From positions 620,001-684,000 of the forward strand of contig JBLDXI010000034.1 of NCBI GenBank assembly GCA_047495785.1: DNA of 64,000 nt, in the 5' to 3' direction. The notes below the pieces were generated by a model, which saw nothing but the letters and a program-made list of their open reading frames with translations, was not told the DNA's origin and ran no database searches. This stretch comes from Lepidodermella squamata. Lineage: Eukaryota > Animalia > Gastrotricha. How positions within the stretch are numbered: position 1 is the first letter of the stretch; each line of letters starts with the position of its first letter. A program made the translations under genes and the position numbers. This document shows positions 1 to 64,000 of this stretch, one piece after another.

Positions 1-275
1 CATTAGCTACTTTTCGAGTTGATACTCGAGTTGAATCCTGAGAGTTCCATGTCCTGAACCTTGAGGAAGCCTAAATACTATAACTGAGAAATTGTTTCCC
101 AACGTTCGGCAGAAGGTCTTAAATTCCCCAACAAACTATTTTGGATATTTAGGGTTTTATAATTGAGAATTGAGAATCATTAGCATTCGAAGCACGAACA
201 ACAAGATCTGTCTGGAATGAAATCAACGCAGCTTGCAACTAGGAACATTTAGACAGGAGCTTTCGCAGTCTAGAT

Positions 276-1531
276 ATGATTATTCATACTCTTAGCCTTG
301 TACTCTATGCCGCTATTTCCACCTCCATTACGGCTGGTAAGTCGTGAATTCTTCATTATTTTTTCAAATAACATCGGTAAGACATAATAGAGAGTCAATA
401 CATCCAATCATGTCGGCAGAAGGATGTAAAATTTTATACGGCGATTCGGGAGCAAATGGGAGAGAAAGCGGCTAATAGCGAAACTGATTCAAACGGAAGG
501 AATTGCTTGATGATTGCCGCCGAAAGTGGAAATTGCAAAATTGTAGAAACAATCATGAAATACGCCGAAAACGGAGCGAATTCCATAAGCACTGAAGGCC
601 TAACTGGCCTGATGTATGCTATTACAAACAAACACATCGAGTGCATCAAGTCGATCTTGAACGGCAATGCAGACGTGAATATCAAGGGGAAGAACAAACA
701 AACTGCTCTCCACCTAGCCGCGAAGTCTGATATGGCAGAAGTTGTGAAGTTGCTGGTCGAAAAACGCGCGAAACCGAAAGCGAACCGGGGGACGCTGAGG
801 AAATCGACGATAGGGGAATGACCCCATTGTTGATAGCTGCAGAGGCTGGTTCCAGAAAATCAGCGATTCTGTTGATTCAGAAGAAAGCTAACGTCAATGC
901 GGCTAGTTCAAAACTGAAAGGCCAAACACCGCTTCATTTCGCGGCTGCAAAGGGAGATCGAGAGATGATGAGCGTCTTGCTTAATAACGGCGCCAATATC
1001 GAATCTGGGACGAATGAGACTCCGTTAATCCGAGCCATTGAAGAGAAGCAAACTGAAGCGGCGATTTTCCTATTGAATCGAGGTGCCAATGTCAACGCAA
1101 AGCAAATCTCGCCACTTCGATCAGCGATTCACGTTGCAGTAGCAACCGATAATACTCAACTCGTTGAAAAGTTAATCCGGCTGAAAGCTGATTTGAATGC
1201 TAAAGATGCATCGCACTGGCCGCCTGTGATTCTAGCGGCAAAGTCATCAATGTGTGGACCTCTTGAGGCGATAGCTCGTATGACGTATACTACAATGAAC
1301 TTTGAGACATACTTTCGGTTTGGGGAGACCGCTTTGATCATCTCAGCGGAGAAGGGTCTCTTGAAATGCGTCAAAGCTTTGAAAAAGGAGGATCATAAAT
1401 TGGCAAGGATTTCTGATAGCGAGACGCCGCTTCATTTAGCTGCGAAAAACGGCCACGTGGACGTTGTTCGAACTTTGCTGGCTGACGGCTCGAATCCTGC
1501 TCAGTTGAATAGGAACTTTAGCATGATGTAG
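276..1531 (+). pseudogene. Secreted ankyrin-repeat protein, copy A (frameshifted and truncated)
   Basis: ATG 276; exon 1 MIIHTLSLVLYAAISTSITA; intron 337-390 (GTAAG..TAG) joins in frame to ESQYIQSC. An extra ~20 nt near 775-795 shifts the frame (ORFs 456-821 and 818-1531). Homology to the paralogues stops at ~1517. Confidence 0.85.
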
Positions 1532-1867
1532 TTTTATTATTATAGGCCCTCCGCCTTTCGACGCTATAGGCACATGAGTTAGAAAGATTACAGAAATAAC
1601 TTGCCCCCATGCTAATCAGGGCTCTAGTCGAACACGCATGTATCTCGATCATAGGAGTTTTTTATAGTTGTTATTGTTTATATATATATATATATTTTTT
1701 TTTTCTTGCCGGTTTTTTATATTGGTTTGAATAGAAAAGTAGAAAATTGTTGATTCGTTGGTCGACCTTCGCGGCTTTGACGGGCAAGTTGAAAGGCTCA
1801 TTTCAGGGCTATAGTGGCTAGGGCTCAGGGCGGATTTTCTGAAAAGATCGAAGGCAGGGGTTAACTC
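1518..1867. other. Non-homologous insert between ankyrin copies A and B, with (TA)n/T-run
   Basis: No similarity to the ankyrin paralogues; TA/T tract at ~1678-1704; origin not identified. Confidence 0.5.
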
Positions 1868-3127
1868 ATTGGTGTTCTCCTCAATAACGGCGCTAATATC
1901 GAATCTGGGACGAATGAGACTCCGTTAATCCGAGCCATTGAAGAGAAGCAAACTGAAGCGGCGATTTTCCTATTGAATCGAGGTGCCAATGTCAACGCAA
2001 AGCAAATCTCGCCACTTCGATCAGCGATTCACGTTGCAGTAGCAACCGATAATACTCAAATTGTTGAGAATTTGATCCGGCTGAAAGCTGATTTGTACGC
2101 TAGAGATGAATTGTATCGGACGCCGTTGATTTTAGCTGCAAATCTATCGTTGTGCGGACCTCTGGAAGCTATAGCTCGTATGTCGCCTAGAACGTTGAAC
2201 GTGAGGAGATTTAGGTCATCGGGGGACACTGCTTTGATGATTGCGGCGAAAAATGGCCAACTGAAATGCGTCCAAGCTTTGAAGGATGCAGATCATAACT
2301 TGGCTAAGAATTCTGATGGAGAGACAGCTCTTCATTTCGCTGCTAAAAAGGGCTACGTGGACGTTGTTCGAGCTTTGCTGGCTGACGGCTCGGATCCTGG
2401 TAAATTAAAAAAGAATTCGACAACTGCGCTTTTCGAGGCTCTTCTCGCCTGTCACGAGAAGACTGCCGATGTATTGGTCGATAGCATGAAAACTGACCCG
2501 CATCTCACAAAATTCGAACGTTACTCAGGAATTACTCTGCTTCACCTCGCTGCGAAATGTGATTTCCCGATTATTGCGAAAAAGCTGATTGCGAAAGGAG
2601 CGAAGCTCGAGGGTTTGGAAGCAACTAACGATATGACACCTCTCATTTACGCTTGTTCCCTCTTATCAAGGAAAACAGCTCTCGCTTTGATTGACGCTGG
2701 AGCAGATGTGAATGCCGCTACCCGTACCTATAGAAAAAACGCGCTTTACTACGCAGCTCGAAGTGGCGACTTATTCTTGGTCGAATTGCTGCTAGCAAAG
2801 GGTGCAAATGCGGAATCTGAAGGCTACGAGTCGCCCCTTCAAATCGCTTGTATGTACAATACTGATTTGAGAATTATTCGGTATTTACTCGATAGAGGGG
2901 CGAAAGCTAACGCGAGGGCCTACTTCAAACCTAACGGTCCAACATGTCTGCACATTCTTTTGGAATTCGGCAAAGCTAACGATACTGTAAAATTGGAAAT
3001 TACGAAAGTGCTCGTGGCTCATGGCGCTGATGTAAATCTTAAAAATCCGGGTGGTAAAACCGTATTAGCCTTTGCAAAAGACCCAGCTATTCGGGAATAT
3101 TTGATATCAATAGGTGCGAAAGAATGA
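1868..3127 (+). pseudogene. Ankyrin-repeat protein, copy B (5'-truncated)
   Basis: Starts mid-gene; 1868-2453 nearly identical to 5854-6439; ends PAIREYLISIGAKE like the other copies; has no signal exon of its own. Confidence 0.85.
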
Positions 3128-3264
3128 CGCGTTTATTACTACTAACAAATGCATGCGAAAACAAGAGTCAATAAAGCCAAAGTATGAGAGAATCCAGCAA
3201 TTTGCCATGTGCCATTAATCCTTTGCATTAGCTAATGAGTCAGCAATGAGCGAATGCAGCCCAA

Positions 3265-3520
3265 TTGATTTCATACCAGTACCTTCGGAGCCCGAAATTC
3301 GATCGAAGCTTGGTTGAGGCACAGATCGATAATCTTTTCATAAGGCTGATAACAGGGACCTTGCCACAAGCCCATAATGATGATGCTATGCGGCTTGAAT
3401 CGAGCATGGGCAGGTTGACGATCGACGCCGTTAGCGGTCGCCTCACATCGGCGCAGCAATACTTTGCAAAGGCCCAAGGCTGGAATAAGCTTCGCACTAC
3501 TGGAATAGTACTTGAAGATT
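3265..3520 (+). mobile_element. Possible fragment of a Mutator/SWIM-type transposase C-terminal region
   Basis: Short ORF (IDNLFIRL...MRLESSMGRLT) loosely resembling the post-catalytic region of MULE-SWIM transposases; cut by the element at 3521. Confidence 0.3.
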
Positions 3521-4947
3521 CAGGGTATTCGGTTTAAACTCAAACCAATCAGTTTACTAATCAGTTTACACCGGTGCCGGTATAAACCGGTTCTTTTTAA
3601 GTTCAATAAAAACCGCAGTTTTAAGTAAACAGACAAATCCGACGATTAGATAGCAAGACATTACAATGAATATAAGTCGTCCTAGCTGAAAGTGTTGGCA
3701 CAAAATTCAGCGACAAGATCAGGAGTTGCATTAGTTATGATAATCAGCTTTGATTCTTAGCGTGAAGGATCATTTGCCAAGTAAGATGTTGACAAATTCG
3801 AACAAAAATCAATCATTCACAGTGTAATCGATAATCGATAACAGATAACCCGTTTTCAGAATTTTCATAGCTATCACAGATCTGGAGATTAGCCTTTTTT
3901 AATTTTTATTGCTATAAACAAACAACTGGGTACTGCGAAGAAATGGACTTAGTGTTGCGGAATGGACGATGGCTTTGAAAATGTCGACTAACACGGCTCC
4001 AGTTAGAGGTGTACCGGGTGTCAGCCAGGACGGACGCCAGTGCCGCCGATGCGGCGCTGAGATTGAATCCCTAGCACACGTTCTGGGGGCCTGCCCCTTT
4101 AACTCGCTGCTGATAACGTCGAGGCACAACAAAATCCGCCAGAAGATTGCTTTGGAACTACGACGCCAAGGATACAACGTCACTGAAGAGGGACACTGTA
4201 TAGCCGAAAACGGATCCTCTCGGCGTTTTGATATTTTGGCATTTCGAAGAGGAAGCAGACATGGAGCAATCATCGACCCCACAATTAGATTTGAATCATC
4301 AGAAGGTCAATTCGGAGATGTCGACATTGAGAAGCGTTCGAGCTACGAGCCGTGTAGCAAGTTCATCTGCGAAGCCTTTGATTTGGACTCGATAGAAGTA
4401 CACGGCCTTTATATCGGCACACGGGGCTCGCTAACCAAAGAAGAGATCCAATTACTTCAAGATTACGGAATCAGCAGCAGTACAGCTGTTGATATGGCCC
4501 ATCAAATCCTTAAGGATAGCATTAGGATCCTGAATAATCATCTTTACTCAAATAGCCAACCTACTCAAAGACGCTAACTAATCAATCAATCAAGCAATTA
4601 ATTCATCAATTAATCTCATCAAATTATAAACTTAATAATTTATAATCCTGTGTCTCAAAGGCAATGTTATAGTTTGTATATAACACAGTATACCAATAAA
4701 AGGTTTTCTCTCATTTAATCGAATTTGCATGAAAATAGTCGCGTAACACTATACAGTTTTTTTGCGTAGATTAACGTGGTGCACTCCAAAATTCATTGGA
4801 AGCTAAGGTATTTGAGTTGTTCGACTCTCCTTTGGTCATAACCTTTGATTATTGAAATCCATTAAAAACCGGTGTTTATTACCGGTATAAATCGGTTTAA
4901 ACTTAGGCGGTTTTTTCAGAATAAAAACCGGTCGGTTTAATACCCTG
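3521..4947. mobile_element. hAT-like non-autonomous element carrying a nested LINE fragment
   Basis: Termini CAGGGTATT...AATACCCTG; subterminal AAACCGG repeats; flanks TGAAGATT/TAAAAATT (6/8, degenerate 8-bp TSD). A related end lies at ~48392-48460. Confidence 0.65.
3900..4705 (+). mobile_element. 3' fragment of an RLE-type (R2/R4/NeSL-like) non-LTR retrotransposon
   Basis: ORF 3969-4577: CRRC..HVLGAC zinc knuckle, RHN, RFDIL, IIDPTIRFE, EKRSSY restriction-like endonuclease motifs; AATAAA near 4695. Confidence 0.85.
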
Positions 4948-5184
4948 TAAAAATTGCATTGTCCGTACTTTTCGATTCTTGAGAGTTCCATGAGAGAGCC
5001 GCGAAATCAATCAAAATATTCTTAAACCTTGGCTCAACTCGCAAACAATTATTGGGAAGTTTTGCGTGTTATACGCTGGAATCATTAGCATTCCAAGCAT
5101 GAAAACTTAAAAAGAGATTTGTCTGGGATGGAGAATGCAGTTTGTTACTCGGGTAATCCAGACAAGAGATTCCATAGTCTAGCA

Positions 5185-7116
5185 ATGATTATTCCTACCC
5201 GTAGCCTAACACTCTTCGCCGCTCTATTCTCATCTATTGCTGGTGGTAAGTTTAATCTTCCAATATTCTTTTTAGAAACCTCAGTCACGCATAATAGAGA
5301 GTCAATACCTCCAATCTTGTCGGCAGAAGGATGTCACCTTTTATACGGCGATTCGAGAAAAAATGGGCGAGCAAGCCGCTAATAGCGAAACTGATTCAAA
5401 TGGCCAGAATTGCTTGATGATAGCTGCTGAAAGTGGAAATTGCAAAATTGTAGAAACAATCATGAAATACGCCAAAAACGGAGCAAATTCCCGGAGCAGG
5501 GAAGGCCTAACTGCCCTGATGTATGCTATCACAAACAAACACATCCAGTGCATCAAGTCGATCTTGAACAGCAATGCAGATGTTAACATCAAGGGGAAGA
5601 ATAAGCAAACTGCCCTTCACCTAGCTGCTAAATTGGACATGGTAGAAGTTGTAAAGTTGCTCGTGGAAAAAGGCGCGAAACTCGAAGTAATCGATAATAG
5701 AAGGATGACCCCATTGTTGCTAGCTGCAGAGGCTGGTTCCAGAAAATCAGCGATTCTCTTGATCCAGAAGAAAGCTAACGTCAATGCGCTAGCTCAAAGC
5801 CCAGAGGCGAAACACCGCTCCATTTCGCGGCTGCTAAGGGCGATCGAGAGCTGATTGGTGTTCTCCTCAATAACGGCGCTAATATCGAATCTGGGACGAA
5901 TGAGACTCCGTTAATCCGAGCCATTGAAGAGAAGCAAACTGAAGCGGCGATTTTCCTATTGAATCGAGGTGCCAATGTCAACGCAAAGCAAATCTCGCCA
6001 CTTCGATCAGCGATTCACGTTGCAGTAGCAACCGATAATACTCAAATTGTAGAGAATTTGATCCGGCTGAAAGCTGATTTGTACGCTAGAGATGAATTGT
6101 ATCGGACGCCGTTGATTTTAGCTGCAAATCTATCGTTGTGCGGACCTCTGGAAGCTATAGCTCGTATGTCGCCTAGAACGTTGAACGTGAGGAGATTTAG
6201 GTCATCGGGGGACACTGCTTTGATGATTGCGGCGAAAAATGGCCAACTGAAATGCGTCCAAGCTTTGAAGGATGCAGATCATAACTTGGCTAAGAATTCT
6301 GATGGAGAGACAGCTCTTCATTTCGCTGCTAAAAAGGGCTACGTGGACGTTGTTCGAGCTTTGCTGGCTGACGGCTCGGATCCTGGTAAATTAAAAAAGA
6401 ATTCGACAAGTGCGCTTTTCGAGGCTCTTCTCGCCTGTCAAGAGAAGACAGCCGATGTATTGGTGGACAGCATGAAAGAGGATCCTCACCTGAACAAGTT
6501 TGAAAATTGCTCAGGACTTACACTGCTTCACCTCGCCGCGAAATGTGATTTCCCGAATATTGCGATAAAGCTGATTGCAAAAGGCGCGAAGCTTGAAGTT
6601 GTGAAAGCAATTACTGCTATAACACCTCTCGTTTACGCTTGTTCCCACTCATCAAAGAAAACAGCTCTCGTCTTGATTGACGCTGGGGCAGATGTGAATG
6701 CTGCCTCCCGTTCAATCCTCAAAATCAGCTGTATCTTACATGCAGCTCGAAGTGGTGACTTGCCATTGGTCGAATTACTAATAGCTAAGGGTGCGAATGT
6801 GGAACCTGGATGCCACGAATCACCCCTTCAAGTTGCTTGCAAGTACAATAAGGATGCGAAAGTTATTCGGTATTTACTTGATAGAGGGGCAAAGGCTAAC
6901 GCTAGGGTCGATTCCAAATCCAACGGTTCAACATGTCTGCATATTCTTTCGCAATCAGGCAAAGCTAACGATACTGTAAAATTGGAGGTTACGAAAGAAC
7001 TCGTGGCTCACGGCGCTGATGTGAATTTGAAAAATCCGAAAGGTAAAACCGTATTAGCCCTGGCGAAAAACCCAGCTATTCGCGAATACTTGATATCAAT
7101 AGGTGCGAAGGAATGA
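5185..7116 (+). pseudogene. Secreted ankyrin-repeat protein, copy C (single 1-nt frameshift)
   Basis: ATG 5185 MIIPTRSLTLFAALFSSIAG; intron 5246-5297; 1-nt deletion at ~5788 (gcgct vs gcggct in copy D). Otherwise full length, so this could be an assembly error. Confidence 0.85.
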
Positions 7117-8813
7117 TGCATTTCTTTATTGCTAACAAATTTGTGCGATAACAAGAGTCAATAAAGCAAAAGTATGAGAGAATCCATTCCCGTTACAGCC
7201 ACGAGCATACCTAACCGGAATTACCAGGACAAGAAATTTTCTTAATGAATGCTCTGAAAATCAAAATAAAATAATGCATCTGCTTGATTATCTCTAACAC
7301 GGTAATATCTGAAATCTGAAAGCTTCTGATACTGATTTTCAGATTCTCCGCACTCGATGTAGTAAACGAATGATCTTTTCGAGAGAACAACTACATCCTG
7401 TTGGTCTTCTTCCCCCGTCTTAGGACAGGGCGAACTAGGTGATCATCCTAACTTGCCATGCAAGCTCGTCAAATGACTTTGGGCAGTTGTGTTTTCTCAA
7501 AAAGATCTAAATCGAGTACGGAGACTTTGAAAATCAATATTAGAAGCTTCCAGATGTCATGGTTAGAGATCGAGAGAGTTCACCAAGATGATCCAAGATC
7601 TCCCCTAAGGAGGTACTAAGGCGCCGGAGGAGCAAAAAGTCGATTTTTCTGACCTATTGTTTTTTCAACGGTTTCTAGGTAATTCGACAACGCTGAGTCC
7701 AGCGCAATTTACAGAATCGTTCTAGACTTCAAAGTTGTTCATCTACAACATGGGGAACGCTAGGACGACGCCGCGGCGCGCTCGTTGCCCAACGAACGAA
7801 CAAAATCCCATTGCTAATGTAAACAAAATATTTTTAAATTCTAAAATCTTCATTATTTTAATTTTTAAATCTGTTTTCAAATACAAATTCAAATACAGGA
7901 AAATGCGAAATTCGAATTTCTCGTCGTTCACTTTTCTAGGGTGGTCTGCAAAAAAGCTGGTTTTCATCAGTGGAAAAGCTGTTATTAGCTGCTGTAATTG
8001 GCAATTAGGCATGTTATCCAACTTTTCAGACTACAAAAAGCTGCAATCATGCAATGTAAACTTCTATATAAGGCAAGATACCTGGCTCTACGGACCTAGA
8101 CAAGATGAGTTTCCGGACTGGACACTGCATATCTTGCCTAAGATGTTATTTTGTAGGTCGCCTAGTCAGCTGGAGTTCGCGGGGGTCGCCTGATGCTTTT
8201 CGTAAAGCTTGATTATTGTGAAAATTTAGTTAACTGAGTTTGTCAGATAAGAGATAAGGGTGGAATCGCCGCTAAAGACATGGTTCCTTCGAATTTTTCA
8301 GAAGACTGTTTGTCTGTTACCAGTAACAGGTCTGTTACCTGTTATGACTGTTATGACTGTTTCTGGCCGGACATTTCCATCTATTTACCAAATATTGTCT
8401 AAAAATTGTAACAGACACGTCTAACGGCTCTCTGCACACTCGCATCTAATTTCCCAAGTTCTCAACAATGGGATAAATGTTCATTGAATAAAAAAAATTA
8501 ATTAATTTATTAATAGTTCGTTGCAATGCCGCACAAAATCGGGCTTCAAGCGGCCTGAAAAATGAAGATTGAGAAGCACTGTTGTTGACGGCTCCATGTT
8601 ACATGTCCTGCATCCGGAACATTAATAAATAACTGTGGCAATTTGTTCTCCGATCGACTAAAGGTCTTGAATTCCCCACAAATAAATAATTTGAAGCTTT
8701 GAGTAAGTTGGAATCATTAGCATTCCAAGCATGAAACCTTCGACAAATCTGTCCGGGATAAAAAAAACGAATACTTTGGTAATCCAGACAAGTGCTTCCG
8801 TAGAAGTCTAGCA

Positions 8814-10731
8814 ATGATTATTCCGACCCTCAGCATAACACTTTTCGCCACTCTTTTCACCTCAATTGCGGCTGGTAAGTCATAGAAACTTGTTAGTGAT
8901 GCTGTTGAGTGAAATCAAAATAGAGAGTCAATACATCCAATCATGTCAGCGGAAGGATGTCAAATTTTATACGGCAATTCGGGAGCAAATGGGCGAGAAA
9001 GCGGCAAATAGCGAAACTGACTCAAGCGGAAGAAACTGCTTGATGATAGCTGCCGAAAGTGGGAATTGCAAAATTGTGGCGACAATCATGAAATACGTCG
9101 AAAATGGAGCAAACTCGCTCAGCCATGAGGGTCTAACTGCTTTGATGTATGCTATCACAAACAAACACATCGACTGCATCAAGTCGATCTTGAACGGCAA
9201 TGCAGACGTGAATATCGAGGGGAAAAATCAGCTAACTGCCCTACACCTAGCCGCTAAATCGGATATGGTAGAAGTTGTAAAGCTGCTGGTCGAGAAGGGC
9301 GCGAAACTCAATGAAATCGATAATAGAGGGATGACCCCATTATTGGTAGCTGCAGAAGCTGGTTCAAGAAAATCAGCGATTCTCTTGATCCAAAAGAAGG
9401 CCTACGTCAATGCGGCTAGTTCGAAACTCGGAGGCCAAACTCCTCTTCATTTCGCGGCTGCTAATGGCGATCGAGAGCTGATGAGCATCCTGCTTAATAA
9501 CGGCGCGAATATCGAATCTGGACTTGATGAGACCCCGCTGCTACGAGCTATTAAAGAGAAGCAGACTGAAGCGGCGATTTTCCTGTTAAATCGGGGTGCC
9601 AATGTCAACGCGCAGCAAAAAGTCTGGCCACGTCAATCAGCACTTCACATCGCAGTTGCTACGAATAATACTCAACTCGTTGAGAATTTGATCCGACTGA
9701 AAGCTGATTTGTATGCTAGAGATGAACTGCAACGGCCGCCTTTGATTTTAGCTGCGTATCTGTCGTCGTGCGGACCTCTTGAAGCTATAGCTCGTATGGC
9801 TCCCCAAATCTTGAATTTAAAGACATATAGGAGCTTTGGGGACACTGCTTTAATGATCTCAGCGGAAAATGGCCTACTGAAATGCGTCCAAGCTTTGAAA
9901 CAGGCGGATCATAACTTGGCTAGTTCTGATGGAATGACAGCCCTTCATTTAGCTGCGAAAAAGGGCCACGTGGACGTTGTTCGAACTTTGCTGGCTGACG
10001 GCTCGAACCCTGCTCAGTTGAATAAAAACTCGACAAGTGCGCTTTTCGAGGCTCTTCTCAACTGTCAAGAGAAGACTGCGGATTTATTGGTCGACAGCAT
10101 GAAAGAGGATCCTCACCTGAACAAGTTTGAAAATTGCTCAGGACTTACACTGCTTCACCTCGCTGCAAAATGCGATTTCCCGATTATTGCGAAAAAGCTG
10201 ATTGCGAAAGGCGCGAATCTTGAGAGTTTGGAAAAGACCGATTCTATGACACCTCTCGTTTATGCGTGTTCCCGCTCATCACACAAAACTGCTCTAGCTT
10301 TGATTGACGCCGGGGCAAACGTGAATGCCGCTACCCGTACATTCCGCGAAACTAGTCTTTACTACGCAGCTCGAAGTGGCGATTTATCTTTGGTTGAATT
10401 ACTGTTGGCGAAGGGTGCCAATGCGGAATCTGAAGACGGATATGGATCACCCCTTCAAATCGCCTGTACGTACAATAAGGATGCGAAAGTTATTCGGTAT
10501 TTACTCGCTAGAGGGGCAAAGGCTAACGCAAGACCCAACGGTTCAACATGTCTCCATTTAGTTCTGGGAAGACGTAAAGCCAATAATACTGTCAAATTTG
10601 AAATTACGAAAGAACTCGTGGCTCACGGCGCTGATGTAAATATGAATAATCCGAAAGGTAAAACTGCCTTAGCCCTAGCGAAAGACCCAGCTATTCGCGA
10701 ATATTTGATATCAATAGGTGCGAAGGAATGA
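8814..10731 (+). CDS. Secreted ankyrin-repeat protein, copy D (intact, ~622 aa, ~17 repeats)
   Basis: Exon 1 8814-8874 (MIIPTLSITLFATLFTSIAA), intron 8875-8923, exon 2 8924-10731 open; repeated TPLHxAA-type motifs; AATAAA at 10786. Confidence 0.92.
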
Positions 10732-10754
10732 CGCGATTCTTTATTACTGATAAA

Positions 10755-12059
10755 CTAACAAATGCATGCGATTATAACAAGAGTCAATAAAGCAAAAGTG
10801 CGAGAATATCCATTCCCAATACAGCCACTTGCATACCTCACAGTTGTCGAGCTGAATTGAGTCACCAATTGATAGGCAGTAACATTGCCAGTCCTACTAT
10901 CAGCAATAATCAACTTCCTATCCCAGTAAATCATAAAAGAGAGGGTAATATCCAAGTCAGTAGCATTGAGGACTGAAATCAGTCCAGCAGTTTGTTTGTT
11001 ATAGGCAATAAAGCCTCCCTTAACCATGGTGAAAACGTAGTCCTTCGTGACAATCGGTGCGTTATTTGTCTCGACTCCTTTGCCGAAATCGAGGAATTTC
11101 GTCGATCGACCAGTTGTTTTGTCAAATGCACAAATTTTGCTGACCAGGCCACATTTTGAGTAAACAGCCTCATCCGCAACAGCCGAGGGTGTTTCCCTAG
11201 GGTTATTATTGTTGTAAGACGCGATTTGGGTGGTCCAATTCATCTTTTGAGCGTCGATATCCACCCCGAACCAGGCTACATTGTCCAAACTAGGCCAAAC
11301 CACTCCGACTAGCAGATTTTGGTACAAAGATGGTAGCCACATGGTGCTTGAGGCTGATGTTGGAAAGTCGATTTTCCATAGCGTTTGGCCTAGTTTCATG
11401 TCCAGCTCCGAGATAGACCCGCTTTGAGCCACGAAGAGTCTCAAATCGTTCAAAATTGATTGGCCTAGGATGTTAGACCCCAAATCGACTGTGAACAGCG
11501 TCTCCCCAGAATCAGGCCGAACAGCCCGTAATTTCGGCCCGGCTTTGAAGTAGACCGTATCGTAAGACTCGCTAACTACATCGCCATATTGGCCATTGAA
11601 GTCATTGTCAGTAATCGGGAGGTCTTGATGGATTTGGGTCCAGCGGATAGTTAGCGAGTCCAAATTCACTGCATGGAAATTTATCGAGCCTCCAGTTCGG
11701 AAACTTCTGGTGAAAAGTAATTCCCGCTTCACACCAATGAAAGGCTGGCTGCATTGCCGGGTTGTATCACCTACAACAGTCAAACTCGTCCGTTTCTCCC
11801 CAGTTTTCGAGTTGATAACAGTTAGAGAGGTGCATTTTCGAGATAGGACGTAGATTGAATCTCGGTGGACAACAGGTTCCCAAAAGTGATTGTCCTTACT
11901 TATCGATGTAAGTATCTGGGTGGTCCATATGGGATCGATCCGAGTTATGTTTCCAACTTCTGTTTCAATATATCGGTTATGGGCATTGCTACCACCAAAA
12001 TTAGGCCAAGATACCGCGAAGGCCACGAGCAAGGTAAGTAAAACAGCGAAAATCAGCAT
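10755..12059 (-). CDS. Secreted/GPI-type PQQ (BamB-like) beta-propeller repeat protein
   Basis: 434-aa intronless ORF; N-terminal signal peptide; WPNFGGSNAHN start motif; blade-end motifs (KTGEKR, TIRW, SGETLF, GQTLW, QKMNW, TTGRS); hydrophobic C-terminal tail. Confidence 0.8.
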   Translation of the reverse strand: MLIFAVLLTLLVAFAVSWPNFGGSNAHNRYIETEVGNITRIDPIWTTQILTSISKDNHFWEPVVHRDSIYVLSRKCTSLTVINSKTGEKRTSLTVVGDTTRQCSQPFIGVKRELLFTRSFRTGGSINFHAVNLDSLTIRWTQIHQDLPITDNDFNGQYGDVVSESYDTVYFKAGPKLRAVRPDSGETLFTVDLGSNILGQSILNDLRLFVAQSGSISELDMKLGQTLWKIDFPTSASSTMWLPSLYQNLLVGVVWPSLDNVAWFGVDIDAQKMNWTTQIASYNNNNPRETPSAVADEAVYSKCGLVSKICAFDKTTGRSTKFLDFGKGVETNNAPIVTKDYVFTMVKGGFIAYNKQTAGLISVLNATDLDITLSFMIYWDRKLIIADSRTGNVTAYQLVTQFSSTTVRYASGCIGNGYSRTFALLTLVIIACIC

Positions 12060-12173
12060 TTTTACCGGAAATTACTGGAAAATACGGTTATGTATAGTTT
12101 AGGTATGACTGTATCGCAAGAACACGCTAAAATAATCGCACTCTTTTTTATTAAGCTAGATTGCATCCATTGT

Positions 12174-14883
12174 TTACATTTTCCTCTGTGACGTCTTCTT
12201 CCACTTACGGAACATTTTGTTCAACGAAACGTATTCATAGTTCTTTGTATTCAAAACAGCTGAAATATCGGCCAATCGAAGAAAAACTCCGTGCCCCTCC
12301 GGCGCGAAGAAATACCGCTTTCCTAGGAATGTCCCGTTTGTATAGCCAACTTTATCGTCCAGCTTAATGCCCGCGAAAACCGTCGTAGTCGGATTTGGCA
12401 TATCTAAAAGGCCGACGTAGCGAACAAGGCCTGAATACGTTGTGATTATTGGTATTTTAGTTTTGCTTTCGACAACCACTTTTTCTACAACTTTAGACAT
12501 GTCGTTCGTGGATAGGCTTGAAGGCACTTGGCCATCTTCTTTTGACGTCGGGATTCTGGCTGTTAGAGCTCGCCGAGCGACTTGAGATTTCGATCGAGTC
12601 ATCGTGAGATAACTCGTTGGCATAGCTCGGGCTGTTACAATTTCAGTCGAATCAGCAACAGGGCCTAAAGTGCCGCTTCCAGTTGGGATAGCGACCTTAT
12701 CTAGCCGGATTTGAACTCGAAGGCCGACTTTGATGTGGTCGAGAAGGAAATTGTCTTCAGTTGAGACGAGATCGCGAATGTGTTCGATGAGATTGAAGTT
12801 GATATCGGCTGGTATGGTACCAAGGTCTAAATAGCTAGGCACGGTTATTTGGTTTCCAGCCTGACTTCCAGACCTCTTCGTCCTGAAAAATTGAGGAAAA
12901 CACATTATAACTAGCCTAAATAGAAATTTTAGGAAAAGACGCCAGAAGATGAAAGCTGAAAGATGACAGTAAGGTCACCCAGAGAGTTTTCCTTTACCTG
13001 CTGTTAGTCTGTTGTGCTCTTTTTACAGTGAAAACTTCAGTGCTAGGCAACGGTTTTACCTAACGAATTTACTTACCCACTACCAGCGTCTGAATCTTCA
13101 TCATTTCCTTTGCCACGGTTAGAGCGATGCATACCAGGAATTCTGACTGCTTTCATTGTCTTCGCTGCAGCTTCCTCTTCCCGTTTCATCCTAAGAAAAT
13201 GAGCTTGAGTATTCGGAAGATCGGAATTAGGATTTTTTGTAAATCTTACTTTTCTCGCTGGAAAAATTGGTCATATTTGTCTCCTTCAACTCCTTCTGGA
13301 TAGGTAACCCCATCAACCGCTCGCTTCTTGATCTCCATAAAGTCATGCTTATCCATTTTATCGTAGTCACTGAACCAAGCTTCCAACATATGTAGAGCGT
13401 TCTTGCATTGCAAATTCTCTCGCTCTTTAACGATGCCCATCGATTTCAGAGTGCGAACTTCATCCTGCAGCGTTTTCATCTCTAGCGTTTCGTCCCGCGC
13501 GACTCGCAGTTCCTTCTCCATAGCTTCGATAACTAAACGGTAATGATTGCATCGGCGGCGGGTGTTTTCGAGTTCTATCGAATTTTTCTGGAGTTTGTCT
13601 TTCATGGAGACAGATTCGTCGAGGAGTTCGTTGACTTTAACGGCGTAAGCTCTGGAACTTTGAATCTCGGTCTCCATTCTTGCTGTAGCCCTCTGTGCCA
13701 ACCATTCTTGTTCCTTGAGAATCGCAACTTGCTCCTCCATTTGGCCTAGCGCTGAGTGTTTTTCCTTGAAAAAAAACATGAAGACATAAAAGTAATTGCT
13801 TATTAATAAGACTCGGAAACATGTAAAACAAAGTCACGCTCGAAGGGTCTTGAAATTCTCACGCAATCCAGGGAAGTTTAGACAGGGGGAAAAACAAGAA
13901 ACACGAGTGAAAGCAGAGACAATGGCATCGAAATACCAACTTTTTGTGCCTTCTGTATTCAAAAAATCAAAGCGTGGTGAGGAGTCGGGTTTCGAATGGG
14001 TATGTAATGGGAAAACTAAGCGTCTAGAATAACAAGGATCCAACTTACGGTAACTGCGCTCTCCAGAGACTGAATCTTGTTATGGTAAGTGTTCACGAGC
14101 AGTTCTTTCTCGCTCAGCGAAGCTCTGCGAGAAAAAGAAGAATTTCAGCATTAGAAATAACCCCTAACACTAACCCCAGTCATAACATCAACACTATCAC
14201 CAATCCTATCCTAACCCCAACCCTAACCCTAACCCTAATCCTATCCTATCCTAACCCCAACCCTAACCCTAATCCTATCCCAACCCTAACCATAACCCTA
14301 ATCCTATCCTAACCCTAACCCTAACTCTAACCCTCACCCTGAACTTAAGTCTAAACTGAACCTTCAACTTACCTTTGACGCTATCCTAAACTCTATACAT
14401 CTCTCTAAGATCTAAGATATTGGTAATCTAAGGCCTAAAGCAACTGAATTTCTGATTCCTTTTACTGACTCTTAGTAGGATTCCTATCTGCCATTTATTC
14501 TGTTGATTCTTGGTCGAAAATCGGAATGGTCTCTTAAATAAAGTCGAGTAACGTTCAACTTACTTTGTTTCGTTGAGTTCTTTCAAGTGATGGTTAACAG
14601 TCCACTCTAGCTTTTCGATTTCTTTCTTCGCTTTGATGTAAAGCTTCGCATCTACCATGTCAACAGGTGGCGTTGTTGCCTGCTGACTGCTGGCAGAGCC
14701 ACTCCTAGCATGCTCAATCGCGTGCCCAACGCGAGAATTAGACGACTGAGGCCGATGTACACTGCTGCCTGCCCGTTTAACTGGGCTCAGCTCAGGGGGC
14801 GCTTCCGGCCATTCTGGTTCGCCATTCTGCGACTGTATCTCAGCTGATGCCACAGATTGGTTTCTTGAATAAGTAGCCGCCAT
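12174..14883 (-). CDS. Coiled-coil protein with C-terminal CAP-Gly domain (5 exons)
   Basis: Exons 14883-14564, 14124-14049, 13764-13250, 13190-13077, 12882-12174 join in frame via GT-AG introns; GLVRYVG..FAGIKLD..GYTNGTFLGKRYF..GHGVF is the CAP-Gly signature. Confidence 0.88.
14158..14370. repeat. Degenerate (TAACCC)n telomere-like tract inside an intron
   Basis: Repeated ccctaa units with cctat/ccccaa variants. Confidence 0.85.
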
Positions 14884-16067
14884 TTTTTTCACAGACGAAA
14901 AAACCTAAAATAGATAGAAATTCAATAAAAGACCACACCCAGAACAGGAAATTGGCTTTATAGCAACTCAAACGAGAGAAAATCTAGCGGGTAATCCCCT
15001 GTCAATTCAATGATGAGGCCACGCGTTTTATTTTTGAGAAAATATTTGTTAAAGGAAACTTCTCCACACTCGCATGTATTCCTATAGCAAATAATAATAA
15101 CAGCGCCAAGGCGATTTGTATAGTGAATATAAAAAGTGCGCTGATCGATTTTTTGGCGCGTTAGTCTATATGTGAGAAAAAGTAAGCATACTGAGAATAC
15201 GAAAGAAAAAGTGTGCGGTGAAGCGTATCGTTTTAATATACACACAGCGCGTGCTGGTTGTCGCCTTGTCGACGGTATCGACTCGGTTATTGGCGATAAT
15301 TTTAAACACACGTAAGAATTAGAAATGTGGCACTGCGGTCTCTTTCTGGCAGAGGGCCCGGTTTGAGTAAATCAACTGCTCAACTGGTAAACAAAAAGCG
15401 TCGCAAAGTTGATAAATATAAAACCCTCTTGAATTTTGACAGTCCAACAATTCGGAGTATTCTCTTGACAACTGTATCAGCCTGACTCGCCCATTGTAGA
15501 TAAGAGTTAAATAAATTGGTGAAAATTGCTTATTGACTGGAATTGTCATGGATTCATGTCATTTCAAACATAGCTGGGTGATGGAAAGTTAAACCCCTTT
15601 CAATAAGCAATAAGCAATAAGCTCAATAAGCGAAATTGTTTAATCTCCTGGCGTTTAATAATTTCTGGACACGCGCCGAAGGCGAGTCTTTTTAAATCAT
15701 TTGAGACGAGGTGAAGCCGAGTCGAAATTGAACAAGCTCCGGCGTGAGTTTCCGATATATCAAAATGAAAAAGCAATTACTTGCACCAATTAGCTGCCCC
15801 TTTTCATTTGACAGCATTTTCAATTCCTTTTGTTGATTTTTGTCTTCATTTTGATAAAATGTCGAGGTTTCCGGAAATCGGCATACCTCCTGATATTACG
15901 TGCCGTGTTTACAATTCAAAATTCTTATCGCTTGAGATAAGGGATATACTGCCTGTTATATGAGCTGCATACGAATAATTTGCAAGTTTGAATCATTTTT
16001 TTCTTTTCGCCACGTGCCTCCTAATCGCCGATAAGTTTCTTTTTAATAAGTAAGACATCCATTTCAT

Positions 16068-17196
16068 ATGGACGACATAAGCTCGAAATATGAGCATGAA
16101 AAATTCAACGAGGCCTGTGTAACAGACGACGTAGCTTACTTTTCGGCTAATGTCGACGCGGCGATATCACTTTTTGGAGCCGATGCTATCGCTGGAATAC
16201 TGAGTGCTGCCGCAAGTCCCAAGTGCCTCAGACATCTATTATCAGTTGCAAGCGTTAACGTGAACGCGAAAGTTTCAAATTTTGTAGAATGGCGGAAGAA
16301 ATTTATCAAAAAATCGGAACAAAGGTGCTTAGCAGCTGCATGCAATCTTTCGATCACACGTCTTGATTTCGGGTCTGTTTCATGTTTCATTTTGGATGTA
16401 CAGAGGATGGAGAGATCATCTGATTGTGAATGATGAAAATCGAGTCGAAACTGTTAAAATTTTATTGGATCACGGCGCTCAAATCAACTTCATCGATATA
16501 TGGAACCGAACAGCTCTAGGATTAAGCGTTGCTTTTGGTCCTTTTTTGAGACCTTTGGTTGAACTTCTCCTCAGCCGTGGTGCAGATGTAGATTCTAAGT
16601 TTTTTCATTCATCTGCCTTGATCACAGCGAGGCATAATGAATATTTGGAAGCCGCTATACTGCTTATCCAAGCCGGGGTGCACTTCGAAGAGATTCCAAC
16701 AGAGTTTAGCCACTGCTATTGTTTTTTGTATTTTAACTCTGATACGGCTTTTATCGGAGGATGTGAAATCGTCATTTTTCCCCGCGGTTCAAAAGCCGAA
16801 TTTTTCAAAGCTGTGACCAAGGCTGGATTTCGTTGCAGGGTGTGTGCTAAGAATATCTACAAAGTCGTGGCAAGATGGGCATGCGATCAAATGGAAAACC
16901 CGTCGCAAATCGATCATCAGCTGTTCGACATGCTACTGTTCTCTCGCATGACATCCTCGTTTGTTCCGAACCAATGCAAAACGCGGCGAGAATACGATGC
17001 AAATAAACTAAGTGCCCTAAACGCAATTTTGCTGCCATATTCCTGGCAGCTTTTCCCAATGAAGCTACAAGCAATGTGTAGAATGGCTATCCTCAACCGA
17101 CTACCGACTGGTTACAAAAAACGGGCCGATGCTATAAATAATGGACTAGGCAACGTTTTACCGCCTTTACTGCTTAGCTATTTGAAATTTGAGTAA
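16068..17196 (+). CDS. Ankyrin + SOCS-box (ASB-like) protein, copy 1 (frameshift or tiny intron)
   Basis: ORFs 16068-16433 and 16363-17196; ankyrin repeats; PMKLQAMCRMAI..LPPLLLSYL SOCS box. Removing a 31-nt GT-AG segment 16373-16403 would restore the frame; otherwise a pseudogene. Confidence 0.75.
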
Positions 17197-17287
17197 ATTT
17201 TACTTCACTTGCAATAAAAAGATATTGCAACAAGAGCATCTAGGAACCTATTCAATTGAAGTTTTACATAGGGTCATAGCAGTAAAT

Positions 17288-17380
17288 GGGACTTGTCTTG
17301 ACTGAGGTCCTGTTTTAAGGGTTTTTATTACTTGACTTGAGACTTGACTTAATATTTTCTGCAAGACTTGACTTGTTTGT
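17288..17380. repeat. GACTT-repeat transposon-end fragment (related copy ~48176-48270)
   Basis: Clustered gacttgactt units at both places. Confidence 0.45.
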
Positions 17381-17887
17381 TTGACACTGACGCCATTCAC
17401 GCGCCTTGCACTCGAGACCCGACTCGTGACCTGACGCCGCCAGATGACACCATACCAAATGAATTTAACGGATAGGGTAGAGTCTCCTAATGATGCATAA
17501 ATGAGGGGTCAAAATTTTGAAAATTTGTTTCTCATCAGCCGTTGGGTCTTTTTCGAAGCGGTTTGCGCTGGGATGTGTCTTAGGGTCCCCTTAATCACCC
17601 TACAAAAGCTCACGATTATGCAACACATGGCCGATGAGCCATTGTTGATCAGCCGAAGTGAGCCACGATTATGCACCATTGGGGCCGTGCCCTTTTGATG
17701 CATAACTTATTTTTTTCCTGCCCCAATATGCATAACTCACGATTTTGACCTGAAAGTAACTGGAAAGGGTAAATCGACCCCGTAGATCACGATTCTGATG
17801 TCAGAATGCAGTAGAAATGCACAGAAGCCTCGTTTTTGACGACGGGACATTGGCAGTCGGTAGACATAACAGTGGCTTTTACACAGG

Positions 17888-18015
17888 CTTTTATTTGTCG
17901 GTTTTTAACCGCGGTTTCTTTATGCCCTGTGTTAAAATGGGTAGCTAAGTGAGTCTATAATACGTAATTAACCACCCCGTTATTCACAGAGCGGTTAAAA
18001 ACCGACAAATAAAAG
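17888..18015. repeat. 25-bp perfect inverted repeat (MITE-like)
   Basis: cttttatttgtcggtttttaaccgc (17888-17912) and gcggttaaaaaccgacaaataaaag (17991-18015). Confidence 0.75.
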
Positions 18016-18176
18016 GGGTATGTATGGAAACCGTGGCGCTAAGCTTTGGCGGTCTTATCATTCTATCTTGACCCTAATAATATCATATCTAAGTATTGCA
18101 TAATCTCCATCTTTCTGTTGTCAATCTATCATCTTTATACTTGGCATTGCTTGGACTGATGAGTGGCTAGACCACG

Positions 18177-19057
18177 TGTTGGGGGATATAAAGGCGGGAT
18201 GAAATCGATCTATCTTTGTGATCTGTTTCCATCCCTAGGTAAGAGTATTGCCTTTGTTCATTTACATTGTGTATACATTGTGATCTGTTTCCATCCCTAG
18301 ATTGTTAATATCTACGTTCTGCTACTTACAACCTTTACGAACTACTACAGGTTATGGGCCCAGCGAAACCTAAGTCACAAGCTGCTTCCTCTGCCGAAGG
18401 CGAACCCATCGAAGGTGAAATCCCGATGGACCACGACATGGCTGTCGACCCTCCGGCTTCCGGAGATGAACCCGGATCTATGTCTGACCGCGAAGCTGCT
18501 GCGGCTGCCGCCGCCGCCGCCTCTGCTTTAGCTCATTCTCATTCTCTCATTCTCATTTTTATTGCAAATTGTTTTTCAACAGTTAGCAAATAGTTAGGTT
18601 TAGTTTAGCAGAAAGTTGTTTCTGCTAAACTAAACTCTGCTAGCTGAAGAGTTCCTGCGGCAGAAGGAACGAGAGCGACTTCTGAAGACCAGCCGTTCGG
18701 CATCGGATCAGACCTCTAGCTCTGGTCGAATTTCCCGTGGTCTCCTGTCCTCTTCAGGTGGCGCTTCAGGCGGCGCTTCGATTGGTGCTTCGATTGGCGT
18801 TTCGGGTGGTGTTTCGGGTGGTACTTCAAGGGGTGCTTCGAGTGGTGCTGCTAGCGTCGGTCCGTCTCCGGGTACGTCGGGTGGTATGCCCTCACGTTCG
18901 CCCGCCGAGCCAGTACGGTCTTCAACTGAGATTGCGCACTCGATCCACAAGGCCGCCGCCATCCTTGGCGGCGCAAGAGGCCCGTTGACGGACATACCGG
19001 TCCTCGTCAACAACGCTCACGGCAATAACTTCGCTAGGTGGGATCGCCACCTACGTT
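18177..19057 (+). mobile_element. Ty1/Copia retrotransposon 5' end: LTR, PBS, start of gag
   Basis: LTR TGTT..TACA 18177-18349 with TATAAA; PBS GGTTATGGGCCCAG 18350-18363 (classical copia half-tRNAiMet PBS); gag with NNFARW motif; gag resumes at 37629. Confidence 0.88.
18534..18634 (-). mobile_element. Short non-LTR retroelement 3' tail inserted in Copia gag
   Basis: Minus strand has AATAAA followed by a (GAATGA)n-like tail; 17-bp hairpin 18597-18634; flanked by duplicated ctctgct(tt)agct. Confidence 0.55.
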
Positions 19058-19564
19058 GGGTGCGTTTCTTTATCTCCAACAGAGATGAAATTATTAACAA
19101 AACAAGCCATAAACAGGCCATTTCTTTATTTCTGTTGAAATTATTAGTTGAACCAGAAATTATTTCTTTATTCTGATTATTGTTGGATCTACTATAATAA
19201 TCAGCTAGCGTTTCATTCATTAAACATCGATGATTTTGCGCTATAAGGAGCCAATGAAAAAATTCCTATCCAGAGTACTACGCACACATGTAGTAAGATA
19301 TAGCCCATTGTATTCTGTGTGAAAAAAATATATGTACTGGGCAAATAATGACCAACAAATATCTTCGATACTGCGGTCATTCTGAGGTATCTGCGCTGGG
19401 AATTCCGAGATAATCATGGAGGAAACGTTTCAGAAACTCATGGACTGAATCGTTATTAGACAGCTCGAGTAAAACACAGTTCAAACTCTCAACAATAAGC
19501 TTGTTTTAATAATTTTGAAACGCTTTCAAGTAGTCATATCCATCCAAGTTTCGAGGGCGTAATG

Positions 19565-21461
19565 TCACGGCGGAGGTTTAGCGTCAATGCTGCAAGCAGT
19601 AGGTTTGTCTGCGTCTTCTTCGTAAGCTATTATGACTGAGCGATAAGCTTCTGGAATGGTGCCTTTGCTGACCATTTCGATGAGATCCTTCTTAAGACTG
19701 GATTCGATCGGCAATCGCTTTTCGTATTTTTGAACAAGTTGGAAAGGAAACAAAATGACGTCTTTGTTGTAGCGCTTGGCGACGAAAGTATGAAAAGCCA
19801 AGTCGAAAGTTTTCTTGGTTTGGAGATAATTAGGGTAGTCCTTCTCGTATTTGAACCAACATGGCTACGACCATTTAACATCATTTTTCTGTTCGTCTTG
19901 CAAATACTGAGCGAACTTTGGTGACTTGTCAAAGCTGAAGAAGCTTACAAATTGCGTTTCAGTTATGCTGTATGGTTTCACTTTCAAGCGGTTTGGTGTT
20001 TCCTCGCCGTACACTTCGAGTCTCAGATCAGCATCAATCGGAGCCTTCCGCGACGCGGCCACGATTTCTCTCCATTCCTTTGAATAGCTGATGTTGACTC
20101 GTTTCTTAGCTTCCCTTTCAATAGTGGCATGCACGGAATCACATTCCATTTGCGAGTGGCCCGGCTCGAAAAACTTGTGATCGATGACTTTGAGATTACC
20201 TTTGGAATTGGACAAGGCTGCGAATAAAGCGTTGACAATGTACTGAGATTTGTTTTGGCTTCCAGTGCTGTCGCTCCATAGAATCAACTGCTCAACTTCG
20301 TCAGGAATCATTTCAGTGATGAATTTATAGAGACATTAACCAACTTCATCCGTCCCACGACCCCCTTCTGTTTGATCCCACATGAAACAATAGACATCTT
20401 TTGATGAAGTATCGTAGAAAGTCAGGTTTGAGGTGTGGAACTTTTTTTGTACATTATCGAGCAGCAAGGGCTTTCGAGGATTGACTGCATATCAAACTGG
20501 ATGCACAAGATCAATCCTTTCGACTGTTTTGCTAGAATTTTGTCAGCATTCTTGGCATCTCTTGCAGCGTCTCTGTTGGATTCGTGGTTCCGTTTCTCCA
20601 CGATCACTTCATGGGTGAACAGTTCATCCGGCAAAGTCGCAAATCGTGTGCATTTCTTGCAGGTGTCCTTCTTCGGATGACTGAAAGCGAGATTGGGAAA
20701 AGATCTCTTGAATATGGATCGGTAAGTAGCGTATTTGACGGGTTTCTCATCAGTACGCAGAGCCCAGTTTTGGTGTGCTATGCAGTACATTCGATGCATT
20801 TCCTTCAGATTGAGCGCGGACCCGAGATATTGCTTGCTAGTTTGACTTCTCGCATAATGACTGTCTAATCGCTCGAAAGAAGTGATGTGCTGATAAACAA
20901 ATTTGTAAGAATTATCGCTGGTGGTATTCGGCGGCTTATGGCGACCGCGTTGATCTGGTATGATGTAGAAGCCGTCTTCGACTTTTTTCTCAACAGTTGT
21001 GTTTATAAAAGCGCGAGTTTCATCTCGAGCGCCTTCAGAAAGAAAGACCTGCATACTTCGATTGAGTCCCTAGATTGTGAAGGCGAAGGGGTTGCCAAGT
21101 AGTTGCCTGGTAAGTAATAATCAAATCTTCGAGGACCATTCTCTCGTTTCTGTTTATAACTGACGTAACGGTTGATGAATGCTCGTCTAGCGTCGATAGA
21201 TGCTCGGGACCAGTAAGTGTTAAAGCATTGTTTGACTGAATTTTCATTGAATTTCAAGGAGCATTTACGCCAGCAACCACACTTGAAGTAAACAGGCTTA
21301 CGACCGGAATTAAACTTAGCGCTAACCCCTTTATCTGACTGACGGTAGGGTTTCCCAGAGTTGCGCTTGCGTTTTCTTTCCATCGCTTGTTTGGATGGGC
21401 GGTGTCTAGAATCCACTATCCTCGGAGGAAACTGTTTCAGCCAATGGTCGTTATCAGTCAT
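19565..21461 (-). pseudogene. Sola1-like DDD transposase, disrupted
   Basis: Pieces with CGCWRKC, DQRGRH, SHYAR, PKKDTCKKC, FDMQ, LWSDS..QNK, GHSQMECDSVH; several frameshifts and a stop near 20337. Confidence 0.8.
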
Positions 21462-21739
21462 CAGCTCAAATCGTTGTTAAAAATGAAACGTTGAATGCTT
21501 TAGTCCTAAATGACAAGCGTCATAAATTAAAATGTCAAGGATAGAAAACAGGGAGTTGTCGAAAGCCGAATTGCCAATCTGAGAAGTTCTGTTCTTGACC
21601 TAAGGCTGTATGACCTCAGATTAACAGCTACCGATGAAGGATTGCCCAACTGAGTAAAGATGGAAGTTAAAGTGGCCAGTAATCGGGAGTTGTAAATATC
21701 ATAACAAAGCGATAGGTTCACTTTGTATATTGCTGTGAA

Positions 21740-21900
21740 AGGTATTTATCAGCCAAAACATAAACCAGAAATTCCAATGCCGGGTGAAACCCGGTACTAT
21801 ACTGTCAAAATTGATTGTCCGTCCGTCTGTCCGTCCGTCCGTCTGTCCGTCCGTCTGAAGCCGCGCACGCGCGCACTTGACCCGCACACCTTCAATAAAA
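21740..21900. mobile_element. DINE-1/Helitron-like fragment with (CCGT/CTGT)n
   Basis: gtccgtccgtctgtccgtccgtccgtctgtccgt tract at 21817-21857, preceded by a short hairpin ccgggtgaaacccgg. Confidence 0.45.
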
Positions 21901-22264
21901 TGCCCTGCGCGCACAAGTAAAATAATAGCGATGGCACGCACATTATTTATTTCCCCGAAATTTTTCGATTGCTCCACAACTACGATGAATTTTTTTATGC
22001 GGTTTTCAGCAAATGATAGGTCTAGTCTGTGGTCAAAATTCCAGAAAATTTTGTTTGAAAAGGATGTGGGCAGAAAAACTGGCAACAAATGCGATCATAG
22101 TATTTCTTCGTTTTTCATAATAAACATCGGCATAAAATCGGCGATAGTTAACTGTTGTTAGCTAATCGTTGGAGTCATTATCATCGTTATCATCATCACT
22201 AGTATTCGTAAATATTGATATCTCCAGGATCAGAAAGGCAGTCAATACAATACAATAATCCGAT

Positions 22265-22870
22265 TAGTTATAAAGTTCTAGCGTGCTACTTACTTATTGA
22301 GCTTCCTTGGCAGAACTTGGAATAATTTCACGCACACGATCAAGATTTTTTTAAATAATAAATAATATTATTATCATCATGATAGCATTTTATCATCTTA
22401 ATAGACAAGAATCAGGCGGTAAGCGGTAACGACTCTATATCGCGTATATCGGTGGGCGACAGAACAACTTGCCTACAATAGAAAAAAAGGCCTACAATAG
22501 AAAACCCATAAATCTCATTAATCTATTTCATACGCCCCATTTTATTCGAAGATGCGATGAAAACGGGATAGCATGTGACTATTCTTTACTACTTTTCCTA
22601 CTTCAGCCCACTTTTCCTCATTTTTTGATCATTTTCGTATAAGCCTGGGTTAGTATTTCGGTAACTAGTTATAAAGTTTTATCGTACTATATACTTCCTG
22701 ACTTTTCCCCGAACTATTGGAATAAGTTCACACAATCAACATTATTTTAAAATAAGGCATTCTTCTTTTAATATTATTATCATCGCGATAGCTTTTTATT
22801 ATCGTAAATAGTCGTAAATCAGGCGGCGAGCGGTGAAGACTCCATATCGTGGGGTTGGCGACTTGCCTAA
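22265..22870. repeat. Diverged ~200-bp direct repeat pair
   Basis: 22265-22470 resembles 22666-22870 (tagttataaagtt...aatcaggcgg...); the ends resemble the MITE at 44580. Confidence 0.6.
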
Positions 22871-23154
22871 AAAGATAAAATGGCATAGCCGCCAACAATT
22901 GATTGCGCTGCGAAAGCTAACCCTTTTATTGCCGAATTATTCAACTACTGTAGAAATTCGACATCATTTCCATGGGCCTTGGGGTCCCTGATTTTCGCCG
23001 AATTGCAGAATAGTTTGACATTTGAGCCAAATGTTTGGCATAGGATCCATTATTGGAAGATATTAAACTAGTTTTCAGAGCAAATTGGCAAAAAACTAGT
23101 TGGATTCTCAATCCAACTAAATTGCTTATCAGACTACGTCATATATTTCAATAT

Positions 23155-23325
23155 CAGTATATTCGGACACTTTAAGATACTGATTTCCGATGAATACCTG
23201 ATTAGACAGCTGTTTCCCCGGCGCGTCTTCGAGTTAGCCCCGTGTTGTGTCCTTCATCAACCGAAACAGAGCTGGTGAGTTTGCCACGACCTTGACCTCG
23301 GGTACTGACGGCTTCGTCAACAGAT
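23155..23325. repeat. Dispersed repeat, second copy at ~51625-51805
   Basis: cagtatattc(g/c)gacactttaagatac...aaacagagctggtgagtt shared. Confidence 0.7.
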
Positions 23326-24443
23326 TGATGCGATATGCGATAACTGTTAACCGTCTACGACCGCACTTTGGCTCAGATACCACAGGTTCAGCTTGGGCTT
23401 AAGGCTGTACACTGTTAAGGCTGTACAAAAACTGGCCGAAATCGTCCTATTCGCCCAGCTGATTTCAGGCGATTTTTCGAGCACCCTGATTTCTGTGTCA
23501 GGTGCCTTCAGCTTTGGAATTTTGGATTACAAATTATTCCCACGAATGTCCATAAGATTCTCCCTCACTTATAAGTATCACCGAAAAAAATCAGTTTAAA
23601 CAAGTTTTAGAGGCTTAGCATTCATATCTGAATTCAGCTTTTCAAGTTTTTCCTCGCTACAGTTTTTGCAGCACAAGATCGCGCACTCCGCCTGTATAAC
23701 TCTGGACGGATAGGACTAATTCGGCCGGTTTGATTGCATTTTAATAGCATCGCCATTTTTAATTTCCAAATCGAAAAAATTGAAGTGGCGTAACCAGCTG
23801 GTTGTTTTGGTTGTTCAAACAACTACAAAAATGAAAACTAAAATCCCCTCTTCCGCCCATTTTCTCTAGAAAATCTCTCTAATTGCTTATGATGTGAAAG
23901 AATTTGTTGCAAAATTGCCAAAATGTTTCTCGCTTCGCTCGAAAACCCGATAGCACCGATATTTCCTATGGAAAATCGGCACTATTCGACCTAGGATTCT
24001 TCTGAGAAAAAATGAAACTTCAACTCTCAGATTCACAACAACTACCAAATCAATTTCCTGGTTACGCCTCTGCACAGAGGTCAGAGGTCAATGAGGCTAT
24101 GGCGGACACGGATGTATTTTTTGTTGGATCAAAAAATGACCAGAACCCTATGAAATTTCCGTTGAGAAAAATCGAAATTTCAATCTCAGGTTGACTATTT
24201 TAAATTGCTATTATGCCCTGACCATGCATGATAACGGTGCCCTGGTCTCAAAACCTTGTAGCCAACATCGAAAAGCAATATTCCTAAAAGGGCGTTCAAG
24301 AATATTTCTCAAATTCAGTTTTCTGCGAAATCGTCCTTCCCGCTGTGAAAGGGTTAAGAGTAAAGAGTGAATGTTACGGCGAAACGAGAAATTATTGATA
24401 AAATAGCACAAACGTTTCGGGTTAGTTTTTGTAACTGCTAACG

Positions 24444-26288
24444 GGTATGCCTGTACTTGCACAAACGATTTTGCACAAAAGACACTGCACAAATGCACTT
24501 GCACAAAAAATTTTGCACAAACACATTTTTTTCAGCTCGTTCGATTCCTCTTTGAAAATTATTGGCGCTGTCTAAGTCATAAGAAGCATGGCTGTACTGC
24601 GGCTGTCGTTTTTCGCGACAACGGTCCGCAGCTGAAAGGGGAACATTTCGAGCATAGCGCGAACGCAGTGAACGTCGACATTAACCGCTCACTCGCCCGG
24701 CTACGCTTGAAAGCTGTGGAGAACATCGACATTCCGTTGCATACCCTGTACGAAGAGGAGCTGCTTCTTCTTTCAGATCACAACAAGGTTGCGGCTGATG
24801 CTTTCCCGCCGTTCCATAAAATATCCGGTTCTCTGACCCGAGCGCGCAATCGGAATCATCCCAAGATTCCGAAAACGTTTGAAGAGCTACTCGCATCCTT
24901 GAATGCCAACGACAATTAGCGCAAAACGCGAGACGGTAATGACTTTTGTGTCGCTCATTTAGTGACCCACGCTGGTGAAAGGACTTTGAACTCGCTGGTT
25001 TTTTGCAGCACTTCTGGAAAAGAACTTTTAAAAAGTTCAAAGCGCTGGTATCTCGACGGTACTTTTAAGGTAGTGCCCAAGCTTTTTTACCAGTTGTATT
25101 CGATCCACGTCGTTCGCGAAGGCGTGAGCCTGCCGTGCGCTTATGTGTTGATGCAATCGAAGACGGGTGAAGAGTACGATTCGGTCTTCGACTTCATTAA
25201 AGGATTTGTACAGCCTGAGGTTCTCGAGGCGATGACATGCGACTTCGAAACCGGCGTCTTACCTGTGCTGAGGAGGCTTTTCCCTGGAATTATCATTGAA
25301 GGTAATTACTTGAGATTTTCAAGACTTCAAAATTGACTGATTTTGTAATTATTCTAGGTTGTCTCTTCCATTATTGCCAAGCAGTATTGAATTGGTTGAA
25401 AGAGCATGGTTTGATTGTCGAGTATCGTAGAAATGGTGTCTTACGAAAGCTGGTTCGCCGCTTCATGGCACTTGCCCTCCTACCTCTGCGTCACGTTTTC
25501 CCTACCGCCGAGCGCCTGCGTCGACTTGCTCCCGCTCGCATGAAGTCTTTCGTCACGTACTGGTTTCAGACGTGGGGCAACCATCCTGAAGACTGGAATT
25601 GCTACCGCGAGAGCCACAGAACCAACAACAACGTGGAAGGGTGGCACTCACGGCTGAACCGGAAAGCGCGTTTCGTGTCCAAAAACATCTGGAGTTTCAT
25701 CTCGCTCATCAAAAAAGAAGACGACGTAGTGAAGTCCAAGGTTGGGAAACAAGATGCTGGCATCAACCCGAATCGCGTCGTCCGCAAATACGCCCAGGTC
25801 GATGAGCGTGTCCAAATGTTTAGCCGTCGCTGGGCGAAAAAAGAACTAACGACGATGGACTTTTTGGACAAGGTCCAGTCTGCACTACTCAACCTTGATA
25901 ATGTTTTTAATTGATTTGTGTGAGCTGAAGAGTAGTGATGAGGATGAGAAAATCACCTTGGGACCAATTAAAAATGTGCGTGATCGCATTTGGATGAATA
26001 AAGAAGCAGGGCACTTTAATGCGATTAATAAATAAAACAATTGCGCTAGATATAGCTAGTTTTGCATCTATTTCCCAATTTGAAATAGCTTGAACTTTAT
26101 TTAAAAATGACAAGTACTATTAATTGATTTTTTATAAGGTTTTACGTTGTTATTTTATATTCGCTATATGTAATTTTCAAAGAGGAATCGAACGAGCTGA
26201 AAAAAATGTGTTTGTGCAAAATTTTTTGTGCAAGTGCATTTGTGCAGTGTCTTTTGTGCAAAATCGTTTGTGCAAGTACAGGTAAACC
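24444..26288 (+). mobile_element. MULE/Mutator transposon, 5'-deleted derivative
   Basis: Near-perfect ~115-bp TIRs; TSD TGCTAACG (8-9 bp); transposase WRC..C..H, YLDGTF, MTCDFE, GCLFHYCQA, RTNNNVEGWH; in-frame TAG 24917-24919; intron 25302-25357. Confidence 0.92.
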
Positions 26289-27045
26289 TGCTAACGCTAG
26301 CTGCTGACTACCATCTGATGAGCTAGCCCGACCCTACCTGTGGAACCTATCATGGTATATCTAGGAACATCTTTTGACCCAAGTTAGGGTCACAATTCAC
26401 AATGGCTAATTGAATCATTCCCTTGGCGCAGTCTTATTTCGCGCTGTAAGTCGCCGTAGTTACAGCGTCGCACTCGTGTCGCAGTAGTGCATCGAAACTG
26501 CTACAGGAATTCACCAGGGCTAGAGAATAGATAGAACCGCGGGAGCAAAGCAGATAAATGTTAAGACAATCAAGTCGTAATCGTACGAGCTAGTTAGGTT
26601 GACAGTTCGAAACAGGTCGCGTAGAGCGAAGTCGGTATCGACGTAGCCGAGGCGTTGCGCTAGCTTCAAGGGACGAATCATGACGCGAGTCGGGGCGTTG
26701 GCTGGCGATGGTGCAGCGGTAGCGTTTTTGGTAGAGCAGCCATCTAGTCCTCAAACTGGTCAAACGGCTTGAGGTCGATATTGACGACGATGGTGTTCGC
26801 GTTCTGCTCAGCTGGTAACAACGCGTTCTGCTCAGCTGGTAACAACGCGGTGCAGCTTGACTGTGGGAGTCGAACCCAAACAGGATAGCCCTACTTGAAC
26901 TGACTAGTGCTGGCGTAGCGATCAAAGTAGTGTTTAGGACGTAGTCGAGCTCTGTCGAGGTTAGCGAGGGTTGCTTCGCTGGCGTTGCAGAATGCGCTGT
27001 TGTTGAGCCAGGTGATTACCGGCGGACAACGAGCAGGCATGAATA

Positions 27046-27241
27046 CCGTAAAAACTCGTCCTTAATCCTTAAGGGAGGCTCGATCATTAGGTATACCATT
27101 ATCATAAGGTTTCGATCATTAGGTTTATAAGGTGGGTGATTCGAATATAAGACTAGCCTTGTAATTTTTTTTTAACTAAAATGCAGTTTTTTCGGAAAAG
27201 TATGCGAATATAAGACCACCCTTAAGTACGCGTGTTTACGG
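27046..27241. mobile_element. pogo/Tc1-like MITE
   Basis: TA|CCGTAAA...TTTACGG|TA with internal cgaatataagac repeats. Confidence 0.7.
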
Positions 27242-28111
27242 TACGGCGAAAATCAGGTGACCGGGCAGCTTGGCCGAGATGAAACCGGTCGACAGGTTGA
27301 CAGCAGATCGGTAGGCAGCACTTTGTCCTAGTGATGACGGCGATCGGTTGTAGTCGCATCTCGATGAGACAGCAGTTGCAACGTTCGGTATGAGGCGTAG
27401 ATCGTAGATGATCGTACGCATATTTCTTAGGTTTTTTTAGTTTTAATAAAGCTTCTATTTGAAGAAAACCCGAACAAAGCTTCTCGTCGTCTTATTCGAA
27501 ATGGGGTAGCAAATTCCTGTTCGAACATACTGCGGTGCAGCCATATCCTTTTCTAGGCCCTGGGCGTAAACTGGAATCCATAGCAAGGTATGCATGCCGG
27601 AACCGAGGCCAGGTTTTTCGCAGCATTCAAGCAAAGCGGTACCAATTTTGTTTAGCGGCGTGAGCGACTGCAATCCCGAACGCGAGTGAATGATTGATGA
27701 GGCTAATCCAGTTAGATTCTTCTGTTGTCTCCGGGAATCAAGCCTAGCTTGCTTAACTATGTAGAGGCTACACATAGAGCTGGTTTTAAGTTTAAATTAG
27801 TTCAGTTTTTAGCCACGCCCGTCCTATTCGAAACAATGACGTAAAATTACAGTCAAACTCTAGGTGGAATGGTATTTTCCAGAAATTTTTGCCAAGAGAA
27901 CACCCTTATTTCGCCTATATATTTCGCGAAACAAGAGCTATAATCGACGCGAAGAATTATAAGACTTCAGTTCCACGCGTATATCAACGTCTGAACGAAC
28001 GTATAACAACTTAGTACGAAATGGTCACTACTTTGTCTTTAATTGTTACGAAAATATCACAAAATTATTTTTTAAATTATAATCACAAATTATATTTCTG
28101 GTATTGAAGAA

Positions 28112-31100
28112 TTGAACTGTCTGATGAATGTTACAAGCACCTCTCTAGATTTTGACTTGACTGTTAAACTGATATCTTTTGTTGCCTGGAATATCTTTAA
28201 ATTTAGGTTAGAATCATATCCGGATATTATTTATTTGCTTAAGAAATATCTAGTCGTCGCCCTATTGGAAACGTGGCATGATGCCAAATTGGTGCCTCCG
28301 CTTTTACGTAAAGATTTTTATGTAATTCATTCCCCAGCTAAAAAACTTGCCGCATCGAGAGGTAGAAGTTTGTCTGGAGGTATAATTATATATATTCACA
28401 GTTCTTTAAAATCAATTTTGACCTTGCTTTTCAAATCAAGCTACTTGGTTGTCCTCAAACTTGAACTAAAGGATTCAATTATGATAATTGCCTTTTGCTA
28501 CATATTACCTGAAAAATCTGAAAAAATCGAAAAAGAGCGGCGAAAATCTCACACTAATCCTAACTCTAAACCTAAAAAAGCTCAAGGTCGTTTTAAAAAA
28601 TTATGGTCCGAGGCAATAAACAAAATCACAGAAATTCAATCTCAAATTCGCATTGAAAACCTCGCTAACCCCAAAAAAATTGAAATTATTATGATGGGCG
28701 ATTTGAACATACGAACGGGCAACATTAATAAATCTTTTGAACCACTAGACCGAAATATTAATTTTTTTCACAATCAAATACCGCCCAGAAAATCGAGAGA
28801 TATGGAACTATCAAAATCGAGTACCTCCAATCGTAACTTCTTTTTCGAAAAACTAGATGAAATGGGTCTCTATATTGTCAACGGTACGACAACCTCGGAT
28901 GAATTTGGCGAATTTACGCATAAAAAATTGGGGGACAATCATAAACAAGCTTTCACTGTAGTCGACTACGCGCTTGCCTCCGAGACCCTGTTCGAAAAAA
29001 TTCATGATTTCGAAGTAATTTTAGGTGAGGGGATCTCTGATCACTACGCGATCTGTCTGACTTTGAACACCGAGCTTAACATTGGGAATAGCGAGGAGGA
29101 TATCTCTGGTCATCAGGTTGATTTTCGGGTTAACAAGAGTTATTTCGCATCGCTGTGGGAAAGGTTCGAGGTCGATGAGCGCGAACGCAACGATACCCTG
29201 AATTCGCTAATCCTTAAGCTATATAAAACGGGTAAAAAAGCTCTATACTTCAAAAAACGGAGGCAAGAAAACTCAGAGCATGTATCGTTTTTTGACGGCG
29301 AATGCCAAATCAAACGTGAAATAGTTAGAAAATCTAGGAAACTAGCTACTAGACATCCTTCAAACTCGCTATATAAAGCTGAGATGGATAAACACGAAGT
29401 AGAATACAAGCAGTTACTCCGCTTGAAAAAAGAACAGCTTGAGGACAGCCTGAAGGCGGAAGCCGTAGACTTTGCCGACTTACTCGAAACACACCCGTCT
29501 GATTTTTTCAAACTTGCCAAAGAACTCGACCGTCTGAAGAGCATAGAAACCAACGTTGATTTGCCTGATGCCACAGAAATAATTAGTTTTTTCAGCCGGC
29601 TGTTCACAGCCTCAACAACGGGACCTGTCAGCCCCGCGTCGCCAGCAGTTGTAGCACGGGTTACGAACGACCCACATGACCTAGCTCTCGTAAAACCAGT
29701 ATCAATAGAAGAAATAGAGTTTATTATATCCAAATCTAATTCTAGTTCCTGCGCCGGAATAGACCAAATTGACTACGAATGTCTGAAATTAGACGGCTGT
29801 AAACGGGGTTTATATCCCTTCCTAGCAGTTCTATATACTAAGATCCTTGAAACGGGCGAATACCCAGAATGCTGGCGTAAAGCATTGCTGATCCCTATTT
29901 ATAAGAAAAACAGCCGATTAGATCCTAAAAATTATAGACCTATCTCACTTCTGTCAGTATTTTCCAAAATATTTTCAAGTATCCTAGAGAAACGCTTGCG
30001 AGAATGGTGCACGGCTAAAAAGATTTTGCGACCCGAACAGTTCGGATTCACGCCAAAAATAGGCACAGTAGATGCGTGTACTCTATTCTACGCCATCGTG
30101 GCTTATTACCTTACTAGGAAAAAGAAAATATACACAGCCTTCGTAGATTTTTCAAATGCGTTCGACAAAATTAGCCGTGCTCTCTTAATGAAGAAGCTCA
30201 GAAAAATAGGACTGCCTTTGTCCTTTATTGAGGTCATTAGGAACATGTATGCCGACAATACATTGCTGCTTAGAATGAAATCGACTATTCTATTCGATAA
30301 GCCAATAAAGTCAAACGTGGGAGTCCGACAGGGTGACCCATTATCACCACTTTTGTTTTCAATTTTTATAAACGATCTCATTCCTTTCCTAATGAAAGTT
30401 TTCCCTGGCTTGACCTTCGGTGAATATGTAGTCTTGGCAATCCTATACGCCGATGACTTGGTCCTACTGGCAGAAAGCGCTGAGCAGCTGCAGAGCCTCC
30501 TGGATGAGCTAGTAGCTTATGCTGAAGAAAATTCATTAATAATTAACGTCGATAAAACAAAAATCTTGATTTTTGAAAAGAAATTTGTTGAGAATAATCA
30601 ACTAAAATTTTATCTAAACGGCGAACAACTCGAAAGAGTTAAAGAATTTAAATACCTAGGAGTTTATTTTACTAATAATTTGAATTTTGATAAAATGGTG
30701 GAGGTTGTCAATGCGAATGCGAAACGAATTGCCGCTTTTATACCCAACATGATCGATCGGTTCACCACATATCTACCACCCAAAACGTTTCACCTTCTCT
30801 ATAATTCCTATCTGGTTAGCAACTATTCCTATGCTGGAGGATTTTGGGGTCAATCAAAAAAGGCCACAATTTTTCCTTTCAATACTCATTTCGTAAAACA
30901 GCTCTGCCGAATTCCCGCCGCGGCGAGAGACGAGCTCGTGAAACGTGAATTCTACCTAGACCCTCCAAGCCTAATCCTCACTAAAGCAGCTATACGTCAC
31001 TTTCTTAAACTCAAATTCGAGGACAACCATATACTGCTGAAGACAGCTTTCGAAATAATTGACTCAAACAAAAATCTATATAAACATATCTTCAAAAATT

Positions 31101-31740
31101 TACCAGAAGATGTTGAAAAACTGGGCGGAAAAGAAATTTTCAATGCTACATCTAAATTTGAGGGCCTAGCCCTGCTTGAGAGATGGTATGAGAAATGGGT
31201 CGAAAATGACAAATGGTCGACGGCCTCTTCTCTAAAATCGCTCTATCAAAATCCTGTTTACTCTGAAGAAAAATTTGACAAACTACTAATGTACTCGAGT
31301 ACGCGGCAAGCTTTCTGGTCACTTAAAAATATCCAAACGCTAGCTATGATTAGAACTAATTCCATGCATAAACCGTTTTGCTATATAAATAACTTCGGCC
31401 TTAGATGTATTTTCTGCTATAAAAATAGTAACAATCCCGTCCTATCTCTAAATAGCTTCGCTGACTCAGTAGAACTTTAAACTCACCTATACCTAGAATG
31501 CAACTACTTGCCGTATCTACATAATATAAATAACGCTGAAATGAAACCTGATAAAACTGACATAATTAATTCTATAATTTGCTGTGAATCTAGCGGCTCT
31601 GCACATTTATCGAAATTACTATCCCTCGCCTACAATTACCGGATGACTCTAAAATTGCATACATATCCGCCTATTCCATCTACCTAATCTTGACCAACTA
31701 TATCGGCAATATTAATAAAAAATGTGAATAAATACTCTGA
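28112..31740 (+). mobile_element. APE-RT non-LTR retrotransposon ORF2 (clade uncertain)
   Basis: ETW, MGDLN, VDY, SDH endonuclease motifs; NYRPISLL, GVRQGDPLSP, YADD RT motifs; TAA at 31478-31480 interrupts the CIFC..HLYLEC knuckle and the frame continues to 31687. Flanked by MULE-type tacgaaa repeats (28014-28060, 31880-31950). Confidence 0.93.
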
Positions 31741-32075
31741 GCATCACTCTGGAAAAAACTACCTCTGCCTATGATATTTTTGTGTGTGTGGTACCATACT
31801 GTGCTATATTACATATGGCCGGTGCTTTTATTTTCGTTTTGAAACAATGAAACCAACAGCTCTCTTATATCACTGAAATTGTTATGAAAAATCACTACTT
31901 TGTTACGAAATGACTGTGTTACGAAAATACGGGTACGAAATTACCTTTAATCGTTTGGGGCAAGTTAGGCAGTGAAAAAATGCATATTTACACGTTTCCA
32001 AGGGTCCTGATTGCAAAAATTCATGTATCCCAATTCGCCCCAGGTATGGGGGAAATTGGGCAGGTGTTTTGGGGC

Positions 32076-32646
32076 CAGGGTTGGGGTTTATACAGATATT
32101 TTAAATTTCGGATCTGTTTAAACACATGTTTCTAAGGGGGTTTCCAAGGTCAAAGGAAGCGGTTTTGCCGATTTTTTTGAACATTTCAACAGGCACGAAA
32201 CCGCCCAATTATACCCTACCGGAAGCATGAACTGATTTCGCGATATCTTCGTTATTATGATAGATAGAGGCTTGAAACTTTGGATTCAAGGGTAACTTTT
32301 GCCGCTGAACAAGCTGGTGACATCAGCTATATAGCATTCGACACCGATTATCGGTTATCGATTATCGGTTATTGGTGATCGATCAGCTGACTGATTGACA
32401 TTTACTCAGCCATTTTCGATGGTTTCTTCAGAGCTCAGAGCTTATATCTAACATCAGCTACATCATAAGCAAATGTTAGGGAAACCTGATCTATATTTTC
32501 ATGCTCCGATATACCATTTACGTTAGATCGTAGTTAAAACACTGTTCGACCTGTATAAACCCTGTTTTTTCAGATTTTTCGGACCTGTTTAAACAGTATG
32601 TTTAAACATACTGTATAAACAGACTGTTTAAACAGCCCCAACCCTG
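32076..32646. mobile_element. hAT-type MITE
   Basis: CAGGGTTGGGG...CCCCAACCCTG with perfect 8-bp TSD TTTGGGGC. Confidence 0.9.
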
Positions 32647-32671
32647 TTTGGGGCGGATTGGGTAGCTTAAT

Positions 32672-33273
32672 ACCTACCACCTACCATCATTTACGCGAGC
32701 GAATCATGGAACATATCGGTAGCCCAAGAAAACTGATTAAACACTATTGAATATCGTTGGCTCCGATCAATAGTAGGTGGACTACATGCCAAACATAGAC
32801 ATAAGGCTGGCTCTATGCGGAGGTCTCATTGAAGTGAGCCGCATAGCTGAAAAACAACGGTTAAGGTACTTCGGACACATTGTTAGATCACGCGACTATG
32901 GCGCAGAAGGACTAATTAACAAAATTTATATTTGGACGCCTCCGTTGGGATGGTTTGCACCTAGAGGACGACCCAAAACTAGATGGATCCACGGAGTGCA
33001 TAGAAGTTTTTTAAAGTAGGAATGACTAAGGAATTGCGCCGGAAAAAGAAAACTAGCACTAAGAATAAGGCCAAGAATAAGAAGGGCAAAACGCCAAAGA
33101 AAAAAGGGAAGAAAAAATCCGGCGAAAAGGAGTTTGAAATTAAAATTATACCCGCTTTTCAACTAGCTGAAATGGTGTATTTTGAAAAAGATGAATGGCG
33201 CATGATTGTTAACTCGATTGAAAACTATGAATTTTTCGGAAAAAGCAAGATCTTCAACTGTGGGGGTGGGTAA
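32672..33273 (+). mobile_element. RTE-clade LINE 3' fragment
   Basis: IYASESW..RWLRSI..RLRYFGHIVR..PRGRPKTRW. Confidence 0.8.
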
Positions 33274-33699
33274 GAGTTTCTCTTTGCCTGCCTTCGCCCT
33301 CTTCAAAACCGGAAACGGTACATGACGCTCAGTCTAGAAGAGGCTTAAATAAAAAATAAAACTATTATAATTATAAAATGGTAAACTAATTTTGATCATA
33401 TTCCTGGCCCTCCGCCTGACTGTCCCATGTGGTCGGAGGACGTTTAAAAGGTTGTAATAATAAAATAGACTAATTAAACCAAATGACCAATTCGCCCCCA
33501 TATTGATTTTTCCATGTGGCAATTTTGGCGCAATTACCTGGCCATAGCTGTGCATCGCCTCGGGTTGCCGTTTTTTCCTTGTTATCACCAAAAGAAATGG
33601 TCGAAGGAAAAAATGTCTTCTGAACTCAAAGCCTTATTTCGATTGGTTACAGATAATTCATTTCATATGGGTCGTTTATACTTTATACCCGCCTAAACT

Positions 33700-35028
33700 T
33701 ACCTGTAAATATTGGCTTGCCGTGGCCTCATTCTGTGACATAACTGGCTGAAAGCTTTTACAGATGTAGAGGGTCTGTTGAAGATCATCTACACAAATCT
33801 TTTCAAAGATCTGACTGGCAGTCTATGAGCTATTAAAGGTAATGCGATGACATCAATTTTCGACAAATATAACATGTTTTCTGAGTAGAGCTTTGCCTAA
33901 TCGATTTGTTTGTTATTTGGTCTAATAGCTGCTGTAAATTGAATCCAAGTCAGCGTCATCTACTCTTCAAGTTGAATATAATTCAGAGCCTATGTCTGGA
34001 GCCTATATCTCTATTCTTTTATGGCAGCAATCTGATCAAGAGTGGCTCGAGGTTCAGCTTCTTATTCGAACTGGCGTGATGAAACAATCTTTGCACCGAT
34101 AATGCTTCCTATTTTCCACCCAATAGTAGGCGAAACCCTTAGAAGACAGAGGTTTGTTGTTCCTGGTCGTAGTATAAAACCGGTTAGGAATCAAAAGAGC
34201 ATTCGGCATTTCCGGCCGCGGCAGCTGGCCGAGATGGCATTGCCATAATAGGTTGAAATAAATTATTCGGCGCAACAACTGGGGCGACAAAAGGTGGAAC
34301 TGTTCGCTGCAACCCTGGATGATTCTGGTAGAATTGCTGTCGAAACTGCTGCCATTGATACCACTGCTGTTGTTGTTGCTGCTGTTGCCACTGCTGCCAA
34401 TTGTAAAACTGCGCTTCATTAGCAATGGGTAATGGAGTGGCTGTAGGAAGCACAGGTCGATCAGCGGTAGCATTAACTGAGGCGTAGTAGACCTAGGCGT
34501 CGAAGTTTCACGGGGACCTAATCCACCGATGGTCGTATTCGCGAAGGTAACACTAGACATTGAAGTTGACGCTGAATTAGAAAGATCAACGGCAACAGGC
34601 GCTGCATTCTTAGCAGAATGAGTCTTGCTCGTGTGAATATTTAAGCCTCAGTCATTTTGTATGATTTATTGCATAGAGTAGAAACTTTCATTCTTTACTA
34701 CTTATGATAAATCACTACTGCTACTAATGGATGAAACCCACTACTACTACCACCTGCTACTACGAATGACGAACGCGAGAGATCTCGCGCAATCTAGACA
34801 CGAGCCATTATATTAACGATATGAAAAGATCACCACTTTCGAATTCCGAACACACCTTGTTATAAAAAGATCACCTTTTGCGAACTACAATTCAAGTTGA
34901 ATTTTTGTCACAAAAAGATCACCACTTTTGATATGAAACTGTATGTGTATGAATTTACTCCATATGAAAACCGTATGTTATGAAATGATCACCGTACGAA
35001 AAGCCAGTTACGAAATTACTATGAATCC
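33700..35028 (-). mobile_element. Degenerate MULE-like element (C2H2, Q-rich, FLYWCH-like N-terminus)
   Basis: TIR-like gaaa(a/t)gatcac repeats at 34820-35028 ending GAATCC as at 42822; GLNIHTSKTH, poly-Q and GFAYYW..YRCKDC on the minus strand. Left boundary uncertain. Confidence 0.45.
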
Positions 35029-35332
35029 TTAGAGCACATGCGGTCATTTTCAACTACTACATAGCTAGATAAAAGAATACTCTTGTATGTAGGTAATATC
35101 TAAGTTTGAAATTCTGGGTTTCACCCGGCGCTCCTTCTCCGACCGCAGGGAGGATAAGGATTCCAATAAATCGCGTTAGTTTTAACTGCAGCAGAAACTT
35201 GGGATGGGGTTATCCCAGTCGTATAAAAGCTGACCCTAGCACGTGAGTAGCATGTGATCGAACGGCCTAGGCATCTCAAAATCACCGTGTTCAATCCCAA
35301 TAACCGCAACATCAATCATCCATGCATTGAAT

Positions 35333-35840
35333 GCGGCGTTTATCAAGCTGACAGGAAGGGTTGACAGGAAGCGTGAAACCGCCAAGCAAATCCTCCCTTC
35401 TGGAATGGGCCGCCATTTACCGGTAATATATGGTAAAGATGTGGCTACTCAGCGGCCAAAGCAATCATGGGAATAGTCGGCTCCTAAGCATTGTGAAGAT
35501 GGCATACGTCTGATACCAAATGCTAAATTTTAAAAGGCAATAAAGAGTACTTCTGGTTAGATCTAATTAAGAGACTGTTTCGATTGTTCGTAAGGCTTCG
35601 ACCTTCGACCGTTAGTAGATTGTAGGATTCACGCACGATCGATAAGTAGCACGATCGATAAGTCTATAGTTTCCGTCTAAGTAGCTGTCAAGTTCTAGGT
35701 GGAGTTTGAGCCCCAAACCGACAAACTTGGCTTTCTATCTTTGATCAGAAGTTGTGTTGTGTTTTGGAGGTGGTTGTTTGAGGCGATAGTTTCAAATTAT
35801 CCAGGGGCCCAAACCACATTATCAGCTTGATAAACGCCAC
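35333..35840. mobile_element. MITE-like element with 17-bp TIR
   Basis: ggcgtttatcaagctga / tcagcttgataaacgcc. Confidence 0.55.
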
Positions 35841-37628
35841 AACAACGAAATAATGGAATATTTTCCTAACAGAGTAGCCAGCAGCCACTTTCGGAATCTC
35901 AGCCGAAGCAACCTTTCTACCCTATTTTTGCTGAAACCTCAAAACAGGAGTTTAACTTTGTGGTAAGCTCAGATTTCACTAAACTCCTAAAGAATCTGAT
36001 AAGAAGCCTCTGTCAATCTATCGGAGATTCTAATCATTCTAGAAGAAAATTTTGCTGCGATTCAAAATGGACAACTATGGAAAACATTCCTACTCCGTCC
36101 CATGAACAGACCAGGTCAGAATTACTAAAATCGTGGGTAATTTAAAGCACATGCTTTCAATGTCCTACTTTCAGCAAAAATGATGCGGGAGATCTAAGAA
36201 AGAATGATGATAAAAATGAAAAAACAAGAGAACAAAATGTGCAAATATACCATGTTACTGCGGAAGAATCGATCGCTCTCGTCTGAGTGCATTCTCTTGT
36301 GCATGCACCAACATGCTATTAGCCCTGTGTATAACCATATACTCGCATATACTCCGCACAGTTTTTATGGGCGTATATCAGAATGCAGCCTATCGGTCTG
36401 TTTTAGCGCAAAACCATCGACATGTTTTTTGCCCGAAATTTCCAACAACTCGCCGAGTCGTTTTTGGAGCGATTTTTTCTAAGTCGCACGCATCAACGAC
36501 CCGCCCAACGAAGGCAGAAGAAGAAAAAACTCATTTTCCTGCCAATTTTTTCCAAGTTATGCCTGATGATTCATTATGCCAAGCAACAAATACGTACTAT
36601 TAATTTATAGGCGTGCGATATTTCAGCAGGAGACAAAACCGCAGGCATTTTTTGATATGATGCGATTATGTGACAATTTGAGAAAATTTGGTTCCGGTAA
36701 CAGGAAGACCCCATTACGATTCCAAAATAGTGCGCAATCGTTATTCGGCGACATTTGCGCTGGCGACAGCCCAGCAAGGGACAGATCAGCCTTAATTGAC
36801 AGTCGAAATGCGAGCTCAGTTTAAATACAAGTTCGGATTAGATTTATCAAATTCTGATGAAATTTCGGCTAAATTGCTTCATTGTCGCCAGCTGAAATGT
36901 CGTCAAATAAACCAAAATTTTTGCAAAAGAATAATTGATTTTAGCGTGAAAAAAATGCGAGTAATGCGAGCGTGGCCGTCAGTAACGATTCGGATCATAG
37001 TGATCACATTATAATAAGTGAAGCTACATTGCTTATTTGTCACCTGCTGAAATGTCGTCAAACATAGAATCTTTTGGATTGCGTGAAAGCTTGCTTCACC
37101 TTCGAGTCTGGAAAATGACATTTTTGTCTTGATTTGGCCGAGCGCTTCACATCGGGCTGATTTGACGCGGCTGAAATGTCGACACTTAATATCATAGCCT
37201 AAACGCGCTGATTTGCAATATTTCCTGTTGATTTCCTATTTGAACAATTGAAAAGTTAATCGATCGCAACATTATGACTCTCAATACCGACTGAAATTTC
37301 AGTTGGCCAGAGGCCAAATTATACAACCTGTCTAAATATTACCGATTCTATTGACTTCTCAGGTCGCCAGAGCAGTTACACAGCCAACCATTTCTTTATT
37401 GATTTAATCTAATAACAAAATCAGAGTGTTTCATTTGATAAACGAGATTTTGTTAATGCAAAAAATCGAATAAATAAATGCCTCTGATTATTGTTTTTGC
37501 TACTAACAAAATCAGGATAAAGAAATACGCACACTTGATTGTTTTTAACATAAATGGATAAAGAAATGGTCTCTGTTTTTTGCCTTGTTTTCAACAAAAT
37601 CTGTTGAGAATAAAGAAACGCACCCGTT

Positions 37629-37728
37629 CCCTGTTCCGAAAGGAACATCTACTGGCGCTAGTTGAAGGCATCGATGGCCGTCCGCTCGACCCGCCGGAGG
37701 ATCCCTCCTTGCTGGTCAGCTGGCTGGC
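37629..37728 (+). mobile_element. Continuation of Copia gag
   Basis: (S)LFRKEHLLALVEGIDGRPLDPP, in frame with 18886-19057 after removing family X. Confidence 0.75.
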
Positions 37729-38218
37729 TTTTTCTTCTTCTGCCTTCGTTGGGCGGGTCCTTGATGCGTGCGACTTGGAAAAAATCGCTCCAGAAACGAC
37801 TCGACGAGTGGTTGGTAATTTCGGGGAAAAAACATGTTTAATGAATGAAACGCTATCTGATTTTGTTAGTAGCTTCAAAAATAAACCGAGTAAAGAAATG
37901 CGTTCTAGTTGAACTAATAATTTCAACAAAAATAAAGAAATGGTCTGTTTATGGCTTGTTTTGTTAATAATTTCATCTCTGTTGGAGATAAAGAAACGCA
38001 AATCACGCTTTTAGCCTTTAGCCTGAAGCCTGAGACAATAAGTTCCGACATTTCAGCCGGGTCAAATCAGCCCAATGTGAAGCGCTTAGCCAAATCAAGA
38101 CAAAAATGTCATTTTTCAGACTTCAGAAGGTGGAGAAAGCTCTCTCGCAATAAAAAGTTTCTCTTTTTCGACATTATTGCAGGTGACAAATAAGCAATGT
38201 AGCCTCACTTATTATAAT
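37729..38218 (-). mobile_element. Family X fragments, inverted
   Basis: Reverse-complement similarity to 19060-19227, 36420-36530 and 37010-37180. Confidence 0.8.
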
Positions 38219-38469
38219 GCAGGGCTGCAAAACATGCAAAAATGGCGCACTGGGTGCGCGGGAAATTTTGCCGCACAGCGGGGAATTTTTGGGAAATTTC
38301 GTCTTGGAAAATTCAAAAAAACACCGGGAAATTTGGAAAAAAATTACCGGGAAGTATTAGAAAATACAATTTCCGAGGGGGAACTCGTATTTTTCTAGCC
38401 CATCGAATATTTAAAATCGAAGGAAATTTAAAATTGTTCTTTTAGCTCGGATATTATGAAAAAAATAAA

Positions 38470-38894
38470 GTTTTTGACAATGAGGAATTTCACAAAACAA
38501 ATTAGATATTCGGATTCAGCGCGAAAAGTTGAGTTAAATAGCATATTTGCGCGCGGCCACGATTAAAAATGGGGAAACCATTGAGGGAATAAATCTCAAT
38601 TTCGTTAGTGCGCGCGCGCGTGTGTGTGTGTGTGTGTGTGTGTGTGCTTTTGTGTGGTGTGCGTTGCGCGCGCACAACCTCTCGCGCTTTACTACACCTT
38701 TCGACTTGGAGAGAGCAGATTTGAGAACACTCGCGCTGTTTTATTAGGCGCGCGCACACACACAGTTAAACTTTTCTACCGCATTTCTTCTTCATTTTGG
38801 AAGATAAACGTGCGCAAATTTGCACACTTGCCTAACTTTTTACGCTGAATCCGAATATCTAATTTGTTTTGTGAAATTCCTCATTGTCAAAAAC
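38470..38894. repeat. 52-bp perfect inverted repeat enclosing a (GC)n(GT)n microsatellite
   Basis: gtttttgacaatgagg...ggattcagcg (38470-38521) and its reverse complement (38843-38894); (GT)n at ~38620-38646. Confidence 0.75.
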
Positions 38895-39227
38895 TTCATT
38901 TTTGTCTTTTTGAGCCAAGTTTGTGCGATCAGTGTATAATTTTTTCCAAGCGCGCGCGTCGGGTTGCCCACGAAAACTGAGTCCTAACGCGTACAGTTAT
39001 TAATTTCTAATTCACAGTAACGCGATCACACGCAAATTTTAGTAAAATATCGCTAATAGTCTCCTGTAAAATCGCTCGAAACAAAAAAAAAAGAAGAAGC
39101 GTAATTTTAGCGTCCGAAATTATTTCCTCCTTTACATCGTGGACTGATTTGACGGGGCTGAAATAACGGGGAATTAGGTGGAATTATTTCAAGCGATTCC
39201 GTAAAGATTCGGACCATGGTGATAAAA

Positions 39228-39641
39228 TTTTAATAAGTGGGGATGCATTGCTTATTCGTCACCTCCGAAAATGTCGCCAAAAAGAAAAACTTTATATTGC
39301 TTGAAAGTTTACTCCACATTATATAGTCTGAAAAATGAAATTTTTGTTCTGATTTGACTAAGCGCTTCACATCGGGCTGATTTGACCCGGCTGAAATGGC
39401 GGCACTCAACAACATACGCTAACAGCGCGGATTTGCAATATTTCCCGCTGATTTCCTATTTGAAATTTTGAAAATTTAACCGATGGAAACTTAACGACCC
39501 TCATCAATACCGACTGAAATTTCAGTTGGCCAAAGGCCAATTTATTCAACCTGTCAAAATATTACCGATTCTATTGATTTCTCAGGTCGCCAGAGCAGTT
39601 ACACAGCTAACCATTTCTTTATTGATTTAATCTAATAACAA
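39228..39641 (+). repeat. Family X internal copy
   Basis: Aligns by eye with 37010-37418. Confidence 0.8.
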
Positions 39642-40323
39642 GATAGGTATCCGGCATTCAATTTTCCGGCAGACTGGCGAGAAGTCGCCCGAATTTGTCG
39701 CCCTTAACAGCCATTTTTCATTCACAATTCGTCTTGGGATGAGCTCCTGGATTGCCACGGTGAGCCAAGCTTCACATCAAAAACCCGGAAGCCGAAATAC
39801 TGGAGAATGAGCAGCAACCTCAACTATGACCTTTTCGGCATTGGAACAAGCCTAGCACAAAAAGCGATTATTTACCATGGTCGGAAGGCATTTGATAGAG
39901 ATATCGAAAGGGGACGAAAGCTGTTTTAGACGGCTACGAAGCAAAATGGCCTTGGAAGATGTACTATCGAAAAATTCGCACAAAAAAGTACCAGTGGAAT
40001 TCCCTCGAAACTGGGGAAGTCCCCTCTTCCACTCCCTTAACCTTTGATGGGTGACATGGTTGAGATGCTGAAGAGCGAAATTATACCGAGGTCAAATACC
40101 TAGAAGATTTTAGATCTTCCTCATCAGCCGTGGAATGGCAAGCGATCCGACAAGTGTGCAATATTTGAGAGCTTCAATGGTAGTAAACATTCAGTGCCTT
40201 ATGATTCGGATTTTGATGATTGAATAAAAGAGCATTGTGATTTGCAATTTTTTTGGAAAGTTTAGCCCGAATTTAAATGTGAGAAAACGTTGGGTTTAAA
40301 ATCATTGGTAGCATCCTCTCAAA

Positions 40324-42822
40324 GGTAAAGTGTCAGTTCATACATGGCATTTCGTATCGACCCATATCGACCATGTGCTCCATCGCTGTGGGAAAAATCT
40401 GTCGTGGTTCCGCTCGGTTGTTAGCCGGCCAGGGCTGTCCTTCCGGTGGCGCCGCACCGCATACCTGGCGCTCGCCCGTTCCATCGCCACCTTCGGCTTC
40501 GTTTCCTTTGCGTCTGCTGCGAAGACGCAGCTCCGCCGCCTAGACGTGCTTCAGAATAACTGTCTGCGCGCCATTCTCCATGTCCGTCTCGATGATCGCG
40601 TTCGTGTTAGTGCGCTGGAGCAGCGCTGTCGCCTGCCCAGTCTGTCCTCGCACTTACAAGCCGTCCAGTGCCGCTATGCCGAAAACGTCGTCCGCTTTGT
40701 GCTGCCGCTTCGCGATGACATCGAGAATGTTCGGCTTTCCGCGTCGCCGCCTGTGAAGTCGCCTGTCTTCCTTCTCAACGCTCGCCTGCCGCCCGGCCCG
40801 CTCCCTGTCCCACAATGTTAGTCTCTCTCCTCTTTTATCTTCCCCTTCCTGCTTATTTCCTTGTTTCTTCTTCTCCCGTCCTCTACCTTCCGTCTCTGCT
40901 GTCCTACCACTAATCACTAGCCTTCTGTCTTCTGCTGTGTCTGATAATTCCGCTCCTTGTGATAATTTCAGTATGTGCCCGTCCGGTGTTATGAGTGGCG
41001 CACTGTCCCGGACAAGCGCCTTTTCGTGCTGTGCCTGCGCCTTTTTTCTTACCTTCCAAATTGTATATTTTCGTTGTAATGGTTCCACAGACCATTGTCG
41101 TGTACCCATTTCAAAATCGCTTGGCAGTAATGGAAATGGCAGCCGGCGATCTCACACATGAATACCAAGAACAGCGCGTTCATCATAGCCAGCTCGTAGT
41201 CAGTAGTCACCACAGGTTGAGTAATCGCAGGAACCAACTTCAGCTTTTCATCTCGAAGATAGCTGAAAACGCGAAGGTAAAGATCTTGCGACTTGTTAGT
41301 CATGAGAATATAACAAGCTGGAACGGCGAACTTATTCTTGATTAAAGTCAAGAAAACGAGAAGTTGGTAAAAAATAACGGGCACGCATTTGAAGGTACCA
41401 TCGACAAATGATCTCGTAGACTGGGCCATTCTGACCAATGCTGAATCAGTGGTGTAGACCGCGATAGCCCCGGGAACCTTGATGTCCCGAACGACCTCGA
41501 AATGGCGAAGAAACAACTGTTTTCTACTGTTGAAACGATATAGCTGAACCTTATCTTGACCAGAGCCGAGCTGCTCGAACCATATAACGACTAACGACAG
41601 TTTTTGGCCGTTTCGGCTGGTACATGTCGAAATGGCGATACAAAGTGCGCTTACAATTTTCGTAATTGGGAATTGAACTGACGAGCTTCAGGCGTTCCAA
41701 GCCATGATCCTCTCCCATGTCAAGGAAGTTCCCTACCAGCTCTTTGTAGATATCATGAACTGTTCGGCCTCGAGTTTTCTTAATCTCATACTTAATTGTG
41801 CTCATGACGACGTAGCCGAGACCTTCATAAAAGTTAGCGATATCTTCGTGTTGGCCTTCTACTCCGACCACCTCAGTTCCATCCGCGTTCAAAACCAGAC
41901 ACGCTTTCTTGCAACGTAAACAGCGATAGCCGCGATCTTCAACCCAGTTGTAGAGATGCCCTTTGCTGAAACAAACTTTTCCGCCCGGAGTGCTTTCGAC
42001 GAAAAAGTTGGGGAGATCCTCTTTCTTCTTCTTGGCAGCTACGGCAGCTACGGAAGAAACTGGCTAGGAAACTTGGGGCAGCTGGACTTGCACTGCATTC
42101 ACTTGCTGGCTGGGCTGAATGAATGAATTCCACCTTAAAAATTGTTGGAATTGTTGAAACATAGGCACTGATGAGATATCGGGCGCCGGTCGAATTGGGG
42201 TCGAAGAAATGCCGATTTCAAACTGGTTCACCAACGAAGCCTCCAAAACAGAAGACGCTGCAGAATTATCTGTCTCCGTAGAGCTAGCAATTGAAGTTTG
42301 CCTGCTGATTGACGGCGTAGATGATGAAGAAGGAGGCTTAGGGCCTAATTAGAAGTTGATCCTTATTATATGGAATAATTACACACCATATTATATACCT
42401 TTATGCATCTTAGACTTGTGGATTTTCATCCCATGCTCCGTGGGGCATTCTTAACCGCAAACATCGCAAACGATTAACAGAGGCAATAGCTGCCTTAATA
42501 GCGCGAAAAACATGCTTTAAACGTGATAACTTTAAGTTAATCTGAAGATTTATAAGTGATTTGTGGCTTTACAGCCGTTGATAGCACGCGACTGCCACAC
42601 ACCTCCCGCCGCTTGGTACGAAATGATCACCATTTTCAGTTTCATTTATAATGATATTTGGACCGTATGAAAAAGTCACGATTTTCGATAATATTTTTGA
42701 AAAATCCCTTGTCTGAAATGACACCGTACGAAACGGTCACGATATGAAATAAAACTGGTTGAAATAGTAACTTTACGAAATGATCACGTATAAAATGCCA
42801 TGTATGAACTGACACTGAATCC
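40324..42822 (-). mobile_element. MULE transposon, disrupted
   Basis: TIR agtgtcagttcatacatggcattt at both ends; flanks ctctcaaa/ctctaaaa; FVDGTF, TTDYE, GCHFHYCQA in 41049-41516; C2H2 CDVC..HKSKMH near 42400-42470. Confidence 0.82.
40355..41045 (+). mobile_element. LINE (Jockey/I-like) 3' fragment nested in the MULE
   Basis: HIDHV...AYLALARSIATFG...RLDVLQNNCLRAIL post-RT motifs, followed by a pyrimidine-rich 3' UTR. Confidence 0.7.
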
Positions 42823-43395
42823 TCTAAAAAGTGTTGCTCTATAAGCTCCTTACTACAGTGATCAGCAAGAAATAAGTAAGTATTTCTGAACACAGCGATC
42901 ATGATCAAGATGAATGAACAGTACCAAAGAATACCATATACCATATACTGTACGTACATAAAGTCTCTCTCCTGTACTGTAAGTACAGTAATTGAGCCGT
43001 ACGCATGAGTAAAGTACAACCCGATCTCTAAAGTACTCAGCAGTACGGTCAGGCGTGCTGTATTTGGGCTTACAGCTAGTTTCAGCTGTGCAGGGAGTAC
43101 AGGGCGCCGGCCCTACTTGATTTTTCAGCCCGTTTAAGCAGTACTGCTGAACAAAAACAAATAGGCAGAGGGCTGGTTCTTCCGCGACACGAGCGATAAA
43201 ACACCGAATGCAAGTCTTCTTAACGATCTCTAGCAATGTGTTCTAGCTAGCTAGTATTGTGAGTACTTAAGCTCTCCATTTGCCAGTGACCAGTGTTCAG
43301 TTCATTTTCAATGAATAAATCATTAAGGGTAGCAGCTGACTGCTTATGTTCCCGTGACATATTCTGACTCAATAATTAAGGCCAAGGATCCATAC

Positions 43396-43432
43396 ACCGA
43401 CGCGTTTCGGCTTTTATTGTCATCTTCAGGGT
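43396..43432 (-). ncRNA. Minimal type I hammerhead ribozyme (Penelope-like)
   Basis: Minus strand ACC-CUGAAGA-U-GAC aauaaaa GCC-GAAA-CGCG-UC-GGU; lies within a 21-bp inverted repeat 43378-43398 / 43490-43510. Confidence 0.75.
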
Positions 43433-43647
43433 CTAACGTCTAACAAAGAAATTTACAACATCAATTTAAGCTAATTTCAGATGTATGGAGGTGTATGGAT
43501 CATTGGCCTTGATTTTTGAAGTATTATCTACTATGATATCGCTATACCATCAAAAAATCCGCTTCAAATTCTGAATCAAGGGTAAAAGCCCCTAATTCTG
43601 CAGTTTCTGACACACTTCACTCTCAGCCACTCTCAGCCGCACAGTAT

Positions 43648-44244
43648 GGTTTGGTTACTTTTCCGCTTTTTAAGTTCCGCTATTTCATTTCCGCTACATT
43701 TTTTTCCGCCGACGGCCATTTCCGCTATTGCGTTTTCCGCTATTTCCATTTCCGCCATAGTATGAGTTCCGCCATGTACATTTCCGCTATAACACACTTC
43801 CGCTATCAAGAGTTCCGCCAAATGACAGTTCCGCTATGCACGTTTTCCGCCTCCAATTCTTTCCGCCAAGGTGATTTTTCAGCTCTTCATTTTAATGATT
43901 ATATCATTTCAACCAAAAAGCCACTGAAAGGAGAAGAAGGTGTTGAAAACTTCTAACAGATATAGAGGTTTCTCTTTCGTAGTGAAACCGTTCAGTCGGC
44001 TCGGTCATTAGAATTTAGAAAAGTTGATATGAGAGCCAAAAAGCGGAAGTGCAATAAAGCGGAAACGACCTTTAGCGGAAATGTTGTTGGCGGAAATCAA
44101 CATAGGCGGAAAACTGATTGGCGGAAATATCACTGGCGGAAGTGTACTTGTAGCGGAAAACACATCAAGCGGAAATGAACATAGCGGAAAAAAATTCGGC
44201 GGAACTGAAATAGCGGAACTTAAAAAGCGGAAAAGTAACCATAC
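43648..44244. mobile_element. MULE-type foldback MITE
   Basis: Arms of TTCCGC / GCGGAA repeats; 9-bp TSD GCACAGTAT (43639-47 / 44245-53). Confidence 0.88.
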
Positions 44245-44579
44245 GCACAGTATCAAGGCCGTCGATGCCAACCAAACTAGCGTTTAACCACTTGTAGCCA
44301 ACAAAATTATCTTAAAAATGAGGGCTCAGTTGTCAAAACATTTCTCACCGTTGCGGAGAAATCGTAAAGTGCGTGCGAAAACTCAAAATTATGCAGTTTG
44401 GGATACCTCCCCCGTACAATTCATAGCCATTTAAAATTGACCCCCAAGCTGCATAACCCCACTAGCATGCGTTCATTACATTATTTCTTTGCTTTGGTCC
44501 TTTCTTATCTTTTTGTTCCTTGCGTGGTGAGAACTCACTAAGGAAATAAACATTTATCGCCAGTTTTATCTACTGAATA

Positions 44580-44754
44580 GCGGGGTGGGCGACAGAACGA
44601 CCTGAATAAAATAGAAACAAATGGCGGAAAACTATTTTTGCATCTCCACTAAGTCAGTCACATGCCAGAAAAATGAGCGCCAGTTTTTTTATGCATAAAA
44701 AACGTTACGCCATTTGTTCCTATTGTAGGCAGGTCGTTCTGTGGTCCACCCCGC
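44580..44754. mobile_element. MITE with ~45-bp imperfect TIRs
   Basis: gcggggtgggcgacagaacgacctg / caggtcgttctgtggtccaccccgc. Confidence 0.7.
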
Positions 44755-44935
44755 GATATGTAGCAATTTTCGTGATAGATAAAACACTTTCGTGAGAACT
44801 TGAGATACAAGACATATTTTTGATAAAGCTATAAGAATGGTTTGTTGAAAGGGCCGAAGTTCTGCTGATAATTAGCTTTTTAGTAACAACTGTCAACTGT
44901 GACTATACGCAGGAATAAAAGTAAAATTGACAGAC

Positions 44936-47900
44936 ATGTCACATTTGAGATTTAGTTGCGATGGTTGTGGTTGCAAGCCCATCGTAGGTGACCGTTACCA
45001 TTGCCTCGAGTGTCCAGATTACGATCTTTGTGAAAACTGTTTTGCGAAAAGGAACCACGGTGCTTCCAATAGAAATCACTCAGAAACGCATAGTGTTTCT
45101 CTGGTTCCACTAATGAATTGCGGCGGCTACCGTTCTTACCATGCCGCTCGCTGTGACGGCTGCCTCAGCAAACAATACCGAGGCAAACGTTACCGCTGTT
45201 TGCAATGCCGCTGTTTCAATTTGTGTGAGTTTTGTTACTCGATTGGCAACTACGGCATCAACGAAAGTTGCCACACCATAAAACACCGAATGCAAGTCTT
45301 CTTAACACAACTGGATCGGCGTAAGTTGTAACGTAATGCAAATGAGCTTAAAAATGTAGTTTTTGCATGAAATAGAAACCATTCCAAGTCATGTGTCTCT
45401 TGTGTGCGATGGATGCCAGACATGGTTCATGACAGGTCGTCCCTACTCGTGTTCGGTGTGTCCTTCTTACACTTTGTGCGAGAGATGCTTCGCAGCGAAC
45501 AATTTTACGAGTTATGACGGCGCCTCGAAAGGTTCAAACCATTCAAATGAACACAAGATGGATCAGTACAAAGCTCCCGGTTTATACCTTTCTAATGAAA
45601 ACTGAACGGTTTCTCTAAAAAATGTCGTTCATAGAACCGGCTACCAAGCACACTTACGAAACATGGAAAGCAATTGCAATTGCAACGCAAACAATGTTCG
45701 CGAAACCGTTTGCAAGTCGAAAATGGGACGTTATAGACTCGACAGTTGAAGAGGAATGGCTCAATTTAGGTCGTAAAATAGGTTTCGCTCTGTATAATGC
45801 GCCCACGATCGATCCCACAACTGAAACCGGGTGCCTCTTTGGTTATGAAAAAGAACAGGAACAATTGATCAAGGAGTTGCGCTCGAAGCTTCTCAAGCTC
45901 GCAAAGAGCCACAAGCAATCGCAAAAAATCTACGTTAATTTCATTTTCATCAGTCTTTGGCATAAAGACTTTGAAAACATGGTTATTTGTCATTCTGTCT
46001 CAATTTTACTGGACTCCAATTTTTTATTCACTTAAGGTTCCTTTGATACGAACCTTGAAATATACTGAAAATTCTCAAGATTTGAGCTACTTCGTGGATC
46101 CAACGGGAAGAACCTACGACGGCTGGAGCGATTTCTTGGATAAAAATAAACTGCCCGAATGCCTAATTTGCTACCCAAAGAGTAACGGGAATTTTTATCA
46201 TCGCTTTATCTCCGTTTATCGCCATTTATCCTCAGATGGCTGGTACACGTTTAACAGTAATAATGACTGCGAATTAGAGTTCGGTAAATCAGCAGAATTG
46301 GGCGCAGGTCGGCGAGTAGCAAAGGCTGGCGACATTGCTGCTACGGTAACTAGTGTCATTGGCATTGGCACGGCAGTCGTGGGCTTGTTTACACCGTTAG
46401 CACCTGCAGCAGCGACGTATATCGCGGCATCTGGTTAGCATTCGTTGTTATAGATTTTTGAGAAACGGCTGATGCTCGTTTGTCTTTTGAATAGCGATAG
46501 TTGGTGGATCTTACGGTGCCACCCGTACAATCTACAACATCTATGACCGCGACGCTCATCATCAATCGTGTAATCCGCTCAACAGCAGAGAAGCCTTCTT
46601 TTGCTGGTTTAGCCTTGTCGGAACAATGTTCGCTTTTTCCAGTATGGCTGCTACTGCGGTAATTTATTTCTGGATCATTTCTTCTGAGGCAATTTCGTTT
46701 TCGCGCAGCGCCTGGCTGCGTTGGGATCCAAGGGGCTTCAAATCGGTAGAACTGCTTCACTGCTGAGCAATACGGCAATTTTTGGCAACTTTGCGCTGTC
46801 CTCGGTTGGCGTCATTGCTGGCTTTACAAATGTGGTGATCAAAATGGAACGTGGTGAGCAAGTAACCGCGCTGGAAATTTTCCAGCTCAGCGCTAGTGTG
46901 CTGTTCTTAAGCAATCAAGCTGTCAACGTGCAATCCGCCAGCGAAATCATAAACGCTGTATGCTGATGATTATGTTAAATGCTCAGTCAAGATGTTTTCT
47001 TTATTTGCCTTTTAGAATCGACCGAGTGCGCAATTGAAGCTTATTGACGGTCAAAATGTGAACGGTGCCAACTCACCGTCAGTTACCAAAAGCGCTATGG
47101 ATGATCTCCAAGACATATTGAAGGCGAAAGGTACCATGCCGCCTGCACAGTTTGCGAAACAGGTTGTTGAAAAGCATCGAGCGGCGGTTGCTGAATCATG
47201 TGAGCCGTCATGCTAATAAAGAGAAACTAGGTTATTATGCGAAACTTTAACAGCTGCCAGTTTTTCAGCTTCGCCAGCTTTTCCTCCGAACACAGTTCCC
47301 AAAAATGCTCCGCCAACTCAGACTGGTAACTTAGCTATTAGACCTGAACAGCGATCAATCGGCGGACTGGTACCAAGGAACCAATCAATCTACCCGCAAA
47401 ATCTGTTGCCATTGTCTTTGCCAAGTGAAGCGCAACAACAGGCTTACATTAACTTGATCCGTCCCTTTTTGACCAAAGAACAGAACTATGCTCTTGACCA
47501 AGTCATAAACCATAAGATTCAACTCAGCAGTAGTGAGTTATGTAAGTAAACTCTCATTTGCTTCTTCCAATTACATTCCTAATTGTCGTAAACCTTTCAT
47601 TGCTTCAATAGCCGGTCTCTTAGAGACTATTGAAGCTATCAACGCGTGCATTACGGAGTACAGCTGGGCGCCCCTGTTCAGCGACTACGTCGACCTGCCC
47701 GATTTCATCGCTGGCGATAATACATTATTTTCGGGTGTTGGAGGCCCTTCGGTGGAATTCACAATTCGCCATGGTAACACAAAAATAGGCGTGGACCACA
47801 TTCTTGAAGGTCACGCCGAACAATTTAGACAACATGGCTACACGCCTGATGCCAACGGAGTCGTTAAAGCCCTTCGCGATCACTTGAAACCTGAAAACTT

Positions 47901-48165
47901 TATTGGTCCGCACGATATCTTGTCATTTGAGAGAACGTACTGGAAAACAAACAACGATGATAAAGTCAGTGTTTTTTCTTACGAAGTATCCCATGCTGTT
48001 GACACGTAGTATTTTTCATAGATTTTGGCTGTTGTCACTACTAGAACTCGCAGCTCTCGATTGGCACGTGATTTTGAGACTCTCAAGTTTGAAGTAGTTA
48101 CCGCTTTCTTTACGTCACCTTCAAAAGTTCCCCATTTCAAGAAAATCAAAGATTGCCAACAGTAA
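44936..48165 (+). CDS. 3x ZZ zinc finger + DUF4781-like + putative BECR-like C-terminal domain (11 exons, ~886 aa)
   Basis: Exons 44936-45320, 45376-45579, 45635-45981, 46037-46181, 46236-46433, 46495-46658, 46709-46957, 47016-47199, 47254-47541, 47612-47964, 48022-48165 join without stops (2661 nt). CDGC..RYxC..CxDYDLC x3; FVDPTGRTY..W..F...NKLP..CYPKNG, DRDAHHQS, EIFQLSASVLF. Confidence 0.85.
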
Positions 48166-49136
48166 CTAGGAAGTAGGACTTATTGACTTGACTTGACTTG
48201 ACGCGTGACTTGACTGTGCCTTAATTAACCAAGTCACTTCAAGTCACTGCGTGACATGATGTGTGACTTGGCTCATGCCACCTGTTATTTGGTATATTAT
48301 GATTTTTCTGATATACAATCAAATTCATTTCAGGCTAAATCGAAGTAATAGACTAAATCAGCGTATTTCTTGCGCAAAATGTGCAGGGGGTCAGGGTATA
48401 ATACCGATCAGGGTATAATATATAGAAACCGGTTTAAACCGGCGAAAAAACCCGGTTTGATATGAAAAAAACACTGAAAGGTATTATTTAACATAGCGAA
48501 AGCTTGCTAGCCCTTAGTCCTAAAGAGATTTTTATCGACATTAATTAGCCGCAGGGTTTTATCCAGCTTTTTGTCTGAGGGGATGGGTACGAAATTGAGG
48601 GGTTTTGGAGGTTACAAAATACGGCGCGGATAATCGCATTTTCCCCCTATATTTCTATCATATTACATTATTTTAGGAGAGAAATAGCGAGCTGTTTCAC
48701 TTTTCTTCGTGTTGTGCGGCTTTTTATTCGAGTGTGCAGTATGCGCGCTCAAATTTGTCGCTCAAAATGCGCCACGCAATAACGGTTACGCAACCAGCAT
48801 TAGTGCGCGCGCTCATTATCGTATTCACACGCTAAATTCGAATATGCAAATTAACATAATAGTGCTGGTTTAACTGTTTCGAGAAGGTCGACTAAAGAAA
48901 ATACATAATATCATAAACTGCGTAAAGTTCTATTAAGGCTGACGCCCCTACGGGATCAGTCATAAATCGCACAATACTATTACTAGCTCTAAAATTTAGG
49001 GGATGACCGCTCGATTTGAGGGGATGGCTGGATAAATCTCTGATTGGCCGTTATAAAATGTGTGAATCGAGTATTATTTCAGAAAATCGCTAATGAACGA
49101 TTTAAACGATGATATAACGATCGATCCAGTTTAATG

Positions 49137-49473
49137 ACATTGTGGAACCGCTTAGAAGTTGAACTTTGGCGCGCACGCTGATTGGTCAATTGATCGTTGC
49201 TAATGACTCCGGAATGAAACATTTCCGTCGTGCGATCCACTAATAAAGTATTTTTTATTTATGCAAAAAATGACCGTGCAACACCCTCTGGTTTCCATTG
49301 ACCCCGAGCGTAAACTCCATATTAATCGTGGCAAATTACTGCGGCAAAAAACACTTGTTGCAAAAACTTTTATGGATCGCACGACAGAACGTTTCATCCG
49401 GGAGTCATAGCAACGATCGATTGACCAATCAGCGTGCGCGTCAGGATTGGACTTTGAAGTGGTTCCACAATGT
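49137..49473. mobile_element. Palindromic MITE, ~100-bp imperfect arms
   Basis: acattgtggaacc...gcgcgcacgctgattggtcaat / attgaccaatcagcgtgcgcg...ggttccacaatgt. Confidence 0.8.
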
Positions 49474-49865
49474 GAACTAAAATCATATCCAAATTGTCTT
49501 AATTTTTTTTTAATTTGTAAAGTTGATTAGGTATTGCGATTTTGAAATAATTTGAACAATAAACAGTATGCGATGACGGAAATGTTGAGGTGATTCTCGG
49601 CAGCGTAAATTTTAAGCTTCATATTTGAACGCTCGATGTTTAGTCTTTTCTCACCAGCCACGCCACGAGGATTGTGCAACAATGTATTTGCACTGTTTAT
49701 TGCATCGTGTTTTCGTTGCACATACACACACTCACATAACACTATGCACAACACTATTGCCGCCACGTGCATTCCGCCCTATACAAATTTAGTATAACGC
49801 CTTAGATGTGGTTTTAGACAGCAGGCGGATTTTAGGGCGCAACGGCCTTTAAGGCGTTGTACTTT

Positions 49866-50796
49866 TTAATACGTGTCTGAAATTAAATCGGCTGAGCAGG
49901 ACAGATCAATTTACGAGATGTATTTTTGGACGCGTCCAAGAAACGGCTCTCACAAAATGATACCGGCTTATTTTAAAAGTGGTCACCGTCGATTGTTTCC
50001 ATGTTTTCAATCACCATGTCCGAGTGGTCTATAATTAAGACAAAGTTAAGCAGGCGGCATGTCGGTCTAGTGATAATGAAAAGCCCGCGCTTGACTTTTC
50101 TAGTCATCTCATTTGGCGTTTATTAATTTTGAATGCTACTAGCTATTTTTCTCAAATTTTGGCATTCAAATTTCGTTAAACATGGAGCGTTGTCAGGTCA
50201 TTGAAAGTGACCAAGATTTGGAACTGAAGTAAGTTTAACTTTTTTCAAGCGTTTTCAGCAAAATCGATAGGCCTTATTTTGCTCAAATCAATGATTTCTT
50301 AATTTCGCAATATTATTTGCCTGATTTCAACAATTTTTGGAAATTTATCAGCGTTATTTTGCGCCGGTAAATTTTGATTTGTTGATTTATCGAAATTCTG
50401 CGGTACTGCGGTACATTGTAGCTGCATTGAGGGCTATGAGCTTATTTCCCTTATGGGCTGATTTTCGTATACCCTATTGATTTGTGATTTGATTCTTAGT
50501 TTGCCAAAATTCCATTTCGCGCGTAAATAGTTGTCCAAACCCCACTTTTCATTTTCACTAATCGCATCAGCTGCTTCTTGTCAAAACATCTGGGTAAAAT
50601 AAGCTTTTTTCGAGATGTTTTGGGCTCTAAGACAGCGTGTCCGACACAATGATGGATTAATTTCAGGCAGGCCGATTTTTGAAGTCAGGAAGGCAGGACA
50701 TCAAAAAATCGGCCTGCCTGAAATAAATCCATCATTGAGCAGGACGCACTGTCTGAAATTGGAGCGAAGGCGGATTTTATTTCAGACATGTATTAA
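49866..50796. mobile_element. Non-autonomous TIR element with internal hairpin 50630-50754
   Basis: ttaatacgtgtctgaaattaaatc / gattttatttcagacatgtattaa. Confidence 0.55.
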
Positions 50797-52257
50797 ATTC
50801 ATTTTCTAGCGTTTAGAATTGCAATTTAACGGTTTATCGAATACAATACAGCCACTTGCATACCTCACCGTTGTCGAGCTGAAAGGAGTCACCAATTGAT
50901 AGGCAGCAACATTGGGTCACGTTGCGTTTGAAAGGGGCCGCTATTTTATTATTATTACTACAATTAAATATGAATACCGAATATGTCCCAAATTTTATAT
51001 CATTTTACTCCTCTCGCGATGACCTATCCAACGATGCAGGTGGTATTCACCTAATTACTTTCGTTGTCATTCAAACCTGTATTTAATTTAACCGTGTTTT
51101 TCATTTATTATCGATAAATAGTCACAATAATTCTATTATTAATATTCTTGACATCAGTTCCGCCCAATGGGAGTCGGCTAATGAATTGCCGTTTTTGATC
51201 GATCTGGCGGCTTCCGCTAGGCAGATCACGGTCAAATGAGAAAGGCCCTCTCAGGAGCCGGGGTGAATATCTTACCAATACGCAAAAATTCGCAAACCAA
51301 AAAGCGGGTGAAAATTTCATGGCTCTCATTGTTCCATCGTTACGCTGTTTCAAAACTTGTCCTTTCAAAACTTTCCTTGAACAATTTTCCCTGAGCATCT
51401 GAAAGGGGAAGTTGGCGGAGAATTAGTTGCTTCCAGAGTTGCCGCCTGAGATTTCGCCGACTGGCCAAGTATTTCACCAGACATTCCAGATGAAGTAACT
51501 TAAAATCATCGGAACAATAATTACTTTCATCGTACCATTTTTATCTGAAACCATCGGAACCATCGGAATTAGTATTTCGCTATAAAAATGCATTATTTCA
51601 TCGGAAAAGCTTTATTTCAATAACAGTATATTCCGACACTTTAAGATACAGATTTCCGATGAATAATTAGACAGCTGTTTCCACATTTCAACCCCGGCGA
51701 GTCTTTCCAGATGTCAGTCCTCCGTTGTTTCCTTCGTCGACAGAAACAGAGCTGGTGAGTTCGCCACGACCTCGACCTCGGCTACTGACAGTTTCGTCAA
51801 CAGACAGCGAAGCGATAAACCTTCCTCCTAGTGCCCTCTCCTATTTGACTACAAAAAGCTATGGTGCAACCATGGGTGTTTTCGAGATAAGAGCGACTAA
51901 AAACACACAATTTTCGATTTTTCCTCGAATTTCAAGCCGGGAGGGAAAAGACTGAAAAGCCGTGGATGGCCTCCATATTAACTGGCTATTTCTTACTTTC
52001 TTAATAAGCCCTCCATGTGCTCGACTAGGGAATGTGAAAAAACTGCGGGTGAACCCATTTTGTTCCTCGCAGAAACGCCGCTAAAGACGCCAGTGGGTGC
52101 ATTTTTCCAAGGTTTTTGCGCTTTCAGATCGCTTTCGGGTCGCCTACCGGTGAAAAACCCACGGTTACACATGCTTTTCTATCGATTTCCTGATACTTTC
52201 GACAGTTCTCCACCAGGTAAGCAGAAGATTTCATGGTAACATCCACAAAAGCGCATT

Positions 52258-52415
52258 ATATTTGTTGGTCATTTGTCCAGTACATTCATTTTTTTCACAC
52301 AGAATGCGGGCTAAGTATATCTTGTATTGTTATGCGCGCGTAGTACTTCTTATTGTTCGCAGTACTCTGAATAGGATTTTTTTTCTCGCTGGTCGCCTTT
52401 AGCGCAAAATGATCG
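52258..52415. mobile_element. Solitary Sola1-family end, inverted relative to 19228
   Basis: Reverse complement aligns with 19228-19362; the flank is again ACAT/ATGT. Confidence 0.75.
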
Positions 52416-52744
52416 ATGTACTCGATCTATATTTTTGAAACGAATGCTATATTTGTATGATATAGCACGAGTAAAGAGTTCATATCTGAACGGAGCCGAC
52501 CGAGATTTACGAATCGAAACGAGCCGATTTACGATTTACGAATGTTATACCGTAAAATATCGAATTGGCCAAGCTACTCGATCTATATTTTTGAGGACAA
52601 TTCTATATTTGATCACATAAGGCGACTTATCAGGGTTTCAAAGGTATCGAAGTCATCGTCATCTGGTGCATGGTTCGCGGTGACGAAATCATCCTCGTCA
52701 TCAACGATTTCGTGGTCTTCCTCGTCATCCTAAGAGGATTCGAA

Positions 52745-53925
52745 GGTTCGCCATACTTTTCTCAACCGTACTTTTCCCAACAGTGTATTTCGTTCTCAAC
52801 ATGCAGCTACTCAACCCGCATTTTTCTCAACATGCATAAAAGACCCCGCCTTTCGTGACGCGACCCCTTCTTCAGAGCACCTCTCACTGCGTGCGGTCCG
52901 CCACCTTCACAGCACTACTCCCGTCTTTTCTAAGCGCTCTTATAATCCCGCAGTGTGGAGTAACTTGGCCTTAATAACAAGAAGCCAAATGTTTGATTAT
53001 GGGTTGAGTAAAACGGAAAAGCAATAAACACCAAGTGGTCCAAGCATATATGGCTTTGGGGGGTTTTGGATCGAAATTTTTTGAAAAATTTACCTTTGAA
53101 ATTCATGCGCATTCAATATAATGCACCTATACCCAATCGAAATATCGAATTCAATTCCGGGCAAAAATTCAGTAAGTAATTCAGCCGCGGCCGGTTGGCA
53201 AAATATTGCGCGAAATACCGTATTTTCAGTGGTATTAAGGCCGCGGCGACTATTTTCTTGATTTTCGTATAAAGGGTAAAAAAAGCGGCGATTACCCCTT
53301 AATTTTATTTGAGTGCGAGTGCGGCGTTTATTTGAGCCGCGGCCTTTATACCACTAAATACGGTAACCAAAAATGTGTATGAAATTAACACGGATGAGCA
53401 AGGCAAGCAGGCAATCGGCAAACCGGTCACCGTGGCTGATGGATGACCGGCCGATTGCAGACTTTGAAACACGACCCGAATGACGAGAGGCTTGGACTCA
53501 TTTTAATTTTGGCACACCAATTCGAAAGTACTCTGTCTTGGAAATCACCGCACGCAGTACAGAATTAAAGCGCCATAAAAACTCCGATTTTTGCCAATTT
53601 TACAGAAAGAAAGTGCACAAATTTTCTGATTTTTGCCATTTTTTCTTGTCACTTTTGACTAGCTGGGTACCCGAAAATGTTCAAATTGCAGTAAAAAGTA
53701 AAAAAAATTAACATTTTGAATTATTGCCAGACTGTTTACCCTCTTAAGAAGGAGAATCATGTCGAAGTAACAAGACTATTAGACTGGAGAGGCACTCGCA
53801 TGCGCCCCCCGCATCGCCGGGGCTCACGCTCGCGCGTTAAGTTGAGAAACACACCTGTTGTGTAAACAACACGTTGAGAAAACTACATGTTGAGAAAAGT
53901 ACGGTTGAGAAAAGGCGGCACTACC
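52745..53925. mobile_element. MULE-type non-autonomous element
   Basis: ttctcaac / gttgagaa repeat arms; perfect TSD GATTCGAA (52737-44 / 53926-33). Confidence 0.85.
53218..53363. mobile_element. pogo-like MITE nested in the previous element
   Basis: TA|CCGTATTT...AAATACGG|TA. Confidence 0.75.
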
Positions 53926-54844
53926 GATTCGAAAAAGAATTGACCGGCTTCTACATTTGCCTCATCATCTGAGGCGTAATTTCGCAAAAATTCCATTTGT
54001 TATAAATAAGCAATCAATAAGAAATATGACCAATAAACCTATAGAACCCCTTTCCGATGAATTAATCGTGTGGTACGATGAAATAATGCATGTTTTCGAT
54101 TCCGATGGTTTAATGGAAAAGAGTACGATGATAGTTATATTATTGTTCCGATGAAAAATGTGGGTCCAGATTCTAGACATTATTTTGTCGAAAACAGCTA
54201 CCGTACCGTCCAAATACCTTCAAAAACCGTACCCCTCAGGTGAGTAGAAAGCAGGCTGGTACCCAGCTACGCTCGGCTTATACTGGGATCTAAAATTGAA
54301 TCTGACGTAAGAATCGCGAGATCGCAACGAATGGCGAATGCTAACTTTAACAATAGCGAATTTCGAATTTCATGCGAAAAGCAGGCTCTTCATGAATGTG
54401 ACCGATGGCGGCACCCCGTGATCGCTGATCGTCACCCTCCCCTGAACCTTTGCGGTAAAACGGTTCCTCTTGTTGTGCGAATATTACCATCACAGCCAAC
54501 AATGAACCAGCGGAGGAGGAAAAATAAAACTTTTCATTGTTTCATTGTTTCATTGTTTCGTAAGAATCGTTTAGTAACAGTATTAGTTCAGCCGACAACT
54601 TTTTCTACTTTTCAAAACTCATCTTTTATTCCTGGAGCATTAATTGAGGATAATTTTTCAAGCACACTAAAACACTTTAAATAAATATTTTAGGCGATAT
54701 TCTAGAAAAATATTTGGTATATTTTTATCTCAGATTTCACCGCGAGGCTTCCTGGCAAAAAACGGCATGAGCTGTTGACATACGGCTTCCACCGTTCGAA
54801 AGCTTGTTTCTGACTGCGAAGAAGCAAGTGAAAATATTTAGTGC

Positions 54845-55717
54845 GTGTTTATCATGGAGGACTCAACCGTCGAATCTTATTATCCACTCGAAAAGATTTT
54901 GCAACAATTTGTGCCTAAAAAGTTCATCGAATCCGCCTTGCAAGTGGGCGAGATCAAATGGTTCAAGGGGTGTATGTTAACTGAACCCGCATTCGTTGCT
55001 AAAATACGCTTACCTGCCGAAGTTACTGCAGAATGCTTGCTCGAACATATCGAGAATGTAACCGATGTTCGTTTTAAAATGAAGCAACATCCTGATGGCA
55101 AGGCTAAAAAGGGTGTAAAGGTAAATGATCGATACATAAATGAGTTTTAAAACTTATGAATGACTTAATAGGTTGATGAACGAACGCAACGCGTCTGCCA
55201 GCATGCTGACCATATGACTAACAAACAGAAGAAAAATGACCGTGTCTCTAAGAAGATTGTTGACTGTGGAGAAACGTTCACTAATATTCAAAAGCCTATC
55301 TCAGACTTGAGAAAGAATGGAACGTCAGAAAAAGCAATCAAATGTCGATTACTACGAGACCTCAAGCTCGAATCTCACCCTGGGTGTGTAGTCATCGACT
55401 GGAGGCATAATCACCATCTGGATAGTCACTCCACATTCCGGTCTCGTCCGCTACCTTCGCGAACGATCGATAAAATCGGCAGGTTATATTCGAATGCGAT
55501 TACAATATTGCTCTATCCTCTGTCAATTAAAAAGTACTACGAGATGGCACTTGCTGATGCGAAACGAGCGAGTCCTGATGTAACTCTTGACGTCCTTACT
55601 TGCGATCGCGAGAAGTTCCCGAAAAACGACGATTTTTACTACCTGAAAAAGAAAATGGTGAAGGAAGAGTTCGGTTCTCAAAGTGTTGACGAAATGCTGG
55701 TCCAACTGGAGACTTGA
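54845..55717 (+). mobile_element. N-terminal fragment of a Mutator/SWIM-like transposase
   Basis: CQH..DC..HNH motif, DREKFP..YYL..EFG; probable intron ~55121-55171; truncated next to family X. Confidence 0.55.
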
Positions 55718-55749
55718 ATTCTTGAATTTTAAAATTCCTAGTCACATTA

Positions 55750-56140
55750 TTATATCAGCAGGTTTGTCGCTTGCTGGAATGTCGCAAGTCCAAAAATTAA
55801 TGGGCTTGCAGCTTGGTATAATGAATCATGAAGCATGACTTGGAAAAAATTAGCAGAAAAATAATTTATTTTCTTCTTCTGCCTACGTTGGGCTGGGTCT
55901 TGATGGGTACGACTTAGAAAAAATTGCTCCAAAAACGACTCGACGAGTGGTTGGTAATTTCGGGCAAAAAACATGTTTAATGAATGAAACGCCCTTTGAT
56001 TTTGTTAGTAGCTTTAACAATAAATCGAGTAAAGAAATGCGTTTTTGTTGAACTAATAATTTCAACAAGAATAAGGAAATGGTCTGTTTATGGCTTGTTT
56101 TGTTAATAATTTCATCTCTGTCGGAGATAAAGAAACGTGC
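55750..56140 (-). mobile_element. Family X partial copy
   Basis: Reverse complement of 19060-19227 joined to 36420-36630; uninterrupted at the Sola1 insertion site. Confidence 0.8.
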
Positions 56141-56229
56141 CTTAGTTGAATTCTTTTTTTTAATAAGCTATGGGCTTCCTAACTCCTAATCGTCGATAAT
56201 TTTCTATTTAATTAAGACTTTCATTTCAC

Positions 56230-57274
56230 ATGGACGAAATAAGGTCGAGATATGATCATGACAAGTTCGCCGAAGCCTGTATAACAGACGACGTAGCTTA
56301 CTTTTCGGCTAATGTCGACGCAGCGATTTCAGTGCTTGGAGCCGGTGGTATCGCTGGAATACTAAGCGCGGCAGCAACCCAGTCGTAAAAAAATAGATCC
56401 TAGCTAGACCCAAACCGCTAATATTGGATCTATCTGGATAGATCGTGTGGGATGCGAAAAATGACACTGGGGTAGATCTAGCTAGCGACTACCTAGACGG
56501 CGGATAGGTCCTGATGGATAGACCGGTGGTAGATCTAAATTTTCGCGATTAGATCGTGCGTAGATCTAGTTCATAATACGGGCTTGAACTGCCCGCATGA
56601 ATCACGGCTTGAATCACGGTTAGAAACTTCTCCTCAGCCGTGGTGCAGATGTGGATTCCGCTTTTCATGATTCATCTGCCGTCATTAAAGCGAAAAGAAA
56701 CAAAGATTGGGAAACTGCTATACTGCTTATCCAAGCGGGGGCGCATTTCAAAGAAATTCCAACGGAGTTTGACCACAGCGATTGCTTGTTGAATTTTCAC
56801 TCAGAACGAGCTTTTGTCGGAGAATGTCAAATCGACATGTTCCCCCGAAGTTTAAATGCCGAATTTTTCAAAGCTCTGGTCAGGGCTGGCTTTAGCTGCA
56901 GGCATTGCGCGCAGAATGATTTTTTTACAAGCAAAGTTGTGGCAAGATGGGCTTACGATCAAATGAAAAGTCCGTCGCAAATCGATCATCAGCTTTTCGA
57001 TATGCTCCTGTTCTTACGAAGGACATCCTCATTTGTCCCTAACCAGTGCACACCTCATTATATTTTTGATATTGACAAGTATAAACATCATGTGCTACAT
57101 CAAATTTTGCTGCCATATTCCTGGCAGCTTTTCCCAATGAAGCTACAAGCCATGTGTAGAATGGCGATCCTCAACCGACTACCGACTGGTTACAAAAAGC
57201 GGGCTAATGCTATAGATAATGGACTAGGCAACGTTTTACCGCCATTACTGCTTAGCTATTTGAAATTTGAGTGA
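56230..57274 (+). pseudogene. ASB-like copy 2, ankyrin core replaced by an insertion
   Basis: MDEIRSRYDHDK..LSAAA to ~56377; foreign tagatc-rich sequence ~56378-56622; homology resumes at ~56623; SOCS box intact. Confidence 0.85.
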
Positions 57275-57433
57275 ACATTACTTCAACGGCAGTAAAAAGA
57301 TCTTGTAAAAAGTCATTGAATTCATCCAAGCGAAGTTTAGCATAGAGACATAGGGTTTGGCTGAGTTGTAGTTGAGTGAAATGTCGCACTGTGGTTATGC
57401 TCTCCTTCTTCACTTAACAGCATAGGTAACAGC

Positions 57434-57652
57434 TTGAAGTACAATTGAAGTTGCTGTATGCCAGAACTCCAGATCCAACCAGTCGTTTTTCTGCGGAATT
57501 GAATCGAAATCGAAAGCTGAAGAATCGCAAATCCACGTTTTACCTTAGATCCACGTGGATCTTAGATTAACCATTTGGACTACACAGAAACTTTGAAAAA
57601 TGACTGGTTGGATCTGGAGTTCTAGCATTCGACAACTTCACTTTTACTTCAA
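57434..57652. mobile_element. MITE-like inverted repeat
   Basis: agaactccagatccaaccagtc / gactggttggatctggagttct; a related inverted piece lies at ~57843-57885. Confidence 0.65.
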
Positions 57653-58135
57653 TTTCGCTTGTGGATAGGTGGCGTTCATTATTCCTCAGGGCAATGCATA
57701 GTAAAGGCCTTCCAAGCCTCTGCTTGGAACTGGTCCCAAGGCCGGAATCAGCTGGATGCCACTAATGAAGAACATTGGCTCGTCTACTGTTTAGCAATCT
57801 TCAAGTCCAATTTCCAACTGGTACTCCAAATGATTAATCAAAGATCCACCGTAAAACGTGGATTGGCGATTCTTCGGCTTTCGATTGCGATAACAGCTTG
57901 AATTTCTTTTTTTCAATTGTGTCTTTTTCTTCGAAGTTATAACATACCCTAGACCCTAGACTATTTTAGAAAATGTTTTACTTTTCTTCACGGAGATTAG
58001 AAAAAGTCTCTCAGCTGTAATGAGCTGCATGATATTAATTTGACAGTAAGATTCCATATACCTATTGCTTATGCTATGAGGCTTCTTATCTGAGGTTGTG
58101 TATATCATTTCTTTGATGCATTTTATCATATTGAT

Positions 58136-59772
58136 ATGGCTGAAATTATTAGCTCGAAATTTGAGCATGCTAAGTTCGCCAAAGCCTGTTTAGCAGACGA
58201 CGTAGCTTACCTCTTGGCCAATGTCGACACGGCGATTTCAGTGCTTGGAGCTGATGGTATTGCTGGAATACTGAGCGCTGCAGCAAGTCCCAAGTGCCTC
58301 AGACATCTTTTATCGGTGTCAAAGGTTAACCCGAACGCGAAGGTTCCTAGTTACGTAGAACACAGAAATTCCCAAATTTCGGAGCAAACCTTGTTAATAG
58401 CAGCCTGCAATCCTCTGGTCTTACGGCTCAAACTCTCGCCTGATATGCCAACTATTATGAGTGACTTTTTCCTTCGTATTGAAAATCGAGTCGAAACTGT
58501 CAAAATTCTGCTGGATCACGGCGCTGAAATCAACGTCATTGATAAATGCAATCGGACGGCTTTAGGATGCAGTGTTGATAGGCGGCTCAAACCTTTGGTT
58601 GAACTACTACTTAGCCGCGGGGCCGCTTTCGATTCTCCGTGCCAGGATTCATCACCCTTGATGGTGGCTTTTCAAAATAAAGACTGGGAAAGTGCTATAC
58701 TGCTAATCCAAGCCGGGGCACATTTCGAAGAAGAAATTGACTCTAGCACCCATTGCTTCACAAACTGCTTAGTGAATCTCAACCCTGATTTCGCTGTTAT
58801 CGAGGATATGGAAACCGCCATTTTTCCCCGATTGGCTGATTTTTTCAAGGTAGTGGCCAAGGCTGGTTATTGTTGCAGGCGTTGCGCGCAGAATGATTAC
58901 TTGACAAGCATAATCGTGGCAAGATGGGCTTACGATCAAATGAGCAACCCGTCGAAAATCGATCATCAGCTATTCGACATGCTCCTGTACTCACGAATGG
59001 CATCATCATTTGTTCCGAATCAATGCAAACCTCGTTATAAATATGATGCGAATCAACTAAGTGCCCTAAACGCAATTTTGCTGCCATATTCCTGGCAGCT
59101 TTTCCCGATAAAGCTACAAGCTATGTGTAGAATGGCGATATTATACTTCGGTTTTGCAGGATCAAAGTGCGCGTGCCCACGTGACATGAAAAAATAGCTA
59201 GCTTTTGAGGCGGTGATGGTTTCTTCGTTGCTTCGTCATTTCGTCATTTCGTCACTCCGTCATTCAACAAAAAAACTTGGGAAAAAGTGAGAATCGAACC
59301 CAAGACCATCAGGGTTGGCAGCCCTGAGGTGATACCACTATGCAATAGAGCTCAGTGACAAAAGATGTGCAGATTTGGCATTTTTGAACATTACGTCAAT
59401 ACTATACATAAACGAGTTCAAACTATCTTACATAAGACGACCGCTATTGCGTAGTGGTATCACCTCAGGGCTGCCAACCCAAAGGTCTTGGGTTCGATTC
59501 TCACTTTTTCCCAAGTTTTTTTTTAAGGTTAATAGTTTTTTTGTTGAATGACGGAGTGACGAACTGACGAAATGACGAAGCAACATCACCGCCTCAAAAG
59601 CTAGCTATTTTTTCATGTCACGTGGGCACGCGCACTTTGATCCTGCAAAACCGAAGTATAATGCATCCTCAACCGACTACCGATTGGTTACAAAACACGG
59701 GCTGATGCTATAAATAATGGACTAGGCAACGCTTTACCGCCTTTACTGCTTAGCTATTTGAAATTTGAGTGA
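58136..59772 (+). pseudogene. ASB-like copy 3, SOCS box split by a MITE
   Basis: ORF open to CRMAI (~59139); the remainder ILNRLPIGY..LPPLLLSYLKFE* lies at 59665-59772. Confidence 0.88.
59140..59662. mobile_element. Palindromic MITE with two inverted tRNA-like units
   Basis: ~78-bp perfect terminal arms (attatacttcggttttgcagg...); inner arms 59287-59348 (-) and 59444-59504 (+) have an A box, a GCC anticodon loop, a B box and a T5 run. Confidence 0.88.
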
Positions 59773-59780
59773 ATGCTTCT

Positions 59781-62081
59781 TCAAGTACAGTGAAAAGAGC
59801 TTGCTACAAAAGCATCTTGGAACTTATCCAATCGAAGTTTTACATAGGGTCTTTCGCTGTAAGGGATCATTCTTGATTCCTTGCCATCGTAATCAGCCGG
59901 TGTATCGTTGCAAAAACTGAGATCTCCCTCCGAGATGGTCTGGCCATTCCTATCAGCATATTGCTTCTTCCTCTCGCGAATCACCTCGCAATTGAACTGA
60001 TGCTCCCCATCGCCAATTTGATGTTTCCAGTAGAAGATAACGCTATCGATCCAGGGTTTGAAGAATTTCATGCTAATTAAGAGTGGCACTGCTGTTAAGT
60101 TGTTAGACCGGTGCGTTGCGGAGAGTATCATTATGCCGTATTGGCGGTAGCGTAGTGACGTTGAGCCAGGGTCTGGGCAGAAAAGTGGCCCGCCAGAATC
60201 GCCATCCATCATAGCTGTTCCAACTTTTTGCAGTTTTGTATCTTTCTCTTCAGGGGTAAGCTTACCCTTAAGAATACTCGCCCTTTTCGGTACGTAAGTG
60301 AATAGGCAAAACGATTCGTTGCCCAGATAGTAACGCATGAATTCATTACAGTCATCTTGAAAGATTTTCTGGAATCTTGCGACTCGGGGTGCATTTGGTG
60401 TTGCGTGTTGTGGTTCATCCCCAGTTACGTTCTTCCTTTCTACAGCACCATTTGGCTTTGTTACAGTTACAGTTTTTCGAACAGACACGTATTTACGAGT
60501 AAGACCCCAGCCTGAAAACTGAATGAAGTTTGATTCGAGTAGGAATAAATAGTTAAAGGAACTCAAACTTTGGATTCCGAGCTGGGATATGGGATTAGGG
60601 TTAGGAATTGGAATGAAGATCAGATAGGGAATTCTTACCTATTTCGAAAGGAACTTAAACTTCGGAATTCGATCTGTGGGGTCTAATTAGGGCCAGATCT
60701 TTTATTAGGCAGTTGAGGCAGTTTTGCCTTGGAGTCCGATGAAATTTTGAAAAATCTGGTGAAAAACCACAGGGTTACCAACGAGCAGAGTGCGAAGTAG
60801 GATCGTGGATCGTGGAGCTGAGGTGTTTTCTAGCACCCAACAAAAGTAACCAACACTAACAAAAGGTCCCCATTTGTTTTTTCAGCCTTTCTCTGGTTGG
60901 GATTCGCAATTTGCCCTTGATCAATGTAATTTTCAAATTTCAAATGATTCTGAAATCTGAAAGTTGTGATTTCGATTCTGAAGATATGCTTTCAGAGATT
61001 CAGACATAGACTTTACTGTGGAGATACTGTGGAGATAGAGAGAGCATTACCTATTGCGAAACATATTTTCAAAGGATCTTCTGCTTCTACTGCTTTCATT
61101 CTATCCAAATCCGTGGCATAGTCTGCAAGTGGAGGAATGTAGGGAGAAAAAGTGTCCCTCGGATCGACTTGACAGAGAATGCGACGCTTCCTGTATCGCG
61201 GATCCGTTGTGTAGTGCTTGACCGTGCTCTTTTTCAGGTTCAGATGCAATATCGCTATATCATCGTTTTGGAAACGTGATCCTTGTCGAAAGTCACAAAA
61301 TAACGAAGATTGAAACAAATGTCCGAATGAAGTCTCACCTCGTTTCATGACATAATTCCTGTGATAGGCGTAGTGATCAACAGGAATGTCGACGTATTTG
61401 TAGTTTTTGTACGTTATCGGACGACTGCCAAGTCTCACCATCACGTAATAAGTGTCCTCGCAGCGTTGTGGTCTGTAGGTATCCCCCGCCCATATCCTGA
61501 TGTTGTTTTTGATTTTGAAAGTTGCATCAGTCTTGATAAAAGAACAAACATAGTTGTGTTGTCGGTCTTATTTCTAAGACAATGAGCAGCTGTTAGTACG
61601 AACTCAGGATGTATCAGAGTCCCGGTGCAACGCCGGTTGTAGCTTCTGAAAAAAGCTTCAAAACATATTCGAGAATCAAGAATTCGAAAAATCAAACCCA
61701 TATTCATTTGTGATCTCCCCACGCCGCTTTTCCCTGAAAAAGTACATTTCATTGATCGCGGTTCTTTCAATCAATAGAAATCCTAATGCTGACCTGATCA
61801 GTATCATAGCTAGCCAAGGCGCTGAGGTAACAGGTGAAACGGCTACCCCATTCGCGATTCGTTTCGCAACATTCTTCGGATCGCTATTATCAAACGTCGG
61901 ATCAAAATGAGGCTCCGAACAATTTTTTGCTGGAAAAATGTATCGACAAATTGAAATAAAATGTGTACAAAATCAAAAACTTGCTTTTATCCAAGATCTC
62001 AGCAATTGTTACAGAGCCAGGTATTAAACCTTGAATTCGCGAAGTCAAAACAAAGACCAAGGTAAAAGTTAACAGGAACAT
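59781..62081 (-). CDS. Secreted S1-family serine protease 1 (multi-exon)
   Basis: Signal MFLLTFTLVFVLTS; activation KR-IANG; VLTAAHC, DDIAILHL, GDSGGP; C-terminal extension. Internal exon borders not all resolved. Confidence 0.85.
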
Positions 62082-62196
62082 CGGTAATTAATCAAAGTTT
62101 CCGCAATGATTTTCGGCTGGGATTATTTGATTACTTCAACATTTGCGACAAATGAACCACGTCACGTACGCAAACCAGGTGCTTCCTCAAATTTTA

Positions 62197-63966
62197 TTAA
62201 TAGCAATAGAAAGAAGAGCCAACCTTCGCTTTAGGAACAAAATTAAGCTTCAGTTTAATATACGGACGCCGATTGTACGGGACTTTATCCTGGTTGTTGT
62301 GATACAAGTAATTAACGCTGCAAAATGTCGTCTCGGTGGCTACTGGTAACCCCCTCGCACGCCGGAAAGCCTCGATTCTCGCATCCATGATGTCGCATTT
62401 CAGCAAATGCTCGCCATCTCCAATTCGCTGTGTCCACGTCCAGATGACGTTATCAATCCAATCCTTTTTCTTCTTGAGACTGACTAGAATAGGGAAAGAA
62501 GTAATTCTGTCCGCCTCAGCTGTTTTTCGTGCGATTGTCAAGCCATATTGCCGGTAGATGGGTGGGTTTGACCCAGGATCCAGGCAAAATGCTGGCCCGC
62601 CTGAGTCACCCTCGAAAACGCCAGTACCAAGTTTTCCCATATCGCCAGATTGAAGAATATCTAAAGCCCGAGAGAAAGAGACGTAGGAGTGTAGGCAGAA
62701 GACTTCGTCATCTAGCTTCATATTGAGGTGCGTCTCGCAATGATCCTTAAGACGGCGGTAAAATCGAGCGATTTGAGGCTTTTTGGGCAGGAAATATTTG
62801 ATTTCCTCGCCTATTTTCATCACGGTCACTCGATTCCCGTTTCTGGTCTGGTTAAGCGTGATTGTTTTCTCGATAAATTTTCTGTCCTGTCCCCAGCCTG
62901 AAAAAACTGAATTTCGAGAAAAAGAGGCGTTTCGAAATTGTTACCCATCAAAAAGCAAATTTTGTCGTCACGAAAACTAAGTTCCTCTCCCATTTCATCA
63001 AGACCGTTCGAGTTGGGTGGTAACGGTGCTATGAATTCGCTGAATGAATCATCGGAAGAGGGTAAGGTACAAAGGATCCTTTCTTTACGGTGGGCAGGAT
63101 CAGTAGTGAAGTTAAGCATCGAACTATTTTCCACACGGAGATGGAGTAGCGCAATGTCGTTAGCAAAAGAATTTCTGCCATAGCCCACTGTTGTAACAAA
63201 ATTCTAAGCATTTTTGTTGTTTCTTTTTTCGGAAATCTCACCTGAAAGTTCCTTGTAATCGGAATGAAAGGCGTAGTGATCGACCGGAATATCGACGTAC
63301 TTGTGATTCTTCAGATCAATAGCATGACTACCCAGCCTAACGACCACCTCAAATTTTCGTTCGCATTTTTGAGGTGCGTAGCCATCGGACCAAATCCTAA
63401 AGATCAATAATTATCGAAAATTGGAATTTCAAGGGATGAAAAACTAACATTTTAGTCTTATCTTGAAAGTCTTGCATACAATGAGCTGCTGTGAGCACGA
63501 ATTGCGGATGGATCAGTGTCCCAGTGCAGACCCTTTTGTATTTTCTAAAATGCGAACAAAACTTAGCGAACAGACTCGGTTAACGGTATATTCACCCGAA
63601 TCTGTTTTTGATTTCACCATCAGTTTCGTTTCTGAAAAATCAGGTTTATGAAAGCTGAAAGCTGATCAGACCTTTCCTTACCGTCGCATGATCATCGCGA
63701 GCCACGGCGCAGCTCCAGGCGGTATCACTGCTCCATTTGTGATGCGTTTCGCCATTTTCGCTTTGAATTGAATATCATAAGCCGGACCAAAATGCGGCGA
63801 CATGCATCTCCTTGCTGCAAAGCAGAATCTGACTTGAATATGGGATAATTTCGAATGTAATGGTAATACTTTCTTTCGAATTCGCTGTGATATTCACTGG
63901 GCTTTGAGTGAACGAGCAATTTGACCACCGAGCCACAACAATTACCAATAAAATGGAAGATTTCAT
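62197..63966 (-). CDS. Secreted S1-family serine protease 2 (multi-exon)
   Basis: Signal MKSSILLVIVVA; KR-ITNG; VLTAAHC (~63475-63500), NDIALLHL, GDSGGP; paralogue of protease 1. Confidence 0.85.
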
Positions 63967-64000
63967 CTCGCTTTATGAAAAAACACGATCTCTTCGAAAT

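Follow-up and report, generated by a model that had tools for sequence, protein, structure and literature searches.

The window analyzed here is a stretch of 64,000 nucleotides of a Lepidodermella squamata contig. It contains three tandem loci, all on the plus strand, each consisting of a mini-exon, a short intron, and a long ankyrin exon. In all three copies, exon 1 is 61 nt long from the ATG, encodes 20 hydrophobic residues, and ends in phase 1. The introns are 54, 52, and 49 nt in copies 1, 2, and 3, respectively, all in phase 1 with GTAAGT..AG boundaries, so that the coordinates and phase proposed in the initial annotation (tandem loci with a 61-nt first exon and a 49–54 nt phase-1 intron) were matched. 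Comparison between copies showed 72–80% identity with zero indels for exon 1, 46–69% identity with indels for the intron, and 82–92% identity for exon 2, starting at its first base. The conservation profile is that of an exon, an intron, and an exon, and the frame read unspliced runs into a stop after 23 residues. A conserved 27-nt motif is located ~105 nt before the ATG; it is exact at 5078–5104 (copy 2) and 8710–8736 (copy 3), two exact matches compared with zero expected, and a diverged version is found near 172–198. AATAAA signals at 3170–3175, 7160–7165, and 10786–10791 each lie inside a conserved 3′ block. The host animal genome is of the small-intron type. An intronless HSP70 gene in it scored 77–78% identity equally with bivalves, arthropods, and a tardigrade, and COX1 is missing from the assembly.

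Among the three copies, only copy 3 (8814–10731, plus strand) is intact; the annotated number of three copies thus holds for loci, but as a working gene only copy 3 is left. Its exon 1 (8814–8874) encodes the predicted signal peptide MIIPTLSITLFATLFTSIAA and supplies the first nucleotide of a codon for Glu. After the intron (8875–8923), the ankyrin exon (8924–10731) contains 601 full codons and ends with ...SIGAKE and a stop. Pfam analysis assigned copy 3 to the ankyrin-repeat proteins (Ank clan; PF00023 and PF12796) above the gathering cut-offs, with 267 bits for Ank_2 (cut-off 27.3) and 256 bits for Ank, and matched Ank families only. The AF2 model (pLDDT 90.9) showed a three-helix N-cap followed by 17 ankyrin repeats, seen as 17 helix pairs at a spacing of 31–39 residues. 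With a maximum 19-residue hydropathy of 1.23, the mature part has no membrane span. The repeat number of about 17 and the lack of a transmembrane or other domain, as initially described, were therefore borne out for copy 3. An anchor or retention signal was looked for at the C-terminus, which is neither hydrophobic nor KDEL-like. An identity as an ASB protein (ankyrin plus SOCS box) was rejected, since Pfam gave no SOCS-box match in copy 3 and the protein ends within the last repeat. ASB proteins do occur elsewhere in the window. Five N-glycosylation sequons were present in the 601 residues, which is not enriched compared with a roughly estimated chance level and weighs against export.

The other two copies are disabled, and they were handled piecewise, each piece in its own frame. 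Copy 1 consists of three parts, a 5′ fragment (1a), a dispersed repeat, and a 5′-truncated fragment (1b), all but the unoriented repeat on the plus strand. Fragment 1a begins with exon 1 at 276–336, which carries the ATG, 20 hydrophobic residues (MIIHTLSLVLYAAISTSITA, lacking any charged residue), and one further nucleotide. It continues through the intron at 337–390 into an ankyrin exon fragment at 391–1531, which corresponds to residues 1–367 of copy 3. The reading frame of 1a is broken by a 20-nt insertion at 775–794, and a stop is found at 1529–1531. The repeat inserted at 1520–1866 is young; full-length copies with 98–99% identity are present on contigs C84, C2, and C74, along with ~40 partial matches. 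Fragment 1b (1869–3127, residues 187–601), whose frame is shut upstream by a TAA at 1862–1864, shows 100% identity with copy 2 over ~2080–2380 and 71–86% identity thereafter.

Copy 2, also on the plus strand, comprises exon 1 at 5185–5245, with the leader MIIPTRSLTLFAALFSSIAG containing one Arg, the intron at 5246–5297, and the ankyrin exon at 5298–7116. A single-nucleotide deletion after 5787 leads to a stop at 5852–5854, and the remainder is open to 7116 in the shifted frame. The depth without the extra G was ~77/143 in read set X1 and ~18/24 in X2; because the deletion is present in two read sets, it is regarded as real. With disabling lesions in two of three copies and mobile-element sequence between and inside copies, the whole cluster might be decaying, and copy 3 might be an unexpressed relic that is still open by chance. 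We consider this highly improbable: copy 3 still has a 1.8-kb open frame with dN/dS of 0.08–0.28 against the other copies at dS ~0.5, its splice sites are preserved, as are the upstream motif and AATAAA, and its coding and 3′UTR bins are covered by contigs from a possible RNA run. The locus is a clear example of gene turnover through frameshift, mobile-element insertion, and gene conversion.

Regarding origin, the best database matches were only 25–31% identical and were a mixture of bacterial and animal ankyrin proteins, and an Atlas look-alike search for the cluster returned generic ankyrin clusters only. The initial annotation had considered a microbial source compatible with the gene structure. 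Given the mixed matches, the spliceosomal introns conserved in paralogues, and the AATAAA signals, this finds no support, and neither does a horizontally acquired bacterial ankyrin gene, since no specific bacterial similarity was found and the phase-1 intron is conserved.

Next, we analyzed the leader. Approximately six to eight loci genome-wide make up the close subfamily. Five diverged paralogues on contigs C73, C54, and C10, 31–47% identical where aligned, each carry their own unrelated leader with a hydrophobic core and usually a Lys or Arg near the start, for example MSSRLLLVLLLPLIGFTY and MRVLFAAVTCLAVICSAAK. The phase-1 intron is found at the same point in four of the five. The leader and ankyrin array lie in one uninterrupted frame in the family locus L009, itself one of the five paralogues, and likewise in L037, a further ankyrin gene on contig C32; therefore, no splicing assumption is needed for these two genes. 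Signal peptides were called by a hydropathy heuristic alone (a core of ~7–15 residues, no acidic residue, and small residues at −3/−1). By this heuristic, all eight leaders (three in the cluster and five in the paralogues) were signal-peptide-like: their highest 9-residue hydropathy was 2.0–3.3, Asp and Glu were absent, and the hydrophobic cores of ~12–15 residues were followed by small residues, with A-A-G, T-Y-G, or A-K-G at the exon-1 ends. Only this upstream hydrophobic mini-ORF sets the family loci apart from generic ankyrin loci, and a search with the N-terminal module returned no relative, but one unrelated leaderless ankyrin protein. An automated scan for spliced leader exons was uninformative, as any GT/AG was accepted and the wrong frames gave 10 and 10 hits compared with 11 for the true frame. 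Seven long open frames with sushi domains showed no ankyrin match, as judged by Pfam for one of them and by a motif scan for the other six.

Alternatively, the hydrophobic exon might not be a cleaved signal. The protein could be cytosolic, starting from the internal Met of the MGEK sequence or from an ATG in the copy 3 intron, or the exon could serve as an uncleaved membrane or organelle anchor. Ankyrin proteins are overwhelmingly intracellular, and the cluster leaders lack a positively charged n-region, apart from the one Arg in copy 2. Moreover, no splice joint at the introns was seen in the contigs of three runs; in the sole possible RNA run, the exon 1 bins had zero depth. However, the internal Met is not conserved in the paralogues, while the residues preceding it are: Cys7 is invariant in distant paralogues that lack the internal Met, and dN/dS of 0.08–0.13 over residues 1–162 indicates coding constraint up to the acceptor site, upstream of that Met. 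The in-frame ATG in the copy 3 intron has no equivalent in the other two copies, where stops are found instead. The leader character is also kept over eight loci of unrelated sequence and in two single-frame genes, and the cores, followed by small residues, are short for a membrane anchor. We therefore regard this alternative as distinctly unlikely.

Secretory-pathway entry is likely, because the diverged paralogues keep their own signal-peptide-like leaders together with either the intron position or a single open frame. The hidden signal-peptide exon of the initial annotation thus gained support from comparison. As a signal-peptide mini-exon is predicted to be joined to a 17-repeat ankyrin array, we propose that a normally intracellular fold is probably exported here. 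Our preferred reading, held with moderate confidence, is that the tandem cluster evolves by birth and death and belongs to an ankyrin family specific to the animal lineage, whose signal peptide is encoded by a separate mini-exon and whose solenoid is exported. In keeping with this reading, the contigs of the possible RNA run are confined to coding and 3′UTR bins. In copy 3, exon 1 would be spliced via the 49-nt intron to the single 1.8-kb exon, and the ~20-residue leader would send the nascent chain into the ER. Cleavage would occur near the exon junction, after the small residues A-A-G and before Glu-Ser-Gln. The released product would be a 65-kDa, basic, soluble protein with the N-cap and 17 repeats and no span, anchor, or retention signal; outside the cytosol, its modeled solenoid is expected to serve as a scaffold for binding.

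We then analyzed where the copies differ. Inter-copy differences were enriched on the canonical binding face, that is, the hairpin and helix-1 (odds ratio 4, p=1e-9), in agreement with the clustering noted initially, and the most variable positions between paralogues were those randomised in DARPins (positions 2, 3, 5, 13, 14, and 33). In the peptide triplets given as examples of this clustering, the first peptide of each was taken from different copy-1 fragments. Since the paralogues differ mainly on the hairpin/helix-1 groove, they probably have different binding partners. Selection was tested by pairwise dN/dS on three to four sequences. At the six DARPin positions, dN/dS was 0.20–0.86 compared with 0.13–0.32 elsewhere in six pairwise comparisons, and it never exceeded 1. 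This fits relaxed constraint, which is expected at exposed sites of any ankyrin protein, and gives no sign of diversification. The proposal of a diversifying repertoire therefore lacks support, also considering that two of three copies are dead and that the close subfamily numbers about six to eight loci genome-wide.

Comparison of the copy 3 model with known structures using Foldseek gave AnkB/AnkR as the top match (E 1e-28), and DARPins matched too. Ankyrin repeats are a textbook intracellular binding module. Like the long arrays of the ankyrin-B/R membrane-binding domain, NOMPC, and TRPA1, copy 3 forms a continuous solenoid of 33-residue helix-turn-helix-hairpin repeats; however, those arrays are cytosolic and fused to other domains, whereas copy 3 consists of a leader and repeats alone. 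DARPins use the ankyrin scaffold purely as a binder, as is predicted for copy 3, and vary at the same positions, but they are engineered with 2–3 internal repeats, in contrast to the 17 natural repeats of copy 3, whose variability is compatible with relaxed constraint. Widow-spider latrotoxins are animal proteins with ~20 ankyrin repeats that reach the extracellular space, and their ankyrin part matches copy 3 by fold. At the N-terminus, latrotoxins carry a large pore-forming region, and they lack a classical signal peptide. Copy 3, in contrast, lacks such a region and has a predicted signal peptide. Bacterial ankyrin proteins with Sec signals or delivered by injection (sponge symbionts, Legionella, and Rickettsiales) and secreted ankyrins of oomycetes are reported to leave the producing cell, as is predicted for copy 3; the copy 3 family differs from these in its spliceosomal introns, AATAAA signals, and surrounding animal mobile elements.

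Effectors that act inside the cells of other organisms are known from bacteria, as Ank effectors, and from gall insects, which secrete theirs. A protein of this effector or venom type would be exported from a gland through the leader, and its ankyrin array would act inside cells of a host, prey, or plant. Such a gene would have an anatomy identical to that expected under our preferred reading. The tandem, fast-turnover, mobile-element-rich locus and the latrotoxin arrays among the Foldseek matches are also in line with it, as is the general rule that ankyrin arrays work in the cytosol. However, a translocation motif and a toxin domain are both absent and dN/dS is below 1, and we consider an effector role unlikely.

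Returning to the exported solenoid, a broader and tentative reading, which we regard as possible but doubtful, is that the ankyrin solenoid has been recruited genome-wide to serve as a scaffold for recognition outside the cell; it would be nature's equivalent of DARPins and can be likened to lamprey LRRs. The cluster would then be one birth-and-death locus of disulfide-stapled repeats with paralogue-specific grooves. In the literature, we found no described animal family of signal-peptide-bearing, repeat-only ankyrin arrays. Should export be confirmed, the ankyrin fold would work naturally in an oxidising extracellular milieu, and the conserved cysteines would make the family a natural system for testing scaffold stability. 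The locus could then hint at a system for recognition, adhesion, or effector functions that has so far gone unrecognised in an animal lineage with sparse sampling. Among paralogues of 31–46% identity, eight cysteines are invariant, and these may form inter-repeat disulfides. Against this, four of the eight fall in the core of helix 2, at positions 17 and 19, and a leaderless ankyrin protein, P0067, also commonly has Cys at position 19.

The genome holding the window spans 121 Mb in 151 contigs, the window being C34:620001-684000. Three ankyrin loci were found in 276-10731, all on the same strand. A three-way DNA alignment upheld the anatomy proposed by the initial annotation, namely a leader exon, a phase-1 intron and an ankyrin exon, at the proposed coordinates. 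In copies 1, 2 and 3, respectively, the ATG-bearing exon, exactly 61 nt long (276-336, 5185-5245 and 8814-8874; +), is followed by a GTAAGT...AG intron of 54, 52 and 49 nt (337-390, 5246-5297 and 8875-8923; +), and the ankyrin part of each locus is a long exon directly 3' of this intron, that of copy 1 having since been broken. The junction lies in phase 1, where G plus AG gives Glu, followed by Ser-Gln-Tyr-Ile-Gln-Ser-Cys. Among the copies, exon 1 is 72-80% identical with zero indels, the intron 46-69% identical with 2-13 gap columns, and exon 2 82-92% identical starting at its very first bases. Translation from the ATG without splicing reaches a stop after 23 residues in copies 1 and 3. Furthermore, copies 2 and 3 share without mismatch a 27-nt motif about 105 nt 5' of the ATG (0 expected by chance), and AATAAA occurs within a conserved block about 55 nt 3' of each stop codon in the three copies.

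Searching the genome with copy 3 identified five more family loci, on C73 (two), C54 and C10 (two), which are 31-47% identical where aligned. Each carries directly upstream a leader of its own sequence, mutually unrelated (MSSRLLLVLLLPLIGFTY; MMKLALLLLLPILTK; MRVLFAAVTCLAVICSAAK; MKLHIYTFIFMISFSLAKS; MRSALCLILYLLLNATAS) but common in character, with a hydrophobic core, zero acidic residues, small residues at the end and usually a Lys or Arg near the start. A short phase-1 intron separates leader and ankyrin exon at the same position in four of the five; in one of them, L007 (C73:355540-357249, -), the leader exon joins in frame solely through a 52-nt intron whose donor appears to be GC (AAG|GCATGT...ACAG), a candidate GC-AG intron. 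In the fifth, L009, leader and ankyrin array lie within a single unbroken frame, so no splicing assumption is needed there; the same holds for one more ankyrin gene with a leader, on C32, in which leader and repeats share a frame. Leader-bearing ankyrin genes are thus present on C34, C73, C54, C10 and C32. The initial annotation had named translation from an internal Met (MGEK) as a case that would overturn its model. Residues 1-162, including the 22 residues before the MGEK Met, are under strong constraint (dN/dS 0.08-0.13), and Cys7 is invariant in paralogues without this Met; a start at MGEK is therefore unlikely. An in-frame ATG occurs within the intron of copy 3 alone, copies 1 and 2 having stops there. 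The hidden signal-peptide exon, as a prediction, is well supported by this comparison and probably correct, and export of the ankyrin protein is predicted as likely, with somewhat less assurance.

Expression evidence came from contigs of three sequencing runs, one of which (X2, 2015) is flagged 'RNA?'. X2 contigs lie on nearly all coding bins in copies 2 and 3 and on the 3'UTR bin of copy 3, and two of them match 6175-6240 and 6316-6382 exactly. Bins 7234-7427 and 8010-8785 (unique intergenic sequence), 8786-8979 (copy 3 exon 1, intron and first bases of exon 2) and 5100-5293 (which holds copy 2 exon 1) had no X2 contig. Although depth is low, this distribution suggests that copy 2- or 1b-type sequence, at least, is transcribed. 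No splice joint at the leader introns was seen in the run contigs, X2 being of low depth and only flagged 'RNA?'.

The claim of three copies was real but overstated: three loci share the anatomy, of which one is intact and two are decayed. Copy 3 (8814-10731) is the only copy free of lesions. In copy 2 a single G is missing after 5787, giving a stop at 5852-5854, and the remainder is open in the shifted frame. The G is absent in ~77 of 143 depth units in the contigs of run X1 and ~18 of 24 in those of X2; contigs carrying it are what the paralogues would contribute. Because the deletion occurs in two data sets (2024 and 2015), it is no assembly slip. Copy 1 comprises fragment 1a (276-1531, +; copy 3 residues 1-367), with a 20-nt insertion at 775-794, and fragment 1b (1869-3127, +; residues 187-601), whose frame is closed by an upstream TAA at 1862-1864. 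The peptide triplets first used to compare the copies therefore set 1a or 1b beside copies 2 and 3. Pieces of the broken copies were analysed individually and left unrepaired, and each exon was used as a separate query. Inside copy 1 lies a 347-nt dispersed repeat (1520-1866) with full-length copies 98-99% identical on C84, C2 and C74; the first 105 nt of this young element match ~20 further loci at 75-78%, possibly as the conserved head of a SINE-like family. Identity to copy 2 is 96-100% in copy 1 tracts 980-1106 and ~1869-2420 (100% over ~2080-2380) and 71-90% in the remaining sequence; gene conversion or non-allelic recombination has therefore taken place recently. Between copies 1 and 2, a 202-residue ORF (3969-4577, +) with a Cys-x2-Cys...His-x4-Cys motif, then an acidic nuclease-like stretch, had zero Pfam matches; we take it to resemble the C-terminal endonuclease region of R2-type non-LTR retrotransposons. 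The stretch from copy 2 to copy 3 holds a high-copy repeat at 7428-8200, where X1 depth is ~1100-2600 (compared to ~65 on unique sequence) and variant contigs are numerous.

All Pfam matches of copy 3 exon 2 (601 full codons) were to ankyrin families (Ank_2, 267 bits; Ank, 256 bits), and the AlphaFold2 model of its product, built from a six-row family alignment, had a mean pLDDT of 90.9, with three N-terminal cap helices and then 17 helix pairs spaced 31-39 residues. Foldseek returned ankyrin-B and ankyrin-R, with their 24-repeat arrays, first, then DARPins, NOMPC, TRPA1 and latrotoxins. The mature part (calculated pI 8.9, 64.7 kDa) has no membrane-span-like segment, the peak 19-residue hydropathy being 1.23, and the C-terminus (...IGAKE) falls inside the last repeat. 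The 17 repeats were registered on the Thr/Ser of the TPLH motif, in agreement with the model helices. Copies differed at 54 of 101 sites in the six positions randomised in DARPins, the designed ankyrin binders (33, 2, 3, 5, 13 and 14), compared to 111 of 499 others (odds ratio 4.0, p 1.4e-9), so differences do cluster on the binding face, as first described. The diversifying repertoire read from this clustering was not supported by pairwise dN/dS (Nei-Gojobori; six comparisons, dS ~0.2-0.6), which was 0.20-0.86 at these positions, 0.13-0.32 elsewhere and 0.08-0.42 across the whole gene. Such values are what exposed positions under weak constraint give in any ankyrin protein, raised here by the neutral decay of the dead copies, and are no evidence of positive selection; the three or four sequences compared are too few for a site model. 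Against distant paralogues, identity was 16-33% at the DARPin positions and 34-49% elsewhere; each member therefore presents a different groove.

Eight Cys residues of the exon-2 product are invariant in four full-length members (31-46% identity), in pairs one repeat apart (7/38, 48/84, 282/320 and 380/416). In two of these pairs the geometry is alike, one Cys standing at helix-2 position 17 and the other at position 19 of the next repeat. Hypothetically, this pairing would be compatible with disulfides between repeats of an exported protein. Against this, positions 17 and 19 belong to the core, and many repeats of P0067, a leaderless database ankyrin protein, also carry Cys at position 19.

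A word search of the protein database, evidently without the source genome's own proteins, found 4349 ankyrin proteins, and the best-scoring 120 of these were 24-31% identical. Among those 120 were fish ANKRD52/28, coral and sponge ankyrins, and planctomycete, verrucomicrobial and Wolbachia proteins; this mixture of bacterial and animal matches leaves the suggested microbial origin unsupported. The family-specific N-terminal 100 residues retrieved only P0067, not an orthologue, and a search of the literature turned up no account of an animal family of ankyrin arrays with signal peptides. By its HSP70, the source genome is resolved no further than Metazoa, without a close relative among sampled species, and the assembly contains no COX1. 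The family looks lineage-restricted, a reading limited by the lineage itself being unsampled.

Other genes were also observed. Abutting copy 3, a single-exon gene (10755-12059, -) encodes 434 residues. Its start resembles a signal peptide (MLIFAVLLTLLVAFAVS), it matches a PQQ_2/BamB-type beta-propeller (33.7 bits against a cut-off of 27.6), and its C-terminal tail is hydrophobic and may be a GPI signal or anchor; it is of interest for gene transfer because the beta-propeller family is mostly bacterial. Three paralogous ankyrin-repeat ORFs (16363-17196, 56651-57274 and 58136-59197, +) share a C-terminal tail, ...LQAMCRMAILNRLPTGYKKRA...LPPLLLSYLKFE, which resembles a SOCS box (ASB-type); they would be an intracellular ankyrin family separate from the leader-bearing one. 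Sushi/CCP domains are very abundant genome-wide (150 scored matches above cut-off and 1734 candidates at first look), and many of them form dense tandem arrays on C15, C19, C33, C3, C13 and C24; a short search, covering seven long sushi-bearing open frames, found none with an ankyrin match. A 1122-residue ORF (28112-31480, +) is of a non-LTR retrotransposon type; by eye, its N-terminus is endonuclease-like and reverse-transcriptase motifs are present. Lastly, a paralogous ORF pair (59781-60566 and 62197-62829, -) carries a GDSGGP serine-protease motif and then a common C-terminal extension.
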